In this document: positions 1 to 64,000 of the stretch, in pieces
How the letters are laid out: every line of letters starts with the position of its first letter
Position numbering within the stretch: position 1 is the stretch's first letter
The notes under the pieces: generated by a model
Seen by the model: the letters and a program-made list of their open reading frames with translations, nothing else
What the model was told of the DNA's origin: nothing
Database searches by the model: none
Virus record (IMG/VR): IMGVR_UViG_3300027754_005796
Coordinates: 1-64,000 of that record
Reading direction: 5' to 3' (one strand)
DNA from: a virus
DNA: 64,000 nt
Translations under genes and position numbers: made by a program

Positions 1-3000
1 CTTGAGCACCTTGATTGCCTTGATTACCTTGGAATCCTTGAGCCCCTTGATTGCCTTGGAATCCTTGAGCACCTTGATTCCCTTGGAATCCTTGAGCGCC
101 TTGATTCCCTTGGAATCCTTGAGCACCTTGATTGCCTTGGAATCCTTGAGCACCCTGATTACCTTGGAATCCTTGTGCACCTTGATTGCCTTGATTCCCT
201 TGGAATCCTTGAGCACCCTGATTGCCTTGGAATCCTTGAGCCCCTTGATTGCCTTGGAATCCTTGAGCACCTTGATTCCCTTGGAATCCTTGAGCACCCT
301 GATTGCCTTGGAATCCTTGAGCCCCTTGATTGCCTTGGAATCCTTGGAATCCTTGAGCACCCTGATTGCCTTGGAATCCTTGAGCACCCTGATTGCCTTG
401 GAATCCTTGTGCACCTTGATTGCCTTGATTCCCTTGGAATCCTTGAGCACCCTGATTGCCTTGGAATCCTTGAGCACCTTGATTCCCTTGGAATCCTTGA
501 GCACCTTGATTGCCTTGATTCCCTTGGAATCCTTGAGCCCCTTGATTGCCTTGGAATCCTTGAGCACCCTGATTCCCTTGGAATCCTTGAGCACCCTGAT
601 TGCCTTGGAATCCTTGAGCACCCTGATTCCCTTGGAATCCTTGAGCTCCTATGCCTGCAAAAGAACCTGCAATTCCTTGATTGCCTTGGAATCCTTGAGT
701 GCCCTGATTGCCTTGAGCTCCATCGCCCTGAGCTCCAACACCAGCAGCACCTTGAGCACCTTGATTGCCTTGAAATCCTTGGTTTCCTATACCTGCAAAA
801 GAACCTGCAATTCCTTGATTGCCTTGGAATCCTTGAGCACCCTGATTACCTTGGAATCCTTGAGCACCCTGATTGCCTTGGAATCCTTGGCCTTGATTTC
901 CTTGGAAACCTTGATTTCCTTGGAAACCTTGATTTCCTTGATTTCCTTGCAGACCTTGATTGCCTTGAAATCCTTGAAAACCTTGTAGACCTCTAAGTCC
1001 TTGATTTCCTTGATTGCCTTGAAAACCTTGGAGTCCCTGAAAGCCTCTGAATCCTTGATTACCCTGAAGTCCACGAGCTCCTTGCTCGCCAGTCACGCCT
1101 TGATTTCCTTGCTCTCCTAAATCTCCTTGTGCTCCTACTATGCCTTGCAATCCTTGATATCCCTGTTCCCCTTGGAATCCTTGATATCCCTGAGCTCCAT
1201 CTTCTCCTTGATAGCCTTGGTATCCTTGTTCGCCTTGATTTCCCTGTAATCCAAAACCTTGATATCCTTGTCTGCCCTGAAATCCTTGGAATCCCTGCGC
1301 TCCAAATCCGACTTCGCCTTGTGGGCCTTGAGCGCCAACACTTCCAACGCTACCTTGAGAACCTGTATTTCCAGTATTTCCTTGAGCTCCTTGAGCGCCT
1401 TGAGCTCCATTATTGCCTTGTGCGCCTGTTGCACCCTGAGCGCCTTGGGCTCCCTGAGCTCCATCTAGTCCTGCATCACCTTGCGCACCTTGAGCGCCGA
1501 TTACTCCTTGGTTGCCCTGAAAACCCTTCTCTCCCTGAAAACCTTGGGCTCCTCTAGCTCCAGTTAATCCCTGCAATCCTTGCCCGCCTTGATTTCCTTG
1601 ACTTCCCTGTGAGCCCTGCGCTCCCGTGTTTCCATCGCTACCTTGGACACCTGTACTTCCAACTTCACCTTGTGCTCCTGCCGTACCTTGTAATCCTTGA
1701 TAACCCTGAGCGCCTTGGGCACCTTGTGCGCCCTGAGCGCCTGCATCTCCTTGAGCCCCTTGAGCACCTTGAGACCCTTGAGCTCCAGCGCCGGTAGTGC
1801 CCTGAGCACCTTGAGCACCTTGAGCTCCCTGAGCCCCTAGTACACCTTGATTGCCTTGCAATCCTTGGTTTCCAAATTCACCTTGATTTCCTTGCAGACC
1901 AGTTCCTTGATTTCCCTGAAGACCTTGCAATCCTATATTTCCTTGTGGCCCAGCAAGACCCTGAAATCCTTGATATCCGGTATATCCTTGATTTCCTTGT
2001 TGTCCAGTTAAGCCCTGCAATCCAGTTGCACCATCGTTTCCTTGATAGCCACGAAAGCCTTGATTGCCTTGATTTCCTTGTCTGCCTTGATTGCCTTGAA
2101 ATCCTTGGTTTCCTATTCCTGCAAAAGAACCTGCAATTCCTTGATTTCCTTGAAAACCTTGATTGCCCTGATTGCCTTGGAATCCTTGATTTCCTATTCC
2201 TGCAAAAGATCCTGCAATTCCTTGATTTCCTTGAAAACCTTGTCTGCCTTGATTACCTTGGAATCCTTGTTCGCCTTGATTTCCTTGGAATCCTTGTCCT
2301 TGATTTCCTTGATTACCTTGTCTGCCTTGATTTCCTTGGTTTCCTATTCCTGCAAAAGAACCTGCAATTCCTTGATTTCCTTGTAATCCTTGATTGCCCT
2401 GATTGCCTTGGAATCCTTGATTTCCTATTCCTGCAAAAGATCCTGCAATTCCTTGATTTCCTTGGAATCCTTGTTCACCTTGATTTCCTTGGAATCCTTG
2501 ATTGCCTTGATTGCCTTGATTGCCTTGAAAACCTTGCTCACCTTGATTACCTTGAAAGCCTTGCTCGCCTTGATTTCCTTGAAATCCTTGATTTCCTATT
2601 CCTGCAAAAGAGCCTGCAATTCCTTGATTTCCTTGGAATCCTTGTTCGCCTTGATTTCCTTGATTTCCTTGGAATCCTTGTTCACCTTGGAATCCTTGGA
2701 AACCTTGTCTTCCTTGATTGCCTTGAAAACCTTGATTTCCTTGATTTCCTTGGAAACCTTGTCTTCCTTGATTGCCTTGAAAACCTTGATTTCCTTGATT
2801 GCCTTGAAAACCTTGATTTCCTATGCCTGCAAAAGAACCTGCAATTCCTTGATTTCCTTGGAATCCTTGATTGCCTTGTCTGCCTTGATTTCCTTGGAAA
2901 CCTTGTTCACCTTGATTTCCTTGGAAACCTTGTCTGCCTTGGAAACCTTGATTTCCTTGATTGCCTTGGAATCCTTGATTTCCTTGGAATCCTTGATTAC

Positions 3001-3580
3001 CTTGTCTGCCTTGATTGCCTTGGTTTCCTATGCCTGCAAAAGAACCTGCAATTCCTTGATTTCCTTGGAATCCTTGTTCGCCTTGATTTCCTTGATTGCC
3101 TTGGTTTCCTATACCTGCAAAAGAACCTGCAATTCCTTGATTTCCTTGGAATCCTTGTTCGCCTTGATTTCCTTGGAATCCTTGATTTCCTTGTCTTCCT
3201 TGATTGCCTTGATAACCACGAAAACCTTGATTTCCTTGGAAACCTTGTTCGCCTTGATTGCCTTGGAGTCCTTGGTTTCCTATGCCTGCAAAAGAACCTG
3301 CAATTCCTTGATTGCCTTGAAAACCTTGTTCGCCTTGATTTCCTTGATTGCCTTGTCTGCCTTGATTTCCTTGTAATCCTTGAAAACCTTGATTACCTTG
3401 GAATCCTTGTCTACCTTGATTGCCTTGGAATCCTTGTCTGCCTTGATTTCCTTGGAATCCTTGGCCTTGATTTCCCAAAATTCCCTGAAATCCCTGCTCA
3501 CCTTGATTGCCTTGATTGCCTTGATATCCAGAAGGGGAGCCTTGAACGCCTTGAGAACCTTGATTGCCTTGTTCTCCCTG
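1..3580. repeat. 9-bp-period tandem repeat array (ccttgattg/ccttggaat variants) with 11 interspersed ~30-bp units
   Basis: Visible 9-nt periodicity; recurrent tcctatNcctgcaaaagaNcctgcaattcc unit encodes GIAGSFAGIG on the minus strand. Confidence 0.9.
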
Positions 3581-3724
3581 CATGTTGTCCACGCCAATTT
3601 TTGCGGAAACAACGAAATCTCTCAGGTCTTGGGCTGTGATGCCCCCTGCGATATTGTCGGCAAAAGCGCACAGTAGTTCTTCTTCAGTTCTTGGTGTACC
3701 TTGCGCTCCACATGGATCAGCCAT
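1..3724 (-). CDS. Collagen-like (Gly-X-Gln) fibre protein, partial (runs off left edge; about 1,241 codons in window)
   Basis: ATG at 3724 with AGGA SD upstream; MADPCGAQGTPRTEEELLCAFADNIAGGITAQDLRDFVVSAKIGVDNMQGEQGNQGSQG then continuous GFQ/GNQ/GAQ/GRQ triplets. The same frame reads G-A-Q at positions 10..2. Missing from the ORF track, consistent with no stop inside the window. Confidence 0.92.
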   Translation of the reverse strand, partial: MADPCGAQGTPRTEEELLCAFADNIAGGITAQDLRDFVVSAKIGVDNMQGEQGNQGSQGVQGSPSGYQGNQGNQGEQGFQGILGNQGQGFQGNQGRQGFQGNQGRQGFQGNQGFQGLQGNQGRQGNQGNQGEQGFQGNQGIAGSFAGIGNQGLQGNQGEQGFQGNQGFRGYQGNQGRQGNQGFQGNQGEQGFQGNQGIAGSFAGIGNQGNQGNQGEQGFQGNQGIAGSFAGIGNQGNQGRQGNQGFQGNQGFQGNQGNQGFQGRQGFQGNQGEQGFQGNQGRQGNQGFQGNQGIAGSFAGIGNQGFQGNQGNQGFQGNQGRQGFQGNQGNQGFQGNQGRQGFQGFQGEQGFQGNQGNQGEQGFQGNQGIAGSFAGIGNQGFQGNQGEQGFQGNQGEQGFQGNQGNQGNQGFQGNQGEQGFQGNQGIAGSFAGIGNQGFQGNQGNQGLQGNQGIAGSFAGIGNQGNQGRQGNQGNQGQGFQGNQGEQGFQGNQGRQGFQGNQGIAGSFAGIGNQGFQGNQGNQGFQGNQGIAGSFAGIGNQGFQGNQGRQGNQGNQGFRGYQGNDGATGLQGLTGQQGNQGYTGYQGFQGLAGPQGNIGLQGLQGNQGTGLQGNQGEFGNQGLQGNQGVLGAQGAQGAQGAQGTTGAGAQGSQGAQGAQGDAGAQGAQGAQGAQGYQGLQGTAGAQGEVGSTGVQGSDGNTGAQGSQGSQGNQGGQGLQGLTGARGAQGFQGEKGFQGNQGVIGAQGAQGDAGLDGAQGAQGAQGATGAQGNNGAQGAQGAQGNTGNTGSQGSVGSVGAQGPQGEVGFGAQGFQGFQGRQGYQGFGLQGNQGEQGYQGYQGEDGAQGYQGFQGEQGYQGLQGIVGAQGDLGEQGNQGVTGEQGARGLQGNQGFRGFQGLQGFQGNQGNQGLRGLQGFQGFQGNQGLQGNQGNQGFQGNQGFQGNQGQGFQGNQGAQGFQGNQGAQGFQGNQGIAGSFAGIGNQGFQGNQGAQGAAGVGAQGDGAQGNQGTQGFQGNQGIAGSFAGIGAQGFQGNQGAQGFQGNQGAQGFQGNQGAQGFQGNQGAQGFQGNQGNQGAQGFQGNQGAQGFQGNQGAQGFQGNQGNQGAQGFQGNQGAQGFQGNQGAQGFQGFQGNQGAQGFQGNQGAQGFQGNQGAQGFQGNQGAQGFQGNQGAQGFQGNQGNQGAQGFQGNQGAQGFQGNQGAQGFQGNQGAQGFQGNQGAQGFQGNQGAQGFQGNQGNQGAQ

Positions 3725-3737
3725 TTTTATTTCCTAA

Positions 3738-4106
3738 TTACCTAAAAGCGTTTTGATCAAAAGATGCAGAAAATTCCGTGCCTTGTCCATTTGCCAGATT
3801 TTCCTGAATGGTTCTACAAGCAATTGTTGCTAGTTCATATGAAACTGGATAACCCACCCAAGCTCCATCTGAAATGTTTCCAATACAAACAGATTGGTTG
3901 CTCTGGGTAGCACAACTGTAAAACCACTCTGCTTTGAAGCAACAATCTGCAAAAGGCGTTCTAAGTGGACAACTTGCAGATGTATTAACGATATTTGAGT
4001 CAGTTTTTTGGGCAGTCAAAGCCTTGCTCATTTGTATTTGACTGTTTCTAATAGCAATCATCGGAACAATTGATGTAGGATTTTTTGTTGGTCTTTGTCT
4101 TGCCAT
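3738..4106 (-). CDS. Hypothetical Cys-containing protein, possibly structural, upstream of the collagen gene
   Basis: 122-aa ORF with AGGAG SD, co-oriented with the collagen gene. Confidence 0.65.
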   Translation of the reverse strand: MARQRPTKNPTSIVPMIAIRNSQIQMSKALTAQKTDSNIVNTSASCPLRTPFADCCFKAEWFYSCATQSNQSVCIGNISDGAWVGYPVSYELATIACRTIQENLANGQGTEFSASFDQNAFR

Positions 4107-4122
4107 TTTACTCCTTTAATAA

Positions 4123-4404
4123 TTATTTCAGTTCAGGTCCTTGAGTTGCCATCTTTCTTATCAAGTCCGCTAGTGTTCCTTCGCCTGCTCGAACTTTTCC
4201 AATCACTTGTTCTTGAGCTTCATCGCTCAATTCCTTAAATTCTCCCAAACTGTTCAACATACTTATCAAGTTTTCTGGTTCCCAAGTATTGAGTGTTGCA
4301 GACAAACCTTCACTCCTATCTAAATTGAGTTTTCCAAGAACCAAATTCTTGTAAAACTCAAAGTCTTTTTCCTCATCTTCAAGCCAAATTTTGAAACTTA
4401 GCAT
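4123..4404 (-). CDS. Hypothetical protein with MLSFKIWLE N-terminus (putative virion internal protein)
   Basis: ORF 4123..4422; more likely start is ATG 4404; FKxWLE motif. Confidence 0.65.
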   Translation of the reverse strand: MLSFKIWLEDEEKDFEFYKNLVLGKLNLDRSEGLSATLNTWEPENLISMLNSLGEFKELSDEAQEQVIGKVRAGEGTLADLIRKMATQGPELK

Positions 4405-4449
4405 ATATTTTCTCACATACATTAAAAGCCGTATGATATATACATCTGT

Positions 4450-5262
4450 ATGAACAGATTGTCATTTAGTTATTGGCTTAAAAATGAAATGGCCAATTAC
4501 GGCTTTGGTGATACCACCAACCAGATAATGGGCGGAACCCAGTCAATGACCGGAGATAGCCTTTTTCAGCCTATCAATACATCTTTGATCATGAATGAAC
4601 TGGTCAAAATGCCAAATCTTGGAACTATTGAAGCAAATCAAATTTGGGATGATTGCATCCAATGGGGAACTGAACCCGGAGCTTTTAGCGCATCGATATC
4701 GCCTCTTGGCTCCATGAGAGTAGTCACCAGAAGGCTAACCAAGGACTTAGAAGGCACTCCAACTTGGATTTGCAAAGAAATTTATGGAATCAACGATTTT
4801 GACGACCAGCACAAAGAAAAACATATAGCTCATCGTGTATTTGATGAAATTGTAGAAATGAACAAAGAAAACCTTGATGCTCCTGTAAAAGAATACAACG
4901 ATATTGAAAAACTTGCTTGGAAGCTTTGGCACGCAACCAAAAAACAACATCCTTCATACATCATGTTTCCAACCACGCTCAGAAAACAGGATGAAAATTA
5001 TTACAAGTTAGTTTATGAATTCCGTGGACAGGGAGTTGGGACTCCCAACAACGGAAAAACTGGTCGTGCAGAACAATTCGATATAGATCTTGTCTATTAT
5101 CCAAAAAGAGGCTTAATTCGTTGTTTTGGATATGATATTGACAGCAGAATGAGGCAAAGAGATTGGTATGTATCGACTATGGAGTGGAATGAATTCTTTT
5201 CGCCCCACCAAGATGATACAAAAATAATTGAATCAATTATCAAGATTTTTTTGCAATATTAA
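4450..5262 (+). CDS. Hypothetical phage protein (MNRLSFSYWLKNE N-terminus)
   Basis: 270-aa ORF; ATATATA box 7 nt upstream. Confidence 0.75.
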   Translation: MNRLSFSYWLKNEMANYGFGDTTNQIMGGTQSMTGDSLFQPINTSLIMNELVKMPNLGTIEANQIWDDCIQWGTEPGAFSASISPLGSMRVVTRRLTKDLEGTPTWICKEIYGINDFDDQHKEKHIAHRVFDEIVEMNKENLDAPVKEYNDIEKLAWKLWHATKKQHPSYIMFPTTLRKQDENYYKLVYEFRGQGVGTPNNGKTGRAEQFDIDLVYYPKRGLIRCFGYDIDSRMRQRDWYVSTMEWNEFFSPHQDDTKIIESIIKIFLQY

Positions 5263-5979
5263 TCCTTCTTGCGGAAACAATTCCTGAAATTTCTTAAGAA
5301 CAAGATCGTTGATGCAAGGCTCATAGACCTTTACATCAAAATTGATTTTTTTATGATCTTCTTCTGTTAGCAATTTCTGAGCAAATGGCGAAATTGCTAA
5401 ATAATAAGGAGAAATTTTCTGTAGATTTATCCAGCGAAAAATATTTTTGTTAATGTGGCATTCTTGGATTTTTTCAAAAGTATAATCTCCACCAATTGTT
5501 TTTGCCAAAAACTCTTTGGTTTTTTCAATTCCTTCGAGCGCCTTCAAAATTGCCTGAGGAGATTTTTGTATCTCTTTATCAACCGGTCTTTTACAGATGA
5601 CATCGTATCTTCTCTTCCAAAGCTTCCATCGTTTCCAAGCTTTTTCACCAACCAAGCAGTTGGGATCAATAAGAGGAGTGGATTTTCCACTATTTATATG
5701 GCGCAAAACATCTAATTGTGCTTGAACATAAAGATGATATTCATCATTGGCAAGCACGCCTTGGGTTTCTCTAACCAATTTATAACAAATTTTAAATATT
5801 AAAGATTTTCTTGGATCGCCTTTGGCCATAGTGGCATGGCGATAATTTGGAAAAATCTTTCGGCTTTTGTCTAACCAAAGCAAATTGACTTTATAAGCCA
5901 TTGCTTCAAGCTCGTTCATTTCATATTCGATGATGGCATCGAGTCTCAAATCACCATCTCCATTTTTTCTTTTTGTCAT
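5233..5979 (-). CDS. Hypothetical protein
   Basis: 248-aa ORF with GAGG SD; no recognised motif. Confidence 0.7.
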   Translation of the reverse strand: MTKRKNGDGDLRLDAIIEYEMNELEAMAYKVNLLWLDKSRKIFPNYRHATMAKGDPRKSLIFKICYKLVRETQGVLANDEYHLYVQAQLDVLRHINSGKSTPLIDPNCLVGEKAWKRWKLWKRRYDVICKRPVDKEIQKSPQAILKALEGIEKTKEFLAKTIGGDYTFEKIQECHINKNIFRWINLQKISPYYLAISPFAQKLLTEEDHKKINFDVKVYEPCINDLVLKKFQELFPQEGLILQKNLDN

Positions 5980-6017
5980 ACTACCTCAATTTAGATTTTC
6001 CACAAGAGCGCCATCAA

Positions 6018-6905
6018 ATGAAAATAGTTTTTTGTCCTTTGGTCAGCAAAGATTTGCCAAGAGCAATTCGTGCCTGCAATTCAATTCGCAATCAGATGCC
6101 AACACAGTATCTTGAGCAACATTTAGTACCAATTATCAATTCAAAAGATAACGAATTTATTGATCAATTTGCAGAATGGTGTGAAACAGAGCGCATTCCT
6201 TACAGAATAACAAGGTCCAAAGGCACTCCAAGCAGAGGCAAAAACGAAGTTCTGAAGTTTTTTAGAGAATCTGAATATGATGGGATGAGTATGTTTGATG
6301 GAGACGACCTATTTTACCCATCTGCTGCACGACAAATTGAAAGACACTTGCTGCACCACCCCGGTACAGATGTCTTGATCACTAAGCCAAGCGATCAAAT
6401 AAACAACTGTCCAGAAAATGGTATTCCATTATCAGAAAATATTTTTGCATGTGTTTGGGACAGCAACTTTTATCCTATGCCTTACAATTACGGACCCGGA
6501 ACAGCAGATATTTTCATAGCTGGTCAATCAGCTTGCAGGAATTTAGGTGGACATGTCTTTTATAGCAAAAAAGTTGCAAATTTGGTTCAATATGACGAAG
6601 ATCAGTTGTTGGGAGAAGATGCGTTAATTGAATATGAAATGTTAAAATTACATCAAGAAGCAAAAATTTGTTTCTGGTTGACTTTTGCTACAGATATTCA
6701 ATTTCTTGATAGGTCTTATAATGGAAATATACAATCTGAAAGAAATGAAACAGATGGATATTTTTATTTTCAAAGGCTTTTAGGAAAGGTTCCTAACATG
6801 ATAGATGTCAATAGAAGCGCCTTTCGTGAGTTGCCTGTGGAGTTTCCTCCAATTATTTTTACTATACAACAAAAAATTGAATGGATTAGAACACAACTGA
6901 TTTAA
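6018..6905 (+). CDS. Glycosyltransferase-like protein (GT-A fold)
   Basis: ORF 5973..6905, probable start MKIVFCPL at 6018; 'GTPSRGKN' and DGDD (DxD) motif as in GT2. Confidence 0.6.
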   Translation: MKIVFCPLVSKDLPRAIRACNSIRNQMPTQYLEQHLVPIINSKDNEFIDQFAEWCETERIPYRITRSKGTPSRGKNEVLKFFRESEYDGMSMFDGDDLFYPSAARQIERHLLHHPGTDVLITKPSDQINNCPENGIPLSENIFACVWDSNFYPMPYNYGPGTADIFIAGQSACRNLGGHVFYSKKVANLVQYDEDQLLGEDALIEYEMLKLHQEAKICFWLTFATDIQFLDRSYNGNIQSERNETDGYFYFQRLLGKVPNMIDVNRSAFRELPVEFPPIIFTIQQKIEWIRTQLI

Positions 6906-6908
6906 GTC

Positions 6909-6936
6909 TTGACTTAGTGCAAAAATTATTTAAAAT
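6909..6936 (+). promoter_or_regulatory. Sigma70-like promoter preceding the structured noncoding region
   Basis: TTGACT (6909-6914), 16-nt spacer, TAAAAT (6931-6936). Confidence 0.6.
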
Positions 6937-6942
6937 CTAGTT

Positions 6943-7515
6943 ACTGTCGTTGGTAGGCTGGCTTGGTGTTTACAGGTCTTAAATGCCCTGTTCGTCGGCA
7001 AGTTACGCTGAAACTATTTAATAACTGAGATGAGCACTCGCTTGCTTCTTCGACTTTAAAAAGGTTTCGTACTACCTGATTAAAGTTGATGTAAAAACCT
7101 GTGGTGCCCCAAACTGGGTGAGTCTTTGTAGTTGTTGCGAAACAACGAATGCTGCTACGGGAAGCATTGTAAACCACAACAGAGAAGGTAAAGGCTGGGC
7201 GGCAAATTAGGCTGAATTTGCACAAGCAGACAGGGTGTGAACTGCCCAGATTTAGGACTCTGTAACCAAAGTACGCTGTATTGCGCAACTCATATGAGTT
7301 TGCATTGCAGGAGATTGATGTTTTGTAGAAGATTGATTAGGCTTAAACGCCAAAAAATTTGCTCTACTAAATTGATTTCTTCTAAAGGTATAAATTCTAT
7401 ATCTTTATAAATGCAAGAGCATCCTCGAGTCAGCCCCCCGGTGCAATATGGGATTGTAAAGCAGAATTTATAATTTTTTCTTGTTTCTTTTTGCCGTTGA
7501 CTTAATGGCAAAAAA
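6943..7515 (+). ncRNA. Candidate large structured ncRNA (core about 6960-7310), family unknown
   Basis: Long-range closing helix 6963-6984/7250-7269; helices 7050-7059/7080-7089, 7100-7105/7173-7178, 7131-7146 (GCGA tetraloop), 7195-7202/7242-7249, 7389-7398/7463-7472; pseudoknot 6985-6991/7230-7236; many G-U pairs point to the + strand. Confidence 0.65.
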
Positions 7516-7531
7516 ATTTCAGACTTAAATT

Positions 7532-8860
7532 ATGGATACATCAAAACTTGCTGAAACTTTGTCTCAAGTAGATCAACGCCATGTCTACATGCGTTGTAAC
7601 CCTGAAATCTTTGACTTTACAGACAAAGACTCCGTCTATGAGTTGCAGTTTTTTACTCATGGTGGTATGAATTTTACTATAAATTTAACAGACGATAATA
7701 TTCCTATAGTTTTGAGTATGCTTCGTATATCTCTCTTTCATAAAGATTGCAAGGTTTTGGTTTGGAATTGGAAATCTTTTGCTAGTTTTGTTTTATTCAA
7801 AACTAAAAAAGTCTACACAGTTGATGCTGCAATCATAGACTTGAAAATCATCGAATCTTTTTCAGGCTTCAAGCTCAAAGCTCCTAACGGCTTGGTAGAT
7901 GCCCTCAATAGGCTCAAAAATCTCATTACAGGCGGTTTCTGGAAGGATGTTGAGTCAACCTACAAAGTTGTTCATTTCCCCCTAATGACGACAGTTTTGC
8001 CCCATCTGGAGACAACTGGCGTTTTGAGCATCGAGAGTAGCAACAAGGTTTATGGTTATTACGAGATTGATGGTCAAGAGAATGGTCGTCTCAAGTGTCA
8101 TGGTGCTTTCAAACACAGCTTTGTGCCTCATGCTTTGAAGGCTGACACAAAAGCTGATCTGAAGCCAAGGTCGCAAGATGAGTTGTTTATGAACTTTGAT
8201 TTTCGAGGCATGGAGGTTTTTGTTCTAGCGCATTTAAGCGGCGATGAGCTTCTGAAAGAAATGTGTAAAGAAGTTGATATTTATTCATCTTTGTATAGGG
8301 AGTTGATGAAAAAGGAAATTTCTACAAAAGATGACAGGGAATTGGCAAAAAAATTATTTTTGCCGGTTATATATGGACAGTCTGCCTACTCGCTTTCTCA
8401 GCGATGTGGGTTTGCAATAGATATTGCAGAAGCTGTAGTCGAGCGAATTTGTTCTTCGTTCAAGGTCGCAGTTTCTTATGTCGCCGGATTTGAAAATCAT
8501 GTCAAACAACATGGTTACGCTAAAGACCTCTTTGGCAAAAGGCGCAGCAATTTTGAATCTGGCAAAGAGTATCTTGCACGCAATTTTGCCGTGCAATCAC
8601 CTGCTGCCACGATTTGTTCTGAAAAACTGATAAACCTTTATTTTGCTTTGAAAGACAAGGCTAATATCGCTTATACTGTTCATGATGGTTATGTGGTGTA
8701 TGCCACAAAAGACAATTGGAAACAGATTTATCAGATCGGCATGGATATTTTGACATCCGAATCTGATATGTGCGCCGGATTACGGCTTAAAGTGGCTTGC
8801 CGTGCCGGTCGAAATCTCAATGACCTTAAGCCCCTTGGTCGCAAAGGAGAAAAATGTTAG
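7532..8860 (+). CDS. Truncated family A DNA polymerase (palm and fingers, no thumb, degenerate exonuclease-like N-terminus)
   Basis: Motif A FDFRGMEVFVLAHLSGD, motif B RELAKKLFLPVIYG, RNFAVQSPAA, motif C VHDG; LETTGV and NGRL only about 20 aa apart. Confidence 0.85.
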   Translation: MDTSKLAETLSQVDQRHVYMRCNPEIFDFTDKDSVYELQFFTHGGMNFTINLTDDNIPIVLSMLRISLFHKDCKVLVWNWKSFASFVLFKTKKVYTVDAAIIDLKIIESFSGFKLKAPNGLVDALNRLKNLITGGFWKDVESTYKVVHFPLMTTVLPHLETTGVLSIESSNKVYGYYEIDGQENGRLKCHGAFKHSFVPHALKADTKADLKPRSQDELFMNFDFRGMEVFVLAHLSGDELLKEMCKEVDIYSSLYRELMKKEISTKDDRELAKKLFLPVIYGQSAYSLSQRCGFAIDIAEAVVERICSSFKVAVSYVAGFENHVKQHGYAKDLFGKRRSNFESGKEYLARNFAVQSPAATICSEKLINLYFALKDKANIAYTVHDGYVVYATKDNWKQIYQIGMDILTSESDMCAGLRLKVACRAGRNLNDLKPLGRKGEKC

Positions 8861-9414
8861 ACATATGCACTACTTTTCGTATCACCGAAGATGAATATTT
8901 GGAGTTGGAGAGGCGTTTTGGAAAATTGACTTGGCACGCTGCCCATGAGCTTAAAAAGAAAAATTCCAACAACAATTTCATCGAAGACGCAGAAGATATC
9001 AAACAAGAATTGCAAATGTCAATGTTGCGTGCAGGTTCTTATTACAAGCGTCAAGTTTATATCGAAAAATGTCTTGCTGTCGCAAAGAAATATGCCACAG
9101 ACAAGTTTGTTTTGTCTGTTGTCGAAGAACTAGAAAATTTGTGGGCCAATCGAACCCGTCATGGGGCAAATCGTCAAAAATATGGGAAATTTCAAGAAAA
9201 AATTCTTGATAGTATCGTTAGAAAGTTAGTGCCCAAAAACGAAAGTCCCGATAAGTTCGCACCTCTTAGAATTGATGCTAAATTTGCAACTTATTGCAAA
9301 GCAATCGTGTGGAATGGCCAGAAAAGCATGGGTAAGAAAATTACTCGTGAAAAATCCATTCGCAGCGGAATGGTTTCTTTAAGTGAGTTTGATTATTTGC
9401 AGCAGACTCATTAA
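8854..9414 (+). CDS. Sigma70 region-2-like protein (possible phage late sigma factor)
   Basis: AEDIKQELQMSMLRAGSYY (region 2.2-like) and KFATYCKAIVWN (2.3/2.4-like); no region 4; overlaps the polA stop. Confidence 0.55.
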   Translation: MLDICTTFRITEDEYLELERRFGKLTWHAAHELKKKNSNNNFIEDAEDIKQELQMSMLRAGSYYKRQVYIEKCLAVAKKYATDKFVLSVVEELENLWANRTRHGANRQKYGKFQEKILDSIVRKLVPKNESPDKFAPLRIDAKFATYCKAIVWNGQKSMGKKITREKSIRSGMVSLSEFDYLQQTH

Positions 9415-9417
9415 TTA

Positions 9418-9532
9418 ATTTAGACGGCATAGTTCCCCGCCTTATTGTTAATCCTACCTATCTATAAAATAATTAATCGGTGAAAATGTTATATCGGATT
9501 GCTGTAAAGTTTTGCGGGGTGCTGTTCTAAAT
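9418..9532 (+). ncRNA. Candidate rod-shaped structured RNA element
   Basis: ATTTAG/CTAAAT, ACGGCA/TGCTGT, CCCCGC/GCGGGG, AATCC/GGATT and TATAA/TTATA nested helices. Confidence 0.4.
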
Positions 9533-9539
9533 AGGTTAT

Positions 9540-9920
9540 ATGAGATTTAGAGATTATCTAACACAAAGAGTTTTGGCTTTGGGAGACAAGAACTGGTACG
9601 GCAATTATTGCGGACCCGGACCTGCTTTGTCTAAGCCAGATTGCAACAAGCTTCTTCGTGGCGATCCTTTGCCTCCAGCAAAGGATGGTGTCGATGATGC
9701 TTGCAGAGTTCATGATATCGATTATTGTTTGGCTGGAAAAGACTGGCGTGCAGCCTTGCCGTTACGCCTTTTCAGAAACCCTGACACAGTAAGTGCAGAT
9801 CAAAAGTTTATCAAAAAAATTAATTTTTTGTTTCAAAATTCCAAGCTTTCTCGTGAAGCTGAAGTGGCAGCAAAATTGATTTTGTTATATTTTAACAAGG
9901 TTACGCCTAAATCCGATTAG
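9540..9920 (+). CDS. Phospholipase A2-like protein
   Basis: YGNYCGPG Ca-binding loop and DDACRVHDIDY catalytic HD motif, as in sPLA2 and parvoviral PLA2. Confidence 0.75.
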   Translation: MRFRDYLTQRVLALGDKNWYGNYCGPGPALSKPDCNKLLRGDPLPPAKDGVDDACRVHDIDYCLAGKDWRAALPLRLFRNPDTVSADQKFIKKINFLFQNSKLSREAEVAAKLILLYFNKVTPKSD

Positions 9921-9937
9921 TTATGATCCTTGAGCCA

Positions 9938-9974
9938 AGAAAACCCCCCTGACTTTAGTCGGGGGAGGATGTCA
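9938..9974 (+). mobile_element. IS200/IS605-family end remnant (subterminal hairpin)
   Basis: AACCCCCCTGACTTTAGTCGGGGGAGGATGTCA resembles the hairpin plus GATGTCA right end of tnpB-bearing elements; no tnpA/tnpB nearby. Confidence 0.55.
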
Positions 9975-10030
9975 TTTTGACTTTTTTGTGTTATTGTGTT
10001 CTCTAGTGCAAAAAAAAGAGAGAACAACAA

Positions 10031-11557
10031 ATGCGTGAGTTAACTCCCGAAGAGCAAGCCAAACTTGAGGCCATGACTGATCCCGAAGTCGTCAAGCCTA
10101 AGTTTGGTTGGGATGATACATTTCAAAGAAAATTGTTAGGAATGCTGCTCACGGACCAATATATGCTGGTCCAAGCTATGGACAAAATAGAACCTGCTTA
10201 TTTCAGCAATGAAGTCCACATCTTGATTTGTAAAATATTGTTGAAATATTTCAATGAAAGAAAAGCTCTTCCAGAAAAGTGGATTTTGATTCAGGAGTTG
10301 AATGAGCAGATCAAAGAAAGAGATAAGACGGTCCAGCTTCACTATCTCGCTGAATTGAACGCAGTCTATGATTATTTTGTTCCGGGTGTTGAAACTCGTG
10401 AATATTTGATTGATAAAGTCACATATTTTGCAAAGGTTCAGGCGGTAAAGCTGGCTTTCCACACAAGTCTTGAAAAAATGCAGGAAGCTCCTGAAGATGA
10501 AAAGACATGGTCTTTTGTTTACGAAAAAATGCGACAGGCCATGATGATTGACCGAAGTTATGAACCCGGATTGGAATATTTCATAAATATTGATGAAATG
10601 TTCCGGCGAATGGATGATGTTTTTATTGGCAAAGATAGATTTACATCCGGTTTTCCATCCATAGACAACGCACTTACTGGTGGGGGGATGTTTGCAGGTC
10701 AGATTGCCAGTTGGATCGGTCTTCCCGGTACTGGCAAGTCGTTGGCTCTTGTGAAAGCTGCTGTGCAGAATGTCCTCTTGGGACATAAAGTGTTGTACAT
10801 AACTTTGGAAATGGATGAATTAGGCATCACACAGCGTTTTACATCTCAATTTGCCAAGCTTGACATCAACAATCTGCGTGGTGTTAAAGATACGGTCATA
10901 CGAACAATCGAGGAATTCAAAAAGGACAAAGAAGACCCTAACCTTTTGCATGTCAAACAGTTTCCCGGTGGTTCTATTGATGTGAATGGCATTCGTGCCT
11001 ACATGGCTCAATTGGAATTGCGTGGCTGGAAACCAAACCTTTTTGTTTTGGATTATGTTGGCGAAATGAAAGATGATCCAAATTTGAAGAAATACGAATC
11101 GGCATACAAAATTCTGCGTGATCTCAGAGGTTTTGCCGTAGAAAAGCAACATTGCATTTTTACTTGTGTCCAGCCGAATGCTAGTGCTGCAAAGCTTGAA
11201 ATTGGCCAGTATATTGATGAAAGCAACATTGGCACATCTTTCGATCAGTTCAAGCCGTTGGATGCATTTTGGAGCATTAATCAGCAAGTATTGGAAAAGG
11301 ACGCAGAAGTAGGAAGGGTTTTTGTTATTAAGCACCGTAATGGTCGTTCACGGTTTCCTTTCAAAATCTCTTTTGATTACAAGCTGGGCACATTGGATAT
11401 GTTTGAAATAAGCAAGGATAGATATCGTGAAGCCATGAATCTGGTTCAGGAGAAAAAGGCATCTGAGATTTCTCTTGATAATGTTGAAGCCCCTGCGAAA
11501 AAGGGCAGAAGCAAAAAGCCATTTAAGGGCGATGATATTGAAACCTACGAAGCTTAG
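10031..11557 (+). CDS. Replicative DnaB/T4 gp41-like helicase
   Basis: Walker A GLPGTGKS, YITLEM, LFVLDY, IKHRNG. Confidence 0.9.
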   Translation: MRELTPEEQAKLEAMTDPEVVKPKFGWDDTFQRKLLGMLLTDQYMLVQAMDKIEPAYFSNEVHILICKILLKYFNERKALPEKWILIQELNEQIKERDKTVQLHYLAELNAVYDYFVPGVETREYLIDKVTYFAKVQAVKLAFHTSLEKMQEAPEDEKTWSFVYEKMRQAMMIDRSYEPGLEYFINIDEMFRRMDDVFIGKDRFTSGFPSIDNALTGGGMFAGQIASWIGLPGTGKSLALVKAAVQNVLLGHKVLYITLEMDELGITQRFTSQFAKLDINNLRGVKDTVIRTIEEFKKDKEDPNLLHVKQFPGGSIDVNGIRAYMAQLELRGWKPNLFVLDYVGEMKDDPNLKKYESAYKILRDLRGFAVEKQHCIFTCVQPNASAAKLEIGQYIDESNIGTSFDQFKPLDAFWSINQQVLEKDAEVGRVFVIKHRNGRSRFPFKISFDYKLGTLDMFEISKDRYREAMNLVQEKKASEISLDNVEAPAKKGRSKKPFKGDDIETYEA

Positions 11558-11570
11558 AATGAGGTGAATT

Positions 11571-11741
11571 ATGAAATTTCAAGTTTATGAGATTATTTTG
11601 AATGAGTATGTCCAACACCCCACCCAAAGATTGTTGGGAGAGGTTGAGGCCAAGTCTGCCCAAGAAGCTAATCAAGTGATTCGCTTGCAACATCCCAATA
11701 GAGGTCCGCTTTTAATTAATGGTCAGCAGTTTGACAATTAA
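11571..11741 (+). CDS. Small hypothetical protein (56 aa, not in ORF track)
   Basis: GAGGTG SD; MKFQVYEIILNEYVQHPTQRLLGEVEAKSAQEA...; fills the gap between helicase and next gene. Confidence 0.6.
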   Translation: MKFQVYEIILNEYVQHPTQRLLGEVEAKSAQEANQVIRLQHPNRGPLLINGQQFDN

Positions 11742-11752
11742 GGAGATGAATC

Positions 11753-12235
11753 ATGGCTAGTGATGCTCCGGTTGAAAAGGTTGTAGTGGAAGTTCGAGGC
11801 AAGAAAATCGTCCTTGATTCAGCTAACATGGAGTACAACGAAGTCAACTTGCCTGAATATATGTCCAAAGAATATGGTTGGATCGATTACTTAGGCAAAC
11901 AACTTGAGTATGCGCAAAAGGATGTTTTGGATGCCGACATCGACTCTGATGCTCTATACAGCCTGAAATTTATTGAGGCAAAAGACGGTGGCAACAGCGA
12001 TAATTACTCCAAGGCATTTGCTACGGCGAATGTCGATTTTGTCGCCTCAAAGAAAAGGTTGAACGAGAAGAAAGAAGTTGTTGGACACATTAAAGCTCAT
12101 TTGAAGGCATGGGACAAAAACCATGATAATGCTCAAAATCGTGGACACACCATTCGTGCCGAGATGAAGTCCCTGAATCGTGACATCTACGAGGACGCTC
12201 CTAAAACCTGCGTGGCAGAAGACTATCTTCGTTAA
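11753..12235 (+). CDS. UvsY-like recombination mediator (putative)
   Basis: 160-aa helical protein next to the helicase; size and C-terminal pattern resemble UvsY. Confidence 0.45.
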   Translation: MASDAPVEKVVVEVRGKKIVLDSANMEYNEVNLPEYMSKEYGWIDYLGKQLEYAQKDVLDADIDSDALYSLKFIEAKDGGNSDNYSKAFATANVDFVASKKRLNEKKEVVGHIKAHLKAWDKNHDNAQNRGHTIRAEMKSLNRDIYEDAPKTCVAEDYLR

Positions 12236-12247
12236 AATAGGAAGGTC

Positions 12248-12871
12248 ATGGTAGACCCAACCAAGATAACTAACTACAACCTCGACCAGCATCAGTTGGA
12301 AGAGGTCGTTTTGTTTTGGGTATGTGCAGCGGGGAAAAACGGCGTGACCGCAGCACGCTCCTTAAATAATTTTCTTTCTCGCATATTGAATAGTTCTCCT
12401 TTTGAAGTTATCAGACGGACAGAGAATCTCGCACAAACTATGAAAAACGCAGGTATAGGCTGCTACAACAACAAAGCTAAAACATTCGCATCTTTGGCTA
12501 ATTCGGGATTAAATTTAAAAACTTGCACAGTTGATGATTTGGAAAACATTTCCGGTATCGGCCCCAAAACAGCAAGATGTTTTTTGATACACAGTCGTCC
12601 CAATCAGAATCTTGCCGGTCTCGATACGCATATTTTGTCATTTATGCGTGACTGTGGAATCAATACTCCAAAGTCAACTCCTACGGCAAGAAAATATAAA
12701 GTTTTGGAAAAAATATTTTTACAAATTGTGAAAATGTCCAAAAAATCTGCTGCTGATCTTGATTTGCTTATTTGGAATGTTTATTCTGGTCGTAGGCAAG
12801 ATAGAATTGCTATTGAGTTTATTGATAAAATTAAACTTGATGTTACCAAGGGGTTGAAAATTTATGATTAA
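12248..12871 (+). CDS. HhH-GPD DNA glycosylase/AP lyase (Ogg or endonuclease III-like)
   Basis: HhH LENISGIGPKTARCFL with catalytic K; LDTHIL with catalytic D; no Fe-S Cys cluster. Confidence 0.8.
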   Translation: MVDPTKITNYNLDQHQLEEVVLFWVCAAGKNGVTAARSLNNFLSRILNSSPFEVIRRTENLAQTMKNAGIGCYNNKAKTFASLANSGLNLKTCTVDDLENISGIGPKTARCFLIHSRPNQNLAGLDTHILSFMRDCGINTPKSTPTARKYKVLEKIFLQIVKMSKKSAADLDLLIWNVYSGRRQDRIAIEFIDKIKLDVTKGLKIYD

Positions 12872-13367
12872 ATCATCTGTGCGGTGGTGTCTTAACAACG
12901 ATATTGATCGAATGCTGGAAATTGAAAAACTAAGTTTTGCTTGTCCTTGGGATCGTCAAGATTTCATCACCTGTCTTGCCAAAAAAGACCACAATGGTGT
13001 TGTTGTTGAACGAACTAAAAAAGTAGTCGGTTATATGATGTTTCAAATGTGTGACGAAAAGTTTAAAATTGTCAACATAGCAATTGACCCACAGTACAGA
13101 TTGCAAGGATATGGAAAAAATTTAATTTATTATTTGCAAAAAAGATTGAACGACGAAAGCGCTTTGAGCAAGAAGAAAATAGAACACATAGCTAGTGATC
13201 GCAACTTAGATTTTCACTTATTCAGTAAGTGTGTTGGCTTTGAAGCCATCAAAATAGTTTCAGCTTATTTTGGACCAAACCATGATGGTTATCATTTTGT
13301 TTTAAACTATGAAACTGCATATGTTTCAAAATTAGCGAAGAAAAAAAACGCCAAAACCAAGAGGTAG
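12864..13367 (+). CDS. RimI-like GNAT acetyltransferase
   Basis: LEIEKLSFACPW, NIAIDPQYRLQGYG acetyl-CoA motif. Confidence 0.8.
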   Translation: MIKSSVRWCLNNDIDRMLEIEKLSFACPWDRQDFITCLAKKDHNGVVVERTKKVVGYMMFQMCDEKFKIVNIAIDPQYRLQGYGKNLIYYLQKRLNDESALSKKKIEHIASDRNLDFHLFSKCVGFEAIKIVSAYFGPNHDGYHFVLNYETAYVSKLAKKKNAKTKR

Positions 13368-13371
13368 GGCA

Positions 13372-13803
13372 ATGAATTGGGACTTTTGGCTACTCGGTCT
13401 TGCAAAATACATTTCCACAGCTTCAAAAGACCCATCAACCAAGGTTGGTGCGGTTATCGTCGATGAAGATAGAAGAGTTGTTTCTTTAGGCTACAACGGT
13501 TTGCCCAGAGGTGTTGAAGATAGTCAAGACCGATTAACCAATCGTGACTTAAAATATAAGTTAATTGTTCACGCTGAACGAAATGCGTTGCTTTTTGCTC
13601 GTGGTTCAATTAAAGGTTGTGCAATTTATACTTATCCTATGTTGCCATGTGCTGTTTGCGCCTCGATGGTGATACAATCTGGTATTAAAAAAGTTGTTGC
13701 TCCAGTTAGTGACAATCCACGCTGGCAGGAAGACATCACACTCTCTATACAATTGTTTGGAGAAGCAGGGGTGCAAGTTGAACTTATTGAAGGCTTTGAA
13801 TGA
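13372..13803 (+). CDS. dCMP deaminase
   Basis: SKDPSTKVGAVI, GYNGLPRG, HAE, PCAVC zinc motifs. Confidence 0.92.
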   Translation: MNWDFWLLGLAKYISTASKDPSTKVGAVIVDEDRRVVSLGYNGLPRGVEDSQDRLTNRDLKYKLIVHAERNALLFARGSIKGCAIYTYPMLPCAVCASMVIQSGIKKVVAPVSDNPRWQEDITLSIQLFGEAGVQVELIEGFE

Positions 13804-14528
13804 TGAACATAGAGCAAGTTAAAAAATACATTGACATGCAGTTATATTATTATGTAGCTGAGTATGAAAATTGGACGGTATCTAATAGAAATCCTGTTGT
13901 TGGAAAATTTGATGATCACAACAACTGGAAGACATACGATACTTGCCTTTGGCGTGATGTTGATTTTGAAACACATCGAAGTTGTTTGGAGTATGGTTGC
14001 GGTCCAGCCAGAAACATAGTTGGATTTAATCGTTATTTTGATCGTTTTGACGGCGTGGACTTGTGTCAAAGAGCAGTAGAAAACGCCAGAAGATGGATAG
14101 AAGTCAACGGGTGCGACCAAGAAAAAACTAAACTTTATGTCAATAATGGATATGATTTAAGCCAAATACCAGACAGTTCATATGATGTGGTAATGTCAAC
14201 CATAGTGTTGCAACATATTTGCGTACATGATATAAGGTCGAATTTGTTCAAGGAGTTTTTCAGGGTGTTGAAGCCCAATGGCATGATAACCTTGCAGATG
14301 TCTTATGGAGCGAGAAGAAATTCGTTTGATTATTACGAAAATTTTTATGATGCCACGACCACCAATGGCTGTGCCGATGTCTTTGTTGATAATCCTTCGC
14401 AATTAGAAAATGATTTGTTGCCTTTGGGTTTTCAAGATTTTCGACATTATTTGACTGTACCGGGACCGGGAGATTATTCATCTCATTGGATATTTTTCAA
14501 TGCGACGAAACCGGCCAGCGTTGCGTAG
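13800..14528 (+). CDS. Class I SAM-dependent methyltransferase
   Basis: LEYGCGPAR motif I; YDVVMSTIVLQHI; FFRVLKPNG. Confidence 0.85.
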   Translation: MMNIEQVKKYIDMQLYYYVAEYENWTVSNRNPVVGKFDDHNNWKTYDTCLWRDVDFETHRSCLEYGCGPARNIVGFNRYFDRFDGVDLCQRAVENARRWIEVNGCDQEKTKLYVNNGYDLSQIPDSSYDVVMSTIVLQHICVHDIRSNLFKEFFRVLKPNGMITLQMSYGARRNSFDYYENFYDATTTNGCADVFVDNPSQLENDLLPLGFQDFRHYLTVPGPGDYSSHWIFFNATKPASVA

Positions 14529-15489
14529 CTTTAAAAAACCCTTCAATTATATTTTCTGTCGTTAATTCTTTCATGCAGGGTTTTTGCAGTTCTGAACTTT
14601 TTGGACAATTTGACATAAAATAACAAGGTCCACAATCCCAATCGCCATTATCTCTGTGCTTTTGCACAAGTACGAAATCATAGTATTTGCCGTAGAGTTT
14701 TCCATCTGTAAAAGAAAAAATACCTACAAGCGGTTTCTTTAAACCTGCTGCTAAATGAAATGTAGCTGTGTCAACTGATATTACATAATCTGATGCAGCA
14801 GTAAGTCCAATCCAGTCCTTGGTTTTTTCTCTAAGGAATTGATGGATACCCAATTCCTTCAAAATGGTTTTTTCACGATCACTAGTGTTGAAAACAAAAT
14901 AACCCAAATACTTAAGGGTTTGTGCCGTTTCTATAATTTGTTTTTCCGTAAGACTTTTTCCGGTTCCAAAATCACATGTGGTTGAATATGGTTGAAACAA
15001 TACTGTTGGTAATTTTTTGGTATTTAAAGAGCATAGTCTTTGTTTGTTTCGCTGTTCATCTTCGGGTTTGTAGGACAAATACATATTGTGATTTTCAAGT
15101 TTAATTCCACAAAATTCAGCCCATATGTCACTTCGGTTTTTGTCGTTTTCTGAACCGTACTTGCATTCATGTACTCGACAACATGTTGTGATATCGTAAA
15201 CTATTCCATAGTTTCGATCAACAAAATCGTCGAGACATACAGCTTCTGAGAATGGATGGTTTTCAGCAAATTCGATGTAGTGTTGAGGGCATGTGAAAGT
15301 AATTTGCAGATCGGGATCAGCTTTTTGCATGTCTTCAAATAACATGCGCTGCACTAAAATATCGCCATGTCCTCCTCCTCTTCTTTTTACGGCGATTTTG
15401 TTTCTTCGCAGGTAGTGTTCACGAAGCGTTATTGGCGATAAAGGTTTTTTTTTGATCAATTTCAACATACATAAATTGTCCTTGATCAC
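14497..15489 (-). CDS. GT9 (ADP-heptose:LPS heptosyltransferase-like) glycosyltransferase
   Basis: GGHGDI N-terminal motif; VISVDTATFHLAAGLKKPLVGIF. Confidence 0.8.
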   Translation of the reverse strand: MIKDNLCMLKLIKKKPLSPITLREHYLRRNKIAVKRRGGGHGDILVQRMLFEDMQKADPDLQITFTCPQHYIEFAENHPFSEAVCLDDFVDRNYGIVYDITTCCRVHECKYGSENDKNRSDIWAEFCGIKLENHNMYLSYKPEDEQRNKQRLCSLNTKKLPTVLFQPYSTTCDFGTGKSLTEKQIIETAQTLKYLGYFVFNTSDREKTILKELGIHQFLREKTKDWIGLTAASDYVISVDTATFHLAAGLKKPLVGIFSFTDGKLYGKYYDFVLVQKHRDNGDWDCGPCYFMSNCPKSSELQKPCMKELTTENIIEGFFKATQRWPVSSH

Positions 15490-15647
15490 CTCACATAATG
15501 TCAGAACATTATAAGATTCCGACTGTCTGCGTGGATGTTTGATTCTTTGTTCTGAACGGAGTTATTTGTTACGCAGGATTGCGATGCTTGTAGGCAGCGA
15601 TCAGACATATGCCCAAAAGAGAAATCAATCTCTGGCAAGGATAAAAG

Positions 15648-15673
15648 AAGCCAGAGTGTGTAGCTCTGGCTTC
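15648..15673. terminator. Probable bidirectional intrinsic terminator
   Basis: GAAGCCAGAG-tgtgtag-CTCTGGCTTC with A/T tracts on both sides. Confidence 0.65.
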
Positions 15674-15823
15674 AATTTTTGCGCCGAGTTCCTTTTATTT
15701 CAAATTTGATCCAACCCACGATTCGATATATGGCATCAAATAAAATCATCGCAACTAGCGCCAAAAGCTCTTTGTAGCGACTTGAATTTTTTTCTGTCTT
15801 GTATATTGTGTCACGCCACATGA

Positions 15824-16948
15824 TTAATCCAATATGTTTTTAGCCTTAGTAATTGCAGAGGCTATGGTTTGATCGATATCCAAATATTTATATTCACCAA
15901 GCCTACCACCGAAAGTCACATCTTTTTGATTTTGCTTTAGATCAAGATACTTGTTGTAAATGCTACTATTTTGTTCATCTCTGATCGGATAGTATGGTTC
16001 TGGATGATCTTTGAATTTGACTGGAATATCGTAAGATACGACAGTTGGTGTTTGTTCAACTTCTCTTGAATTATAGTGTTTTTCAAGTCTGTGGTCAAAG
16101 AAGTGTTTGTGTTCAATCGTGCGAATATATGGAGTGTTCATATCAACATGGTTAATCACCGCATTGCCTTGGAAATCGCCTTTTAATTCACGATGTTCAA
16201 ATCTAAGAGTGTTGTATTCTAATTCTCCATGACAATAATTGTAAAATTTATCCACGGGGCCTGTGTAAACTAGGTGTTTAGCTACCTTTCTCCAATCATC
16301 TATTTCAAAAAAGTCCTGTCCTAGTTCGACTTGGATTCCATCCAGCATATTCTCTACGGTTTTTCCGTGGCCCTCACGAGGCATGGCTTGGTATTTCGTT
16401 GTGAAATAATTTTCTTCGTAAGTGAGGCGTATTGGCAATCTTTGAATAATTGATGCTGGCAACTCAGAAGGTTCTTTCATCCATTGTTTTTTGGTATAAC
16501 CGTAAAAGAATAATTCGTAGAGTTCTTTGCCAACACGGTCAAGAATCCATTCTTCAAAATTTCTTGGTTTTTCGCAAGGAATGCGTCTTTTTTGTAGTTC
16601 ATCGAAAGCTTCTTGAGGTGTAACCACACCCCACAATTGATGAAGAGTCATCAAATTGATTGGGAATGAATAAATTTTGTTGTTTGAAAGGACTTTGGGC
16701 TTGTTGATGAATGGGTCCATCGTTGCAAATTTGTTCATGAAATCCCACACCTCTTCACTTTGTGTGTGAAAAATGTGTGCCCCGTATTGTCCGACGATAA
16801 CCCCATTACTCCATTTACGGTCGTAAGCTGCTCCAGCGGTGTGTGATAATTTATCGATTACAAGACAGGATTTACCTGCTTCTTTAACTTTTTGTGCAAA
16901 TGTAGCACCGAAAAAACCCGCCCCCACAATCAAGAAATCGTATTTCAT
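15824..16948 (-). CDS. glf: UDP-galactopyranose mutase
   Basis: YDFLIVGAGFFG FAD motif, YGAHIFHT, YTKKQW, RTIEHKHF, EPYYPI, GRLGEYKYLD. Confidence 0.95.
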   Translation of the reverse strand: MKYDFLIVGAGFFGATFAQKVKEAGKSCLVIDKLSHTAGAAYDRKWSNGVIVGQYGAHIFHTQSEEVWDFMNKFATMDPFINKPKVLSNNKIYSFPINLMTLHQLWGVVTPQEAFDELQKRRIPCEKPRNFEEWILDRVGKELYELFFYGYTKKQWMKEPSELPASIIQRLPIRLTYEENYFTTKYQAMPREGHGKTVENMLDGIQVELGQDFFEIDDWRKVAKHLVYTGPVDKFYNYCHGELEYNTLRFEHRELKGDFQGNAVINHVDMNTPYIRTIEHKHFFDHRLEKHYNSREVEQTPTVVSYDIPVKFKDHPEPYYPIRDEQNSSIYNKYLDLKQNQKDVTFGGRLGEYKYLDIDQTIASAITKAKNILD

Positions 16949-17781
16949 TATCGGTCCTGTAAACTAGCTATGTATTTGGACAAGTGTTGATCACATTTTT
17001 CTTTTTCGTTAGACCATCCATATTTATAACAGTCTTTGTTACCTAGAAAATCCAACACCCAAAAATCAGTTTCTTCTCTCATTCGGTAGCCCCAAGCAGC
17101 AAGTGTCGGCAATCTGCACGCTATACCCCACATTGCAGCCCAACTATCACAGGAAACCACTAAATCGCATCGATACAGAAGGTATGCAACAGATTGCAAC
17201 ATAGACCATTTTCCGCACTTATTTATTATTTTTTCCTCGTATTTAGGGTCAAAAGTTACATGATAAGGGTCGTTTTTTTCCCCGATCATCACAATCTTGT
17301 AGTCTTTTGACAAAAGGGTTTCCAAGCATTCGTTCCAAACTGGAATATATTCGTTAATATTTGCAGATGGTTTGAACTTTAAGCTTATTGGTTGAAACAG
17401 AGCGATTTTGCCTCTTAAATCAAAGTCGTCTGGAATAAAATTGTAAAGTGCCAAATATTTTCGGATGTCTATGAAGTCGCATCCGAATTTTGGCTCTTCT
17501 ATTTTACAACAATGTTTTTTGCTGTAAGCCATTCCGTTTTCTTTGCTATAGTCATAATCAAAGCAAATTTCTTTGACAAAACTGCAATTTTCAAGAATTT
17601 TGATTGCGTTTGGATTGGCTTCGTACTCTAATAAAGGGAAGTTTCTTGTGCGAAATTTTTGACTAACATGAACAATTACATCGGAGTGATTCCCGGCAAT
17701 CATTCCAGCAAATGCTCTGCATAGGCCAATAGCCATATCGCCTATAGCGCCAGTTTCCATAAACATATGCAGCGTGGACAT
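16948..17781 (-). CDS. GT9-like glycosyltransferase
   Basis: GAIGD N-terminal motif; VVSCDSWAAMWGIACRLPTL. Confidence 0.6.
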   Translation of the reverse strand: MSTLHMFMETGAIGDMAIGLCRAFAGMIAGNHSDVIVHVSQKFRTRNFPLLEYEANPNAIKILENCSFVKEICFDYDYSKENGMAYSKKHCCKIEEPKFGCDFIDIRKYLALYNFIPDDFDLRGKIALFQPISLKFKPSANINEYIPVWNECLETLLSKDYKIVMIGEKNDPYHVTFDPKYEEKIINKCGKWSMLQSVAYLLYRCDLVVSCDSWAAMWGIACRLPTLAAWGYRMREETDFWVLDFLGNKDCYKYGWSNEKEKCDQHLSKYIASLQDR

Positions 17782-18424
17782 AAATTATTCTATGATGGAA
17801 AAAATTGAACTACAAACCCTGAAAGAAAAAATTGATGACAATCTCAGACAGCAGGTCGTTGGTGGTCGCACTCTGCTAGACAGATTTTGTGTGATTGAAG
17901 ATGAGTCACGCAAAACTCCAGCTTATGCTGATCCAACTTATTCTGGTTTCTATTACCATCTTGGCAAGCAACTTCAGCCTCTAACTGTTTTGGAAATAGG
18001 CTTTGATTTGGGTTTGCTTTCTGGAAGTTTTTTTATTTCTAATAAAACAGCGAACACATTTCTTGGGTTTCGTGAAAAGTCCAAGGAATTTGCAAGCGTT
18101 CGTCTGGGACGGCAGAATATTAAAAAAGTGATGAAGGGCCAGCGAGATTTTTACATTGGGGCATTGTACGATGAAGCTTTCGACAAGCTATTCAGTATTT
18201 GTCAATGGGATATGGTCATACTTACGGATGAGGCAAAATATGACAAAAACTTGGAATATCTTGATTTTGTATGGTCGCAAATTAGTCCGCAGGGGATAAT
18301 TGTTTGTGAGTATCTTTCAAGAACCCCTGCTGTAAAGGATGCTTTTTTTGCTTTTTGTGAAAATAAATCAAGGGAATATGTAACATTTAAGACAAGATAT
18401 CAAACTGGATTAGTGCAAAAATAA
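17774..18424 (+). CDS. Methyltransferase-like protein
   Basis: VLEIGFDLG motif-I-like; ISPQGIIV. Confidence 0.5.
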   Translation: MDINYSMMEKIELQTLKEKIDDNLRQQVVGGRTLLDRFCVIEDESRKTPAYADPTYSGFYYHLGKQLQPLTVLEIGFDLGLLSGSFFISNKTANTFLGFREKSKEFASVRLGRQNIKKVMKGQRDFYIGALYDEAFDKLFSICQWDMVILTDEAKYDKNLEYLDFVWSQISPQGIIVCEYLSRTPAVKDAFFAFCENKSREYVTFKTRYQTGLVQK

Positions 18425-18472
18425 ATTCTTAAACTATTTTAGATTAACAATTATTGTTTAACGGAGGAGATC

Positions 18473-19231
18473 GTGGGATTTGAGTGTTGCTACTACTATC
18501 ACGAGCGAGTAGATGGTGAATACAATAAGGAAGAAATAAAAACTCTGCGCAGGAAAGTCGGGGACGCTTTAGAAGATGTCCCTCTTGAAAAGCTGGCAGG
18601 GGCCATTATGGCACAACTTGCACGCAGAGATATTTGGATTACAAATGTAGAAGTTTTTGAAATCAGCAAGAAAGCTGTGAATTTCAAGGAGGCTAAAGGT
18701 GGAATTGTACTGAAAAACAAAAAGTTTTTATTTGATTCGGGTGGTGCTACATCATTCGTTACAGTTGAAGAAATTGAGCCACTCCCACAGTTGGAGCAAC
18801 ATCCTAATTCGCAGATTCAATATCAGCCTCAGCAGTTTTCGCAGCAGCAATCTCAACATCTTTCTGCTGCTGCACATCCGCACAATCTTGCCGCCAAACA
18901 GAAAAAGCCAATTGATTATGTTCTTTTTGCACCAGAGCCTCAACAATTACACGAGGCAAAACGCAAGAACCTTAGATTGACAGTCAATACAAAATATGCA
19001 GTTTTGGAAAAGAAAATGACCCCGACTAACATCGGGGAGATTTATGTCGTATTAGATGATTTAGGTAGAGAACAATCTGTTTCTGATGCATATTTTGTGC
19101 CTGCTAATATCAATCTTGTTGCAGATAGGGAATTAAACTTCTCAGAAACAACAACCGAACGAGAAGGCGGCAACTTGTACTGGGGCGGTGCAAGCGGAGA
19201 TCAAAATATGCCAGATGTTCGCAGAAGATAG
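18473..19231 (+). CDS. Hypothetical protein with Gln-rich linker
   Basis: 252-aa ORF; GGAGGAG SD before GTG. Confidence 0.7.
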   Translation: MGFECCYYYHERVDGEYNKEEIKTLRRKVGDALEDVPLEKLAGAIMAQLARRDIWITNVEVFEISKKAVNFKEAKGGIVLKNKKFLFDSGGATSFVTVEEIEPLPQLEQHPNSQIQYQPQQFSQQQSQHLSAAAHPHNLAAKQKKPIDYVLFAPEPQQLHEAKRKNLRLTVNTKYAVLEKKMTPTNIGEIYVVLDDLGREQSVSDAYFVPANINLVADRELNFSETTTEREGGNLYWGGASGDQNMPDVRRR

Positions 19232-19244
19232 TTAAAAGGAGATT

Positions 19245-19715
19245 TTGATGTCAATGTCTAGAAATAATCCACAGAAGAGAAAATTGCGAGAAAAGGCTGT
19301 CAGGCAAAAAGTCCTTGTCAATCGTGAGGAACTGCGTATTGAACGACGAGCTCAACAGGAAGAGCTTATCAAGGATAGAGAGAGGTTCCTTTTGGAACAT
19401 GGAAAAATCCCTCAAGCAAAACCCGGAAACCCAGAATCTGCTGCACGCTGTGATGCAAAACAGTCGCAAAAAATTGTTGAAAAACTTGCCCATAATCTAG
19501 AAATTCTCAAGGTTTTGGAAAAAGAATACGAGGACGAGCAATCCCGCAGAAATGAAGTCAACGAGAAGCTTGAGTCAGAAGGATATAAAACCATGAAGGA
19601 AAAAATGAATGCACTTCATGAAAAAGCCTTGAAAATGAAGGGCGATGCCGAGGCATTGGCCAAAGCAGAGTCTGATTATGTTGCACAGCATAATTCTGAT
19701 GTACAATCAGAATAA
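19245..19715 (+). CDS. Hypothetical coiled-coil protein
   Basis: 156-aa K/E-rich ORF; AGGAG SD. Confidence 0.65.
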   Translation: MMSMSRNNPQKRKLREKAVRQKVLVNREELRIERRAQQEELIKDRERFLLEHGKIPQAKPGNPESAARCDAKQSQKIVEKLAHNLEILKVLEKEYEDEQSRRNEVNEKLESEGYKTMKEKMNALHEKALKMKGDAEALAKAESDYVAQHNSDVQSE

Positions 19716-19778
19716 AAATTTTGAAAAAGTTCAAGAAATGCCCTAAAGTTTCTTGCACATTTTGTCGATACACTTTAT

Positions 19779-19822
19779 GACAGCACTTGTGGACACCAAA
19801 GTGCTGTCGCTTTTTTGGTGTC
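19779..19822 (+). promoter_or_regulatory. H-type pseudoknot in SSB leader (gene 32-like autoregulatory element)
   Basis: Stem 1 GACAGCACTT 19779-19788/AAGTGCTGTC 19799-19808; stem 2 GACACCA 19792-19798/TGGTGTC 19816-19822. Confidence 0.6.
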
Positions 19823-19853
19823 ACACTTTTACTTACTTTAGAGGTTAACTTCT

Positions 19854-20852
19854 ATGTCACTTGATTACGAAGCACTCGACATGAGCGATATCATGAACGA
19901 GGTCAAAAGAGTTACCGAGGAAGGCAACTCAGGCGGTGGTAGTTCCGATTACTTGGAGAAGTTTGTCCGTCTCCCAGAACGGGATGGATATGTGCTTCTG
20001 CGCATCATGCCCCGCCGAAAAGGCACTCCTAAGCCTTGGGTGGCAACCCGTGTCCACACCCTGAACAATTCAGCAACCCGCCAGAAGAAGACTTACCATT
20101 GCCCCAAGACCTTGGTCATGACCGACCGTGGTGAAAAGTGGCAAGGCGATTGCATCATCTGCAAGTATTATTCTGACCTGTGGCAGAAGTCCGAAGGCAT
20201 GTCGGGCAAGGCACAGGAGGACTTGCAAAATCAAGCCCGTGCCATCAAGCCTGTCGAACGATACTACTACAATGTCATCGTCCGTTCTGAGAAGGATAGA
20301 GATGGCAATGTGCAGAAGAATGTCGGCCCCAAGATTTATTCTTGTGGCAAACAGGTTCACGCCAAGATTGTCCGTGCCATCGCTGGTGATGAAACCGCTG
20401 GCGAGAAGGCTTTGGGCGATGTCACCAATCCCAAGGACGGTCGTGACTTTAGGGTTGTGAAGAAGGTAGTAAAGGGTGGTGGCGGTGCCGAATACCCTAA
20501 CTACGATAACTCAAAGTTTGAAGCATCCAGCCCGTTGGGTTCGCCCGATGATCTGAAGCTTTGGATCGAAAAGATGCACGACTTGCAGGCTCTTCGCATC
20601 CTGAAAAACGGCGATGAACTCAAGCACGCTCTTCGTGTTCATCTGGGCATGGTCAAGGATGGCGATGCTGGCGCTGATGATGAGTTGGCAGAATTTCGCA
20701 ACGCTAAAACGCCTGCTCCTTCCAGACCCGCTGCTGTTGAAAGCGTTCGTGAAGAGCTCGCTGTTAGTAGCAGTTCCAGCAAGGAAGAAAGTAAGTCATC
20801 CGACGATATGCTGGCCGACGACGACTTTATGAAAGAGTTGTCGAACATGTAA
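19854..20852 (+). CDS. T4 gp32-like single-stranded DNA-binding protein
   Basis: Zn ligands H..C..CIIC, YYYNVIVR, DPxxGRDF-like NPKDGRDF, YPNYDNSKF, acidic C-terminal tail; upstream of recA. Confidence 0.85.
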   Translation: MSLDYEALDMSDIMNEVKRVTEEGNSGGGSSDYLEKFVRLPERDGYVLLRIMPRRKGTPKPWVATRVHTLNNSATRQKKTYHCPKTLVMTDRGEKWQGDCIICKYYSDLWQKSEGMSGKAQEDLQNQARAIKPVERYYYNVIVRSEKDRDGNVQKNVGPKIYSCGKQVHAKIVRAIAGDETAGEKALGDVTNPKDGRDFRVVKKVVKGGGGAEYPNYDNSKFEASSPLGSPDDLKLWIEKMHDLQALRILKNGDELKHALRVHLGMVKDGDAGADDELAEFRNAKTPAPSRPAAVESVREELAVSSSSSKEESKSSDDMLADDDFMKELSNM

Positions 20853-20861
20853 TGTCTTTCT

Positions 20862-20908
20862 AAAGCCATTTTGCAGGAGAAAATCCTGCAAAATGGCTTT
20901 TTATTTTT
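20862..20908 (+). terminator. Intrinsic terminator after ssb
   Basis: 17-bp perfect stem AAAGCCATTTTGCAGGA/TCCTGCAAAATGGCTTT plus T tract. Confidence 0.75.
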
Positions 20909-20936
20909 CTTGTAATCAAACTTTGGGGATACACAT

Positions 20937-22166
20937 ATGGCTAGGAAGAAAAATGCCGAAGGCATTGATGATGATTTTTTTTCTGAATTTGCAAAAGAAA
21001 CTGGCGGTAATGTATTGAGCGATGATGATTCTGTTACATATTTTGTAGATACAGGCTCATTAGCTCTCAATTACATTTGCTCTGGTCAATTCATCACGGG
21101 TGGTATTCCCGGCGGAAAATTGACTGAAATTTACGGTCACAACAGTAGCAGCAAGTCGCTCTTTGGTGCCAACATTTTGTTTGGATGCCAAAAAATGGGT
21201 GGTGTAGCAATCCTGCTTGATTGTGAAAACAGCGCAAACAAGGAGTTCATTCAGAAGGCAAGCCATTGCGATCTGCGAAGGATCGTCAGGGCTGCTCCAG
21301 AGACTCTGGAAGATGTTTTTGTCAAGATGTATAAGATGATTGAGTTTGTACGGTCCAAGAAGGGCAATGATTTGCCTATTGTGATCGTTTATGATTCAAT
21401 TGGCGTGTCTCCATCCGCTCGTGAACTGCGAGAGGTTGATCTTCCAGAGGGATACACCAAATCGCAGTTTAAGTCGATTGTGGGTGGAAATGAGCAACCC
21501 GGAGAGCGTGCTAAGATTTGCTCTCGTGAACTTCGCAAACTCAACACCATTATGGAAAGGCATAATGCTACGGTTGTGATACTCAACCAGACTCGTGCCA
21601 AAATCGGCGGTTGGGCTCCTATGGGGCAACAACCAATGACCACCGCTGGTGGTGGCAATGCTCTTCCTTTCTATGCATCTTTGAGGATTGAAACCAAAAC
21701 CCTCAAACGCATTGAAAAGAAATTGACAGCAACCAAGAAGAAAACTCTTGGTATCAATGTGCGTCTGAAAAACATTAAAAACAAGACGCATCGTCCTTTC
21801 GTTGAAACTGAAAATGTTCAGTTGCTTTTCGACAAGGGTATCAATCCAATCAGCGGACTTTTGAGTTGCTTGCTGGACGCTGATCGCCTTTCAATCAAGG
21901 GTACGGGTACTTTTTTGGTTAACCCTGCTTATTCAGGTGGTGAAGAAGTAAAGTTCAGGGCAAACACCGAAAGGAATGATGTTCCCATCGATATTTTGTT
22001 CAAGTGTCCCGGACTTATCGACGCAGCTAGTGTGGAACAGGTTGAAAAATACCTTGAGCCATACAAGGCAGCTTTGGAAAGCCGAGCAGAGGATGATTCT
22101 GAAGTCGAACTTTCCGAGGTCGGAGATAGTGCCGACGAGGAAATTGACGAAGAATTAGAGGAATGA
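20937..22166 (+). CDS. recA: RecA/UvsX recombinase
   Basis: TGSLALN, GGIPGGKLTEIYG, variant Walker A GHNSSSKS, IVYDSI, ILNQTR, GGGNALPFYASLR. Confidence 0.9.
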   Translation: MARKKNAEGIDDDFFSEFAKETGGNVLSDDDSVTYFVDTGSLALNYICSGQFITGGIPGGKLTEIYGHNSSSKSLFGANILFGCQKMGGVAILLDCENSANKEFIQKASHCDLRRIVRAAPETLEDVFVKMYKMIEFVRSKKGNDLPIVIVYDSIGVSPSARELREVDLPEGYTKSQFKSIVGGNEQPGERAKICSRELRKLNTIMERHNATVVILNQTRAKIGGWAPMGQQPMTTAGGGNALPFYASLRIETKTLKRIEKKLTATKKKTLGINVRLKNIKNKTHRPFVETENVQLLFDKGINPISGLLSCLLDADRLSIKGTGTFLVNPAYSGGEEVKFRANTERNDVPIDILFKCPGLIDAASVEQVEKYLEPYKAALESRAEDDSEVELSEVGDSADEEIDEELEE

Positions 22167-22184
22167 GGCCAAATCTACGGGCGG

Positions 22185-23261
22185 TCAGGGAAGACTGCCT
22201 TTAGCAAAATGCAATATTTTGATGAGTGCGTAGTCTTTCCAAACAAATAATTTCTCGTCTGTAGTCTGGAAGTAAGCTACTTCTTCATCATTGTCGTCGC
22301 TGTAGACAGCCAAAGTATTATCAATTTTACACCATAGTCCGATTTGGTCTGTATTTCTGTAGTCTAATTGACCATCTCCAGTCTGTATTACAGTTACGGT
22401 GTGGTTTTCATTGAATTTGACTACTTTTTTGGCACCATTCTTAGGACCAAAAAAGAAAGTTTGATTTTCCACAGCGGGATAAGGTTCTTTGTTAAAAGCA
22501 TCAAGCCAATAAAGCGCCTTAGGATTTCTGTCACGACTAATCCAATGCACATGATGTCTTATGCCTCCAAACAGGCTTAAATTACACAGTTCGGCTTCAT
22601 GTGTTAAAAATTTTACAAGAGTCGGGTAGACTTTTGCAATTTTGAGTGCGTGAGTCATGCTGTGATCTCCATAGCCCTCAGCGAATTCTTTACGCATCTC
22701 CAGATATCTCATGGCGACATCGCTTCTTTTCATTCTTTGTACAGCAGCGTTACTTGTTATTGAAATTTCATGCTCATGTGGAGGAGCAATGTGGAATGAC
22801 ATATTTGGATGAGGTCTGTACCAATTTCCAAAACCAAGCATAGTTAAAAGAGTTTGGTCAATAGGCTGCACATCATAGCTAAATTCGCTAACTATGTGAT
22901 ATTCTCTGGTGTGATCAAACTCTAATTCCAAGGTCTGAAACAACCTGTCCAAATCTGTAATGCTGTCTTCATCAATCCTCATGTACCATTTTGCACGGTT
23001 TGGTTCAATTGTTGTTGAATAATAGTAGTAAATTTTCTGAGCCACATGTCCGTATGGAGTCACTATTGCTTCAACATCAACATTGTCAGGCCAACCAGAA
23101 TTTATTTCTTCTGGTTTATTTTTGGCAGATAACATCAAATATAATTTAATTTTTCTGTTGCCGATATTTTGAAGTCCATACTTACGAAAGTCGTGAGCTC
23201 TTGTCAACAACCTTTTATCATTTGTCTCAATCGGAACTATGATTTCGTAATCGTACATCAT
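22185..23261 (-). CDS. Glycosyltransferase-like protein
   Basis: YEIIVPI start; KWYMRIDED DxD motif. Confidence 0.5.
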   Translation of the reverse strand: MMYDYEIIVPIETNDKRLLTRAHDFRKYGLQNIGNRKIKLYLMLSAKNKPEEINSGWPDNVDVEAIVTPYGHVAQKIYYYYSTTIEPNRAKWYMRIDEDSITDLDRLFQTLELEFDHTREYHIVSEFSYDVQPIDQTLLTMLGFGNWYRPHPNMSFHIAPPHEHEISITSNAAVQRMKRSDVAMRYLEMRKEFAEGYGDHSMTHALKIAKVYPTLVKFLTHEAELCNLSLFGGIRHHVHWISRDRNPKALYWLDAFNKEPYPAVENQTFFFGPKNGAKKVVKFNENHTVTVIQTGDGQLDYRNTDQIGLWCKIDNTLAVYSDDNDEEVAYFQTTDEKLFVWKDYALIKILHFAKGSLP

Positions 23262-23722
23262 ATCACCTTGTAATTGCCTGCGCTTAATTTAATAAATTGA
23301 AATCCTTGATTTTCAAGGGTTGTTTTAACTTTTCGCAAATGGTTGCAAAGTGCTGCGCTTCCTATGCCGTCTTCTTGGTACTTTTCTCTAAGGTCTTTTA
23401 ATGATACTGTTTTACGCTCTAAGAATCGATTTGTGATGTATTTTTGTACTATTTTGGCCAATATAAGGGTTTGTTTTCTGTCTTTTACTGCCAAAATTTT
23501 GTTTTCTAGTATCTCATATTGTATTGCAGATATTTTTACGGTTGGATTGCAGATAGCAGGCACAAGTTTGTCTAGATCTAGAAGTTCTCCCTGTGTCATG
23601 TTGACTATTTTCATATTTGCATGAAAACTTTTGCAAAACTCCACTAGTTGAACCATATTTTCTTTGTGTGTAAAAAATTTTCTTTTGTCTTTTAACTCGA
23701 TGAGAAGACACTTCATGAGCAA
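23258..23722 (-). CDS. Hypothetical protein, possible C-terminal winged HTH
   Basis: 154-aa ORF with AGGAG SD; VSLKDLREKY...ALCNHLRKVK. Confidence 0.55.
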   Translation of the reverse strand: MLMKCLLIELKDKRKFFTHKENMVQLVEFCKSFHANMKIVNMTQGELLDLDKLVPAICNPTVKISAIQYEILENKILAVKDRKQTLILAKIVQKYITNRFLERKTVSLKDLREKYQEDGIGSAALCNHLRKVKTTLENQGFQFIKLSAGNYKVI

Positions 23723-23808
23723 CTCCTTTGGTTCACGATAATTATAGATTGTTTTGACACAATTGCTACTTTCAAGCGTAAATCATATAATGAAGATCGG
23801 AGGAGCAA

Positions 23809-24831
23809 ATGGATTCAGTTAAACAAAATTTGAATCTTGAGAGCTTCCGCAGATTTGGCGCTGAGATTGAAATCAACGCTTTTGATTTGCGCAACCGACC
23901 GATAGGTCATCAGGAAGGCAGACTTCCTGAAGGTACGCATCATGTAGCTAATTTGGTGAAAAAAACTGTTAAAAAACCAGTTAGAATTCACAAATGGGCT
24001 TACGATCACAACAACAGCGTATGGATTATAAAACCCGATAGTAGTTGCGGAATTGAAATATGCACTCCAGTTCTTAAAGGCTGGACCGGTTTGATGGAGA
24101 CATGTCGTGTTGTTAATGCTCTGAGCTTGGATTCAAAAATAAAAGTTGATGATAGATGTTCGTTTCATGTTCATGTTGATATCGGTGATTTAAGCGAGTC
24201 TGAAGTTGCCAGCATTTTGACTTGGTGGACAAAATGCGAAGCTGTTTTCATGGACTCGGTTCCTATGAACCGCAAGAGAAATCAATATTGCCAGTTATTG
24301 GGCCAGTCGGAAATATTCGGAAATGTTGAAGATGGCTTCATGCCAAATGAAACTTTAATTCGCAAATTGGGTTTTTGTAAATATTATACTATCAACACAT
24401 ATCATTATTATAACAACAAGCGAAAAACCATTGAATTTAGAATTATGGACAGCGAATGCTGTATTGATCCTTGGATTTGCAAAAATTGGATTAGGCTAAT
24501 TTTGCAGTTGATTGATAGGTCTTTGAAATTAGGGATGCCAATTGAGTATCAGCAAGGAAGTCCTTGGTCGGGCTATTGTTGGCTTGACCCATTGGATGTT
24601 TTTACTTTTTTGGGATTTGATGGTAGTTACAACCTTTCTTTAGCCCTCGAACAGGTTCGTGGATGGTTTTTAGAACGGCTTTATAACAATTCCAAGATGA
24701 CATATTTGCATGGAGTTATGGGATACAAATCCAGAAGTCCTGCACAAAGGGAAATTGATTTGTTGCATGAAAAATTCGAGGATAATGAATTCTTTTACGG
24801 AGATGTATTTAGCAAAAAATTCAGTAAATAA
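23809..24831 (+). CDS. Amidoligase (COOH-NH2 ligase superfamily)
   Basis: FGAEIE, WIIKPDSSCGIEICTPVL, CSFHVHV, KYYTIN, TIEFR. Confidence 0.85.
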   Translation: MDSVKQNLNLESFRRFGAEIEINAFDLRNRPIGHQEGRLPEGTHHVANLVKKTVKKPVRIHKWAYDHNNSVWIIKPDSSCGIEICTPVLKGWTGLMETCRVVNALSLDSKIKVDDRCSFHVHVDIGDLSESEVASILTWWTKCEAVFMDSVPMNRKRNQYCQLLGQSEIFGNVEDGFMPNETLIRKLGFCKYYTINTYHYYNNKRKTIEFRIMDSECCIDPWICKNWIRLILQLIDRSLKLGMPIEYQQGSPWSGYCWLDPLDVFTFLGFDGSYNLSLALEQVRGWFLERLYNNSKMTYLHGVMGYKSRSPAQREIDLLHEKFEDNEFFYGDVFSKKFSK

Positions 24832-24854
24832 ATTAATTGGTTTGAAGGAAATTT

Positions 24855-25313
24855 ATGATCAAGCCTGCAACGCTATCTGAAATTGTTGAAGTCATGACAG
24901 GTATCGGTGAAGTTCTTGTGCCATTCAATTTTCCCAAAGCACCGATTAATCTGGAGGATCAATTGGGCATTTTTAAGGCTCGTGATGCGGAAATAGATGG
25001 ATATTCTATGTTTTTGCATTATCAAAAGTCTGACCACGACGATTATTACATTGAAACCCTTCAAATCAACAATCGAAGAGGGCCTTTTTTACCTTTTAAT
25101 TTGATTTGTAAAATAGGCACAAAGTTTCTGGGCACTTTGAATCTTTCCTTAATTGAAATATTCAGGGAAAACAAGAAGATTTATGTCTGGTCTAAATGTA
25201 CAGATAAAAAAGGCAAGTCTATTCCTGTTCCAAACAATTCAGAGTCTGAATCATGTGATTATGAGGGTTTGCAATATCTTTACATGCAGCCAAATGATGT
25301 AGATTTTCTGTGA
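24855..25313 (+). CDS. Hypothetical protein
   Basis: 152-aa ORF; AAGGA SD. Confidence 0.65.
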   Translation: MIKPATLSEIVEVMTGIGEVLVPFNFPKAPINLEDQLGIFKARDAEIDGYSMFLHYQKSDHDDYYIETLQINNRRGPFLPFNLICKIGTKFLGTLNLSLIEIFRENKKIYVWSKCTDKKGKSIPVPNNSESESCDYEGLQYLYMQPNDVDFL

Positions 25314-25412
25314 TAATTTTAAACCTGCAATTTGCGTCACAATAGCACGGCAAATTGATATATAAGGCACAACGCTTTCTTATGGCGTTTTCCTTTTACG
25401 AGGGTCTAAACC

Positions 25413-25712
25413 ATGAAAAAAAACAAGATTCAAGCCATGTTGGTTGAGCATCTTATGAAGTATGGCTCTATCGAAATAATTTTGCCAGATAGTGTTAAAG
25501 TTGAAATTGGTCTGACTCAAGAAAATCAAAATGGCAAGCTAATCGTAAAAGAAAATTATTGTTGGGTCATCACATCCAGAGAAAACAGGTCAACTAGTCT
25601 GGATGCTTACAATATGGGTCTGAGATTTTCGGATGACGATAAGATGCTTGTGCTTGAGGATAAGTTCATCGATCAAAATGGAGAGAATGTACGAAGATTA
25701 GATGTCGTTTAA
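25413..25712 (+). CDS. Hypothetical protein
   Basis: 99-aa ORF; GAGG SD; ATATATA box at 25358. Confidence 0.65.
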   Translation: MKKNKIQAMLVEHLMKYGSIEIILPDSVKVEIGLTQENQNGKLIVKENYCWVITSRENRSTSLDAYNMGLRFSDDDKMLVLEDKFIDQNGENVRRLDVV

Positions 25713-26047
25713 GACTCCATGATACTACCTGTTATTGTGTTGTAATTAATTTCGCTTTTGGTATTTAAAAAAAGTTCAATCGTGCCCTCTGCCAAGCGGT
25801 TGTTTGACAGAGGCACGCTGAAATCAACCCATATCGTGAATCCCAGTCCTTTAAAGGCGAAGTTTGATATGGTTATGGTTGCGCCTTTGTTTTTGATTTT
25901 TGCACAACTTATAATTGCGAGGCAGTCGGCATTTTCTTGTACTTTTTTTAGTACAAATGCCAACAGCTTGGAACTGTTTATAAACTGTGTCCAATTAGCC
26001 ACGAGCAACGCTTCAAATTTTTCTTGGTCGAATAATTTGGACAACAC
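25709..26047 (-). CDS. Hypothetical protein
   Basis: 112-aa ORF converging on the previous gene. Confidence 0.55.
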   Translation of the reverse strand: MLSKLFDQEKFEALLVANWTQFINSSKLLAFVLKKVQENADCLAIISCAKIKNKGATITISNFAFKGLGFTIWVDFSVPLSNNRLAEGTIELFLNTKSEINYNTITGSIMES

Positions 26048-26074
26048 AGTAAGATTCCTGAGGAAGTTTTTTAT

Positions 26075-26332
26075 ATGAAAAAGCCAGAGGTTTATCTAAA
26101 AGAGTATTGTCAAAAAATTTCGGACGATCATGTCAAGTTTTTGATTGGCAGGCTCAACCAAAGATTAAACGGCGACCTTGCTGAAGCTGTTGATTTCTTA
26201 AGCAATGTGAGAGAAATTGACAAGTGGCTTGTTGCAGCCGAGGATTCTACAGAATTTTATGATATGATTGATCTCATCCACAACGCTGTTGCTCGTGAAC
26301 ACGACAAAAGGCTCGGCGTTGTGCCTGCATGA
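26075..26332 (+). CDS. Hypothetical protein
   Basis: 85-aa ORF; GAGGA SD; followed by a terminator. Confidence 0.65.
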   Translation: MKKPEVYLKEYCQKISDDHVKFLIGRLNQRLNGDLAEAVDFLSNVREIDKWLVAAEDSTEFYDMIDLIHNAVAREHDKRLGVVPA

Positions 26333-26353
26333 TTTACAATAAATTTTTTCCAC

Positions 26354-26381
26354 GAGCGCCTCTTTTTAGGGGCGCTTTTTT
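26354..26381 (+). terminator. Intrinsic terminator
   Basis: GAGCGCCTCT-tttt-AGGGGCGCTT plus T tract. Confidence 0.7.
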
Positions 26382-26436
26382 CGTTGAATGTTTGTGCATT
26401 TCGTGTTAAGGTGATTCATCAACAATTGGAGTTTTT

Positions 26437-28479
26437 ATGCCACCCATCGTCCATCTGAATGATCAAGAAGTTTGCGTTGCCACTTTGGACTATCCCCATG
26501 CAAAGTGGAAGTTTGAGAAATTAAACCCTGTGCAGAGCAGGATGATGGAGGTCTACAACAAAGACATGAATGGTTTGATCGCTGCCAGTACCTCAGCAGG
26601 AAAAACAGTTGTTGCTGAAATGTTTCTTGCTCAAGAAATTCGTGAGCGTGGCGGTAAAGGCATGTTTCTTGCCCCTCTTCGTGCTTTAGCTCGGGAAAAA
26701 ATTAACGATTGGAAAGGACTTGGTTATCACTTTTCAGACTTAAATATAAGTATTTGTACTGGTGATTATCGCCTTACAAAAGAAAGATCACAAGAACTAA
26801 ATGACGCTAATTTAATTATCATGACGAGTGAAATGCTCAGTCATCGCAGTCGCAATTATAAGTCTGAACAAAATCAGTTTTTGAAAGAGGTTGGAACGCT
26901 AGTTTTGGACGAGAGCCATTTGCTTACAGTCCCCGGTCGTGGAGATCATCTTGAAGTTGGATTGATGAAATTCACTCAAATCAATCCAAAAGCAAGGCTT
27001 ATTCTTCTTTCGGCAACCATGCCAAATGTGGAAGAAATCGCTGAGTGGATTAGCTATATGTTGACAGGTCGAGAAACTTTTGTTCTTAGGTCTAAATATC
27101 GGCCTGTACCACTTATTACACATTATGAACCATATAGCGATGATATGGGCCGTTATGACTTGATTGAAAAAGAAAAAATCAATAAGGCTATGGATATTGT
27201 CGAATGGTACAAAAGCGACAAGTTTTTAATTTTCGCCCACACTAAAAGAACAGGCGAAATGATGAAAAAAGAACTTCAATCCGCAGGTATTGAGGCAGAA
27301 TTTCATAATGCAGATTTAGAAACTTCGCAGCGTGCAAAGCTTGAGGATCGCTTCAAAAATGATCCCGAATTCAGAGTAATCGTAGCGACATCTGGTTTGG
27401 CTTGGGGTCTTAACCTTCCAGCTAGAAGAGTGATTATTTTGGGTGTCCATCGTGGAGTAGAAGAAGTTGAATCTCACGACATTTTGCAAATGGTTGGTCG
27501 TTCTGGTAGGTATGGTATCGATCCTATGGGAGATGCTTATATCCTTGTTCCAGAAAGCAAGATGCGTATTTATACTCAAAAGTATAGCGCTCCTCGTAGA
27601 ATTGAAAGTCAGTTGCTTGAAAAAACAGGTTCTCAGCATAAGTCTTTGGCATTTCATTTGGTTAGCGAGATATTTTTTGGTGGTATTTCTACAACAGATG
27701 ATTTTCACAATTGGTACAAGCGATCTCTAGCACATTATCAAAATAAACAATTACACGGAACAGTAGTTGACGACACGCTTGAATTGTTGAGAAAATGCGG
27801 TGCCATAGGTCAAGAAGACGGCAAATGGACCGCTAGGCCGATTGGCAAAATATCGAGTATGTTTTACATCAGTCCATTTGATGTCTCGGATTTGTATTTT
27901 GGATTCAAAAGCCTTTTTGATTCCAAGCGTGAAGAAGATGATTATGCTCTTTCAATCACGATTGCAAACTTAGACAGCCAACGCATGAATATCGTTTCCA
28001 AGGCTGAAAAAGACGAAATTAGCCTGTATGCAAACAAGATTAGAGTGATGATGACTGGTAAATTTTTGACTGATGGATGCATCAAGGCAGGATATTGTTA
28101 TTTCAATTTGCTTACGGGCAACAATTCGCAAGTTCTTGCTGCTTTTCAAAGAAATTTGCAGCAAGATTACAACAGAATTTCACAAGTTTTACAAGCTATG
28201 GATGCCATGACTGGTCAATGGGATCGTTCTGGCTGGTTCAAAACCCTTGAATTTCGCATAGCCAGCGGAGTGCCAGCACATCTTATCGATTTGTGCAAGA
28301 TAGCAAACATTGGCAAAGCAAGGGCCACTAAGCTTTATGATTCTGGATACAAGACATCAAAAGATTTGTCGAAGCTTGATGCTGCAAAGCTGTCTAAATT
28401 AATTAATGTGAAATTGGACATGGCTCAAGAAATGTTGCAGTCTGCCAAGGGTAAATCAATTGATTTTTTTGAAGCGTGA
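26437..28479 (+). CDS. Ski2-like/Hel308-type SF2 helicase
   Basis: LNPVQ Q-motif, ASTSAGKT, APLRALA, DESH, LSAT, LAWGLNLPA, QMVGRSGR, C-terminal HhH (IANIGKARA). Confidence 0.9.
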   Translation: MPPIVHLNDQEVCVATLDYPHAKWKFEKLNPVQSRMMEVYNKDMNGLIAASTSAGKTVVAEMFLAQEIRERGGKGMFLAPLRALAREKINDWKGLGYHFSDLNISICTGDYRLTKERSQELNDANLIIMTSEMLSHRSRNYKSEQNQFLKEVGTLVLDESHLLTVPGRGDHLEVGLMKFTQINPKARLILLSATMPNVEEIAEWISYMLTGRETFVLRSKYRPVPLITHYEPYSDDMGRYDLIEKEKINKAMDIVEWYKSDKFLIFAHTKRTGEMMKKELQSAGIEAEFHNADLETSQRAKLEDRFKNDPEFRVIVATSGLAWGLNLPARRVIILGVHRGVEEVESHDILQMVGRSGRYGIDPMGDAYILVPESKMRIYTQKYSAPRRIESQLLEKTGSQHKSLAFHLVSEIFFGGISTTDDFHNWYKRSLAHYQNKQLHGTVVDDTLELLRKCGAIGQEDGKWTARPIGKISSMFYISPFDVSDLYFGFKSLFDSKREEDDYALSITIANLDSQRMNIVSKAEKDEISLYANKIRVMMTGKFLTDGCIKAGYCYFNLLTGNNSQVLAAFQRNLQQDYNRISQVLQAMDAMTGQWDRSGWFKTLEFRIASGVPAHLIDLCKIANIGKARATKLYDSGYKTSKDLSKLDAAKLSKLINVKLDMAQEMLQSAKGKSIDFFEA

Positions 28480-29019
28480 CACGATTGATTTAATTAGTTG
28501 TTGCTTTCTTCTTCTTGCAATTAAAGAAGGTGGTGGTGCATCGGGACACAATGTGCCAGATGTCCAACTGTCTATAATGGTATTCCAAGATGGACAGCAG
28601 AAAGGTGCGCTAGTGGGTCCGCCATTTACTTGAATTGTGTCGCAATTGTTGTAATATTTAGTTACATCTGGTGATGCATAAGTTCCGTCTAAACCTACTC
28701 TCCAAAAACCTGAAGAATATCCGCAGGAATATGATACTCCGCTGTTTGTGACGGTTACATTTCCACTTCCGCCTTGCATTTTGAAGGTCGCAAGACCCAA
28801 GCTGTTAACGCTCAACGGGATCAAACAACAGGCATCTGTGCTTATTGTATTGTAAATCACTATAGAATCACCACCCGAACATCCGGGGTTTATAAGTTGT
28901 GGGATTGTAGTCTTCCAAGTTAGTGAGGTGTAGCATGGACATTCTGGACAACCACATTGAGGACATGGACAGCCACACCAACTTGCAGGTTCACCACAAT
29001 ACGGAGGGTTACAGGCCAT
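28456..29019 (-). CDS. Cys/Gly/Ser-rich protein, possibly structural
   Basis: MACNPPYCGEPASWCGCPCPQCGCPECPC N-terminus; beta-rich middle; basic C-terminus. Confidence 0.6.
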   Translation of the reverse strand: MACNPPYCGEPASWCGCPCPQCGCPECPCYTSLTWKTTIPQLINPGCSGGDSIVIYNTISTDACCLIPLSVNSLGLATFKMQGGSGNVTVTNSGVSYSCGYSSGFWRVGLDGTYASPDVTKYYNNCDTIQVNGGPTSAPFCCPSWNTIIDSWTSGTLCPDAPPPSLIARRRKQQLIKSIVSRFKKIN

Positions 29020-29024
29020 GCGAT

Positions 29025-29288
29025 TTAACTTTCCCCGAAGAAATTTTTTGGATATTCAATTTTGACTGTGCCATCGCCAGCAACTGGATTGCCTTCGTTG
29101 TCTTCAACCCACCAGCGTACTTGTTGCACGGGAATATTTAGTTCTTCCATGTGGCATTTATCTTTTGGATTAACAGGAATGTGATATTCGGTTCCCTCGA
29201 TAAGAATTGCAACTTTACACTCCTTTTTTTGATGGTTGTAAAGCAGACAGTTTCCACAAATTTTTTCTATTTCTTTTTTTTTGGTCAT
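29025..29288 (-). CDS. Small CxxC protein
   Basis: ICGNCLLY...C...C; 87 aa; GAGGA SD. Confidence 0.6.
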   Translation of the reverse strand: MTKKKEIEKICGNCLLYNHQKKECKVAILIEGTEYHIPVNPKDKCHMEELNIPVQQVRWWVEDNEGNPVAGDGTVKIEYPKNFFGES

Positions 29289-29341
29289 TTGATCTTTCCT
29301 CTGAGCAATTATAATGTTAATTAACTAAGTGAGGGATTTTC

Positions 29342-29965
29342 ATGAAAATTATTGCAACAGCAGGGCAGTTAAACACAGGCAAGGATGAATTTTCTGATTA
29401 TTTAGTTAAAAAATTAAATCCAGATTCTTGGATTCGATCTGCGTTTGCCAATGCTGTGAAAAATACATTCTGCAATTCTTTTAGTGTAGATCGTGCGTTC
29501 ATCGAAAAATGGAAGCGTATCCCAGAAGCCCCTCCCGGTATGAAAATGCCAGTAAGACAGGCTTTGCAGTTTATTGGCGATGGGTTTCGTCAAATTGTTC
29601 CAGACATCTGGATTGATATAGCACTTCGTTCAGATAGCAACATGATTCTTAGCGATTCAAGATATATCAATGAGGCCAAAGCCGTGAAGCAAAGAGACGG
29701 CAAAGTTTTCATTATGTATCGTCCCGGTTTTTTGAATGATGATCCCAACCCAAGTGAAGCCCAGATCAAGCCTTTAGTTGAATTCTGCAAAAATAATTTG
29801 CAGGAGGGGCCTCTGCCTGAGTTTCGTATACTGCAAGAGAAATATTCAAATATTCCAGAAGGTATGCAATATTTTGATTATTTTCTTGTAAATGATGGCA
29901 CAATCCAAGACCTGTACAAAAAAATAGATAATTTTGTAATTCCATTTTTAAATGATTATACATGA
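29342..29965 (+). CDS. Deoxynucleoside monophosphate kinase (T4 gp1-like)
   Basis: AGQLNTGKD P-loop, AFANAVK, RQALQFIG, SDSRYINE, NDGT. Confidence 0.85.
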   Translation: MKIIATAGQLNTGKDEFSDYLVKKLNPDSWIRSAFANAVKNTFCNSFSVDRAFIEKWKRIPEAPPGMKMPVRQALQFIGDGFRQIVPDIWIDIALRSDSNMILSDSRYINEAKAVKQRDGKVFIMYRPGFLNDDPNPSEAQIKPLVEFCKNNLQEGPLPEFRILQEKYSNIPEGMQYFDYFLVNDGTIQDLYKKIDNFVIPFLNDYT

Positions 29966-30660
29966 ACATCCTAGTGCCTATGGCAGGTGCCGGTCTTAGG
30001 TTGGCGCAGGCAGGTTATGTATTGCCCAAACCTTTAGTTGAAGTAGGCGGCAAACCTATTATCAAAATTGCCATAGATTCATGGGGACTTCAAGGAAGAT
30101 ATATTTTTGTTGTGCAGAAAGAGCACGATCAGAAATATTCCTTTGAGAGCATGTTCTGTCAAATGGTTGATGATTTTGAAATTGTCAAAGTTGATGGATT
30201 GACACAAGGCGCAGCTTGCACGGCGCTGCTTGCTGAAGATTTCATCGATAATCAAGAAGAGTTAGTGATTGCAGTTGCTGATACATACAACAGAATTCCA
30301 AGTCAGCCGTGGTCTTTAAGTCCGTGTGATGGTGTGATTTTCACTATGGAATCACAAAATTCTGGTTACAGTTACGCTAAAATTGGACCAGACGGTTTTG
30401 TTGCGGAAGTGGCAGAAAAGATCGTCATTTCTAATTGTGCTACTTCTGGAATATATCATTGGACTCATGGTTCTGATTTTGTTAAATATGCAAAACAAAT
30501 GATCCAAAAGAACATTCGTATAAATAATGAGTTCTATTTATGTCCTGTCTATAACCAAGCGATATCAGACGGTAAAAATTTTGTTTTGAAACAGATTGAG
30601 CATATAGAGGATTTGGGAACGCACGAGAATATACAAAATTATTTAAAAAACAACAGATGA
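29962..30660 (+). CDS. Sugar-nucleotidyltransferase-like protein
   Basis: ILVPMAGAGLRL...PKPLVEV, TQGAACT, VAEK, NNEFYLCPVYN, LGT. Confidence 0.85.
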   Translation: MNILVPMAGAGLRLAQAGYVLPKPLVEVGGKPIIKIAIDSWGLQGRYIFVVQKEHDQKYSFESMFCQMVDDFEIVKVDGLTQGAACTALLAEDFIDNQEELVIAVADTYNRIPSQPWSLSPCDGVIFTMESQNSGYSYAKIGPDGFVAEVAEKIVISNCATSGIYHWTHGSDFVKYAKQMIQKNIRINNEFYLCPVYNQAISDGKNFVLKQIEHIEDLGTHENIQNYLKNNR

Positions 30661-31415
30661 AAATCCATGTATTGCTTCGTGGTCAGCATTATTTGGACGA
30701 TTTAAGTCCTTGGAAACACAAGTTTATAAAAAGAGATTTTCTGTTTATTGTAAGAAATTTTAGCCATTTTTTCTTACAAGATTTAAAAAAAGAACACGAA
30801 GTAAATGTGTCAGTAATCACTTGGGAAAGTCCAGTACAAGAAGTATTTTACAAATTTGCTGATAATGTACAGATTCTACCAAATAGTTTATTTGGCAAGG
30901 AAGGCTACAGGCAATTTGATTTAGTCGCTCAGGGTTTGCAGATGATACCTGAAAACGATAATGCAATTGTGATTATTTTTCGTTTAGATATGATTTGCAA
31001 GAAATATATCACCGAGTGGTTTGATTTTACTGATGAATTTGACATAGTCTTGCCTTGGAGAGAGACAAGCGAGGAGTGCTGGAAAGATTATTTCATGGAT
31101 TGGAAAGGGCGTTGGTCAAGACATAGAGTTGGTGATAGTTTTTATTTTTTAAGAAATAGAAATAATTTATTGCAAAAATTTAAATCAATAATTCAAGTTG
31201 ACCCAAATGATGGTCATGAAATTTATGACTTATTGATTGAAAATAGCTTTGATGTGAAATTCTGTGTCGATGGTTATTTTGACAGCGATACATCTAAGAT
31301 GACATCGCAGGCTGATAATCCTCTTTTTTTATTGCAGAGGCCGTACCATCATTTTATTGACGAGTTTGAGTTAAAATTAATCGACAGCTTTGGTGAACCT
31401 TTGTATGGTTACTAA
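30657..31415 (+). CDS. Hypothetical protein, probably glycan-related
   Basis: MKIHVLLRGQ start; IIFRLD; coupled to the previous gene. Confidence 0.55.
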   Translation: MKIHVLLRGQHYLDDLSPWKHKFIKRDFLFIVRNFSHFFLQDLKKEHEVNVSVITWESPVQEVFYKFADNVQILPNSLFGKEGYRQFDLVAQGLQMIPENDNAIVIIFRLDMICKKYITEWFDFTDEFDIVLPWRETSEECWKDYFMDWKGRWSRHRVGDSFYFLRNRNNLLQKFKSIIQVDPNDGHEIYDLLIENSFDVKFCVDGYFDSDTSKMTSQADNPLFLLQRPYHHFIDEFELKLIDSFGEPLYGY

Positions 31416-31525
31416 ACCTCGTTTTTCGTTTATGATCGTGCCGAGTTGAGGGTGCGATCCCTGAAGCCACCGGATGCCGATTTGAGAGTTTTTGCCTGAA
31501 TATGTTATTTGTTCATCAAGAATTT

Positions 31526-32197
31526 TTATTGCTGTTGAGCTTTCAATTGTTTTCTGAGCTTGTTCAAGCCGACCTCCGTCAACACCATAAATCCTAATCC
31601 CCTCGCTTGGCAATACTGATCGCATGCTGTCCATTTTGCTGAATTCCTTGGTAAATGAGTTTGATCCGAAGGCTTGATTTCCCAAATTTCTACTCGTCCG
31701 TCACTAAACAAGACTTTCAAGTCTGGGTTATATTCGTGAAGATTCCCTTCAAAAGTATATTGCACCGAGAACGGTTCGACCTCATATCCAATCACTTCTG
31801 GCAATACTTCTAGGCATTCATATACATCGCATTCCATTCCTGAACGGTAGTGCATTTCTTTACCGCCGTTTTTTGATGACATCAAATAACCTTCCCTGAA
31901 CTTCGGCTTCCTTTGTTTCATTTTGCCGGTTTTTGATGATATGTCTTTCCAAACAATAGCTTTCATTTGTCCTATTTTTGGAATATTTTTTTCGTATGGG
32001 TGTTTGGCTTTCATGTGTGTCCTGACGCAGCGTACAGGGCATCCACAACGAGCCAGAGGGCATACGACAAATTCTCGTCCTTCTTCATGATTTTCAACAA
32101 CATGTTGTTTGTATGCTTCAAAGTCTGTAAGGGTAAATCCACACACAAAACAGGTGTATTTTCTTAATCCGTTGTCTTTTTCAAATGGTAATGTCAT
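31526..32197 (-). CDS. TnsA-like endonuclease (T4 gp4 head-completion-like) with N-terminal C2H2 zinc fingers
   Basis: YRSGMEC, YNPDL, WEIKP PD-(D/E)xK motifs; CFVC..HVVENH and CPLARC..HMKAKH. Confidence 0.75.
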   Translation of the reverse strand: MTLPFEKDNGLRKYTCFVCGFTLTDFEAYKQHVVENHEEGREFVVCPLARCGCPVRCVRTHMKAKHPYEKNIPKIGQMKAIVWKDISSKTGKMKQRKPKFREGYLMSSKNGGKEMHYRSGMECDVYECLEVLPEVIGYEVEPFSVQYTFEGNLHEYNPDLKVLFSDGRVEIWEIKPSDQTHLPRNSAKWTACDQYCQARGLGFMVLTEVGLNKLRKQLKAQQQ

Positions 32198-32619
32198 TTT
32201 TTATTTGATTTCTTGGTTGCGTGTTTCATCATTTGTTTGACTGCCGACTCTCTGTCGCAAACCTTGATTTTGGGAAGGTCTTTGAGGCTGAAAACACTTT
32301 GCACAGAGCTTTCGTCATCTTTACTATCAAGACATTTAAACAAATTTATTGCTGGAAATTGTGCTTCTTGCCGGAAATTTGGCATCATTGGTTCATCATC
32401 ATCGTCGGTTTTAAGTTTGGCAAAAATTACCCTGCTATCTTCAGGAGCTCCAAATAACTCCTTGTCTTTATTGAAAAAAAGGATGATTTCATGCTTGTCC
32501 AAAATGTCATTTAAACTGTCTTCTTGTTCTTGCAGGGCGCAATGGTGGTCCCATAGGTCCATCAAACCACGAAAACTGCTAAACGCTGGAGAAAAATTGT
32601 TGCTCATATATTTGCTCAT
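32194..32619 (-). CDS. Hypothetical protein
   Basis: 141-aa ORF overlapping the TnsA-like start. Confidence 0.6.
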   Translation of the reverse strand: MSKYMSNNFSPAFSSFRGLMDLWDHHCALQEQEDSLNDILDKHEIILFFNKDKELFGAPEDSRVIFAKLKTDDDDEPMMPNFRQEAQFPAINLFKCLDSKDDESSVQSVFSLKDLPKIKVCDRESAVKQMMKHATKKSNKK

Positions 32620-32634
32620 TGAATATATAGTTTT

Positions 32635-33105
32635 ATGTACAAGACTTTTAGCGGTTTTAAGAGATTCATCGAAGAAATGGACCCTTCACCTGAAAAAAGG
32701 CGTGATGATGCGGAATCGTCTGACGATCAAGCCAGCGCAGGTAAAGAAGACTACTTTGCTGCCTTGGGCGACGAAGAGGGGCTAGAGTGGGGAGAAATTG
32801 CGAATGCGTTCCAAAGCGAACCTTGGATTAGTTCTCATTTTGCACTAGGGTCGCCTGATAAAGAGGTTTTGTATAAACTTTCGCCTTGGAAAATCGTTAA
32901 GGGAACTTTGACTCCCCACGGCGCTGATATTCGCCTGAAACAACAAAAGGGCGGTAGAAGTTACCTTAAAGGAAATCGTTTAAATAAGTCAAAATATCAA
33001 GACACTAAACGATATCATTTAAATCGTTCTGAATTGGTAAAGTTTTTAACAACAGGCTGGACACCCGCTGCACAACAGGCTGGTGGTGGCAGTCAACCCA
33101 TGTGA
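32635..33105 (+). CDS. Hypothetical protein (GFKRFIEE N-terminus)
   Basis: 156-aa ORF; ATATATA box 5 nt upstream. Confidence 0.7.
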   Translation: MYKTFSGFKRFIEEMDPSPEKRRDDAESSDDQASAGKEDYFAALGDEEGLEWGEIANAFQSEPWISSHFALGSPDKEVLYKLSPWKIVKGTLTPHGADIRLKQQKGGRSYLKGNRLNKSKYQDTKRYHLNRSELVKFLTTGWTPAAQQAGGGSQPM

Positions 33106-33111
33106 GGAATT

Positions 33112-33288
33112 ATGCGCTTTAAAGAATGGCTTAAATTACAAGAGGTGGGAACCAGCACAGCAAATGTTGCTGTTTTCGCTCGTCCTCTGTTTGGCGGTCC
33201 AGCAACTCGCATGTATCCAGAACCTGTGATAATCGGTGGACGGGAAGTTACTAAGAAAAAGAAAAAGAAATATCGACATCTTCCTTGA
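33112..33288 (+). CDS. Small basic protein MRFKEWLKLQEVGTSTANVA... (58 aa, not in ORF track)
   Basis: GAGGA SD; ATG 33112 to TGA 33288; poly-Lys C-terminus. Confidence 0.7.
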   Translation: MRFKEWLKLQEVGTSTANVAVFARPLFGGPATRMYPEPVIIGGREVTKKKKKKYRHLP

Positions 33289-33333
33289 TTTGTCTTAGAA
33301 TTTATTTGTCATTTTTATGCAAAGGAATTCAAG

Positions 33334-34224
33334 ATGCTGCAAGACTTGATGGATTTGGTTCCCAACAAAACAATCCAATGCCTTGACAATATCGGAGAAG
33401 TTCAATTAATCGATGTGATGCCCAGAGTTGCACCTCAAGGACAAACTGCCGATTATGCAATTGCACAGGCAGCAAGAGTTTCATACGGCGATGGCACTAA
33501 ATCCGTGAATGAAGATAGCGGCTTGGTCCGATACCTTCTTCGACACAGCCATTCGACTCCCACAGAAATGGTGGTTTTTAAGTTTAGAATAAAGGTGCCT
33601 ATTTTTGTCAGCCGACAAATGTGCAGACACAGAATGATTTCGATGAATGAAATTTCAGGAAGATATTCTGTGATGCGGGATGAATTCTATATCCCAAAGC
33701 CAGAAGACCTCAGAAAACAATCAACTGTCAATAAGCAAGGCTCTGAAGGTGTTATTGAGGCTGAAAATGCTAGTTATTTTTCAACCGCAATAGAACAAAA
33801 TTGCAAACAGGCATATGAGTTATATCTCAAAATGATTGAGGCTGGTATTGCTCGTGAGCAAGCCAGAATGATTTTACCTTTAAATCTTTACACCGAATAT
33901 TACTGGAAGCAAGATTTGCATAACCTTTTGCATTTCTTGGCTTTGCGTATGGATTCACATGCACAGCATGAGATTCGTGTGTTTGCTCAGGCCATGTATG
34001 ACCTTGTCAAGCCTTTGGTGCCTGTGACTATCCAAGCCTTTGAGGATTATCACTTTATGCGAGGTGCTGTAAAGTTGACCCGTCTGGAAGTTGAAGCTCT
34101 GCAAAAGACCCTGCAAGAGGAAGCTTCACATGTCAAGATTCCACAGATTGATACTGAGAATAAGAGAGAACAAAATGAATGGACAGACAAGGCTCAAAAG
34201 CTTGGTTTTCAACAACCAAGTTAG
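33334..34224 (+). CDS. thyX: Flavin-dependent thymidylate synthase
   Basis: AARVSY, RHSHSTPTE, RHRMISMNEISGRY, AREQARMILP, HAQHEIR. Confidence 0.95.
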   Translation: MLQDLMDLVPNKTIQCLDNIGEVQLIDVMPRVAPQGQTADYAIAQAARVSYGDGTKSVNEDSGLVRYLLRHSHSTPTEMVVFKFRIKVPIFVSRQMCRHRMISMNEISGRYSVMRDEFYIPKPEDLRKQSTVNKQGSEGVIEAENASYFSTAIEQNCKQAYELYLKMIEAGIAREQARMILPLNLYTEYYWKQDLHNLLHFLALRMDSHAQHEIRVFAQAMYDLVKPLVPVTIQAFEDYHFMRGAVKLTRLEVEALQKTLQEEASHVKIPQIDTENKREQNEWTDKAQKLGFQQPS

Positions 34225-34338
34225 CCCTGTCGTCTGGTGTGAAAGACATGTTTGCGAGAATGAGCATTAAAAAACCAATCATAACTTTCTCCTTTTTAAA
34301 TGGATGTTTGAATTATTCTAGAAAATGGGTGGTGTATT

Positions 34339-35742
34339 ATGCAACTATATTCTGATTTTATTGATGCTGATCGACAAGGACCAAAAATTAGTGTTGGTGT
34401 CGTTGGCGATGCCATGATAGATGAGTTCATGGATGTTGACATCAAGAAAATATCACCAGAATTCCCCATAATTGTTTTGCAATCTGAAGAGGAAAAATAC
34501 CAGTATCTTCCCGGTGGTGCAGCAAATTGTGCATATCAGTTTACCCATTTTAATGCAGATGCTCATCTCTATGCTTTTTCTGACGATCATGCTTCCAAAG
34601 TATTTCTCCAAAATAATTTAAATTTGTCTGGTGTTGTAGAAATTGGCAATCAAATTCCCAGAAAAAGAAGATTGTATAGTCAAGGCTTGCCAGTCAGTAG
34701 AACTGACATTGAGTCAAAAAGTTATGGATTTAGCAAAGATATTCTTCATTTACGATCCGCAGATGTTTTCAAAAATCTGAAAAACAACACGGGTTTGGAA
34801 GCTTTGATTTTGTCGGACTATAACAAAGGTTTGTTTGCCGGTTTCGATCAAGAAATAATTCGTGAATTCAAAAATGTGATTGTTGATCCAAAATGCGGAG
34901 ACTTGAATCGCTGGCGAGGTTGTACGGTTTTCAAGCCGAATCTTGAAGAGGCTCTTAGGCTAAGTGGCAAATCAACCATTCTTGAGGCTGGTGCGTATTT
35001 GTTAGACTTATTGTCTTGTCAGGCTGTTGTTGTAACTATGGCTGGTGATGGAGTTATGGTTTTCCAACAAACTAAAAATCCAATACACATTCGTGCTCAA
35101 AGAAAATTGCCTACAGCAGAGTCTGTGATTGGTGCGGGAGATTGTTTCGCAGCTTTTTATGCCATGTCTTTGGTAAGAGGCTTCAACTATGAGCAAGCTG
35201 CTGAAATATCTTTTCATGCTGGCACTTTATATGTGCAAAATAAACATAATACACCTTTAAGTCCCAAGCAATTCAAGTCATCTTACGACCCTTTTAGCCT
35301 CAAATTTGTCGATAACCCTGAGGTTTTCTTTGACAAAAGAAATTACAAACTTGTTTTTACGAATGGATGCTTTGATTTTGGCCTAACTTCTGGGCATGTC
35401 GAGTGCATCAATTTTGCCAAAAATCAAGGCGACAAGCTTGTGGTTGCTTTGAACAGCGATGATAGCGTAAAGCGACTGAAGGGAAATGGCAGACCTATTT
35501 TGCCTTTTGCTGATCGTGTCAAAATAATTTCTAGTTTGCAATCTGTTGATTATGTTATCGGATTTGACGAAGACACTCCTCTAAAAATTATTCAGCAAAT
35601 TGTGCCAGACTTAATTGTTAAGGGAGGGGATTACACCATAGATCAAGTTGTGGGCAATCATTTAGCTCAAGTGAAAATTTTTGATTTTGTTAACTCGATT
35701 TCCACAACTCAAAAAATTGAAAAAATGAATCATCTAGCTTGA
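34339..35742 (+). CDS. hldE: Bifunctional heptose-7-phosphate kinase / heptose-1-phosphate adenylyltransferase
   Basis: GDAMID, ISPE, PGGAAN, SDYNKG, VDPK, GAGD kinase motifs; FTNGCFD, LNSDDSVKRLKG, VKGGDY, STT adenylyltransferase motifs. Confidence 0.9.
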   Translation: MQLYSDFIDADRQGPKISVGVVGDAMIDEFMDVDIKKISPEFPIIVLQSEEEKYQYLPGGAANCAYQFTHFNADAHLYAFSDDHASKVFLQNNLNLSGVVEIGNQIPRKRRLYSQGLPVSRTDIESKSYGFSKDILHLRSADVFKNLKNNTGLEALILSDYNKGLFAGFDQEIIREFKNVIVDPKCGDLNRWRGCTVFKPNLEEALRLSGKSTILEAGAYLLDLLSCQAVVVTMAGDGVMVFQQTKNPIHIRAQRKLPTAESVIGAGDCFAAFYAMSLVRGFNYEQAAEISFHAGTLYVQNKHNTPLSPKQFKSSYDPFSLKFVDNPEVFFDKRNYKLVFTNGCFDFGLTSGHVECINFAKNQGDKLVVALNSDDSVKRLKGNGRPILPFADRVKIISSLQSVDYVIGFDEDTPLKIIQQIVPDLIVKGGDYTIDQVVGNHLAQVKIFDFVNSISTTQKIEKMNHLA

Positions 35743-36056
35743 CATTTTATGCACTCACAACCTGCACAACATTTGTGATCTGGACAGCAGGGGCACGGCG
35801 GGTTGTGAATAGACACACATTTGCAACATGTCTTGTTTGATCCACATCCCTTGCAACAGGTGCAATTCTCGCAGCATTGTCCAAGTTTTTCGCACCCACA
35901 AGTTGTACCGCAACAATCACATCCGCATTCGCAAGGCTTGCAAGACCTGTCTACTTCGCAGCAAGGTTTATCGCACTTTATTTTAGGCATAAATATAATC
36001 GAACCATAAGCTCCAGCTACTGCTCCGACAATAAAAGACAGAATTATCAAAATCAT
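35730..36056 (-). CDS. Membrane-anchored Cys-rich, metallothionein-like protein
   Basis: N-terminal hydrophobic helix, then dense CC/CxC/CxxC; AGGAG SD. Confidence 0.65.
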   Translation of the reverse strand: MILIILSFIVGAVAGAYGSIIFMPKIKCDKPCCEVDRSCKPCECGCDCCGTTCGCEKLGQCCENCTCCKGCGSNKTCCKCVSIHNPPCPCCPDHKCCAGCECIKCQAR

Positions 36057-36101
36057 TTTGCTGCTCCTTTGCCTGCATATATAATGATTGTATATGCGAA
36101 C

Positions 36102-36380
36102 ATGAAAAGAAATAAAAAATTAATCGATAAAAAGGTCAAAAAAAGAATTGCAGGTAAATGCAAATTCTGTCCTTGCGATATTTATGAGCTTTTAGATGTT
36201 CATCGTATAGTTGAAGGCAATGAGGGCGGTCGATATACTGACCAAAATACTGTCTGTTGTTGTGTTTCCTGCCACAGGAAAATTCATGCTGGAATTATCA
36301 AGATAGACCGCCAATATCCTTCGATAAGTGGAAATTTGGTTCTTCATTATTGGATCGATGGTCAAGAATATTGGGAATGA
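36102..36380 (+). CDS. Small HNH endonuclease
   Basis: CKFC..VHRI..GG..N..CVSCHRKIH; likely start ATG 36102. Confidence 0.75.
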   Translation: MKRNKKLIDKKVKKRIAGKCKFCPCDIYELLDVHRIVEGNEGGRYTDQNTVCCCVSCHRKIHAGIIKIDRQYPSISGNLVLHYWIDGQEYWE

Positions 36381-36393
36381 ACTAAATATTTGT

Positions 36394-36570
36394 ATGATGA
36401 CCTTTCGGCAATTTCTTGAAGCAAAAAGCACCGGCAAATTCGGCATGGGTACAGGCCAGTCTCCCACAAAGCTGATGGCTGTTGGCGCATCAAAGCCAGC
36501 AAAACCCAGCCATTTAAAATATACTGGTTTGGCAGTAACTGGCCTTTATTCTGTTGCAAAAATTAAATAG
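36394..36570 (+). CDS. Small protein MMTFRQFLEAK...
   Basis: CTAAATA box 5 nt upstream; FRQFLE motif. Confidence 0.6.
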   Translation: MMTFRQFLEAKSTGKFGMGTGQSPTKLMAVGASKPAKPSHLKYTGLAVTGLYSVAKIK

Positions 36571-36585
36571 TTACTCCACTACAGC

Positions 36586-37185
36586 ATGGAAGTTTCAAGT
36601 TTAGGCGACAATCTCGCCATTCTCATCAAATGTGATCACGCTCCACACCATGATTGGATGTCGTTTTTTTGCTGGTATTCCATCAGTAAAAATCTTCCTG
36701 AAGCGAAAGTTGTCGTCGCATGTTCTAGAGGCGGTGAAATGAATTTTGATATTTTCAATTGGCCAAAACGCTGTGGAGTGCAATTTGCCTACCACAATCC
36801 GGGATTAGACACCGTTAAATTCGTTCTTGATAACGATAAATTTGGAACAGGAACTCCTTTGCTTGTTTTGGAACCTTGTACTGCATGTCTTCGGGATTTT
36901 GATGAAGCGCAGTTCGATCAATCCACTCTCGCAAAAAATGAAGTTTTTAAAGCAAAAGAATTAAGTGGGTTGGTAGGTGAAGCTAAAGACGAAAATCCTT
37001 CCGTTTTCACCGATTACAGCAATGGTTGGGGCAAGTTTGTTACTAGTTCTTGGATAAATAAAGCAAGCACGCCGCTCGTGACCGGACTCAGCTTGTTTAA
37101 GCCTATGATGTCTGTCAACGAGTCAAGACTAGGAAAGTTGTGGGATCGTGCCTCTTTAATGTACCAAAGTGTATCGAGAGGATAA
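36586..37185 (+). CDS. Hypothetical protein
   Basis: 199-aa ORF. Confidence 0.6.
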   Translation: MEVSSLGDNLAILIKCDHAPHHDWMSFFCWYSISKNLPEAKVVVACSRGGEMNFDIFNWPKRCGVQFAYHNPGLDTVKFVLDNDKFGTGTPLLVLEPCTACLRDFDEAQFDQSTLAKNEVFKAKELSGLVGEAKDENPSVFTDYSNGWGKFVTSSWINKASTPLVTGLSLFKPMMSVNESRLGKLWDRASLMYQSVSRG

Positions 37186-37186
37186 C

Positions 37187-37465
37187 ATGAGAAGATTTAA
37201 CTACGATGACAATGATGAGTTCCGTGAAGATATTGACAAGTTCTTCAACGACGATGAACTAGACACATACGAAGAGCTCGTTTCCCAAGAAATTGCTATG
37301 CAGGAAGCGCAAATTGATTTGTCTTACAAGGATTTGAATGTTCGCATTATGCGAACTGCTGTTAGAATCTGCGAGAAATCTTTTTGGTGGTCTTTTTATT
37401 CGCAGCCTACTCGTATAAAGATGATCGCTGACACATACAAAAAATTGAAAAGTCTAGAAATATGA
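37187..37465 (+). CDS. Hypothetical acidic protein
   Basis: ORF 37169..37465; GAGGA SD favours ATG 37187. Confidence 0.6.
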   Translation: MRRFNYDDNDEFREDIDKFFNDDELDTYEELVSQEIAMQEAQIDLSYKDLNVRIMRTAVRICEKSFWWSFYSQPTRIKMIADTYKKLKSLEI

Positions 37466-37473
37466 GGTGAACT

Positions 37474-37809
37474 GTGCCTTTTTACCAGTTTAAATGCAAG
37501 AAGTGTAAAAAAGAATATGAAGAACTTTGCCCTTACGACTCAAAAGGCAAATATTCTGATGTTCGATGCTTATTTTGTAACAGCAAGTCGAAAACAAAAT
37601 TGATGTCTGCTTGCAACTATAATTTCGCAAATCCAGAAGGTACTGATCGCTGGAACAGCGAAAGCGGTGGACACGATTACAGGTTTCACCACAATCTGCC
37701 GAAGGTTTTGTCTCAAAGACAGGCTGCTGAAGAGGCTGGCAAAGACCCAAATCCTTATAACAAAATCAATGATTTGGGAAACGACAATGCTTGGGGCGAA
37801 GTAAAGTAA
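37474..37809 (+). CDS. FmdB-family zinc-ribbon protein
   Basis: MPFYQFKCKKC...CLFCNS...KLMS. Confidence 0.75.
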   Translation: MPFYQFKCKKCKKEYEELCPYDSKGKYSDVRCLFCNSKSKTKLMSACNYNFANPEGTDRWNSESGGHDYRFHHNLPKVLSQRQAAEEAGKDPNPYNKINDLGNDNAWGEVK

Positions 37810-37831
37810 AAAAAGTTAAAAATAAATTTTT

Positions 37832-37861
37832 AACCTCGATCATTATGATCGGGGTTTTTTT
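37832..37861 (+). terminator. Intrinsic terminator
   Basis: AACCTCGATCA-tta-TGATCGGGGTT plus T tract. Confidence 0.7.
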
Positions 37862-37944
37862 ATTTTATTTGCTCACTTATAATTGCTGCTGACACAGTCC
37901 ATCTATGTTTTATAAAACTGGCAGCATCAAACTTTGGAGGAATC

Positions 37945-40023
37945 ATGGCCAGCGTTCTTAAAAAGTACATCGAAAAATTCGACCGCTCTCGTTTTCGTGA
38001 GCTTAATTCGGAATTCAGTTTTGCCGAGTACATTGAGCTTTGTTACAAGAATCCAAAGCTCATTCGCAACTCTTGGCAAACCATTTATGATATGATCATG
38101 GAGAAGGGAAGCTACCAAGTCGAAGAGTATCGTAAGACTTACACCAACTACAACTTCTTTGATGACTCAGATTATCCTATCATTGGACTTACACCTATGA
38201 AGGATTCCCTTGTTAAGTTTGTCAAGGGTGCTGCCGGTGGATACGGAACTGAAAAAAGAATTCTCCTACTGCATGGTCCCGTGGGCAGTAGCAAGTCCAC
38301 TCTTTGTCGCTTAATTAAGCGCAGTATGGAAAAGTACAGCCGTACAGATGATGGCGCTTGGTATTCATTCAAGTGGATCAACTTGCCAACTGGTTCTGAT
38401 GGCCTCTATACCGATACCGAATGTCTTTGCCCCATGCACGAGCAGCCCCTAAAGCTTCTCCCTAATGAAGTGCGTCAGGAAATCGTTGCAGAACTGAACA
38501 AGATTCACGAGGAGCATGCCGCTGAATCACAAAAGCCAGACCTTTACACGCTCAAGTGCAACGATGAACTTGATCCTCTTTGCAAGCGATTCATGAAAGA
38601 TTTGCTCAAGCGATATGATGGCGATCTTGAAAAGGTGCTTGAAAATCACATTCGTGTGATTCGCAAGGTTTACTCCGAGGCTGATCGGTGCGGCATCGCA
38701 ACCTTCCAGCCCAAAGACGAGAAGAACCAAGACAGCACCGAATTGACGGGCGACATCAACTTTCGTCAAATCGGAAACTTTGGTACAGACAGCGATCCAC
38801 GAGCTTTTAGTTTTGATGGCGAATTCTGTGTGGGCAATCGTGGTATCATCGAGTTTATCGAAGCCCTTAAGCTTGATACTGCATTCCTTTATGATCTCCT
38901 TGGTGCAAGCCAAGAGCAGAGCATTAAGCCTAAGAAGTTTTCGCAGGTCAGCATTGATGAGGCAATTCTCTGTCACACTAACGATCCAGAATTCCAGAAA
39001 TTGAAATCCAATCAATACATGGAAGCTTTCCGTGATCGCACCACCAAGATCGATGTACCCTACACTCTGAGGTGGTCAGAGGAACTCAAGATTCTTGAGA
39101 AGGACTATGGTCCCGGCAAGGTGCGTCAACACATTGCCCCACACACCCTTGAAATTGCCGCCCTTTGGTCTGTTCTCACCCGTCTGGCAGATGATAAGGA
39201 TGGCAAGCTCAGTTTGGTCGAAAAGGCTGAACTATATGATGGGAAGCTTCTCCCCGGCTGGACCGAAGACTCCGTCAAGGAGTTGAAGGACAAGTATCCA
39301 GACGAAGGAATGATGTTTGGCGTGTCTGTGCGTTACTTGCAAGACAAGATTTCCAACTGTCTTGCAAATAACCATGACTATGTCAATATGTTCATGGTTT
39401 TGAATGAGCTCAGAGATGGTCTTGATCATAGTTCCTTGCTCACAAACAAAGAGCAAGTTGGTCGCTACATTACTTGTATCGACCTTTGCATCAAGAAGCT
39501 TACTGAAATCCTTAAAACGGAGGTTCAAAAGGCTTTGGTTGGAGATAAGGAAGCTATCAAACGCCTTTGCACTAATTACATAGACAATGTGATGGCATAC
39601 ATCAACAAGTCCAAGATTAAGGACCAAATTACGGGACAAGACCGTAAGCCCGATGAAAGGCTTATGCGAGCAATCGAGGAAAAGATTCAGATTCCAGATA
39701 CTGGATGTGATGATTTTCGTCGTCAAATCGCTGCTTTCATTGGTCATTTGGCGCATGAGCACAAGATTTTCCAATGGGATAGCAATCCCAAGCTTCGCAA
39801 GGCTCTTGAGGCCAAGCTGTTTGAGGATGTTAAGGACACCATCAAGTTGAGTGCTCTCAGCGTGAATGGTGCTTCTGTTGTTGACAAGGACATCCAAGAA
39901 AAGATTGATGCAGTTAAAACACGACTCATCAAAGATTTTGGGTACAACGAAAGGTCTGCTACAGATGTGCTAGAATTTGTGGGTGCGATTTTTAGCAGAG
40001 GAGACCTTGCTGAAGACGAGTAA
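37945..40023 (+). CDS. prkA: PrkA/YeaG AAA+ ATPase (serine kinase family)
   Basis: LLLHGPVGSSKS, CPMHEQPL, FQPKDEKNQDSTELTGD, SDPRAFSFDGE, NRGIIEFIE, HIAPHTLE. Confidence 0.93.
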   Translation: MASVLKKYIEKFDRSRFRELNSEFSFAEYIELCYKNPKLIRNSWQTIYDMIMEKGSYQVEEYRKTYTNYNFFDDSDYPIIGLTPMKDSLVKFVKGAAGGYGTEKRILLLHGPVGSSKSTLCRLIKRSMEKYSRTDDGAWYSFKWINLPTGSDGLYTDTECLCPMHEQPLKLLPNEVRQEIVAELNKIHEEHAAESQKPDLYTLKCNDELDPLCKRFMKDLLKRYDGDLEKVLENHIRVIRKVYSEADRCGIATFQPKDEKNQDSTELTGDINFRQIGNFGTDSDPRAFSFDGEFCVGNRGIIEFIEALKLDTAFLYDLLGASQEQSIKPKKFSQVSIDEAILCHTNDPEFQKLKSNQYMEAFRDRTTKIDVPYTLRWSEELKILEKDYGPGKVRQHIAPHTLEIAALWSVLTRLADDKDGKLSLVEKAELYDGKLLPGWTEDSVKELKDKYPDEGMMFGVSVRYLQDKISNCLANNHDYVNMFMVLNELRDGLDHSSLLTNKEQVGRYITCIDLCIKKLTEILKTEVQKALVGDKEAIKRLCTNYIDNVMAYINKSKIKDQITGQDRKPDERLMRAIEEKIQIPDTGCDDFRRQIAAFIGHLAHEHKIFQWDSNPKLRKALEAKLFEDVKDTIKLSALSVNGASVVDKDIQEKIDAVKTRLIKDFGYNERSATDVLEFVGAIFSRGDLAEDE

Positions 40024-40072
40024 TGTCTAACTGAGAGGGGCCTAGTGCCCCTCGTTTTTTAGGAGAAGTGAT

Positions 40073-40291
40073 ATGCAAAATCCTTGGTTGAATGTTTCTA
40101 AGAGTAAGCAAACGATGAGAGAGATTGATGAAATTGCAATGGAAGTTTGGGGAGATAGTGGAACCCTGAGCGATTTCTTTGCAGCACTTACAGATGAACA
40201 AACAGATTTTCTATTCAGCATGAAAATCAAAGACTTTGCCTGCGATCTTGATGATACGACCTGTGGTTTTGAACTTTCTGATCCAGAATGA
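40073..40291 (+). CDS. Small acidic hypothetical protein
   Basis: 72 aa; AGGAG SD; between prkA and yeaH. Confidence 0.55.
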   Translation: MQNPWLNVSKSKQTMREIDEIAMEVWGDSGTLSDFFAALTDEQTDFLFSMKIKDFACDLDDTTCGFELSDPE

Positions 40292-40332
40292 GTATGTAAA
40301 AACAGTTTTTTGTATAGCTTATGAGGTAAAAA

Positions 40333-41544
40333 ATGTGCCCTCGCCGTATAGAAGAGGATCATAAAGATTTTCGTGATGTCGTTTCTGGACGCATCCGCAA
40401 AGCTTTAAAGAAGTTTATTAAAAGCGGACAGATCGTAAGAAATAGGGGCAAAAACGGGAAGATATCAATCAGTATTCCCAAGATTGATATTCCGCACATT
40501 GTCTACGGTGACAGCGGTGAGGGAGCAGGTCGTGGCCCCGGTAAGGAAGGCGATGTAATTGGCAAAGACCCCAAAGGTGGCAAGGGTAATGGTGCAGGTC
40601 AGGGAGAATCTGAAGGTATAAATATCAACCTTGATCTTGAAGATGTTTTGAAATTCATGCAGGACGAACTGCAACTTCCCAACCTCAAAAAGAAACCAAA
40701 TGAAATCTACGATGAAGTGAAAATCAAATACAATAAGATTTCACTTATCGGTCCAGAATCTCTTCGTCACAATAGACGCACCTTGATGCAAACCATGAAG
40801 CGTCAAGCAGCAGAGGGTACTTTAAATAATCTCAAGGTTGTTCCCGGCTTGAAAGACCCTGTACGAGTCTTGCAGCCTATTAATGAGGACAAGCGTTATC
40901 GACAGTTCAGCGAAGTAAAACTGCCATCAAGCAATGCCTTAGTGGTTTTTGCTCGTGACGGCTCAGGTTCAATGGACGAAACCAAGTGCGAAATTGTCAG
41001 CGATATGACTTGGTGGATCGATACTTGGATCAGAAGATTTTATGACCGTGTTGATAGGCTTTATGTCTGGCACGATAGTACGGCTATGGAAGTAGATGAA
41101 GATAAGTTTTACAAATATAGGTATGGCGGTGGCACTACTTGTTCGTCGGCCCTAAAATTCATCACAAAGCAATTTGAGAACAGATACCCGCCTGACAAGT
41201 GGAATATTTATGTGTTTTATTTCACCGATGGGGAAAATTGGGGTGATGACAACGATATTTTCATTAATGCCTTGGCTGAAGAATTTAAACCAAATATCGT
41301 TAATTTTACAGGCATAACTCAAATTCTTGCAGGAACTTATAACGATTCTGTCAAGCATCATGTTGATGATGCCATTAAGAATGGAAAACTTGACAAGGAG
41401 TATGTTCGCACCGTGGCTATTGGAGGCGGGAGCGGAGCAACCCCTTGGTCTATGCCTTCATTGTCTGAGCAAAATAGGAATGAACAAATAATTGATGCAA
41501 TTCAGGTGCTTCTAGGAAATCCAAATAAAGTTTCTCGTGATTGA
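40333..41544 (+). CDS. yeaH: YeaH/YhbH (DUF444) vWA-domain protein
   Basis: DHKDFRDVV, Gly-rich GPGKEGDVIG segment, MIDAS DGSGS, GGTTCSSA, YPPDKWNIY, TDGEN. Confidence 0.9.
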   Translation: MCPRRIEEDHKDFRDVVSGRIRKALKKFIKSGQIVRNRGKNGKISISIPKIDIPHIVYGDSGEGAGRGPGKEGDVIGKDPKGGKGNGAGQGESEGININLDLEDVLKFMQDELQLPNLKKKPNEIYDEVKIKYNKISLIGPESLRHNRRTLMQTMKRQAAEGTLNNLKVVPGLKDPVRVLQPINEDKRYRQFSEVKLPSSNALVVFARDGSGSMDETKCEIVSDMTWWIDTWIRRFYDRVDRLYVWHDSTAMEVDEDKFYKYRYGGGTTCSSALKFITKQFENRYPPDKWNIYVFYFTDGENWGDDNDIFINALAEEFKPNIVNFTGITQILAGTYNDSVKHHVDDAIKNGKLDKEYVRTVAIGGGSGATPWSMPSLSEQNRNEQIIDAIQVLLGNPNKVSRD

Positions 41545-41555
41545 GAGGATCAGAC

Positions 41556-44500
41556 ATGTCCAGTAAGTTTTTTCACGGCTCCAGCGTTCTTCTTGGTGAC
41601 AACACAGTTCCCGGTGTGGGGCTTTCCAAGGAATTAAAAGAATTCATTCCCAAGATTCTCCACGCTTGTCGTGAATGGGGCTTGGATTTTCATCCCACGG
41701 TTGTTCAAATGTTGACTTACGATGAGATCAGCGAAATAGCTGCATATGGCGGTTTTCCCGTTCGTTTTCCACATTGGTCTTTCGGCATGGAATACGAAGA
41801 GCTCCAGCGTGGTTACGAATTCGGAATGCACAAAATATATGAAATGGTTATTAATTGCTTAATTTCTTCTGTAAATTTAAGCAGCACAAGGGGTTGCATT
41901 AAAGTTTCCGATGTTGAGGTTGGGGATGTTTTATTCAGCAAGAATGGACCAAGGAAGGTAGTAGCGATTAAAAAGCAACAAAAAAGCAAGGTTTGCAAAA
42001 TCAACGCAATTGGTTATGCACAAGAAACAATTTGTACGCCAAATCATAAGTGGCAAGTCTTAAGAGGGAGCAAGCCCGAATGGGTAGAGGCAGCTAATTT
42101 AGTTGAAGGCGATCTTTTGATTGCAGGTGGTAAGTATGAGAATTTCTTAGGGCTTGCCTCTCGTATTTATTGGTCTAAGGATAAGGTTTTTGAATCGACT
42201 CTGCCGAATGTTAGGTGGAAGTTGGAGGAAATTGATCCTCCAAACCACATGACCGTTGAGCTTGCTGAACTTTTGGGAATTTGCACCGGGGATGGAAGTT
42301 CAGGGGTAAGCGGTTCCGAAAATACAATTGCAATTGCTGTTGGTAAGAAAAACAAGCAATACCAATTGCACATCAAGAATTTGTTTTTTAATGTATTTCA
42401 AAAAGAATCTGCCATATACGAAAAGACGGGCGGCGACAGCGTTACGCTTTGCTCAAAATATGCTGTGGACTATTTCAATGTTATTGGTTTGAAAAAGAAT
42501 GTTACTTTTGAATCAAAAAGGGTTCCGTCTTCAATTTGGCAGTCATCTAACGAGTATAAAGCATTCTTTTTAAGAGGTGTTTTTGACACAGACGGTCATG
42601 TTAAAACTAGTTTGCAAATGTCCAGTAAGAGTTTTGATTTAGTTAAAGATGTACAGCTTTTGCTCCTTGAAATTGGCATTTTCAGTAAAGTGGTCCATGT
42701 TGAAAATAAACATAACAATATTTATGTTTTGTACATTCATGGAAGAAGCAATCAGATTGCTTTTGCAAAATATGTCAATTTTTCAATTCAATATAAGAAG
42801 GAAGCTTTAGAAAATTTGATCAATTCAGGTTATGCAATTGCTCATGGCAATAAGATGCCTGAATTGCAAAAAGAGATACTTAAAAGGTTAGAAGAACTTC
42901 CAAATCCAAGAAAAATCCTGGCTTGGATTAAGAGATGGAAATGGATTTCTAAAAAAAACGATTTGGGCTCAAACTCTTTGTGGAGTTTTGTTTCTAGGCT
43001 TAAAAGTGCGGGTTTTTTAGGCTTTGAAGATTTGCTCCAAATACTAGAAAGTCCTATGTACATAGTCGAAAGTGTTTCCGACTGTGGTGAGGACGAAACC
43101 ATAGACATTGCTCTGGACCACGACGAGCATGATTTCTTGGCGAATGGTTTAGTGTCCCACAACACTAATCCTTGCTATATCTACAATTTAGCTTCTAATA
43201 CTTTGGCCGATCACTTGACTGTTGTTGCACATGCGACTGGCCACAATGATTTTTTCAAAAACAATATTCATTTTTCGGCAACTGATACAAACATGTTGAA
43301 TAAGATGGCTAATCATGGCACTCGTATTCGCAAATATATGGCTCGTTGGGGCAAGGAGAGAGTTGTTGAGTTTCTCGATCATGTAATGCGCCTTGAAACT
43401 TTGATTGATGGTGCTGAGGCTTGGGACGATAGGATTATTAAAGAAAAAAACATTCGTGACGAAAGGCAATATCGCACGCCGAAGAGACTTGTTGTTGATA
43501 AGCAGCGAATGTACATGGAACCTTTCTTAAATACCTCTGAATATCGCAAGAAACAAAACGAAAAGTGCTACGATGCAGACATTTCGGAAGAAATCGGTTT
43601 CTTTAAGCAGCCAACCAAAAATATTCTGGGTTTTTTGAGAGACAATGCCCCTCTTAAACCTTGGCAGGCTGATATTGTGTCGATGCTTTATGAAGAGGCT
43701 ATGTATTTTTATCCTCAGAGGCAAACTAAGGTATTGAACGAAGGATGGGCCTGCGGGGAACGCAATACTTTGGTTGCTACAGATAGGGGTATTTTGACTT
43801 TAGGTGAAATCGTAGATAAGCGATTGCCTGTCACGGTTTATGACGGAGACAACGAGAGGAAGGTCGCTAATTGGTTTACTTTTGAAAACCGTGATGTTTA
43901 TCAGATAGAGACACGGCGTGGATACTTATTTAAGGGATCAAACAATCATCGGGTTATGGGAGATCAAGATTGGGTTCGTCTTGATAACATGAAGATTGGT
44001 CAATCGGTAAAAATTTCTTGTTCCAACCTTTGGACAGAAGAGCTTCAGGCAATTGAATATCAGCCGATCCAAAGGCGAATTGAATTGAAAGAAATTGCTC
44101 AAAAAGCTTCTGTTTCTGTAAGTCAGGTTGCCTACAGGAAGTATCAGTATGAGGGAGAAGAGAAGGCCGACCAATTGGGTCTGCTTTTGAAGGATTACGA
44201 TAATCAAACGGCCACAACCATGAGGAACAAGAGGAAATCTATCGTTTTTCCTTCTTTGATGGACGAGGATTTTGCTTCTTTCATCGGCTACATGATTGGC
44301 GATGGACATATAAGCAAAAAAAAGAGGACTTTGGGTCTTACTACAGGCGATAAAGAGCAATGTGATAATTATGCCTTTTTGTTGGACAAACTTTTTGGTC
44401 TGAGGTGCAAGATTCGCTGGGATAATTCGTCGAAGAATGGAAGATATAGAATTAGCACTAGCTCTAAAGAGCTTGAAGATTTGTTGGTCTATTTGGGATT

Positions 44501-45662
44501 GAAGACTGGCATATGTGCTCGAATCAAGGAAATTCCAGAAATTATTTTGAAGTCACCGAAGAGCGTGGTCGCTGCTTTTATTCGTTCTTATTTTGATTGT
44601 GATGGTTATGCTGGAAATGCTGGTGTGATTCTATCGACATCAAGTGAATCAATGTCAATACAAATTCAGAATGTTTTGCTTAATTTTTCTATCATTTCAA
44701 CAAGACGAAAGCAGCAAGATTCTTGCTGGCATATTCGTATCACCGGCAGCGAAGCAAAAAAATATCATGAACAAATTGGCTTCGGGCTGAACAGGAAGCA
44801 AGACAAGCTCGAAAAATATATTTCTGATCACAAATGGTTTATTGAACCGAAGTTGGAAGATAAAATTGTCTCTGTTGAAAAAATCGGCACCGATGTTGTT
44901 TACGACATCACGGTCGAAACCACTCATCGATATGCTGCCGCAGGGTTTGTAAACCACAACAGCACCGTAGACTCTGTAATCATGGCTGAAATGGGCTTAA
45001 TTTCTCTTGGCCAAAAGAGCGATGATGTAGGCATCGTTGAATATGCAGAGCACAAAATGGGTGTTCTTGGTGGCAAATATAGCACAAATCCTTATAAGCT
45101 TGGTTATTATTTGTTGTCTGATATTCGTGAGCGATGGGACAAGGGCAGGTTTGGGCAGGAGTGGGAGGAGTGCAACGATATGCACAAGAAAGAAACTTGG
45201 GACATCCCGACCAATCAAGGTAAAGATAAAATTTTTGAGGTGAGAAAGTATTATGACGATCTCACTTTCATTCACGAGTTTTTTACAGAGGATTTTTGCC
45301 GTAAGCAGGAATATTTTTACTGGAAACATTATCCCAACGGTGAATATCGTCTTGAGAGTCGTGATTACAAAAAAATCAAACAAATACTCATGCGAAAGCA
45401 TATCAATGGTGGTCTGCCAGATATTAAATTGACTGAGCCGAACTACTCAGGACGAGGAATTATGATGCTCCAACACGAGTATGATGGCAGGCCTTTGTAC
45501 GACCCTTACATTGGTGATGTTCTGTCTTCAATTCGATACATTTGGAACAATGATGTTGTTTTAGCCACGCAGGACAAGACTGGCAAGGAAAAGTTTTATT
45601 TTGCTTCCGGCAACAATACTGTTCAGTTATTGGATCGTCAACAGTTGAAAAAAGTTGTCTAA
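41556..45662 (+). CDS. spoVR: SpoVR/YcgB-family protein with two inteins (about 529 aa after splicing)
   Basis: GGFPVRFPHWSFG, IYEMVIN|TNPCY, AHATGHNDFFKNN, YFYPQRQTKVLNEGWA|S, NPYKLG; GAGAGGA SD favours ATG 41556. Confidence 0.92.
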   Translation: MSSKFFHGSSVLLGDNTVPGVGLSKELKEFIPKILHACREWGLDFHPTVVQMLTYDEISEIAAYGGFPVRFPHWSFGMEYEELQRGYEFGMHKIYEMVINCLISSVNLSSTRGCIKVSDVEVGDVLFSKNGPRKVVAIKKQQKSKVCKINAIGYAQETICTPNHKWQVLRGSKPEWVEAANLVEGDLLIAGGKYENFLGLASRIYWSKDKVFESTLPNVRWKLEEIDPPNHMTVELAELLGICTGDGSSGVSGSENTIAIAVGKKNKQYQLHIKNLFFNVFQKESAIYEKTGGDSVTLCSKYAVDYFNVIGLKKNVTFESKRVPSSIWQSSNEYKAFFLRGVFDTDGHVKTSLQMSSKSFDLVKDVQLLLLEIGIFSKVVHVENKHNNIYVLYIHGRSNQIAFAKYVNFSIQYKKEALENLINSGYAIAHGNKMPELQKEILKRLEELPNPRKILAWIKRWKWISKKNDLGSNSLWSFVSRLKSAGFLGFEDLLQILESPMYIVESVSDCGEDETIDIALDHDEHDFLANGLVSHNTNPCYIYNLASNTLADHLTVVAHATGHNDFFKNNIHFSATDTNMLNKMANHGTRIRKYMARWGKERVVEFLDHVMRLETLIDGAEAWDDRIIKEKNIRDERQYRTPKRLVVDKQRMYMEPFLNTSEYRKKQNEKCYDADISEEIGFFKQPTKNILGFLRDNAPLKPWQADIVSMLYEEAMYFYPQRQTKVLNEGWACGERNTLVATDRGILTLGEIVDKRLPVTVYDGDNERKVANWFTFENRDVYQIETRRGYLFKGSNNHRVMGDQDWVRLDNMKIGQSVKISCSNLWTEELQAIEYQPIQRRIELKEIAQKASVSVSQVAYRKYQYEGEEKADQLGLLLKDYDNQTATTMRNKRKSIVFPSLMDEDFASFIGYMIGDGHISKKKRTLGLTTGDKEQCDNYAFLLDKLFGLRCKIRWDNSSKNGRYRISTSSKELEDLLVYLGLKTGICARIKEIPEIILKSPKSVVAAFIRSYFDCDGYAGNAGVILSTSSESMSIQIQNVLLNFSIISTRRKQQDSCWHIRITGSEAKKYHEQIGFGLNRKQDKLEKYISDHKWFIEPKLEDKIVSVEKIGTDVVYDITVETTHRYAAAGFVNHNSTVDSVIMAEMGLISLGQKSDDVGIVEYAEHKMGVLGGKYSTNPYKLGYYLLSDIRERWDKGRFGQEWEECNDMHKKETWDIPTNQGKDKIFEVRKYYDDLTFIHEFFTEDFCRKQEYFYWKHYPNGEYRLESRDYKKIKQILMRKHINGGLPDIKLTEPNYSGRGIMMLQHEYDGRPLYDPYIGDVLSSIRYIWNNDVVLATQDKTGKEKFYFASGNNTVQLLDRQQLKKVV
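41856..43163 (+). mobile_element. Intein 1 in SpoVR with LAGLIDADG endonuclease (436 aa)
   Basis: Starts CLISS, block B TPNH, LLGICTGDG and FLRGVFDTDG, ends LVSHN before Thr. Confidence 0.9.
43752..44960 (+). mobile_element. Intein 2 in SpoVR with LAGLIDADG endonuclease (403 aa)
   Basis: Starts CGERN, block B SNNH, FIGYMIGDG and FIRSYFDCDG, ends FVNHN before Ser. Confidence 0.9.
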
Positions 45663-46306
45663 TGACCACAACATACCAAAAAAATGGACACATACACGGT
45701 CACTATAATCCTGTAAGAGGCGGTGTATTTGACAGGATTGGCAGGGGTGCTGCTAGTATTTTCTGGACTCAAAACGGATATGAAATCAAAGATCACGACC
45801 GTGATGAGCAGCAAAGGTTGGTATGGCAGAATACTGACTTGAGAGTTTACAAGGAAAACAAATTCATAAACATAGAAGCTGCTGCCAAAAGAGCCAATTT
45901 ATTTAGATATGTGCGTCAAGGTGTTGATGTTGAAACCAGAAAATTAAAGATGACCCGCCCAGATGAGAAATCATTTGTGTGTATGTGTGACTACATTAAT
46001 GTGAGTGGAGTCAAGACTCACGGCGATGAGATGTTGATCATTCCGATGGAATGTCTAGTCGCTGCACAAAAGGATTGTGGTGAAACCTATGACGGCCAAA
46101 GAGATGTTGCGAGACATTCCGGGTTTTCGATGCCCGACCACGGTTGTCACCGAGTGAGAAAAAGGTGTATTCAAGGCATGATGCAGACTGGTGAAATCGA
46201 GGATTTTTATCGAGTGCCATATGAGTATGTGGTGCATTATAGAAAAAACGAAAATGGCCGATATGTTTTGTTGTACAATGCAGAAAGGAAAATGAAAAAT
46301 GGATGA
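45662..46306 (+). CDS. Hypothetical protein
   Basis: 214 aa, coupled to the spoVR stop. Confidence 0.65.
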   Translation: MTTTYQKNGHIHGHYNPVRGGVFDRIGRGAASIFWTQNGYEIKDHDRDEQQRLVWQNTDLRVYKENKFINIEAAAKRANLFRYVRQGVDVETRKLKMTRPDEKSFVCMCDYINVSGVKTHGDEMLIIPMECLVAAQKDCGETYDGQRDVARHSGFSMPDHGCHRVRKRCIQGMMQTGEIEDFYRVPYEYVVHYRKNENGRYVLLYNAERKMKNG

Positions 46307-46517
46307 TACAAACTACCTTTTGACTGATGAGTTTTTGGCTTTTGCTGAAAAGATCAAAACAGTACATGAAGATAAGAAGGCTAAAAAGGCCGAACTTAAG
46401 GTGTTCTTTGACAAGATACAAAATGATCTAAAAGCTCTAGATATTAAAGCCAAGGAATTAGAGGACCAATTCAATGCATGGAAAAAGGCACAAAGCACAA
46501 AGAGCAAAGAAGAATGA
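46299..46517 (+). CDS. Small coiled-coil protein
   Basis: 72 aa, K/E-rich. Confidence 0.6.
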   Translation: MDDTNYLLTDEFLAFAEKIKTVHEDKKAKKAELKVFFDKIQNDLKALDIKAKELEDQFNAWKKAQSTKSKEE

Positions 46518-46777
46518 GCGAAACTCCAAAAAAAAGTGATTATAACGCAACATATATCGCTAATGCTTATGCTACAGGATTGGCAGTTTGTCTAGTTGTT
46601 TTCATGAAGTCTTTTTCACCATCCTATTGGGTTGCCGCAAGTGTATTGGCTTGTTTGCTGTACGCTTTTGCGGCTATCAAACAAAGAAAAGATACCGGTT
46701 TTTTTGGGATGGTGTTTCTGTCTAGCCTTTGGTTTGTAATTTCATATATGTTATTCAGTCAATTTAAGCCAATGTAG
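46514..46777 (+). CDS. Small membrane protein (three predicted TM helices)
   Basis: Three hydrophobic stretches; probable start MSETPK overlapping the previous stop. Confidence 0.6.
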   Translation: MSETPKKSDYNATYIANAYATGLAVCLVVFMKSFSPSYWVAASVLACLLYAFAAIKQRKDTGFFGMVFLSSLWFVISYMLFSQFKPM

Positions 46778-46786
46778 GATTGAAAC

Positions 46787-47536
46787 ATGCCTAAGGTAAT
46801 AGATTGCTTTACCTTTTACAATGAATTCAAACTGCTTGATTTACGGCTTAAAGAATTAGATCAGATCGTAGATCAATTTGTTTTAGTGGAAGCAACAAAA
46901 ACATTCACGGGTCAAGATAAGCGTTTGTTTTTTGATGAAGTCAAGGATCGGTACAATAAGGCCAGAATAATTCATGTGGTTGTTGATGACATGCCTTCGG
47001 ACACAGACGCTTGGGGGCGTGAGAGACATCAAAGAAATTGCATAAGCAGGGGTTTGGATAGGATTTCTTTAAAAGACGATGACATTGTGGTTTTGACAGA
47101 TGTTGATGAAATACCAGATTCCCTTGCTTTAGAAATTGTATCAAAAGCTTGCATAAATGATTGCTTTGTGTTGGAAATGGATTTTTACTACTACAACCTG
47201 AATTGTAAATGGGAAGACAAATGGATGCATCCCAAGGTGTCCAATTACGGTAAATGCAAGGAGATGGGCGATTTTGAGACCATGAGAAGGTGGCCTTGTA
47301 GCATGGTTGTACCACATGGAGGTTGGCATTTTAGTTATTTTGGCGATATCGATTTTATTCGCAACAAGATTCAATCTTTCTCGCATCAAGAATACAACAC
47401 AGAAGAATACACTTCCCCAGAAAAAATTAAAAAATGCATCGATGAAGGAATTAGTTTGTTTGGAGAAAATAGAAGCACCCATGTTGATCCAGATGAAAAT
47501 AATTACTTGCCTAAAAATTGGAGGCTCTTGGCTTGA
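46787..47536 (+). CDS. GT17-family glycosyltransferase
   Basis: DCFTFYNE, VEATKTFTG, ERHQRN, TDVDEIP, GGWHFSY, KIQSFSHQE. Confidence 0.88.
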   Translation: MPKVIDCFTFYNEFKLLDLRLKELDQIVDQFVLVEATKTFTGQDKRLFFDEVKDRYNKARIIHVVVDDMPSDTDAWGRERHQRNCISRGLDRISLKDDDIVVLTDVDEIPDSLALEIVSKACINDCFVLEMDFYYYNLNCKWEDKWMHPKVSNYGKCKEMGDFETMRRWPCSMVVPHGGWHFSYFGDIDFIRNKIQSFSHQEYNTEEYTSPEKIKKCIDEGISLFGENRSTHVDPDENNYLPKNWRLLA

Positions 47537-47664
47537 TTGTTGATCAATCCATTAAGGTTTTTGCGTAGAACGGCAGAAATCGGCTTGATTAAATCAAAAC
47601 CAAATGCTTAAATCGCCCATAGGTAGATTTAAGTAGATTTTTAGGAACGGCTGAAATAAACATC

Positions 47665-49121
47665 ATGAGCAAAGAAAGATCATGTGTGGAGATAGTAGGT
47701 TATGAGCACCTACATCTCCACACAGATTCCTTGCCCCCGGCAGAATATCTGTCGGGGGCGCAAAAAACTTTAGTACGCTTGACGGATATGGGACTGTAGA
47801 GGAGTATGCCTTAAGGTCCATTTCAAATAATCAGAATTTTCTCACGGTTACAGATCATGGAATGATGGGTGTCATTCCACGGCAAATTCGAGCCTGCGAC
47901 AAGATTTGTGACAAACACGGCAAAGATAAACTATCTCCAATATTTGGATGTGAATTGTATGTAAATCGTCTTCAGCCAGCTACTGAAGGCTTGGAAGACA
48001 TGCGTAAGTTTATGGCCGATCTCAATGAGGAAGAGGCATTTGAACTCAAGGCTAGTCCTCATCTTTTGGCAATTGCATACAACGAAACGGGTTATAAAAA
48101 TCTGGTCAGACTTTCCAGTTGGGGTTGGACTAAGGGCTTTTATCGCCGCCCCAGAGTCAACTATGAACAGTTGCAAAAGTATAAAGAGGGTTTGATATTT
48201 ACAAGTTGTTGTTACAACAGCGAAATTGGTAGAGCCTATGAGGCTGGTGGCGAAGAAGCCGCCTGTGCCATGATCGAGCGATATGTTGGCATGTTTGGCA
48301 AAGAAGACTTTTATCTTGAAATCATGCTCTTGGATTTCAAGAAACAAAAACCCTATGACGCTTTCATAGTCAAAGCCAAAGAAAAATATGGTTTGAAATT
48401 AATCATTACGAACGATGTGCATTATTGTAATAAGCAGGACAGTCATTTTCAAAGATTGATGCTCATGGTTCAGACAAACAGGAGTATCAAGGATATTCAG
48501 CGTGCTTTGGCCGAAGACAATATGCGAGACTTTTTTGAATTGCAGGATTCTAATTTGTGGTTTAAGTCCGAAGAGGAATTAAATGAAAAGTGGATCGTTG
48601 AATACAGCGATGTGATTCCTTATGAGTTATTTTGCGAAGCAAAGCGCACTACTGTTGAAGTTTGCCGTAAGGCTAAAGGTGTAGAACTTGACCGGAGTCT
48701 TAAACTTCCGCAGATACCTAATGCTGATGATATTTTGAAAGATGAAGTTCTGAGGGGTGCGAAGTTCCGTGGAATTCCACACACGAGAGAATATTTAAAT
48801 CGAATCAAGGAAGAATACAGCTTGATCATTCGTAAGGGCTTTGCAAGTTACTTTTTGATACAAAAGATGATGACAGACGAGGCACGCAGAGTTTGCGTTG
48901 AGCTTCTTGGGTGGGGAGATGGTTCGCAAGCTTTGGGTCCCGGTCGTGGGAGTGCTGTGGGAGCTTTGACTTGTTACTGCTTGGGTATTACGAATGTTGA
49001 TCCCGTGAGAGAAGGATTGTTGTTCAGTAGATTTCTTTCTGAGGCCCGTGGTGGCAGGTCTTTGGTCCTTGAGTTCAAAAATATTGATCCATTGCCGCCA
49101 CATGAGGCTTTTAAAGATTAA
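47665..49121 (+). CDS. dnaE: DNA polymerase III alpha N-terminal half (PHP plus start of palm), interrupted by a 41-nt insert
   Basis: Frame from ATG 47665 gives YEHLHLHTD; a different frame resumes FSTLDGYG at 47769 and continues TDHG, GCE, TNDVHY, GPGRGSAVG, LLFSRFL to TAA 49121. Confidence 0.85.
47728..47768 (+). other. 41-nt hairpin insertion (candidate recoding/bypass element or micro-intron)
   Basis: TCCTTGCCCCCGGCAGAATATCTGTCGGGGGCGCAAAAAAC; 12-bp stem 47733-47744/47748-47759; removal restores HTD-FSTLDG. Confidence 0.75.
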
Positions 49122-49125
49122 AAAA

Positions 49126-49150
49126 AACACGGGGCATAAACCCCGTGTTT
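49126..49150. terminator. Bidirectional terminator between convergent genes
   Basis: AACACGGGG-cataaa-CCCCGTGTT flanked by A and T tracts. Confidence 0.7.
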
Positions 49151-49160
49151 ACTTTGTAAA

Positions 49161-50156
49161 TCAATATCCACGCATTTTGCGCATCATGGGATTATCCTTC
49201 ATGGCATCGAGAGGCTTGTGCATCTTGCGCATCATGGGATGATTCCTCATGGCATCGAGAGGCTTCTTCTTGGGCATATCCAAGTCTAAGTCTCCGTGTT
49301 CGTCGCCGTGCATGTCTTCATCATCATGGTGCATGCCTTCGTCGTCTTCGTCATGCTCATCTTCATCGCCGTGCATGTCTTCATCATCATGGTGCATGTC
49401 TTCGTCGTCTTCGTCATGATCGTCTTCGTCATGATCGTCTTCGTCTTCGTGCTCGTCGTCATGGTGCATATCTTCATCATCGTGATGATCTTCTTCATGA
49501 TCTTCGTCGCCAATTGGAGGACCGACCATTTCTCCAACCGCCTCTGCCAGTTTGCGGGCAAAAGTGTAGTCGGTTTCCATAAGATGAGTTACGACAGGCA
49601 TCGATTCTGGTTGTTGTGCCATGTATGCGAAGACGCTCTCAAAAATGCCCTTACGGCGCATTTCGAGAACAACATCAGCGATGTAAGAGTAGTTGCGTTG
49701 GCAAACAGAAACTGTCTCTCGGATTGCGTCATAAGCAACGCTTGTGCCTTCGTCCAAACCCTTCATTCGCTGTGTCCTAACTTTCTTAGCAAACTCAGCC
49801 AAGCTTAATCCCTTAGTTTTGTTGATCCATTCGCTGGTCTTGATATTGGGATAGCTCTTCAGTTCTTTATTGGAAACCGTATTTGTATGTTGGGTCTTGG
49901 GCATGTAATGGTGGCTCTTGTCTCCCTTGTGTCCGAGGCCATCTTTTCCATGTCCCTTGTTGGGGTCGGGAGCGTTTTTACCGCCTTTGTATGGGTGAAC
50001 TTTACCGCTTTGTCCTTTGCCTCCCGAGTGTTCAGGGGTTTTGCCAAATTCAGGAGCAGCGGGGCTGGGTCCATCATAATCGGAAACAACTGCAATCTTG
50101 GGCTTTTTGTTGCCTTTTTGTGTATCGAGAAACTCGTGAAATTTCATGTATCCCAT
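49161..50156 (-). CDS. His/Asp/Glu-rich repeat protein (MKFHEFL N-terminus; putative virion internal or scaffold protein)
   Basis: HHDDEDMHGDE repeats; tandem KPLDAMxxxPMMRKM at C-terminus; GGAG SD. Confidence 0.75.
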   Translation of the reverse strand: MGYMKFHEFLDTQKGNKKPKIAVVSDYDGPSPAAPEFGKTPEHSGGKGQSGKVHPYKGGKNAPDPNKGHGKDGLGHKGDKSHHYMPKTQHTNTVSNKELKSYPNIKTSEWINKTKGLSLAEFAKKVRTQRMKGLDEGTSVAYDAIRETVSVCQRNYSYIADVVLEMRRKGIFESVFAYMAQQPESMPVVTHLMETDYTFARKLAEAVGEMVGPPIGDEDHEEDHHDDEDMHHDDEHEDEDDHDEDDHDEDDEDMHHDDEDMHGDEDEHDEDDEGMHHDDEDMHGDEHGDLDLDMPKKKPLDAMRNHPMMRKMHKPLDAMKDNPMMRKMRGY

Positions 50157-50226
50157 AATTTCATCTCCGTTCTATTGTTCAGTTCGGTGGCTTTATAAAA
50201 CTCAACCTCTGCAACTATATAATGAG

Positions 50227-50255
50227 TTGACTCTAAAAAAACTTTAGTATAAAAT
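50227..50255 (+). promoter_or_regulatory. Sigma70 promoter for tmRNA
   Basis: TTGACT, 17-nt spacer, TAAAAT. Confidence 0.75.
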
Positions 50256-50265
50256 ATAAAAACAT

Positions 50266-50615
50266 GGGGTTGTACTGGTATCGATTCAGACTCATAATCC
50301 CTAAGTGGCACGCAGAGGTTGGCCGAACGGACTCTTAAAAATTCGGCTGTCGATATAAACGACGAAACTGTTCACGCTTTGGCTGCTTAATTTAAGCAAC
50401 CACGAACCTAGGGGGCGATGTGGGTAGCGCCCGAAGGTTCGACGCTAAATCCTGCTGGTTTTGTGGCTCCAACGACCACTTAACGAGACAAAGTTGGTAA
50501 GGCCGAAGCAAGTTTTGTTCTTGGTACTTGCAAGGTTTGATTAAACAAAGAAACAAGCGTGTAGAGGCTTAGAGAGAGTGGTTTGAAGACAGGGGTTCAA
50601 CTCCCCTCAACTCCA
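50266..50615 (+). ncRNA. ssrA: tmRNA
   Basis: 5' GGGGTTGtactggtatcga; 3' T arm GACAGGGGTTCAACTCCCCT and CAACTCC-A; G3-U acceptor pair; tag frame GAC GAA ACT GTT CAC GCT TTG GCT GCT TAA (50361-50390) = (A)DETVHALAA. Confidence 0.95.
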
Positions 50616-50617
50616 CT

Positions 50618-50650
50618 AAAAAATCCGTTGTTAATACAGCGGATTTTTTT
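50618..50650 (+). terminator. tmRNA terminator
   Basis: AAAAAATCCGTTG...CAGCGGATTTTTTT. Confidence 0.75.
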
Positions 50651-50711
50651 GTTTGCCTCACGGAGATTGCTTTTTTATAATATATCAAAGCCATCTTTAC
50701 AGGGGTATTCG

Positions 50712-51932
50712 ATGAAAATTTCAATTTTTACACCGACTCACAATACCAAGTACCTTGGTAGATTATACGAAACGATTAAGAAGCAAACATATCAAGATTA
50801 TGAATGGGTGATTGTGCCAAACAATGGAACAGAGATAAATCTTGAGCCTAATCCCAAAATCAAGATTTTCCCCACTAATGATTCCTCCAATATTGGATTT
50901 CTCAAGAATTATGCTTGCAGCAAGTCTACGGGCGAAGTTTTTTGTGAAGTAGATCATGATGATGAGCTCTTTCCAACCGCCTTGGAAGAGTGTGCCAAAG
51001 CTTTTCAAGACCCAACGGTTGATTTTGCATATAGCAATTGTTGTGATGTTGGAGAAAATTACAAGCCAAGGTTTTTTGGCGAGGCTTTTGGTTGGGTCAA
51101 CAGAAATACTGAATATGCTGGTCGAACTTTAATTGAGACTGTAGCTTTTCCTCCAAATCCTGAATCTGTAAGTAAAATCTGGTATGCCCCTAATCACTTC
51201 AGGGCATGGAGGGCAAGTTTCTACGCCAAAATTGGCGGGCATAACCCTAATCTTGACATCCTCGATGATCAAGATATCATGTGCAGAACTTATATTCAAG
51301 GCAAGATGCATCATATCGACAAGCCTCTTTATGTTTATCATTTGCACCCAGAGAACACATGTTACGGCGAAAAGAATGCCAAGATTCAGACCATGACCTT
51401 GGACCTGCATGATCAGTACATTTATCCGATGGTTGAGAAGTGGTGTGACATCAACAATTTGCCAAAAATTGATCTTTGCGGAGGGTACAGCAAGCCTAAA
51501 GGATATACCAGTATTGATCTTCTGAATGGCGATATAAACGCAGATTTGAATCAGCGATGGCCTTTTGAGGATGGGACGGTTGGTTTATTCAGAGCTCACG
51601 ATGCTCTGGAGCACATCAAGGACCCGATTCATGTGATGAAGGAAGCTTATCGTTGCTTGGCACCAAACGGTTGGTTTTTGACTTTTACTCCCTCCACGGA
51701 TGGCAGAGGGGCTTTTCAAGACCCAACTCACATCAGCTTCTGGAACAGCAACAGTTTTTGGTATTACACCAAGGCAGAAACTGCGAAGTACATCAACACT
51801 CCCGTTAAGTTTCAATTGAACAGGATCAAGAATTATTTCCCTAATGAGTATTGTGAATTGCACAATATTGTATATGTTAAAGCAGACTTATTGAAATTCA
51901 GCGGTCGCACTCCGGGCGCTATTGAAATATGA
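50712..51932 (+). CDS. GT2 glycosyltransferase fused to a methyltransferase-like domain
   Basis: ISIFTPTHN, EVDHDDEL DxD motif; C-terminal IDLCGG, HDALEH, EAYRCLAPNG, FQDPTH; start ATG 50712 with AGGGG SD. Confidence 0.85.
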   Translation: MKISIFTPTHNTKYLGRLYETIKKQTYQDYEWVIVPNNGTEINLEPNPKIKIFPTNDSSNIGFLKNYACSKSTGEVFCEVDHDDELFPTALEECAKAFQDPTVDFAYSNCCDVGENYKPRFFGEAFGWVNRNTEYAGRTLIETVAFPPNPESVSKIWYAPNHFRAWRASFYAKIGGHNPNLDILDDQDIMCRTYIQGKMHHIDKPLYVYHLHPENTCYGEKNAKIQTMTLDLHDQYIYPMVEKWCDINNLPKIDLCGGYSKPKGYTSIDLLNGDINADLNQRWPFEDGTVGLFRAHDALEHIKDPIHVMKEAYRCLAPNGWFLTFTPSTDGRGAFQDPTHISFWNSNSFWYYTKAETAKYINTPVKFQLNRIKNYFPNEYCELHNIVYVKADLLKFSGRTPGAIEI

Positions 51933-51998
51933 TTCAAGAGATGATTGCGGGGAAAAATATCTGGAATTTGGCTAACCCGGTAGATAAAGGTTAATTTT

Positions 51999-53537
51999 AT
52001 GATTCTTGCAGCATACGGCTACCACGATTCAAGTGTGTGTCTAAAAGATGGTGATCAATATTTTGTTTATGAGTTTGAGCGTTTTGCAAGAAGACGCTAT
52101 GCCGTATTAACTAAATGGTATATTGCACCGCACCAGATTGTTACAGATGAAGAATTTTTGGGGTTTTTCGATCACATCAAACAACAACACAAATTAAAAG
52201 AAATTGATGTATTTTATCATCATGAAATTTATCCTGATGATATCACACTCATCAAAAAACTGTTTGATGTAAAAGAATTTGTTCGATACGACCATCATTA
52301 CGCTCACGCAGCAAGTGTTTATAGACAAAGTCCTTTTCAAGACTGTTTCATCATCTCATACGATGGCAACGGCCAGAATAAAGATGATAGCATGAGTAGT
52401 TTCACCTTTTGGGAGGCGAGAAAAAATAAAATCAATTTGATCAAGGACTTTCAGCCTTGGGAACCATATAGTCTGGGCAACTGTTACATTTCGTTGTCTG
52501 GCGCTATGTCTTCAATAAAAAGCCATGAGAATTTGTCACGCCCCGGAAAATTGATGGGATTTTCGGGATATGGGACGGCAGTTGAGGCTTGGAAACCTCA
52601 TTTTGAAAAGTTTTTTGAGGGTGGTCATATCGAACACTTTGAAGAACTTCGTCACAATTTGGATATGAGTTTGGACAGAGACAGCTTGTCTGGTCAAATC
52701 GAAATGGATTTCGCAGCAACCATTCAATGGGCATTTGAAAATAAATTTTTCAAAGTTTTTAATTCTTTGAACATTCCGTCTGGTGCTAATATTTGCATAA
52801 CAGGTGGATGCGCCTTGAATATTTTGGTTAATCAGCGTTTATTCGACATGGGCTACAAGGTTTATGCTTCGCCTGTAAGTGGCGATTGCGGTCTTACTAC
52901 GGGCATGGTTGCCGATTATTATGGCGACAGAAATGTTGATGTCACATATCAAGGTTTTGATATACTAGACAAGGACTACAGAGATAGTGCTTTTACGGAG
53001 AAGCCTGTAAACACCGCAGAACTTGCGAAAATGCTTTGTTATGATCGAAAGATTCTTGGATATATTTGTGGACGCAGCGAAGTTGGACCAAGAGCTTTAG
53101 GCAATAGAAGTATTTTGTGTTATCCAGACATAGCTGGACTTAAAGATCGTCTTAATGCTGAAATTAAATTCAGAGAATGGTACAGGCCTTTTGGTGCTAT
53201 CTGCAAACTCGAATCTCTATCCAAATACTTTGAAAATGCTTGCGAATCACCATACATGAACTTCTGTCCTGTGTTAAAGCCTGAATACAGGTTTGATTCG
53301 ATTACTCATATTGACCAGACTTGTCGAATTCAGACTGTCACTCGTGAACAACACCCAGAAATCTATGATTTGTTGACAGAAATGGAAAAACTAGGCGCTG
53401 TGGGTCTTTTGTTGAACACATCTTTCAATATAAAAGGCCTACCAATTTTGACAAGACTCAAGGATGCATTTGACAGTATGCATCAAACCAAATTAGATGG
53501 TTTTTATTTCAATGGTAGGTATTTTGGAAGGAATTGA
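51999..53537 (+). CDS. NodU/CmcH-type carbamoyltransferase
   Basis: HDSS, HHYAHAAS, YDGNG, GKLMG, GGCALN, EVGPRALGNRSIL, KFREWYRPF, HIDQTCRIQTV, LLNTSFN. Confidence 0.92.
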   Translation: MILAAYGYHDSSVCLKDGDQYFVYEFERFARRRYAVLTKWYIAPHQIVTDEEFLGFFDHIKQQHKLKEIDVFYHHEIYPDDITLIKKLFDVKEFVRYDHHYAHAASVYRQSPFQDCFIISYDGNGQNKDDSMSSFTFWEARKNKINLIKDFQPWEPYSLGNCYISLSGAMSSIKSHENLSRPGKLMGFSGYGTAVEAWKPHFEKFFEGGHIEHFEELRHNLDMSLDRDSLSGQIEMDFAATIQWAFENKFFKVFNSLNIPSGANICITGGCALNILVNQRLFDMGYKVYASPVSGDCGLTTGMVADYYGDRNVDVTYQGFDILDKDYRDSAFTEKPVNTAELAKMLCYDRKILGYICGRSEVGPRALGNRSILCYPDIAGLKDRLNAEIKFREWYRPFGAICKLESLSKYFENACESPYMNFCPVLKPEYRFDSITHIDQTCRIQTVTREQHPEIYDLLTEMEKLGAVGLLLNTSFNIKGLPILTRLKDAFDSMHQTKLDGFYFNGRYFGRN

Positions 53538-53538
53538 A

Positions 53539-54033
53539 ATGGAACCAATCTTGCTTTCAAAAGAGTATATTCTTGTAATCGATACTGACAAAATAGCATA
53601 TGATTTTTACAAGGAGCTTTGCTCATATTGCACGGGATTCACTCATGAGTCTGCAAGAGATAATTTGTTTAGCGATATGTTTGACGAAGAAGTAGAAGAG
53701 GCAAATTTATTTGCCGAAATGATTTCAGACAGATTGGACGATGATGGCTACCTTGCTCCATCTTGCGTCTGGTTGAACAAAAGATATCGCTGCAACGATG
53801 TCGGTAGGTATGAATTGCTGGATGAAAATAATTTCGAGGAATATTCTTGTCCAGCGCCCATGAGTATAGGAATATTTCTCAGTCAAGAGCCAGAGCAACG
53901 GCATTTGGATGTGATTAAACAAAGAGCCAAACAATTCTTTGAGAAAGTTTGGAAACCAGCCGGTGTTGTGGCAATCGAAGGTTTTAGGCTGATCGTCCAT
54001 ACCAAATATGGTGAGGAGAGGATCATAGACTAG
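53539..54033 (+). CDS. Hypothetical protein
   Basis: ORF 53497..54033; probable start MEPIL after AGGA. Confidence 0.6.
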   Translation: MEPILLSKEYILVIDTDKIAYDFYKELCSYCTGFTHESARDNLFSDMFDEEVEEANLFAEMISDRLDDDGYLAPSCVWLNKRYRCNDVGRYELLDENNFEEYSCPAPMSIGIFLSQEPEQRHLDVIKQRAKQFFEKVWKPAGVVAIEGFRLIVHTKYGEERIID

Positions 54034-54085
54034 ACTTTTTTCACATTTGTGTTATCTTGATTTGTCGAAATAATCGAGGCAGCAC

Positions 54086-56833
54086 ATGAGTCGTGAAGAA
54101 TTTATACATGTTTTGGACAAGGCATTCAAGAATAGCGGACACGCCAATGATGTCCGTTATCAGAAAAGGTATAAGTGGGAATTTGATGAGATTTTAGGGA
54201 AAGAAAAATACCAGTATTTTTTTGATCTGTATAAAACAAAAACTCGCTATCCGCAGAATCAAAACAATCTTTTGGTCTGCAAGTTATTGGGAATTGTTCC
54301 CGATTTTGATATAGATAAAGAACCCGCCTATGTTTTTACAGGCGATTTGCCAGATATCGATATCGACTACTTGCCTGCTGTGCGTGATTATTTAAAAAAC
54401 ACTTGGGCAAGTAAGACATTTGGCGAAGAGTATGTTTGCAATATTGGGAACTACACTACTTTTGGATTAAAGTCCGCTCTGATTGACATGGCTCGTGTCC
54501 ATGATGAATCTCGTGAAGAGATAATGGCGATTACTAAAAACTTAGAGGCGAAGGATGATGAAGGTAATCCCATGACTTGGGACGCTGCCTTGCGTTTGAA
54601 TTTAGAGCTTAAGGAGTATGCTGATAAGTATCCACAGATCGCAGATGCTGCTCGTAGATTGGTGAACCGCAATCGTGGCATGGGTGTTCATGCTGCTGGG
54701 CTTATTGTTTCAAGCATTCCCCTGCATGATCTTGTGCCCTTGGTGAAAAGAAAAGATACCCCACAGGCATCGGCATGGGTGGAAGGCTTGCATGGTCAGG
54801 ACTTGCAGCCTGTAGGGTTGGTAAAGTTTGATTTACTGGTTATTTCAAACTTATTGCAGATTGCTCGGTGTTGTGAATTGGTTAAGAATCGTCGTGGCTT
54901 AAAGGGCATTTGCAATCGTCCAAACGAACCCGACTGGACAGATGTTGATCAATGGCGAAACGATCCTGAAGCACTTTCGATGGCAAATGCCGGTGATCTG
55001 AAGTGTATTTTCCAGTTTGATAGCGAGGGCATGCGAGGTCTTATCCGTTCTGGTGGTGTTGATCGATTTGAAGACTTAGTGGCCTATTCTGCGCTTTTTA
55101 GGCCGGGTTGCTTAGCGTCAGGTATGACCAAGCGTTATGTTGAACGCAAGAAGGGTCGTGAGAAATTTTCTATCCATCCTCTGATGCAGCCCATTCTTGA
55201 AAAAACTTATGGGATTATGGTCTATCAAGAACAAATCATGCAGGTATTGTATGTGGTCGGTGATATTCCTTTAAAAGACTGTGAAATTATTCGTAAAGCG
55301 ATCAGTAAGAAGAAGATTGAGGCTTTTATCAAATATAAAGAAATGTTCATTGTCAATGGACAAAGGAATCTGCAAGCTTCAGAAGAATATTTGGTTGAGC
55401 TTTTTCAGCAGGTCGAGACATTTTCAGAGTACGGGTTTAACGCTTCTCATGCAGTTGCTTACAATTACATTTCTAGCATGTTGTTGTATCTCAAAGCCCA
55501 TTATTCTCATGAGTTCTATGCTTCTATGTTGAGTTGTGAAACTCTGAGTGAAAAAATCAAGGATTACAAAATGGAGGCCAAGGTGCATGGGGTGGACATG
55601 CATCGTCTTGATATCAATAAATCTAAGGTCAATTTTGAATTGATTGGCGATATGATTTATTATGGGTTTTCAAAGGTGAAGGGAATAGGAGACAAACCAG
55701 CAGAAAAGATTGTCGCTGGGCAACCTTACAAATCGTTCGAGGACTTTTTGTATCGTTGCACAACTGACTCATCTATTTTGAAACCAATTCTTGGTTTGCG
55801 TTGTTTTCGTGATCGTGATCCAGTTGTGCTTTGGAAGTTTGCTGATCATTTCAAAGACTGCATGAAAAAGAATGACGATAAAAAAAAGCGATATGAAAAG
55901 TCGTTGGAAAAGTATGAAATGGAGTTCAAGGAGCTTGTCCCATCTGATACTAGACTTTTGAGTGATTTTTCCGGCGATCAGCCTTTTGATGCTGATGAAT
56001 GGAAAAAGTACGATGTCAACGAACTAGTGGATGTGGATCAAGAAACTGAGTGCGAGCAGTCCGAGGGAGGCGAGGCAAGGATCGTTAAGGAAGAAGTGAC
56101 AGTTGATGATACTGATGTGTTGGTTGAGCGTGAAGTCACACGCTATTTCAAGATTGTAAAAATCAAAAAGCCTAGAAATGTTTTGGTGCAATTAAAGAAG
56201 TTGTGGAAGAAGCGAAAGCTGACCATAGATCGCCGTATGAATGCGACTTTCAAGGAATTGCCTCAGTTGGTTGAGTTTAATGGTGATGAGCATCAAATTG
56301 ATGATAGTCTTTTGAAGGAATTGCGTGATCCGGTCCAATGTGAGCAGCTTTATTATGGATGGGCTTGGATACATGAATTGGAGCGCAGTCCAGACTACAA
56401 GGGGAATCTGACTTTTGATGCTCTTCGCAACAATATTGATCAAGTTGCAGGTCCTGCGGAATTACAGATTAAGAAAAGCGCATCTGTAAAGAGTCAGAAG
56501 GGAACGACATATAGGCAGATAATTGCTGAGGATGTGACTGGACAGGAGAATAAGATCAATATTTGGGCCGAGGATTGGGGGCGTTGGGCAGAAGAATTTA
56601 AAGTTGGTAACTTACTTAGAGTACGGATACAGCCTCCGTCTGGCGGGTTCAATACTTTTACTTTGGAATCGAACCAGCTAGGCAAATACCGTGGCAGCAA
56701 AAAATATCGGGACAAGGATGATGATCCAAGGGTTTTTGTCATGCAATTTGGCAAGAAAGAAGAGGAAAAATTTCTTAGCGACGAGGAGGCATTGTTACAG
56801 TTTTCGGCTTGTAAAATGAAAGAGAAACCATGA
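54086..56833 (+). CDS. dnaE: DNA polymerase III alpha C-terminal half (catalytic palm, fingers, HhH, OB fold)
   Basis: DLPDIDID, GVHAAG, LVKFDLL, IFQFDS, ALFRPG, TYGIMVYQEQ, YGFNASHAVAY, GFSKVKGIG. Confidence 0.92.
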   Translation: MSREEFIHVLDKAFKNSGHANDVRYQKRYKWEFDEILGKEKYQYFFDLYKTKTRYPQNQNNLLVCKLLGIVPDFDIDKEPAYVFTGDLPDIDIDYLPAVRDYLKNTWASKTFGEEYVCNIGNYTTFGLKSALIDMARVHDESREEIMAITKNLEAKDDEGNPMTWDAALRLNLELKEYADKYPQIADAARRLVNRNRGMGVHAAGLIVSSIPLHDLVPLVKRKDTPQASAWVEGLHGQDLQPVGLVKFDLLVISNLLQIARCCELVKNRRGLKGICNRPNEPDWTDVDQWRNDPEALSMANAGDLKCIFQFDSEGMRGLIRSGGVDRFEDLVAYSALFRPGCLASGMTKRYVERKKGREKFSIHPLMQPILEKTYGIMVYQEQIMQVLYVVGDIPLKDCEIIRKAISKKKIEAFIKYKEMFIVNGQRNLQASEEYLVELFQQVETFSEYGFNASHAVAYNYISSMLLYLKAHYSHEFYASMLSCETLSEKIKDYKMEAKVHGVDMHRLDINKSKVNFELIGDMIYYGFSKVKGIGDKPAEKIVAGQPYKSFEDFLYRCTTDSSILKPILGLRCFRDRDPVVLWKFADHFKDCMKKNDDKKKRYEKSLEKYEMEFKELVPSDTRLLSDFSGDQPFDADEWKKYDVNELVDVDQETECEQSEGGEARIVKEEVTVDDTDVLVEREVTRYFKIVKIKKPRNVLVQLKKLWKKRKLTIDRRMNATFKELPQLVEFNGDEHQIDDSLLKELRDPVQCEQLYYGWAWIHELERSPDYKGNLTFDALRNNIDQVAGPAELQIKKSASVKSQKGTTYRQIIAEDVTGQENKINIWAEDWGRWAEEFKVGNLLRVRIQPPSGGFNTFTLESNQLGKYRGSKKYRDKDDDPRVFVMQFGKKEEEKFLSDEEALLQFSACKMKEKP

Positions 56834-57321
56834 GTGAGTTGGTTATAGATGAAAGCAATTTCTCCCAATATTTCAGAGATTGCCGTATGCATCGTCCAGA
56901 GCGTGGAGATGTCATGGCTTGTTATATTGCTGTTGCCGAGTTTGTTGATGGTGCGATGAAAAAGGATGTTATTGAGTTGTTGTTAAACCATGAGAAGGCT
57001 TTGGCAGCTACCAGAGTCCTAAGGAAGCTTGGTTGCGCCAAAGAAAGAGATGCCATTAGAATCTGTCGTGAAATTGCTGAAGATTTGGCAAATGGCATGA
57101 ACAAGGAAGAGGTTGAGAACAAGCCTTATGAGTATGAATTAGAGGCTTTTTATTATACCAAGAAGGAATATGTTCCAGTTGATGATTCTCATTGGTCAAT
57201 AATTAGCCTTAGCAATCTCGATCAATTCTTGGACAAGGAAAAGAAGGTGCAGATGTCTGCCAAATTTGTCCGTAATGAACACCCTAGTCAGGATAATGTT
57301 TCTGATGAAGCGCAAGTATAA
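56830..57321 (+). CDS. Hypothetical protein
   Basis: 163 aa, coupled to the dnaE-C stop. Confidence 0.65.
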   Translation: MSELVIDESNFSQYFRDCRMHRPERGDVMACYIAVAEFVDGAMKKDVIELLLNHEKALAATRVLRKLGCAKERDAIRICREIAEDLANGMNKEEVENKPYEYELEAFYYTKKEYVPVDDSHWSIISLSNLDQFLDKEKKVQMSAKFVRNEHPSQDNVSDEAQV

Positions 57322-57865
57322 TGAGACGATTTTTATAGAAACTCCTTACAGGCCTGAGTTGGGTTCATTTTCCAAACCTAAAGGCTTGATCGAAGGTCGC
57401 TACAAGATTGATCATTGGTTTTATTGCCGTGAGTTGTTCCACAATATTTTTTTCAGAATCAAAATGCTCTTTTTTTCGCATGGCGCTAATAAAGGCGCTC
57501 ATGTCGCTGCTTTCATGCAGGAAATTGAAAACAGGCTGAATGTGGTGCCAAGGTCGGAATATGGACCGACCCAAAGAAAAAATATTATGTGGATAAAACC
57601 TAGCAAATGGTGGCTTCAATATTCGATGCGAAGGTCTTTGTTTACAATTTTGTTGCGTACTGGAATTCATTACAACGCTACTAAGAAAAACTTTGATGAA
57701 GCAGTCTTAGCTCAAAAATATCTTAAAAGCACGCCTTATGCTTTTGAAAGATTTATGGCTGGGTGTACAAAGTATGTTGGTCACAAAAGAGGCTGGTACA
57801 AGCAGTTTTTTCACTTGAATCCCAACAAGAAAGAGATAGATAAATTGTTGGTAAAGCCTAAATAA
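57305..57865 (+). CDS. Hypothetical basic protein
   Basis: ORF 57266..57865; probable start MKRKY. Confidence 0.6.
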   Translation: MKRKYNETIFIETPYRPELGSFSKPKGLIEGRYKIDHWFYCRELFHNIFFRIKMLFFSHGANKGAHVAAFMQEIENRLNVVPRSEYGPTQRKNIMWIKPSKWWLQYSMRRSLFTILLRTGIHYNATKKNFDEAVLAQKYLKSTPYAFERFMAGCTKYVGHKRGWYKQFFHLNPNKKEIDKLLVKPK

Positions 57866-57912
57866 ATAATTTTCTACATATATAAGTCGTAAGTATAACC
57901 TAAGGAATTTTT

Positions 57913-58098
57913 ATGAACCCTACAAGCGATATGATGGACGACCTCAACAAGTACGCTGCCATCTGGGACAAGGCTGTTGCGAATGGGGTTTTTGACGATG
58001 CTTCCAAGCCTGTTGCCAAAAGGACTAGTGATTCAAACGGCTTTTTTGGCAACAGCATTAGCGACGACTATGACATGGACGGGCCTATCAACGAATAA
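57913..58098 (+). CDS. Short duplicate of the next gene's N-terminus
   Basis: MNPTSDMMDDLNKYAAIWDKAVANGVFDDASKP nearly identical to the 58146 ORF start. Confidence 0.6.
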   Translation: MNPTSDMMDDLNKYAAIWDKAVANGVFDDASKPVAKRTSDSNGFFGNSISDDYDMDGPINE

Positions 58099-58145
58099 AT
58101 AATTTGCGACATATATAAGTAATAAGTTCAATCTGAGGAATTTTC

Positions 58146-58748
58146 ATGAACACTACCAGCGATATGATGGCAGATATTAACAAGTATGCTGCAATCTGGG
58201 ACAAGGCTGTTGCGAACGGCGTGTTTGACGATGCTACCAAGCCTGCTGTAACACAGCCCGGCGATGACGAGTCAACCGACTTTTTTGGCAATTACATGAG
58301 CGACGAATATGACATAGACAGACCCATGAATGAGGTAGATTGCAAGTATTGGGCCATGCTTTCTAAGAGTGCAGCCGATAGAAGCGCTTATGAACTCAAA
58401 TTTAATGAGGAGCGCAAGGTCAGCAAAAAAGAGGCGAAAGCGGCTTCCAATAAGCTTGGCAGCACATTTAATCCTGTTTATTCCAACACTCAGGGCAAGG
58501 ATCAAGATGTCATTGTCACCCAAAATTGGGGAGTTGGTGGCAAGAAGCTCAATGACTTGGAAGATTTGAAGAAGCGTCTTTATGAGTTGGAAGTCAAACT
58601 AAATTCGGCTGGGATTGTTACTGCTGATAAAAAGAAGAAAAAGAAAGATTCCGACGAGAGCACCATTCTAAAAGGACTTGCTGATCTCAAGGCCCAAATT
58701 GATGAACTTAGTAATAAACTTAATGGTAATCGCAACGACGAAAATTGA
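58146..58748 (+). CDS. Hypothetical protein with C-terminal coiled coil
   Basis: 200 aa; GAGGA SD; ATATATA box at 58111. Confidence 0.75.
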   Translation: MNTTSDMMADINKYAAIWDKAVANGVFDDATKPAVTQPGDDESTDFFGNYMSDEYDIDRPMNEVDCKYWAMLSKSAADRSAYELKFNEERKVSKKEAKAASNKLGSTFNPVYSNTQGKDQDVIVTQNWGVGGKKLNDLEDLKKRLYELEVKLNSAGIVTADKKKKKKDSDESTILKGLADLKAQIDELSNKLNGNRNDEN

Positions 58749-58801
58749 TTTGATATAGCTTAAATCCTTACAATTGTTTGTACTATTGTGAGGATTTTTT
58801 T

Positions 58802-59356
58802 ATGGCCGTTGCACCTTGGAAAGCATCCGAAGAAGTTCTTAATTTGCTGCAAAAAGTAAAGCAGAAGCACCATTCTCCTAGGTTGGATGGTGCTTCTGTT
58901 GCTATTTGCTTTATTGAAGCTAAGAGTTTTATCAAAAATAAGTTAAATCTCGGAAAGTTGAGCAAATTTGCTCCTACTGCTCGTTTGTATCAAAATATCA
59001 AACATGATTTTTGTTTGTGTATTCCATTCGATCTTTGGCAAGATGTTCTTAATGAAACGCAAAGAGATGCGTTTTTGGACCTGCATCTGACTCGATTGAC
59101 TGTGGAGTATGTTCCTGAAACCGTAGAGGAAAATGGCAAGAAATTTAAAGTGACCGATGATTGGGGTAGAATCAAGTACACAGAGGAAGTGAAGTACGAC
59201 GAGGAGGGAAACCCTTTCTGGAAGATCGAGCCTTTGGATTTAGAAGTTTTTGCCAAAAATGTGAGTAGATATGGATTGTGGCAAGAGGAATTGGTTTCTT
59301 TAAGTGAAGCCATTAAAGCAAGCGAGGGTAATGATGGGGCGCTCCAAACTGATTGA
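58802..59356 (+). CDS. Phage metallopeptidase-like protein with degenerate metal motif
   Basis: HHSPRL..ASVAI, HDFCLCI..DLWQ, RDAFLDLHL (HExxH position altered), DLEVFAKNVSRYGLW. Confidence 0.55.
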   Translation: MAVAPWKASEEVLNLLQKVKQKHHSPRLDGASVAICFIEAKSFIKNKLNLGKLSKFAPTARLYQNIKHDFCLCIPFDLWQDVLNETQRDAFLDLHLTRLTVEYVPETVEENGKKFKVTDDWGRIKYTEEVKYDEEGNPFWKIEPLDLEVFAKNVSRYGLWQEELVSLSEAIKASEGNDGALQTD

Positions 59357-59771
59357 GATAACTGTTTTGGGCGTGTGGTTATTAATTGCGGTTTTGTTCT
59401 TTTTTAAGACAAAATTACCACATAAAGATGAAATAGTTTTGCCAGAGGGTTTGAATACAGACACTCTTTCGAGTGTCGATAAAGGCAAGGATTTCGACCT
59501 GCGCAAAATAGTTTTGATGGAGGATGGCAGGTTTGATTTGACATTGAAAGACGATACCTCCAGCAGAATTCTTGCTGACCTGACAGTACAAATTGTTAAG
59601 GGATCTAGGGGAAAGGTTTTGGATTTCTTGAATATCATCACGAAACCGAGAGTTCTATTGAGGGAAAGAAAGTTTGATGGCAAGTGGCTGGTAGATGTTT
59701 TTGTTGTCGCTGATGGTAAAGAAATGAATCTTGCAGACTGGTTGAAGGATAACAATTTAGCTTACAAATGA
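59331..59771 (+). CDS. Membrane-anchored hypothetical protein (possible SNase-like OB fold)
   Basis: N-terminal TM helix; DGKWLVDVFV...NLADWLKDNNLA C-terminus. Confidence 0.55.
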   Translation: MMGRSKLIEITVLGVWLLIAVLFFFKTKLPHKDEIVLPEGLNTDTLSSVDKGKDFDLRKIVLMEDGRFDLTLKDDTSSRILADLTVQIVKGSRGKVLDFLNIITKPRVLLRERKFDGKWLVDVFVVADGKEMNLADWLKDNNLAYK

Positions 59772-59783
59772 CTATGATATTGC

Positions 59784-60002
59784 ATGGAAAACAATTTTAT
59801 AATCCGTTGTCTTAAATGTAGATGGGCACAGTTGACTACTGGTTTGCCTGACGACTTGAAGGGTTTGTACGAGGTAGCAAATAGTTGTTCCAAATGTGGT
59901 AAACCCAGAGAATTTCGCTGCCCAAAATGTGGTCGTAATTCAAAAATGACTCGAATTCGTGGTGGTGGTCATACCGCTACAGAACAAAAAAATCCCGAGT
60001 AA
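59784..60002 (+). CDS. Zinc-ribbon protein
   Basis: CLKC, CSKC, CPKC. Confidence 0.65.
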   Translation: MENNFIIRCLKCRWAQLTTGLPDDLKGLYEVANSCSKCGKPREFRCPKCGRNSKMTRIRGGGHTATEQKNPE

Positions 60003-61176
60003 AACTATGAAATTCTTTGCTTCTTGTTGCCGAACATCCGGTAACGGAAAGCTCATAAATGAACAGATGCTTGAAGAAGTGAAATTTTATCGTCACAAGT
60101 TCAATAATCGACCCATACCTCAGAATAAGAAAAAAATTCTAATAATCACCTGTTTCACAGAATTTGGCTGTGAATCTATGAGTTTAATGTATTGCATACC
60201 CAAGGCAATTGCTCACAATCCCGGCGCTTATGTGATTTGCGCTGGTTGGTGGGGTAGGGCCTATTTGTATAAGCATTTGGCAGATGAATTCTGGGAGATT
60301 CAAGAGTCTGCCATGTTTATGAGGGACTACGCAAATGCTTTCATCAACACATCAAGAAATGTTCGCAAAATTGAAAAACTTCTTTCAAATTACGGTTCGG
60401 TTTTTAATGGCGAGAAGATGGGTCATTTTTGTGTCGCCAACCGCTGCAATATCTGCAAAAAAATGTGGAACAGCGATGAATTTCAAGAGTGTTGTGAATC
60501 TTGTTATTCTACAAATATAGAACGAGCTATTTTTGCAAACATAAGATACAGTAAAAAATTTGCAGTACAGGTTCCACGACCAAGTCTGAAAGCTATGGAA
60601 TCAGTAAAAAAATATCTGAAACCGAAATCTGTTGGCATATTTGCACGCAATAGAAAGTTATATGGCAGAAATTTGGATAGCAATTTTTATTTAAAGCTGA
60701 TTCGATTGTTGCAAGACAAAGGTTACAATCCTATTTGGCTTGGCGAAAAACAAAGTATTTTGCCTTGTCCAGCAGATGATATTTTAGATTTTAGCAACTT
60801 GCCTGAAGCAAGAAATCTTGAACTTACTTTGGCTTTGATTGCCAATTTGGAGTTTACCATACAGTTTTGGACTGCCAGCACACGACTTGCATCGATGGTG
60901 GGAACGCCTTGGATGTTGTTTGAAACACCGGATCAGATTGTAGGAGCGGGCCAAGAAGGTAAAAGAATTGCTCTTACTACTGATGAAAATAAGAAAAAAT
61001 TGATATTATCTCATTATTTTAATGTAGTTGAAAAACCAGAAGAAGCTTATGGTCTGATAGACAGGGCTATTGAAGAAATGAAAAATGATAATTGGGATGA
61101 CATTGTCGGATTAGTAGAATATCCCAATATCATACAGGAAAGTTTGAAGAAACAATTAACTTGGAGGGACTTGTGA
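59959..61176 (+). CDS. GT-B/GT9-like protein
   Basis: EFGCE, PIWLGE, TIQFWTASTRLASMVGTP resembles the GT9 C-terminal motif. Confidence 0.5.
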   Translation: MVVVIPLQNKKIPSKTMKFFASCCRTSGNGKLINEQMLEEVKFYRHKFNNRPIPQNKKKILIITCFTEFGCESMSLMYCIPKAIAHNPGAYVICAGWWGRAYLYKHLADEFWEIQESAMFMRDYANAFINTSRNVRKIEKLLSNYGSVFNGEKMGHFCVANRCNICKKMWNSDEFQECCESCYSTNIERAIFANIRYSKKFAVQVPRPSLKAMESVKKYLKPKSVGIFARNRKLYGRNLDSNFYLKLIRLLQDKGYNPIWLGEKQSILPCPADDILDFSNLPEARNLELTLALIANLEFTIQFWTASTRLASMVGTPWMLFETPDQIVGAGQEGKRIALTTDENKKKLILSHYFNVVEKPEEAYGLIDRAIEEMKNDNWDDIVGLVEYPNIIQESLKKQLTWRDL

Positions 61177-62315
61177 GTTCCCTAGTAGAATTTTTAAAGC
61201 GTGCTGCTGAAAGAAATGGTTTTCGCAGAGATCGTTTTGATGAAAAGCGAATACCAACTGATTTCACAAATGTATGTATTTTGCCATTTTTTGGCGATTT
61301 GCGTGGCAGCATGGTTCTCAGTTCTTTCTTGTTGAAAAGATATCGGGAAGAAGTCCGTGGCTCCAAGTATTTCATTTTGGCATCGTGGCCGGGACAACAA
61401 GGTTTGTTTCCTTTTGTTGATGAATACTGGTCATTCACCGATGAAGCCGTACTCAAGAAATTCTTCGGAGACAGCGAGGGGTTCAGAAATAAATCAAATT
61501 TTTATACGATTTATTGTCGGAATTTAAATGAGTTTTTTAGAGATGTTATTGATTTGAGTGATGTTGAAAAATATTACAGAAATGGTTTTACAAATTATTT
61601 TTTTGAAAAATTCAAGGATACAAAAAGATTCCTGCCTTTTGTTCCGAGTGTTTCTATTTTGGGTAGGGATTTTAATCGAGAGCTTGCAACAAGATCGGGC
61701 TACAAGGTTTTTATAAATCCAGCGATATACAGCAGATTTTGGCATAACGGCATCAGCGATTCTATTCGTGTTCAGAAAGAGTTTTACATTGAATTGTGTA
61801 AGTATCTCTTACAGAACCAAGTGATGCCTGTGATTTGGCAGCATAATCTTGCTTATGATTTGGTTGCAGAATTGTCTGATTCTTGCATTATGTTGAGAGA
61901 AAACGATACGATTCGTGTGCTTTCTGCCATGAGGGCTTGCAGTTGCGTTTTAGACACCTTTAACGGAACTTCAAGATTGGCTCTTTTTGCTAGATCACCA
62001 TTTTTGTGTGTCGATGAGCGTTCAAGATATGCGGGCACCAAAGAATTCGAGATAGATGATTTGTGTGCAGATAAGTTACCACATCAATATATTTTTACTT
62101 TTTCCACTATCTTAACTGAAGGAAAACTATCTTTCTGGGAGCAGGATATTTTTCCTACCATCAAGCGAAAGTTGGATGGTTTTCTTCCCGGTTTGAACAG
62201 GGACGCTTTGCCCCCTACGGCAGAATCACATGAGTTGGTGCCATATCACCATTTCGTGCAGCCTAAGAAGAAAAAGAAAATGGGTATGCGATTTATTAAA
62301 ATTACACATGATTGA
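61173..62315 (+). CDS. GT-B/GT9-like protein
   Basis: FFGDL N-terminal motif; VLDTFNGTSRLALFARSP; start uncertain. Confidence 0.45.
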   Translation: MSSLVEFLKRAAERNGFRRDRFDEKRIPTDFTNVCILPFFGDLRGSMVLSSFLLKRYREEVRGSKYFILASWPGQQGLFPFVDEYWSFTDEAVLKKFFGDSEGFRNKSNFYTIYCRNLNEFFRDVIDLSDVEKYYRNGFTNYFFEKFKDTKRFLPFVPSVSILGRDFNRELATRSGYKVFINPAIYSRFWHNGISDSIRVQKEFYIELCKYLLQNQVMPVIWQHNLAYDLVAELSDSCIMLRENDTIRVLSAMRACSCVLDTFNGTSRLALFARSPFLCVDERSRYAGTKEFEIDDLCADKLPHQYIFTFSTILTEGKLSFWEQDIFPTIKRKLDGFLPGLNRDALPPTAESHELVPYHHFVQPKKKKKMGMRFIKITHD

Positions 62316-62324
62316 GGATTTGAA

Positions 62325-62615
62325 ATGGCTTGTAGAGTTGAACTAAGAGATTTGCCTCCCAACCCCAGTTGGTATGAGCGTGAAGTTGCTTTTAAGAAGA
62401 TGTTTTCTGCTTTTAAGAAGCAGGTTGCAGAAGCTGGCATTTTGCACGCCTATAAGGAGCGTGAGTTTTACGAGAGTCCCGGTCGGGAGCGCCGTAGAAA
62501 GAGCCGTGAGGCCGAGAATCAGCGTATGAAAGAGAAGTTGCGTGAGAACTTCCCAGAGCGTAGAAAGCCCAAGAAGAGCGACAATAAAAAGCCCAAAAAG
62601 CAAGGTGAGGCATGA
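62325..62615 (+). CDS. rpsU: Ribosomal protein bS21
   Basis: FKKMFSAFKKQVAEAGILHAYKEREFYESPGRERRRK signature; basic C-terminal extension. Confidence 0.85.
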   Translation: MACRVELRDLPPNPSWYEREVAFKKMFSAFKKQVAEAGILHAYKEREFYESPGRERRRKSREAENQRMKEKLRENFPERRKPKKSDNKKPKKQGEA

Positions 62616-62872
62616 GTAAGAAAGGCACGATTATGAGTCTTTCAATCGATTCTGACATTCAGGAGCGAATGAAAGCTGTTGCAAAAAAGAGAAACATCAG
62701 CGTTTCTAAGTTGATTCGTGATTTGGCTGAAAAAAATCTTCCTGTTGATGAAAACGAGGAAACCGATACTGTTATTTTTAAGATTCCCGCTGCTGCCAAG
62801 GTAAGTACAGATGTCTTAAAACAATGGTTTCATATTCGTGTGGACGCTGTAGTAAAGGCTTTGATTTTATAA
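62612..62872 (+). CDS. Ribbon-helix-helix DNA-binding protein
   Basis: MSLSIDSDIQERMKAVAKKRNISVSKLIRDL. Confidence 0.7.
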   Translation: MSKKGTIMSLSIDSDIQERMKAVAKKRNISVSKLIRDLAEKNLPVDENEETDTVIFKIPAAAKVSTDVLKQWFHIRVDAVVKALIL

Positions 62873-63364
62873 ATGGCAGAACCTCTTGTAATTTTGCCTG
62901 CTGAAGAGATTCCAAAAGCTAAGGATGCGCTTTTGGATGATCCCATGTCCTTATTCCGTCTCGCAGCCAATATGGAGCCTGTCTGTGAAAGGGAAGAAGG
63001 AATCGGCTTGTCAGCAGTTCAGGTCGGGGTGCCTTTAAAATTTTTCATCATCAAAGTGGGTCGAAATTTTGAATATTTTGTAAATTGCGAATATGATGGT
63101 GTTGGTGAAAAACAAAAATCTATTGAAGGATGCTTGTCTTTGAAAAAAGAGGATGGATCGTTCAGGCGATTTGAAGTAGATCGTTTTTCTGCTATAAAAT
63201 TGACAGGCAAGCAGTTGAAAATCACAAACACACCATCTGTTGTTTTAGAAGATGTATCAAGGTTGGAGATTGGACTGCGAGCTATTGTTTTACAGCACGA
63301 AATTGATCATGGCAACGACATTTTGATTAGTCAAATAGGCAAAGAAATTGAATTTTTAATGTGA
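62873..63364 (+). CDS. def: Peptide deformylase
   Basis: GIGLSAVQVG, EGCLS, QHEIDH. Confidence 0.9.
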   Translation: MAEPLVILPAEEIPKAKDALLDDPMSLFRLAANMEPVCEREEGIGLSAVQVGVPLKFFIIKVGRNFEYFVNCEYDGVGEKQKSIEGCLSLKKEDGSFRRFEVDRFSAIKLTGKQLKITNTPSVVLEDVSRLEIGLRAIVLQHEIDHGNDILISQIGKEIEFLM

Positions 63365-63373
63365 GGTCTTTCG

Positions 63374-63649
63374 ATGTTGAGTTTGAAACAACTTAAAGAT
63401 GTTTGCTTGTTGGACGACAGCACAAGTGATCGCTGTAAGTATTTGTCTCAGGACGAAAACGATTCCTCAAAATATTTTTGCCTCAAGCTTTCTAGCAAAG
63501 GTAGGGAAATTGATGAAGAAATCGAGTCTTATTTGAATGATATTCGCAAGAGAGGCAAAGATCCAAGAAAAGATAATTTGCCGCTTAGTGACAATTGTCC
63601 CGGCTATCCTGTTCTCAGAAATATAGAGCAGGGATACGATTACGATTGA
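63374..63649 (+). CDS. Hypothetical Cys-containing protein
   Basis: 91 aa; GAGG SD. Confidence 0.6.
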   Translation: MLSLKQLKDVCLLDDSTSDRCKYLSQDENDSSKYFCLKLSSKGREIDEEIESYLNDIRKRGKDPRKDNLPLSDNCPGYPVLRNIEQGYDYD

Positions 63650-64000
63650 ATTTCACAAACAAATTCCTCGTGTTTGTAATTTGTGAAACTTCGTTGATGT
63701 CTGACTTCAACATGAATAGATGTTTGTAGCATTTTTTGAACCTCTAATTTCAGTTCATTTTCTTTTTCTGCTGTGAGCGGAGGAGATACGATTTGAAGCT
63801 CAAGAAAATCCAGTTTTTTCTGTATGGCTTTGAATTGTTTAATTCCGTATTTTTCATTGAAGGTAAGACTGCCTAGTAGGGGCCATTTCTTTTGCCCATT
63901 GGGCATGACAAAAAAGTTTCTAACTCTGCCATAAATTTTTGTGATGGTTTGTAGTGATCGGCCACAAGCACACGATCCTAGCAATGCAACATCTCCATTT
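63640..64000 (-). CDS. PaaK/CapK-like AMP-dependent ligase, C-terminal part (runs off right edge)
   Basis: NGDVALLGSCACGRSL...IYGR signature; frame open to the window end. Confidence 0.7.
   Translation of the reverse strand, partial: NGDVALLGSCACGRSLQTITKIYGRVRNFFVMPNGQKKWPLLGSLTFNEKYGIKQFKAIQKKLDFLELQIVSPPLTAEKENELKLEVQKMLQTSIHVEVRHQRSFTNYKHEEFVCEIQS

Follow-up and report, generated by a model that had tools for sequence, protein, structure and literature searches.

Few large RNAs are known to have complex tertiary folds, and the majority of these have proved to be ribozymes or the cores of ribonucleoproteins. Phages encode GOLLD (RF01998) and ROOL (RF03087), multi-domain, pseudoknotted RNAs of several hundred nucleotides and of unknown function, which usually lie near tRNA genes as separate genes. 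The OLE RNA, which is large (~600 nucleotides) and conserved, is co-transcribed with neighbouring genes whose products, the Oap proteins, bind it. In the ColE1 system, a structured pre-primer of about 550 nucleotides, RNA II, is produced from a promoter in the replication start region and extended by DNA polymerase I, a family A enzyme, before synthesis passes to a separate replicase; a hybrid of RNA and DNA, processing by RNase H and an antisense regulator belong to this system. Finally, some phage sigma factors consist of domain 2 only, such as T4 gp55, which links late transcription with replication.

Remodelled family A polymerases have also been described. In the CCPol-MP-Cch2 set of staphylococcal SCC elements, a truncated family A polymerase is found with a small partner and a helicase, and the CCPol-MP pair gains priming activity; CCPol lacks most of the exonuclease domain and has a thumb, and MP is a beta-barrel protein (PMC10201439). 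APEX and CHEAP, family A polymerases of the 'broken thumb' type, retain a thumb with disrupted helices, and the text of the family A survey describes no thumb-less subfamily (PMC10201439).

We analysed a window of 64,000 nucleotides, the whole stretch of DNA considered here, from a huge freshwater phage. A large structured RNA lies in it directly upstream of an unusually short DNA polymerase gene. Like GOLLD and ROOL, this RNA is several hundred nucleotides long, multi-domain, pseudoknotted and phage-encoded. It differs from them by its fixed position directly before a polymerase gene of like orientation, by having no terminator of its own in the window, and by showing no sequence or structure match to either family at E ≤ 10. 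It recalls the OLE RNA by size and conservation, but OLE gives no Rfam match here, and hosts and partner proteins differ. To RNA II it can be likened by position and size, as a promoter-driven structured transcript of about 500-550 nucleotides, found here at a GC-skew switch beside a family A polymerase and a DnaB-like helicase. However, its tertiary fold goes far beyond the needs of RNA II, and the DNA downstream is the polymerase gene itself. With CCPol-MP-Cch2, the locus shares a remodelled family A polymerase encoded beside a small partner and a helicase. Unlike MP, the partner is helical and sigma-like, and in contrast to APEX and CHEAP, a stretch of roughly 130 residues that includes the thumb is reduced to about 37. 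This partner, p186, resembles T4 gp55-type factors in being small (186 aa), with a helical fold that can be aligned to sigma domain 2 over about 75-85 residues, at scores within the chance range of helical proteins; it has no Sigma70_r2 or PHROG match, carries an internal insertion and has its translation coupled to that of a DNA polymerase. The position of the RNA links it with genes of DNA replication and with the switch in GC skew, and the RNA offers a testable entry point into how huge phages start replication and into what large phage RNAs do.

Layout of the locus

The elements of the locus in the window are the following.

6909-6936, plus strand: predicted sigma70-type promoter of the RNA (-35 TTGACT, 16-nt spacer, -10 TAAAAT)
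6943-7470, plus strand: large structured RNA of about 530 nt (fold z-score, conservation), its 3′ end placed at the end of conservation
7497-7525, plus strand: degenerate copy of the RNA promoter before polA (TTGACT, 17 nt, CAGACT)
7532-8860, plus strand: thumb-less family A DNA polymerase (PolA), 442 aa (Pfam, AF2, profile alignment)
8854-9414, plus strand: p186, sigma-domain-2-like protein of 186 aa, its start overlapping the end of polA
9423-9526, plus strand: rod, a 104-nt hairpin closing the unit (architecture and compensatory changes in relatives)
10031-11557, plus strand: DnaB-like helicase gene (Pfam DnaB_C and DnaB), syntenic in relatives

The order and strand of the RNA, the thumb-less PolA, p186 and the rod are constant across divergent phages, and the gene 5′ of the RNA differs from locus to locus, lying in many loci on the opposite strand. 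A first-pass annotation of this DNA had proposed that a promoter, a structured RNA, a PolA, a sigma-like gene and a rod form one module. All these parts are real, and the comparison supports a conserved module of RNA, thumb-less PolA, sigma-region-2-like protein and rod. The phage also encodes DnaE, as had been noted, in the form of a split gene; because DnaE is present, PolA is probably not the main replicase. With 786 clusters of p186 at 90% identity, the group of huge freshwater phages to which the locus belongs is abundant.

Conservation and predicted transcription of the RNA

The gap at 6906-7531 contains no conserved ORF. When it was folded as RNA, the z-score was -4.75 for the plus strand and -1.66 for the minus strand, and the G-U pairs on the plus strand are consistent with an RNA of that strand. 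In the closest relative, L016, a promoter TTGACA-16-TAAAAT stands at the equivalent place. A promoter match was found within 55 nt upstream of the RNA in 17 of 25 loci, and in most of the promoter-bearing loci the -10 element ends 7-12 nt before the 5′ strand of a long-range pairing, PK1. Promoter and PK1 together place the probable 5′ end of the RNA near 6943.

Searches by nhmmer and by a covariance model detected the RNA in 30 distinct contigs, each time upstream of a PolA homologue; the conserved core that nhmmer found in these contigs is 7023-7469. At 37% PolA identity, the RNA was still recognised with more than 130 bits by the covariance model and about 240 bits by nhmmer, and it is better conserved than the adjoining polymerase. 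There is one copy per genome, always directly before polA. In Rfam 15, which includes GOLLD, ROOL, OLE, HEARO, RNase P, tmRNA, group I/II introns and 6S, no family was found in 6850-7600 at the gathering threshold; at E ≤ 10 only four chance-level matches to unrelated small families appeared (E 0.8-5). By these comparisons, the RNA is best read as a previously undescribed class of large phage RNA.

Two other candidates were rejected. A group I/II intron is excluded because there are no exons: PolA begins at an aligned methionine in all homologues, the promoter abuts the 5′ end of the RNA, and the upstream gene is often on the opposite strand. A minus-strand gene was discarded since its ORFs, 6941-7288 and 7290-7511, are not kept in relatives.

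Downstream of the RNA, the window has no terminator before polA. The distance from the RNA to the start codon ranges from 60 to 200 nt, and the spacer is variable in length and sequence. It contains a promoter-like site in 10 of 25 loci and no second promoter match in the other 15; transcript architecture may therefore differ among lineages.

Fold of the RNA

The predicted fold comprises three domains, with at least ten helices and three long-range pairings. Its elements are listed below.

6944-6948, plus strand: 5′ strand of PK1 (CUGUC), whose partner GACAG (7229-7233) lies in the PG hairpin loop
6950-7008, plus strand: lineage-specific insertion between PK1 and the 5′ domain, present in the window and L016 only
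7024-7092, plus strand: 5′ domain, with ACUGAGA motif, P1, P2 and P2a
7032-7036 with 7043-7047, plus strand: hairpin P1 (5′ domain)
7051-7059 with 7080-7088, plus strand: stem P2 (5′ domain)
7062-7065 with 7074-7077, plus strand: P2a, whose loop GUAC (7069-7072) is the 5′ strand of PK2
7093-7274, plus strand: core domain, PA to PG, with the 3′ strand of PK2 (GUAC, 7271-7274)
7100-7105 with 7173-7178, plus strand: PA (core)
7106-7109 with 7116-7119, plus strand: PB (core)
7131-7136 with 7141-7146, plus strand: PC (core), GCGA loop
7148-7153 with 7163-7168, plus strand: PD (core), loop GCUACGGGA
7180-7184 with 7258-7262, plus strand: PE (core)
7195-7202 with 7242-7249, plus strand: PF (core)
7218-7223 with 7235-7240, plus strand: PG (core)
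7275-7470, plus strand: 3′ domain, less well resolved, with three hairpins and a long-range strand
7276-7310, plus strand: hairpin (3′ domain)
7340-7342 with 7349-7351, plus strand: hairpin with conserved loop UUAAAC (3′ domain), partly supported
7384-7392 with 7398-7406, plus strand: hairpin (3′ domain), partly supported
7430-7435 (UCAGCC) with 7210-7215 (GGCUGA), plus strand: long-range helix joining the core to the 3′ domain

The first-pass annotation had described a densely structured, pseudoknotted RNA and had named covariation in the regions upstream of PolA homologues as the way to check it. Across homologues this covariation was strong, and the structured RNA is real, with a probable extent of about 530 nt, from 6943 to about 7470. 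Compensatory changes, as expected of a structured non-coding RNA, exceeded the controls in the core, PK1, PK2 and the long-range helix. The pseudoknots were borne out as well, since all three long-range pairings co-vary, one of them locking the 5′ end.

In the MAFFT alignment of the core, 80% of the cells were paired as compared to 35-47% with slid partners, and double changes were seen in 36 of 41 pairs. The covariance-model alignment gave 86% paired cells against 34-43%, with compensatory changes in 37 of 40 pairs. None of 500 core shuffles matched four of the five measures, and three of 500 did so for further pair types. The stems of the 5′ domain vary in a compensatory fashion, as judged from the alignments, with no formal count for P1 and P2.

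Because MAFFT, when aligning the 5′ two-thirds, set the PK1 strands of the window and of L016 in the wrong place, PK1 was tested by position and duplex energy. At least eight co-varying versions of the pairing occur at the homologous position, 7-12 nt after the -10 element, among them CUUGUC/GACAAG, CUCGUC/GACGAG, AUCGC/GCGAU and CUUGCA/UGCAAG. A permutation test of cognate against non-cognate strands gave p ~0.002. PK2, a GUAC/GUAC pairing over about 200 nt, was scored by a fixed-register count, the duplex-energy test having been noisy; 84 of 88 cells were paired, in six sequence versions. The six pairs of the long-range helix between core and 3′ domain were 95% canonical, with five extra pair types. 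A small hairpin at 7411-7422 found no support. RNAalifold returned almost no pairs for the whole element and for the 3′ domain, because MAFFT misaligns the variable stems.

A family A polymerase without a thumb

Pfam DNA_pol_A (PF00476; E 1.9e-30) matched only residues 201-429 of PolA, corresponding to model positions 136-379 of 381, so that model positions 1-135 were left unmatched. In the AF2 model (pLDDT 94), an exonuclease-like fold (residues 1-133) is followed by one helix (136-162) and then by palm and fingers. The profile alignment set PolA residue 171 opposite position 306 of the Bst Pol I chain, and about 37 PolA residues stand where Bst Pol I has about 130, thumb included. Foldseek gave E values of 1e-21 to Pol nu and Bst Pol I. 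No variation was seen at the aspartates of motif A (D223) and motif C (D385) or at R269 and K273, and the nine closest homologues also keep Y281; motif C reads HDG, not HDE. PolA is therefore a family A DNA polymerase with palm and fingers and without the helical thumb, just as the first reading of its 442 residues had it. In the N-terminal domain, the only conserved acidic residues are D28 and D103 and no DxE motif was seen by eye; this exonuclease-like domain probably lacks the full catalytic carboxylate set.

That the RNA might stand in for the missing thumb had been proposed from the window. Comparison with relatives did not support this idea. The 39 homologues of PolA that were aligned are all short, at 401-461 aa, and include those of clades with only 21-114 nt before the gene. 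The RNA-bearing PolAs form a single clade (23/23, support 95/95) nested inside the thumb-less family. With the RNA covariance model, neither the sister clade (L015, L031, L032, L063) nor the distant clades gave a match, and four p186-carrying MAG contigs gave none either. The sister clade has an upstream element that may be a diverged homologue. A complete 572-kb genome with a thumb-less PolA and a sigma-like partner also gave zero matches to the model, which as a control gave exactly one match in each of four genomes. Because the whole family is short, the RNA clade is nested and the 572-kb genome has no RNA match, the thumb was lost before and independently of the RNA. Thumb-less polymerases with a sigma-like partner are older than the RNA, and replacement of the thumb by RNA is unlikely as a general rule. 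The polymerase itself is new: it belongs to family A, has no thumb and is always coupled to a small sigma-like protein. This pair could matter for the understanding of processivity and for enzyme engineering.

The sigma-like protein and the closing rod

The ATG of p186, at 8854, lies 7 nt inside polA. The protein is basic (pI 9.4) and all-helical, has an internal insertion, and was modelled by AF2 with a pLDDT of 85. Its identity across loci is 53-87%, higher than that of PolA. No Pfam (including Sigma70_r2, PF04542), PHROG or NCBIfam match was obtained, and neither a profile search of PDB sequences nor Foldseek against PDB gave a significant match. Among its best 50 VIA-align matches, many were sigma domain 2, with Z of 6-7.6 over 70-85 residues, values that helical proteins can reach by chance. 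Its language-model features were nearest to viral Sigma70_r2 clusters (0.94; 119-134 shared features). Fold and language-model features thus give moderate support to a resemblance of p186 to sigma factor domain 2. The sigma-like gene of the first annotation stands as an overlapping gene with these likenesses, but not as a protein with a Sigma70_r2 profile match.

The rod consists of the following parts.

9423-9429 with 9520-9526, plus strand: basal stem
9430-9434, plus strand: 5-nt bulge UAGUU
9435-9440 with 9514-9519, plus strand: inner stem, with a variable A+U-rich top above

Taken alone, the rod region of the window (9412-9545) folds no better than shuffles (z = -1.37), and nhmmer with the window rod against all loci found no match; its homology is visible only in structure and short motifs. 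A hairpin of the same architecture follows the p186 gene in 11 of 11 main-clade relatives, with compensatory changes in 13 of 15 predicted pairs. The proposal that a second structured element closes the unit is thus upheld, as a co-varying 104-nt hairpin. In 8 of the 11 relatives a U-tract (4-7 U) stands right after the homologous stem, which is therefore an intrinsic terminator there. The window rod has no U-tract and is followed by CUAAAUAGG, a sequence that does not qualify it as an intrinsic terminator.

Position in the genome

Four of four genomes have the locus at a minimum or turning point of the cumulative GC skew. In G000 the minimum lies at 6 kb and the RNA at 6.9 kb; in G006 a V-shaped minimum spans 54-58 kb and the RNA lies at 59.6 kb. 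The long rise of G008 starts near 72 kb, its RNA being at 70.3 kb, and in G007 the skew rises from the RNA end of the contig. These positions are no proof of an origin, because GC skew also tracks gene orientation, which switches nearby. No iterons or DnaA-box-like repeats were found around the RNA. The suggestion that the locus could be an origin gains support from its place in the skew.

Possible roles of the RNA

As far as sequence can indicate, the likeliest role of the RNA is to take part in initiating replication or in controlling the polA-p186 operon. In the scheme that we favour, the RNA would be transcribed from the sigma70-type promoter at 6909-6936, its 5′ end would pair into a hairpin loop (PK1), and PK2 and the 6-bp helix would hold the domains together. 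Because there is no terminator before polA and only a weak promoter-like copy, the RNA would be made at least partly as the head of the polA-p186 transcript. Once folded, it would help to start replication at the phage origin or next to it. Its part would be that of a pre-primer or of a scaffold for a low-processivity PolA, much as Pol I uses RNA II, and the helicase and the split DnaE, as the main replicase, would take over afterwards. Action in initiation as a pre-primer or PolA scaffold is possible, at somewhat less than an even chance. Considered as a whole, a new RNA class that heads a replication unit and acts in initiation is our best explanation, and a tentative one. We know of no primer or pre-primer RNA that requires so elaborate a tertiary fold, which counts against a role in initiation. 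The occurrence of thumb-less PolA and p186 without the RNA, one complete genome included, also counts against this role.

Alternatively, the RNA could be a giant cis-regulatory leader, that is, the 5′ UTR of the polA-p186 mRNA. It would respond to a metabolite or to a protein, be it PolA, p186 or a host factor, and so set the amounts of polymerase and sigma-like factor. That phage replication proteins can regulate themselves via their own leaders is established, and T4 gp43 and gp32 repress their own mRNAs. The RNA lies on the polA strand directly upstream of the gene, no terminator separates the two in the window, 15 of 25 loci show no second promoter match, and a conserved terminator-like rod closes the unit. 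However, some 450-530 nt with three long-range pairings go far beyond known protein operators and riboswitches. Moreover, the variable spacer to the start codon shows no conserved expression platform, a promoter-like site separates RNA and polA in 10 of 25 loci, and the RNA is more conserved than the protein to be regulated. We regard a leader as conceivable but on the unlikely side.

A free-standing ornate RNA of the GOLLD/ROOL kind, parked at a divergent promoter region and with a job unrelated to PolA, would account for the size, the ornateness, the phage origin and the RNA's own promoter. It is nevertheless doubtful, given that no similarity to GOLLD or ROOL was found in Rfam, that the place relative to polA stays constant while the upstream neighbour changes, and that the RNA has no terminator of its own in the window.

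It is improbable that the RNA, the thumb-less PolA and p186 make up one origin-specific ribonucleoprotein, in which the RNA would serve as primer or duplex grip and p186 would read single-stranded DNA, with the conserved UAGUU bulge of the rod as a candidate site. If true, this would be an RNA-built DNA replication initiation machine with no known counterpart among family A polymerases.

The RNA might also be a stoichiometric partner of PolA in a ribonucleoprotein polymerase, gripping or templating in place of the thumb. The truncated family A polymerase CCPol with its small partner MP, a pair with priming activity, offers a precedent (PMC10201439). PolA is truly without a thumb, and RNA and gene are strictly adjacent and co-inherited inside one clade; such co-inheritance is weak evidence, because kin share traits. 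The thumb is absent family-wide, including in clades with 21-114 nt before the gene and in a complete genome without an RNA match. To our knowledge, no family A polymerase has an obligate RNA subunit. The locus also departs from retrons and telomerase, the enzyme being of family A and not a reverse transcriptase, with no template element identified. An RNA partner of this kind has little likelihood.

Finally, it is barely credible that the region is no RNA but an origin structure acting as DNA, or else a minus-strand protein gene that has decayed or escaped recognition: minus-strand ORFs of 115 and 73 aa (6941-7288, 7290-7511) do tile the gap and the locus is at the skew switch, but relatives do not keep these ORFs, substitutions are compensatory in helices with no three-base codon periodicity, G-U pairs and the fold z-score favour the plus strand, the promoter sits exactly at the paired 5′ end, and no iterons were found.

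A minor observation concerns the promoter copy before polA. Its first part, 7497-7519, is 78% identical to 6909-6931, and its -10-like hexamer stops 7 nt short of the start codon (ATG) of polA. The copy may act as a promoter. The same geometry is found before polA in locus L040, with a better -10, CATAAT.

A conserved structured RNA upstream of polA

The window covers positions 1-64,000 of its source record, which is 172,833 bp long with an IMG/VR completeness estimate of about 40%, and the virus is therefore a huge phage. In the window, a gap of 626 nt separates the ORF ending at 6905 from that starting at 7532. The promoter reported in the first-pass annotation is indeed present and is of the sigma70 type, and the locus reads as follows.

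6909-6936: promoter, TTGACT-16-TAAAAT
6943 to about 7470, plus strand: structured RNA
7532-8860: polA, family A polymerase gene (442 aa)
8854-9414: p186 gene (186 aa), its ATG inside the end of polA
after the p186 gene: spacer of 125 nt
9540-9920: weak phospholipase-A2-like ORF (126 aa; Pfam E 2.9e-4, below the curated cut-off)
after this ORF: DnaB-like helicase gene

On the plus strand, the gap folds far better than shuffled sequences (z = -4.75), whereas the minus strand does not (z = -1.66). No Rfam family matched the gap, even at E <= 10. On viral and metagenome contigs, the genes of nearly all PolA homologues are preceded by about 550-700 nt poor in ORFs. From 30 distinct upstream regions, iterated nhmmer searches recovered a core equivalent to window 7023-7469, some 445 nt in length. 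Its score remains at about 240 bits where PolA identity is as low as 37%, showing that the RNA is better conserved than PolA. The dense structure noticed upstream of polA is thus borne out, and the gap is a conserved structured RNA. Two minus-strand ORFs tiling the window's gap are not retained in relatives.

Covariation and long-range pairings

Seven helices were proposed for the core domain (7093-7274), with a junction stem closing three hairpins and then a second multi-stem arm. In a MAFFT alignment of 23 sequences, 80% of the cells were paired, as compared to 35-47% in slid controls, with double-sided changes at 36 of 41 pairs. None of 500 shuffles reached the observed value on four measures, and one did on further pair types. 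Using R1, a covariance model of the RNA whose alignment was fitted to the proposed structure and is biased towards it, 86% of the cells were paired (slid controls, 34-43%), with double-sided changes at 37 of 40 pairs; shuffles reached the observed value in 0/500 cases on four measures and in 3/500 on further pair types. Compensatory change upstream of the PolA homologues, for which the first-pass annotation proposed a test, is visible in both alignments. G-U pairs are frequent on the plus strand of the core. Three long-range pairings were identified.

6944-6948 (CUGUC) with 7229-7233 (GACAG): PK1, joining the transcript's first nucleotides to the loop of PG, a hairpin of the core domain
7069-7072 (loop GUAC) with 7271-7274 (GUAC): PK2
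7210-7215 (GGCUGA) with 7430-7435 (UCAGCC): long-range helix

All three vary in a compensatory fashion, confirming that the RNA is pseudoknotted. In other lineages, PK1 becomes CUUGUC/GACAAG, CUCGUC/GACGAG, CUCGU/ACGAG, UCGUU/AACGA, AUCGC/GCGAU, CUUGCA/UGCAAG or CUUGCAC/GUGCAGG. Its 5′ strand lies 7-12 nt past the -10 in most promoter-matching loci, which fixes the strand and start of the RNA. PK2, in fixed register, pairs in 84 of 88 cells, its versions including GUGC/GCAC, AUAC/GUAU, GUAU/AUAC and AUGC/GCAU. In the long-range helix, 95% of the pairings are canonical and five further pair types occur. The 3′ domain (7275-7470), whose topology is only partly resolved, contains several compensatorily varying hairpins, one with a conserved UUAAAC loop. 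An insertion of 58 nt follows PK1 in the window and in its closest relative, and the first hairpin domain is absent from one subclade.

A thumb-less polymerase family

The Pfam DNA_pol_A match is confined to PolA residues 201-429 (model positions 136-379). An AF2 model (pLDDT 94, 39 homologues as input) shows an exonuclease-like fold (1-133), one helix (136-162), then palm and fingers. It superposes over its full length on Bst Pol I, Klenow, Pol nu and Pol theta, leaving about 140 target residues unmatched. Because the profile alignment begins at Bst chain position 306, some 37 residues stand in place of the thumb-bearing segment. The lengths of the 39 homologues all fall within 401-461 aa; therefore, the whole family is thumb-less. 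The aspartates of motifs A and C, as well as the motif B Arg and Lys, are invariant in these homologues, in agreement with the initial description of a thumb-less PolA retaining both aspartates. The motif B Tyr is conserved among closer homologues, and motif C reads HDG, not HDE. Since few acidic residues are kept in the N-terminal domain, the exonuclease is probably inactive. A survey of family A polymerases described 'broken thumb' groups, and a truncated CCPol that works together with a helicase and with MP, its small partner (PMC10201439); no thumb-less group is described in it.

Just before polA, the RNA promoter recurs as a 78% copy at window 7497-7525. The -10-like hexamer of this copy is weak and stops 7 nt short of the polA ATG; taken with the lack of an evident Shine-Dalgarno sequence for polA, this suggests that a leaderless polA mRNA is possible. 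The same geometry is found before polA in a related locus, L040 (-10 CATAAT).

p186 and the closing hairpin

Almost all loci have p186 next after PolA, in many cases with the stop codon of the one overlapping the start codon of the other, and p186 shows 53-87% identity where PolA shows 31-78%. Its 786 database clusters are all unnamed, and searches of Pfam, PHROG and NCBIfam gave no match. The protein is basic (pI 9.4) and its AF2 model is all-helical (pLDDT 85). A Foldseek structure search returned no match; in exhaustive structural alignment, sigma factor domain 2 fills many of the top 50 places (Z 6-7.6), and language-model features place p186 next to viral Sigma70_r2 clusters. With moderate confidence, we consider p186 as sigma-domain-2-like; it may act as a sigma factor or as a polymerase accessory. 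Thus, of the sigma-like gene first proposed, the overlap with polA holds and the likeness to region 2 is retained at that confidence, without a Pfam match. Homologues of p186 also occur on contigs (L126-L129) from MAGs labelled archaeon, Chloracidobacterium, Bacteriovoracaceae and Acidimicrobiaceae; two of the contigs measure 271 and 546 kb. Most likely, these contigs belong to huge phages and were binned together with cellular genomes.

The window's hairpin after p186, or rod, folds by itself no better than chance, and nhmmer found no relatives of it. A hairpin of 91-111 nt nevertheless lies directly 3′ of p186 in every main-clade locus. A perfect stem of 6 bp forms its base; above it come a conserved bulge (UAGUU or a variant), another stem and an A+U-rich top that varies. 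Compensatory changes affect 13 of 15 predicted pairs. The rod, already noted as closing the module, is therefore the conserved end of the unit. A U-tract follows 8 of 11 hairpins, and in most relatives, though not in the window, the rod is predicted to act as a terminator. A closing hairpin of this kind, with a different sequence, is present in two other clades.

A second sequence type of closing hairpin follows the p186 homologue at L011:5898-6070 and in L012, L013, L014, L027, L065 and L069. Covariation is seen in the stems at its base (GAGAAUG/CAUUCUC, GGAGUGGAG/CUCCACUCC), and an inner motif, GGGUAGUGGAUUGCCG or a variant of it, is conserved. In the window (9430-9434) and 10 relatives, the rod bulge and its neighbours resemble a -10 hexamer (TATAGT, TGTAGT, CATAGT, TGTAAT), right after the sigma-domain-2-like gene. 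The bulge could be a protein-binding site.

Genome position and possible roles of the RNA

Overall, the data very probably define a new class, in which a large pseudoknotted phage RNA heads a conserved polA-p186 unit ended by a conserved hairpin. The position of the RNA was compared with cumulative GC skew.

Cumulative GC skew and RNA position in this genome and relatives
G000 (this genome): minimum at 6 kb, then rise over 166 kb; RNA at 6.9 kb
G006: V-shaped minimum at 54-58 kb; RNA at 59.6 kb
G008: flat, then rise from about 72 kb; RNA at 70.3 kb
G007: rise from the RNA-bearing end of the contig; RNA 6.6 kb from that end

This pattern fits an origin-proximal element but is no more than suggestive, since gene orientation changes over at that point too. 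Tentatively, the RNA would help to initiate replication next to the origin, serving the low-processivity PolA as a pre-primer or scaffold. It might instead be a giant autoregulatory leader, which appears rather doubtful, or an unrelated, free-standing ornate RNA, which we regard as unlikely. In the window, G+C is raised over positions 1-6000 (up to 0.52); within the first 4 kb, GC skew and AT skew are both strongly negative, and each changes sign near 5-6 kb.

R1 matches occur exactly once per genome record, always before polA. In the PolA tree, the RNA-bearing PolAs form one clade (23/23, support 95/95) nested among thumb-less PolAs without the RNA. Several RNA-less polA genes have only 21-114 nt upstream, and a search of a complete 572-kb genome with R1 gave no match. 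Therefore, thumb loss came earlier and independently of the RNA, which makes the ribonucleoprotein polymerase of the first-pass annotation, with the RNA replacing the thumb, improbable. The RNA and PolA may still form a lineage-specific partnership.

The sister clade carries a different promoter-led conserved upstream element, unrecognised by R1, which may be a diverged or analogous RNA. These regions (L015:3250-3946, L031:1810-2500, L063:1810-2500, L032:360-1050) are ORF-poor and show blocks of conservation along with apparent hairpins; between L032 and L063, identity is 76% across 164 nt.

DnaE is encoded in the window, as initially reported; the protein is split between two genes lying some 5 kb from each other.

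47862-49121: PHP domain and first part of the pol III alpha domain
54086-56833: remainder, with finger and HhH domains

The interval holds a glycosyltransferase/methyltransferase gene, a carbamoyltransferase gene and a phage tmRNA gene (50266-50618; Rfam 129.7 bits; tag peptide DETVHALAA).

Follow-up and report, generated by a model that had tools for sequence, protein, structure and literature searches.

The gene-free gap of 626 nt (6906-7531) that separates a 310-aa open reading frame (ORF 5973-6905) from the gene for a compact family-A DNA polymerase-like protein (ORF 7532-8860) in a phage genome is predicted to encode a genuine plus-strand non-coding RNA of about 540 nt. This RNA extends from ~6943 to ~7480, with a conserved core at 7024-7460, and probably represents a previously undescribed, multiply pseudoknotted family. 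Counterparts of the element are found at the equivalent site of at least 25 distinct phage contigs, with polymerase identities as low as ~31%. As laid out below, the setting of the locus makes a role of the RNA at the start of replication a possibility worth considering. The window, i.e., the whole stretch of 64,000 nucleotides that was analysed, comprises the first 64 kb of a 172.8-kb IMG/VR contig rated by CheckV as ~40% complete. Given its length and this rating, the source contig is that of a huge, uncultured phage. The features of the locus are listed in Table 1.

Extent, strand and non-coding character of the element

The element is preceded by a promoter of the sigma70 type, which sets its predicted 5' end. 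Of 20 family members, 8 have a promoter with at least 10 of 12 matches at the 5' edge of the element, compared with 1.5 expected, and two of the loci (L036 and L043) carry a perfect TTGACA/TATAAT promoter. The first 76 nt of the predicted transcript form a leader that is specific to the lineage of the window; in L036, L043 and L044, the RNA begins ~25 nt ahead of helix P2. At the opposite edge, a weak terminator-like hairpin with a U-run represents a possible 3' end of the RNA. Stronger equivalents follow the core in L071 and L042, while not all members contain such a structure. The preliminary description of this DNA had taken frequent G-U pairs as a sign of RNA-level selection on the plus strand, and this view is borne out by the alignment of relatives, in which paired positions contain 81 G-U cells compared with 49 A-C cells. 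Together with the promoters, which are located on the plus strand, this excess fixes the strand of the RNA. The adjacent polymerase gene invariably has the same orientation.

It is conceivable that the gap does not specify an RNA but rather encodes a protein in the minus-strand ORF 6941-7288, or functions as double-stranded DNA, for instance as iterons. In the window and in L044, the minus strand indeed contains open frames of 109-121 aa. However, among the 23 members of the family, the longest stretch free of stops (45-121 aa) falls on different strands, in different frames and at different places, and single-base indels break up the conserved blocks. The element is therefore non-coding, since these indels are combined with the absence of any ORF shared in strand or frame. 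When ORF 6941-7288 was compared with its relatives, only short patches of similarity were found, which mirror the conservation at the nucleotide level; the ORF is thus not conserved at the level of its codons, and the interpretation as an RNA survives this check. In addition, neither protein nor double-stranded DNA constraints explain the long-range compensatory changes described below, and a repeat analysis of the window did not reveal any iteron-like repeat family. Coding is refuted by these data, and an element that does not act as RNA appears exceedingly improbable.

The preliminary description had also been unable to assign the RNA to a known family, and our searches agree with this assessment. 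In a cmscan analysis against Rfam 15, which includes GOLLD, ROOL, OLE, HEARO, RNase P, group I and II introns, SRP and tmRNA, there was nothing at gathering thresholds in the gap region or in 19 homologous loci, and nothing relevant at E<=10 in the interval 6700-7800. Literature searches did not retrieve any description of the RNA either. With neither a catalogued family nor a published description matching it, the family appears to be new. The sole Rfam match in the 64-kb window is a tmRNA at 50266-50618 (129.7 bits; tag peptide DETVHALAA), and no tRNA genes were found in this stretch.

Table 1. Features of the RNA locus and its neighbours (positions in the window; percentages and pair counts refer to alignments of relatives)
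Feature	Position	Strand	Details
ORF, 310 aa	5973-6905	+	Upstream of the RNA; contains a DGDD motif
Sigma70-type promoter of the RNA	6909-6936	+	TTGACT, 16 nt, TAAAAT; predicted start near 6943
Lineage-specific 5' leader	6943-7018	+	Unalignable to other family members
Conserved ACUGAGA	7024-7030	+	Alignment
Hairpin P1	7032-7036/7043-7047	+	Loop CUCnCU; 5/5 pairs changed on both sides, 85% of cells paired
P2	7050-7089	+	Tip GGU/ACC 7063-7065/7074-7076; loop 7066-7073; in every lineage, with register shifts
PK1	7068-7073/7270-7275	+	CGUACU (P2 loop)/AGUACG; covariation
Outer helix of multibranch	7097-7100/7186-7189	+	ACCU/AGGU; covariation
P3	7100-7105/7173-7178	+	92% paired
Three hairpins inside P3	7106-7119, 7131-7146, 7148-7168	+	Loop of the last hairpin GCUACGGGA
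Conserved GUCUUUGUAG	7122-7131	+	In central multibranch (7097-7189)
P4	7179-7184/7258-7263	+	ACAGAG/CUCUGU; covariation
P5	7195-7202/7242-7249	+	8/8 pairs changed on both sides, 87% paired
P5b	7217-7223/7235-7241	+	Enclosed by P5; conserved loop GCAGACAgG 7227-7235
Conserved UUUAGGA	7251-7257	+	Alignment
P6	7305-7309/7412-7416	+	Tentative; recurs with altered sequence, mis-registered in MAFFT alignment
Hairpin GGC-UUAAAC-GCC	7340-7351	+	Solid; 96% paired, 2/3 pairs covary
CUCUACUAA	7362-7370	+	3' domain motif
Hairpin	7384-7392/7398-7406	+	Recurs with changed sequence in relatives (by eye)
GUCAGCCCCCCGGU	7429-7442	+	3' domain motif
GAUUGUAAA	7452-7460	+	3' domain motif
Weak terminator-like hairpin and U-run	7453-7481	+	AUUGUAAA/UUUAUAAU; read directly from the sequence
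Second promoter-like site	7497-7525	+	TTGACT..., poor -10; ends 6 nt before the polymerase ATG
Compact family-A DNA polymerase-like gene, 442 aa	7532-8860	+	Pfam PF00476 (DNA_pol_A), E=1.9e-30
Basic all-helical protein, 186 aa	8854-9414	+	Co-operonic with the polymerase; pI 9.4
DnaB-like helicase	10031-11557		Downstream of the 186-aa ORF; Pfam

Comparative evidence for the fold

The evidence for structure is comparative rather than thermodynamic, because the folding energy of the single sequence is no better than that of dinucleotide shuffles (z = -1.33 for the plus strand and -1.22 for the minus strand; not significant). This folding check thus lends no support to the preliminary description. 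However, it is outweighed by the covariation among relatives, and we consider the z-score uninformative rather than negative. To score the 5' domain (7019-7282), a hand-drawn structure was imposed on an alignment of 16 sequences. In this alignment, 78.7% of the cells were paired, compared with 65.2±0.9% in shuffles, none of which (0/500) reached a value as high, and sliding the partners by 1-3 columns reduced pairing to 38-45%. Both sides had changed in 43 of the 60 pairs tested, and the covariation score amounted to 0.429, compared with 0.217 for shuffled data. Among the individual elements, P3c stands out with 98% of its cells paired, and the outer helix of the multibranch alternates between CCU/AGG and CUU/AAG (8 sequences each), with an independent switch in L090.

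Two long-range pairings, both of them pseudoknots, connect these elements. PK1, which links the loop of P2 to a segment at the end of the 5' domain, exists in ~10 sequence versions among lineages, including GUGCU/AGCAC, CGCACUU/AAGUGCG, UAUGCU/AGCAUA, GAUACC/GGUAUC, GUACCC/GGGUAC and AAGUGCU/AGCACUU. Its two strands form a mean Watson-Crick run of 5.7 with their own partner, compared with 4.1 when paired with the partner of a foreign lineage (permutation p=1e-5). P4 exists in more than 12 versions among lineages and shows runs of 5.21 with its own and 3.04 with a foreign partner, a difference not reached in any of 100,000 permutations. It constitutes a pseudoknot, because its 5' strand lies inside the outer helix of the multibranch and its partner outside of it. 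A third pairing, PK2 (7125-7129/7230-7234), would connect a loop to a junction and is plausible by eye; it remains tentative, with 54.7% of cells paired and zero double changes in the alignment.

The fold of the 3' domain (7276-7460) is less well resolved than that of the 5' domain. Its hand-drawn helices are 61% paired, compared with 50% in shuffled data, and RNAalifold recovered little from the MAFFT alignment of this region. The short hairpin at 7340-7351 is solid. The other helices are mis-registered by MAFFT, including the hairpin at 7384-7392/7398-7406, which receives only moderate support on the same alignment, with pairing in 58.8% of cells and two-sided changes in 6 of 9 pairs.

All pairings listed in the preliminary description can be found by direct reading of the window, and its general proposal of a structured, novel RNA is supported, although several of the pairings turned out not to be conserved. 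Its 10-bp helix (P2) and the helix now termed P5 both covary in relatives. The same applies to the core of its multibranch domain (7100-7178), namely P3 with the three enclosed hairpins, but not to the GCGA tetraloop placed there, which is unconserved. The helix proposed to close the structure (6963-6984/7250-7269) is present in the sequence and in its minimum free energy fold, yet it is unconserved and clashes with the covarying P4. Similarly, the pseudoknot drawn between 6985-6991 and 7230-7236 exists in the window, but is not conserved, with its 5' arm falling into the leader. The lack of conservation of both pairings is explained by the fact that the leader (6943-7018) is missing or different in other lineages. 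A helix interrupted into 9+6+4 bp would arise by chance between a 75-nt leader and the RNA with a probability of ~2% (rough estimate), and the closing helix may represent a lineage-specific, switch-like alternative conformation that excludes P4. Finally, the perfect 10-bp pair described for the 3' domain (7389-7398/7463-7472) can be drawn in the window, but is unconserved and overlaps the recurring hairpin at 7384-7392/7398-7406.

Distribution and genomic setting

A search of viral contigs retrieved 15 loci with the polymerase protein as a query and 52 with an alignment of polymerases. Every one of these polymerase homologues begins with residue 1, and a gap of 400-1250 nt precedes almost all of them. 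Iterated nhmmer searches with the gap of the window identified 23 loci (~20 distinct; E-values from 1e-27 to 1e-105), and in all 23 the RNA lies upstream of the polymerase gene. The window shares with its relatives the core motifs and helices, i.e., P1, the P2 loop with PK1, the multibranch with P3, P4 and P5, upstream of a PolA-like gene of ~440 codons. In more distant loci (L053, L054, L072-L075, L078, L079 and L081), the 3' motif ...CGGU-nUGCGCA is recognisable in a long gap. When the RNA motif alone was searched for in viral contigs, metagenomes and 185,579 prokaryote genomes, the true matches all came from phage contigs, and wherever such a contig extended far enough downstream, the polymerase gene lay 420-540 nt past the motif. 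A covariance model of the central multibranch, R1, which scores 88.5 bits on the window, detected exactly one copy in each of three genomes (G000, G001 and G003), just upstream of the polymerase gene. Additional motif matches in rumen contigs and a 'Prevotella MAG' (L094, L096-L098, L104) were dismissed as chance, as they fall within a coding ORF and R1 does not recognise them. In a DNA search of GenBank phages, the RNA was unmatched.

Throughout the family, 70-230 nt separate the RNA from the polymerase gene that follows it in the same orientation, and the gene on the other side of the RNA varies in identity and strand among lineages. In the window, this position is taken by ORF 5973-6905. 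Only in L002 and L009, the closest lineages, does this ORF likewise precede the RNA; it matches neither Pfam nor PHROG families, and a pattern search of viral contigs returned no relatives. This variability bears on the idea that the element may be a self-splicing intron or self-cleaving ribozyme in the polymerase transcript. Group I introns are often found in the family-A polymerase genes of phages, the fold is pseudoknotted, and in the window, ORF 5973-6905 and the polymerase gene share their orientation. However, the upstream gene differs or has the opposite orientation in other lineages, and each polymerase homologue has a start codon of its own at residue 1, with the frame upstream of the ATG closed by a TAA codon (7526-7528) in the window. 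Moreover, there is no Rfam match to group I introns (RF00028), group II introns or small ribozymes at E<=10, leaving this explanation very improbable and essentially excluded.

The association is not reciprocal. In L076 and L077, an ORF directly abuts the polymerase gene upstream and leaves no gap for the RNA. Likewise, the 595-kb uncultured GenBank phage LR756511.1 (L172, 392426-396706) encodes a polymerase 33% identical to that of the window and lacks the space for the RNA. Hence, an adjacent RNA is not a strict requirement for the polymerase. In LR756511.1, it is a 387-aa ORF that abuts the start of the polymerase gene, and a 188-aa ORF follows downstream. A different arrangement is seen in L073 and L074, which contain an extra lysine-rich ORF of 89-93 aa between an RNA-like region and the polymerase gene (~1197-1469 of their upstream stretches).

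The polymerase gene itself and its downstream neighbours form a block of apparent replication functions. The predicted structure of the polymerase (pLDDT 92.9) resembles the large fragments known as Klenow, Bst and Pol nu, with TM-scores of 0.70-0.75 when normalised to its own length and 0.5-0.6 when normalised to theirs. Residues 169-424 align to positions 304-574 of the Bst large-fragment chain, which comprise the palm and fingers, and in the model the protein appears to lack the thumb subdomain, with ~130 residues absent. There is no Shine-Dalgarno sequence ahead of its ATG, and the 23-mer at 7497-7519, a near-copy of the RNA promoter uncovered by repeat analysis of the window, is placed such that transcription could start at or near the ATG, making a leaderless polymerase mRNA possible. 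The co-operonic 186-aa protein is more conserved than the polymerase, with 53-78% identity in 22 loci. It matches neither a Pfam family nor a fold in the PDB, and the notion that it could be a sigma factor is consequently unsupported.

To place the locus within the genome, we determined the distance from the promoter side of the RNA to the global minimum of the cumulative GC skew in six genomes (G000-G005). This minimum lies 432 nt away in G000, 936 nt in G002 and 730 nt in G005, and the slope or sign of the skew switches at the locus in G001, G003 and G004. Transcription of the RNA and the polymerase gene points away from the skew minimum in each of the six. In phage and bacterial genomes, the main strand switch of the skew usually marks the origin. 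The locus is thus origin-proximal by virtue of its position at the skew switch in six genomes, and a replication origin is likely located here, as judged from GC skew, which also follows gene orientation. Gene orientation indeed changes at the same place as the skew. In G000, the 172.8-kb contig, the global minimum falls at positions ~6000-6500 of the window, and the skew is then almost entirely positive for ~135 kb. The contig of L053 (G002; 343 kb, 55.8% GC, labelled 'provirus' in IMG/VR) displays a clean V-shaped skew whose minimum adjoins the polymerase locus, with an RNA too diverged for R1.

Candidate functions and known systems

The function that we favour, albeit tentatively, is that of a replication-initiation RNA, which would serve as an origin transcript or pre-primer extended by the PolA-like enzyme and/or as a scaffold for this polymerase. 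A host-type promoter would drive transcription of the RNA at the head of a replication block encoding the PolA-like enzyme, the 186-aa protein and the DnaB-like helicase. Through its fold, the RNA might remain attached to the DNA immediately downstream, or rebind to it, and/or bring in the neighbouring polymerase. The PolA-like enzyme would next elongate the RNA from its 3' end or from an end created by processing, and the origin would thereby be opened so that the helicase could load, much as ColE1 RNA II acts with Pol I. The contact of the RNA with DNA or with the polymerase is a step that we infer. Several observations weaken this model. Among relatives, no segment of the RNA consistently matches and evolves in step with the downstream DNA, no antisense promoter was detected at 6700-7700 of the window, some members of the polymerase clade have no RNA, and the elaborate conserved tertiary fold exceeds the needs of known primer RNAs. 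In a more specific and rather improbable version, the RNA would be an obligate partner of the thumb-less PolA-like enzyme in a ribonucleoprotein that initiates replication, docking the polymerase, possibly along with the 186-aa protein, at the origin, providing a primer 3' end and replacing the grip of the thumb on the duplex.

The constant position of the RNA ahead of the polymerase gene would also fit a cis-acting, structured 5' leader of the polymerase operon mRNA that controls translation, stability or read-through by binding a small ligand or a protein, for instance in autoregulation by the polymerase or the 186-aa protein. The T4 proteins gp32 and gp43 autoregulate their synthesis via structured leaders. 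Consistent with such a role, the RNA and the polymerase gene always share the same strand at close distance, no consistent terminator was found between them in the window and the loci of its relatives, and a second promoter in front of the polymerase gene lacks statistical support, with candidate sites in 8 of 19 members compared with 4.7 expected (not significant). However, an RNA of 435-550 nt with several pseudoknots is far above the size and complexity of known operators or riboswitches. Furthermore, hairpins resembling terminators, each with a U-run, come after the RNA in L071, L042 and the window, promoter-like sites precede the polymerase gene in several lineages, including the 23-nt promoter duplicate in the window, and the extra ORF of L073 and L074 separates the RNA from the polymerase gene. 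We regard a leader function as somewhat unlikely.

As another alternative, the element may be a stand-alone large phage RNA that is unrelated to the polymerase, serving for example in RNA-only assembly or host takeover, roles that have been proposed for GOLLD and ROOL, and adjacent to this gene only through a conserved gene order within the replication module. In favour of this idea, the RNA is equipped with a promoter of its own, it shows the conserved loops and pseudoknots that characterise ornate RNAs, and some members of the polymerase clade do without it; in addition, the phage-borne RNAs GOLLD and ROOL form RNA-only multimers (PMC12286853). On the other hand, the site upstream of the polymerase gene is kept while the other flanking gene changes identity and strand, the RNA is single-copy and never found elsewhere, it has no tRNA neighbours, unlike many GOLLD and ROOL loci, and it shows no similarity to Rfam families. 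We consider this explanation unlikely.

To our knowledge, large, intricately folded RNAs are seldom found in bacteria and phages, and for nearly all of them, no function has been identified. GOLLD (RF01998) and ROOL (RF03087) are large ornate RNAs of phages and prophages whose function is unknown (PMC12286853). They resemble the RNA described here in their size of hundreds of nucleotides, their conserved loops and pseudoknots, their carriage by phages and the possession of a promoter of their own (PMC12286853). In contrast to GOLLD and ROOL, the present RNA, which shows no sequence or structure similarity to them by cmscan and does not lie beside tRNAs, is strictly single-copy and located directly upstream of one polymerase gene, at a GC-skew switch. 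The T4 gene 32 pseudoknot and the gene 43 operator are likewise RNA structures that directly precede a replication gene in the same orientation. However, these leaders measure only tens of nucleotides, unlike the conserved core of 435 nt with at least two pseudoknots and a dedicated promoter found here. The succession of promoter, structured RNA and enzyme gene on one strand is also reminiscent of retrons (msr-msd and reverse transcriptase), DRT2 systems (ncRNA and reverse transcriptase) and the omega-RNA of IscB. The enzyme in our case is a family-A DNA polymerase rather than a reverse transcriptase or nuclease, and a template or guide segment was not identified.

The closest parallel to the favoured role in replication initiation is RNA II of ColE1, a transcript of ~550 nt synthesised by the host RNA polymerase, which opens the origin and primes DNA synthesis by Pol I (PMC5043065). 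Like RNA II of ColE1/pMB1, the phage RNA measures ~540 nt and has a host-type promoter; it is situated at the minimum of the skew, and its neighbour is a PolA-like gene. It would likewise be transcribed in the direction of leading-strand synthesis, with a candidate origin placed here by GC skew. The two RNAs differ in that they share no homology and that the tertiary fold of the phage RNA is much more elaborate. Moreover, a simple consensus scan of 6700-7700, conducted for the window only, detected no promoter-like site on the minus strand that could drive a counterpart of the antisense RNA I. As regards a persistent R-loop, processing by RNase H and extension by a family-A polymerase, which mark ColE1-type priming, the phage locus offers the adjacent PolA-like gene, and no covariation was found between the RNA and downstream DNA. 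Even so, the lead to a function is unusually sharp for an RNA of this kind, given its single copy, its fixed site upstream of a minimal family-A polymerase gene and its position at the GC-skew switch, and a role at the start of replication could be tested with the RNA, two small proteins and a short piece of DNA. If this role proved true, the RNA would be the first elaborately folded RNA to be linked to the firing of a phage origin, and it would establish a new kind of partnership between an RNA and a polymerase that would make a good target for cryo-EM.

Follow-up and report, generated by a model that had tools for sequence, protein, structure and literature searches.

The dnaE-N gene and its interruption

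The window (the whole stretch of DNA analysed here, 64,000 nt, positions 1 to 64,000 of the IMG/VR record IMGVR_UViG_3300027754_005796) belongs to a phage record of 172.8 kb that is about 40% complete, and contains a huge-phage polymerase gene, the first metal-binding motif of which is split by a genuine 41-nt hairpin insert (Table 1). From the ATG at 47665, 21 codons lead to HLHLHTD, with GAT (47725-27) as the last of them; the beginning of this segment, M(S/H)KERS(C/S)VEIVG, is common to the window and the related locus L021. Read straight on, the ORF (47665..47799) has 44 aa, MSKERSCVEIVGYEHLHLHTD followed by SLPPAEYLSGAQKTLVRLTDMGL, and is terminated by the TAG at 47797. The frame from 47769 gives FSTLDGYGTVEEY...TDHG and is open through 49121 (450 aa), matching in Pfam the PHP domain (2.3e-32) and the first 98 positions of PF07733; aligned with Taq Pol III alpha, it keeps the later PHP metal-ligand residues. 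Taking out the 41 nt (47728-47768) yields HLHLHTD-FSTLDG, the uninterrupted form in some 30 distinct relatives. The undecodable gap lies between two pieces of the same protein, and the rejoined flanks form the canonical motif of intact relatives. An earlier note on this DNA had described a hairpin interrupting PHP motif I, with these frames and the stop at 47797, and the layout is confirmed. An alternative genetic code was considered and rejected: a tRNA(CUA) is present, but the genome conforms to code 11, a sense reading of TAG brings little gain, and the gap in the window would be left unrepaired.

Table 1. Features of the interrupted dnaE locus, in window coordinates.
Feature	Position	Strand	Description
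dnaE-N coding segment 1	47665..47727	+	21 codons, MSKERSCVEIVGYEHLHLHTD, HxH metal ligands of PHP motif I
Proposed take-off codon GAT (Asp)	47725..47727	+	last codon before the gap; putative role
Coding gap, 41 nt	47728..47768	+	spacer TCCTT, hairpin, tail GCAAAAAAC
G+C-rich hairpin	47733..47759	+	12-bp stem 47733-47744/47748-47759, one G.U, loop AUA
GGGGG run in 3' arm	47754..47758	+	possible Shine-Dalgarno-like element; ends 7 nt before AAC 47766-68
Proposed landing codon AAC	47766..47768	+	first NAY triplet after the hairpin; would match tRNA-Asp at codon positions 2 and 3; putative role
dnaE-N coding segment 2	47769..49121	+	FSTLDG..., 450 aa, remaining PHP domain and first part of Pol III alpha domain (Pfam)
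TAG ending the segment 1 frame	47797..47799	+	44-aa product on straight read-through
dnaE-C, separate gene	54086..56833	+	rest of the polymerase: PF07733 positions 100-259, fingers, HhH

Structure of the insert

The stem of the hairpin begins 5 nt past the proposed take-off codon and has 13 bp if U47732.G47760 is counted. The fold is computed at -25.3 kcal/mol (z = -5.3), a stability equalled in 0/200 shuffles, and z lies between -3.9 and -5.9 across all hairpin forms tested. In an alignment of 6 family members, 98.5% of stem cells are paired, with compensatory changes at 3 pairs and a covariation score matched by 0/500 shuffles; the outer stem and the tail are identical even between DnaE proteins of only 61% identity. 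The fold values, the compensatory changes and this identity together argue that the hairpin is under selection.

The boundaries of the gap are equally regular. It begins directly after GAY in 8/8 aligned hairpin-gap loci (7 distinct gap sequences), and its last triplet is in all hairpin gaps either AAC (window, L021, L133 group) or GAA (L053, L139, L140, L022, L075), both near-cognate to GAY. The GGGGG run, which the earlier note had placed 7 nt before a possible landing codon AAC, is confirmed by position, and a G run is likewise found 5-7 nt upstream of the proposed landing codon in L021, L053, L133 and L139, with GGAG adjacent to it in L022. By analogy with T4 gene 60, this run could possibly act as a Shine-Dalgarno-like landing aid; it doubles as part of the stem, so that the two roles are inseparable in the sequence.

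The hairpin is single-copy, as the scan for further copies that the earlier note had suggested returned none in the 172.8-kb record. Eleven other strong G+C-rich hairpins were listed there; four of them (88055, 140208, 154327, 158076) are intergenic and terminator-like, and those at 58860, 89008 and 106578 lie inside long open frames that they leave unbroken. Among the strong G+C-rich hairpins located (that of the window and seven of the 11 others), only the one in the window breaks a frame.

Further candidate signals were rejected. A pairing between ACAGAT at the exon end and ATCTGT in the 3' arm is not kept in L021; the motif CGGC(A/T)GAA, considered as a link to a leader, has 12 occurrences as an 8-mer in the genome, with an expectation of about 10.5; and a hungry-codon trigger is not seen, the codon after GAT being UCC, which at 9.1 per 1000 is not rare. 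The incoming frame of the window is open across the whole gap and on to 47797, so that the hairpin itself is the only candidate trigger of take-off. The window is the hardest case of the family, since nothing but the hairpin marks the take-off site.

Homologous gaps in related phages

The comparison set comprised about 130 related phage loci (labelled L021, L053 and so on), and homologous gaps recur in independent metagenome assemblies; taken together, these loci show the interruption to be neither decay nor artefact. The comparison of orthologues proposed in the earlier note finds hairpin gaps of 40-44 nt at the homologous site: 41 nt in the window, 40 in L021, L139 and L140, 42 in L133, L136, L138, L141 and L142, and 44 in L053. 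These lengths cover all three frame relations. The 42-nt gaps are in frame and carry a TAA in the loop. In L053, which is the sister of the window (100% support, 89% aa identity), a stop in the loop closes the incoming frame and a TAG past the 3' arm closes the outgoing one; with stops in both frames, no single frameshift can join its segments.

These forms bear on frameshifting or transcriptional slippage at the A6 run (47762-47767), which would produce a DnaE-N with a 14-aa loop, HTD-SLPPAEYLSGAQK-NFSTLDG. A -1 shift of tRNA-Lys would join the frames of the window, with no earlier stop, and in L021 a +1 shift at this run could restore the frame; but the L133 group has the same run next to an in-frame gap with a stop in its loop, where a shift would break the frame, while L139, L140, L053 and L022 have no A6 run and the double stops of L053 exclude any single shift. 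The inserted peptide is moreover not conserved (SLPPAEYLSGAQK versus LLPPVNFYRGRKK), yet the stem covaries, and the hairpin is placed upstream of the run, on the wrong side to stimulate a frameshift. Slippage, contradicted as it is by homologous gaps of 40, 41, 42 and 44 nt and by the stops of L053, is very improbable.

Over the whole family, gaps measure 5-48 nt and occupy several positions within one 21-nt stretch. Fifteen distinct gaps of a His type, 5-9 nt long, open with TAG or TGA directly after the third His codon; in 10/15, the last triplet is the first NAY in any frame, near-cognate for tRNA-His, where the null expectation has a mean of 1.7 and 10 was reached in 0/20,000 simulations. 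A strict rule of landing at the first near-cognate triplet was rejected, being broken by 5/15 of the His-type gaps and by L022, which has an earlier GAG ahead of its proposed GAA landing codon. Other relatives have matched Leu-stop-Leu hops (CTT TAA CTA, CTC TAA CTT, CTT TAA CTT, CTT TAG CTA), and L057 and L080 combine CTC, a stop and a hairpin; in the fold of L057, the take-off and stop codons are paired within the stem, and the letters of L080 permit an equivalent pairing of CTCTAG with CTAGAG. Some relatives have group I introns: in L120 at GAT|TTT, which is exactly the junction of the window, and in L030, L048 and L122 at a site 8 nt downstream.

The intron of L120 at the very same junction would suit excision at the RNA level, with the hairpin as a mini-intron cut out by a nuclease and resealed by a ligase to leave a continuous mRNA; a conserved, covarying hairpin with exact junctions would suit a structure-specific nuclease too, and gap length would likewise be free in any frame. 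The 41 nt are, however, far below the size of a self-splicing core. Rfam gives no matches for the window, L021, L022, L053, L057 or L080, and a search for the group I intron core (RF00028) has no match in the window, whereas the same search recovers the introns of L030, L048, L120 and L122. An RtcB ligase was not found in the 172.8-kb record, there is no bulge-helix-bulge, and the flanks are unpaired in the folds. The neighbouring gaps of 5-9 nt are unspliceable by any known route and bear marks specific to translation, namely landing triplets that are matched or near-cognate and a stop that immediately follows the last codon decoded; nor would RNA cutting predict AAC or GAA as the last triplet of every hairpin gap. 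Excision of the RNA is on these grounds unlikely.

Selection on the flanking codons

Over 27 distinct interrupted loci, the 12 codons before the gaps have a pN/pS of 0.14 (pS 0.67), where intact loci have 0.22, and the 28 codons from LDG to DHG after the gaps have a pN/pS of 0.27 in interrupted and intact loci alike; purifying selection acts on both flanks of the gaps. In the downstream frame, the first canonical start lies past the DHG motif in 30/59 interrupted loci, and in the window the first ATG, GTG or TTG does not occur before 47862, already beyond three ligand motifs. The low pN/pS on both sides, the starts past DHG and the retained PHP ligands argue that both flanks are translated.

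The same data bear on a disabled N-terminus, in the form either of a recent pseudogene or of a DnaE-N that lacks the HxH peptide (through non-canonical re-initiation, or with a separate peptide of 21-44 aa) and in which the PHP site is dispensable. Certain gapped genes scarcely differ from intact ones, which makes some of the insertions recent. E. coli DnaE is functional with a degenerate PHP site. The phage also has a second polymerase gene, of the PolA family (7532-8860), for which reason the argument that dnaE is its sole polymerase was dropped. Against this stand at least 35 distinct interrupted genes that are otherwise intact, in clades as deep as 50-60% identity, selection before and after the gaps as strong as in intact genes, and the lack of a start codon ahead of 47862 in the downstream frame of the window; random decay, moreover, would neither put a stop exactly after His in 15 gap sequences nor preserve a covarying hairpin. 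The earlier note had taken the intact remainder of the gene as an argument against simple decay, which the selection before and after the gaps upholds; the relaxed selection of a recent pseudogene is not seen in the relatives, where pN/pS is low on both flanks. A disabled N-terminus is distinctly unlikely.

Linkage to HNH endonucleases

Interrupted genes are linked to a family of HNH endonucleases (phrog_559/681/1035), whose members lie directly upstream in 9/36 interrupted rows versus 0/28 intact ones (Fisher p 0.004); counted by independent pairs, the linkage is 5-7 to 0 (median p 0.03). The nuclease is recognised by PHROGs, not by Pfam. The rows with an adjacent HNH gene include L133, L139 and L140, all with the hairpin type of the window. 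The window itself has no HNH gene beside its gap, and none is present in the whole 172.8 kb of the record; L056, which is intact, has a different endonuclease-like gene upstream. In L048, the dnaE immediately downstream of an HNH/Endo VII-type gene has its conserved motif interrupted by a group I intron that lacks an endonuclease.

The distribution over the tree also suits a mobile element: the state changes between interrupted and intact 18 times on a tree of 79 rows and 16-20 times on one of 73 rows, and the near-identical pairs L104/L044, L056/L057 and L081/L080 differ by the cassette alone. By analogy with known homing systems, we propose that the gap may be part of a homing-endonuclease cassette and would disrupt the target of the nuclease.

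Reading across the gap

A gap that is real, structured, conserved and covarying, that occurs in all three frame relations and whose carriers are linked to HNH genes calls for an account of how the gene is read. Gaps in all frames, short gaps led by stops, Leu-stop-Leu hops, purifying selection on both flanks and the linkage to HNH genes all favour bypassing, and we consider it probable that a programmed translational bypass lets an insert conferring immunity to an endonuclease occupy an essential motif, as in T4 gene 60/MobA. The earlier note had offered three options and chosen none; the comparative data favour the bypass, the homologous gaps refute slippage on the A6 run, and RNA excision has gained no positive support. 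Against the bypass weigh the ordinary sense codon after take-off and the partial codon match in the window, the 5/15 His-type gaps outside the NAY rule, the absence of an HNH gene from the record, the PolA-family gene, beside which dnaE need not be the sole polymerase, and the room that a record about 40% complete leaves for a second dnaE copy.

We infer skipping on the ribosome, between take-off and landing codons that may be specified as follows. After 21 codons, the peptidyl-tRNA-Asp would leave GAU 47725-27, and the ribosome would pass the folded 12-bp hairpin undecoded; the tRNA would then re-pair with a near-cognate codon, AAC 47766-68, perhaps with assistance from the G run 7 nt before it, and decoding would restart at UUU 47769. 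The product would be a DnaE-N with an unbroken HLHLHTDFSTLDG metal-binding motif. The gap itself would have arrived within a homing-endonuclease cassette: the HNH/Endo VII-type nuclease whose gene immediately precedes dnaE in relatives is presumed to cleave the conserved DNA encoding PHP motif I, its putative target, and the carrier's own gene would be shielded by an insert at that site, be it a hairpin gap, a short stop-led hop site or a group I intron. In the phage of the window, the nuclease gene is absent, and the gap would be left as an orphan.

The evidence is about evenly poised on a wider claim: that dnaE harbours a large natural family of ribosome-skipped gaps, which would include the first natural stop-hops; that the window is bypassed by a hairpin alone, with neither a stop nor a hungry codon and with near-cognate re-pairing after 21 residues; and that such gaps evolved repeatedly as immunity against a homing endonuclease that targets PHP motif I, with group I introns at the same junction as an interchangeable alternative. 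We found no publication in the literature that describes the gaps in dnaE.

To our knowledge, demonstrations of programmed bypassing are limited to synthetic constructs, Magnusiomyces mitochondria, and T4 gene 60 with its homologues. Ribosome jumping is a very rare mode of reading a gene, and comparison across the family makes it the most likely one here. If this is correct, dnaE provides a second, unrelated and far more varied bypass family and a natural mutational series for take-off, sliding and landing of the ribosome, in which the gaps range from 5 to 48 nt, have or lack a stop or a hairpin, and fall in all three frames and at several positions in 21 nt; the untranslatable gap and the self-splicing intron would then be interchangeable answers to one pressure from homing endonucleases. 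Gene callers truncate gapped dnaE genes, with the result that phage polymerases are mis-annotated.

Comparison with known systems

With -1 frameshifting of the dnaX type, the window shares an A6 run and a stable hairpin in a replication gene; its hairpin is, however, on the wrong side of the run and the homologous gaps are incompatible with a shift, and the gap is not a member of this class.

Collaborative homing, in which a free-standing endonuclease gene lies next to an intron-bearing gene, has precedents in F-CphI with psbA of cyanophage S-PM2 (PMC6083498) and in mobE with nrdB (PMC2790892), where an intron interrupts the target of the nuclease. L048, with its HNH/Endo VII-type gene beside an intron-bearing dnaE, resembles these; the window and most relatives differ from them in carrying an untranslatable gap in place of an intron, and the nuclease target is putative.

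The byp elements of Magnusiomyces capitatus mitochondria (cited in Atkins et al., 2016, PMC5009743) are likewise short, G+C-rich, frame-breaking hairpin inserts in an A+T-richer genome; they are skipped in translation, and their take-off and landing codons are often imperfectly matched. They differ in occupying 81 sites and in depending on an unused A-site codon and relaxed mitochondrial decoding, whereas the hairpin of the window is single-copy and followed after take-off by a normal sense codon. Stop-hops have been constructed synthetically in E. coli (Weiss et al., 1987, as reviewed in PMC5009743), and the 2016 review knew of no natural ones (PMC5009743). The CTT TAA CTA and CTT TAG CTA gaps of relatives are of this form, with matched Leu codons around a stop and 9 nt read as one residue; the gap of the window is of the long hairpin kind instead.

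The closest comparison is with T4 gene 60/MobA (Manning and Atkins, bioRxiv 10.1101/2022.08.31.505936; Edgell et al., 2010, PMC2988022), from which the dnaE gaps differ in several respects. There is no sequence homology, and the gene is dnaE, not a topoisomerase; the family has gaps of 5-48 nt at several positions, as opposed to one fixed gap of 50 nt, and its bypass is a prediction from sequence. The window lacks two hallmarks of gene 60, a stop after take-off (found directly after the last decoded codon in the His-type and Leu-type gaps of relatives) and fully matched codons (GAU/AAC, 2 of 3, versus GGA/GGA), and its hairpin follows 5 nt after the take-off codon, when the nascent chain has only 21 aa. 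In both systems, however, an essential enzyme of phage replication has a stem-loop gap of tens of nt within a conserved metal-binding motif, and as in gene 60 a stop follows the take-off codon in L057 and L080, with both codons inside the stem in the fold of L057 and an equivalent pairing permitted by the sequence of L080. As in T4, an adjacent free-standing HNH gene is linked to the gap in dnaE relatives; the insert in gene 60 gives protection from MobA, and in some genomes the bypass has outlasted the nuclease (bioRxiv 10.1101/2022.08.31.505936), just as the gap is kept without a nuclease in some genomes here.

The interrupted dnaE gene

Re-reading the frames and the insert shows that the earlier note was right in all essentials in describing two frames parted by a 41-nt hairpin gap in PHP motif I. 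The two halves of the motif lie exactly 41 nt apart (see the table), and the second frame carries the PHP domain (2.3e-32) together with positions 1-98 of the Pol III alpha domain. The source, an IMG/VR virus record of 172.8 kb whose opening 64 kb make up the window, is estimated to be ~40% complete and thus comes from a huge phage. The hairpin (-25.3 kcal/mol, z = -5.3) is present in one copy in the record; no second frame-breaking hairpin is found among the strong G+C hairpins detected there, the four others inspected all being intergenic and terminator-like. The incoming frame has no stop within the gap, and the nascent chain preceding it is 21 residues long. Apart from the hairpin, no feature marks the take-off site; UCC, the codon that follows it, is common in this phage. 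Straight reading of the gap meets CCC CCG (Pro-Pro) within the stem, the phage's rarest Pro codons, which might add to a stall.

Features of the window and of its source record (G000:C1)
Feature	Position	Description	Basis
dnaE-N	47665-49121	N-terminal dnaE gene	
Segment 1 frame	from ATG 47665	reads MSKERSCVEIVGYEHLHLHTD, runs on to TAG 47797	frame reading
Segment 2 frame	from 47769	reads FSTLDGYGTVEEY...TDHG, open to 49121	frame reading
41-nt insert	47728-47768	TCCTT, hairpin, tail GCAAAAAAC	
Hairpin	47733-47759	12-bp G+C stem with one G.U, 3-nt loop	
Remainder of polymerase	54086-56833	separate gene	
tmRNA	50266-50618	tag peptide DETVHALAA	Rfam, 129.7 bits
PolA-family polymerase domain gene	7532-8860		PF00476, 4.9e-32
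Amber-suppressor-type tRNA (anticodon CTA)	G000:C1:103191-103264, minus	beyond window	ARAGORN
tRNA-Arg(TCT)	G000:C1 103362-103445	beyond window	ARAGORN

The two dnaE genes stand 5 kb apart, the break falling at position 98/100 of PF07733, and are separated by a minus-strand ORF, the tmRNA, a GT2/methyltransferase gene, whose listed start (50583) the tmRNA overlaps, and a carbamoyltransferase gene. In three related loci (L022, L030, L050) dnaE-N is likewise followed by a tmRNA. The split is not universal, since the dnaE-N frame continues beyond 840 aa in five relatives (L034, L088, L120, L122, L124). With the PolA-family gene besides dnaE, the phage has two polymerase types. The standard code suits the genome, and little coverage is gained when TAG is treated as a sense codon; the CTA tRNA, if expressed late, could inactivate TAG-led hop sites in relatives. 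The dnaE leader holds a 13-nt direct repeat, GAACGGC(A/T)GAAAT (47568-47580 and 47645-47657), found nowhere else in the genome and not conserved in the relatives L021 or L053; its 8-nt core, also present in an arm of the dnaE hairpin, occurs in the genome at chance frequency.

Five kinds of interruption at one site

Scans of viral and metagenome contigs yielded ~130 loci whose DnaE-N is 48-89% identical to the window's, and a DNA-pattern scan one more clade, at only 61% identity. The motif is uninterrupted, as EHLHLH(T/S)D(F/Y)SxLDG, in ~30 distinct genes; the remaining genes are broken within one common 21-nt stretch, in five ways. His-type gaps (15 different, 5-9 nt) have TAG or TGA immediately 3' of the third His codon. 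Leu hops (6 nt) place a stop between matched Leu codons (CTT TAA CTA, CTC TAA CTT, CTT TAA CTT, CTT TAG CTA). Two loci (L057, L080) have hairpin gaps of 46-48 nt that come after CTC plus a stop; when L057 is folded, its take-off and stop codons are both base-paired inside the stem, and the L080 sequence permits this too. A further class of hairpin gaps, 40-44 nt long and including the window's, follows an Asp codon. Group I introns (RF00028, 85-102 bits) lie exactly at GAT|TTT (L120) or 8 nt downstream (L030, L048, L122). Elsewhere in dnaE-N, L047 and L050 (= L125) carry inteins ending ...HNC or ...SNC.

The window's element, GCCCCCGG...CCGGGGGC with a 5-nt U-rich spacer and an A-rich tail, recurs in seven further locus groups, at 40 nt (L021, L139, L140), 42 nt (L133/136/138/141/142) and 44 nt (L053); L022, L075 and L076 have an unrelated 40-nt hairpin at the same junction. 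The element's stem is maintained through compensatory changes: in six members compared, pairing holds in 98.5% of cells, both partners have changed in three pairs, and 0/500 shuffles reach the covariation score. The peptide that straight reading of the gap would yield is not conserved within the class, and every hairpin gap ends in AAC or GAA, each fitting tRNA-Asp at 2/3 positions.

The 40-44-nt gaps represent all three frame relations, the 42-nt gap being in frame, yet with TAA in its loop. In L053, the window's sister on the DnaE-N tree (100% support, 88-89% identity), the incoming frame ends at the loop TAA and a TAG past the 3' arm closes the outgoing one, so that no single frameshift can join the two; the A6 run is missing from L139, L140, L053 and L022. 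Gap lengths, stops and missing runs together rule out slippage at the A6 run with a 14-aa insertion, the third option of the earlier note.

Selection on both sides of the gap

The 12 codons 5' of the gaps have a pN/pS of 0.14 (pS 0.67; 27 distinct interrupted loci), versus 0.22 in intact loci, and the 28 codons spanning LDG to DHG, 3' of the gaps, 0.27 in interrupted and intact groups alike. In 30/59 interrupted loci, roughly half, the downstream frame has its first canonical start past DHG, and in the window at 47862; an internal start therefore cannot explain the conserved codons in these cases. Farther along, the PHP metal ligands (His, Cys, Asp-x-His) can be aligned with those of Taq Pol III alpha; with these retained, the protein would be expected to require the HxH peptide. 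Decay of the gene, or a protein made without its N-terminus, is unlikely in view of this selection on both flanks, the late starts and the retained ligands. The 41-nt gap is real and selected, and probably expressed across.

Translation or RNA processing

In all 15 His-type gaps, the codon standing in the A site once the last residue has been decoded is a stop, and in 10/15 the final triplet is a NAY with no other NAY before it in any frame (null mean 1.7; 0/20,000 simulations); the other five, and also L022, depart from this simple landing rule. The marks borne by 5-9-nt gaps (A-site stop, matched Leu, NAY triplet) make sense, as patterns of sequence, only on the ribosome. Gaps of 5-9 nt are not removable by any known splicing route. 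For the hairpin class, excision from the RNA, another option of the earlier note, is possible though less likely; a search for an Rfam family, a bulge-helix-bulge fold and, within the 172.8-kb record, RtcB found none of them. Parsimony and the near-cognate last triplet make skipping in translation the best reading of the hairpin class; we infer the window's exact take-off and landing codons from its sequence.

Mobility and linkage to endonucleases

Along the DnaE-N tree interrupted genes are scattered among intact ones, the state changing 18 times (79 rows; 16-20 times on an earlier 73-row tree), and near-identical genes differ by the cassette alone (L044/L104, L057/L056, L080/L081). L044 is L104 with a 1-kb HNH gene and a 6-nt hop added, and the two diverge over the opening 60-80 nt of dnaE; L057 and L056 are 99.4% identical 3' of L057's two gaps and differ in ~2 kb of upstream DNA, and L080 and L081 differ in a similar way. 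Upstream of its twice-gapped dnaE, L057 encodes a 568-aa protein of no known function (556-2262).

A gene of one nuclease family (phrog_559 HNH / phrog_681 / phrog_1035 Endo VII; L133 versus L048 47% identity) lies directly upstream of dnaE in 9/36 interrupted versus 0/28 intact rows (Fisher p 0.004; phylogenetically independent pairs 5-7 to 0, median p 0.03). Members of the family occur with His gaps, with one Leu hop, with the L048 intron and with hairpins of the window's type (L133, L139, L140). An endonuclease-like protein of a different kind (L056:1738-2859; phrog_559 8e-54, DUF4379 + DUF559) lies upstream of the intact dnaE beside it in L056, so the link holds as a tendency with exceptions. 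No such nuclease gene lies near the gap in the window, L021 or L053, nor is there one anywhere in the window's 172.8-kb record. A SpoVR-like gene (41541-45662, 1373 aa) with two inteins bearing LAGLIDADG domains is a second window gene colonised by homing elements.

Comparison with known systems

Translational bypass of an orphan endonuclease-immunity insert is the best reading overall, and one we hold to be reasonably probable. A literature search found no publication describing such dnaE gaps. The short stop-led gaps of relatives have the same form as the 'stop-hops' of E. coli constructs, of which no natural occurrence was known according to a 2016 review (PMC5009743). A nuclease gene beside an interrupted dnaE resembles collaborative homing by a free-standing nuclease and an intron (PMC6083498, PMC2790892), and where dnaE is gapped the arrangement is that of MobA and the gene 60 bypass in T4, where the insert shields the phage that carries it against that phage's nuclease and can persist after the nuclease is lost (bioRxiv 10.1101/2022.08.31.505936). 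The window's gap is best read as belonging with the gene 60 kind, as an unreported variant.
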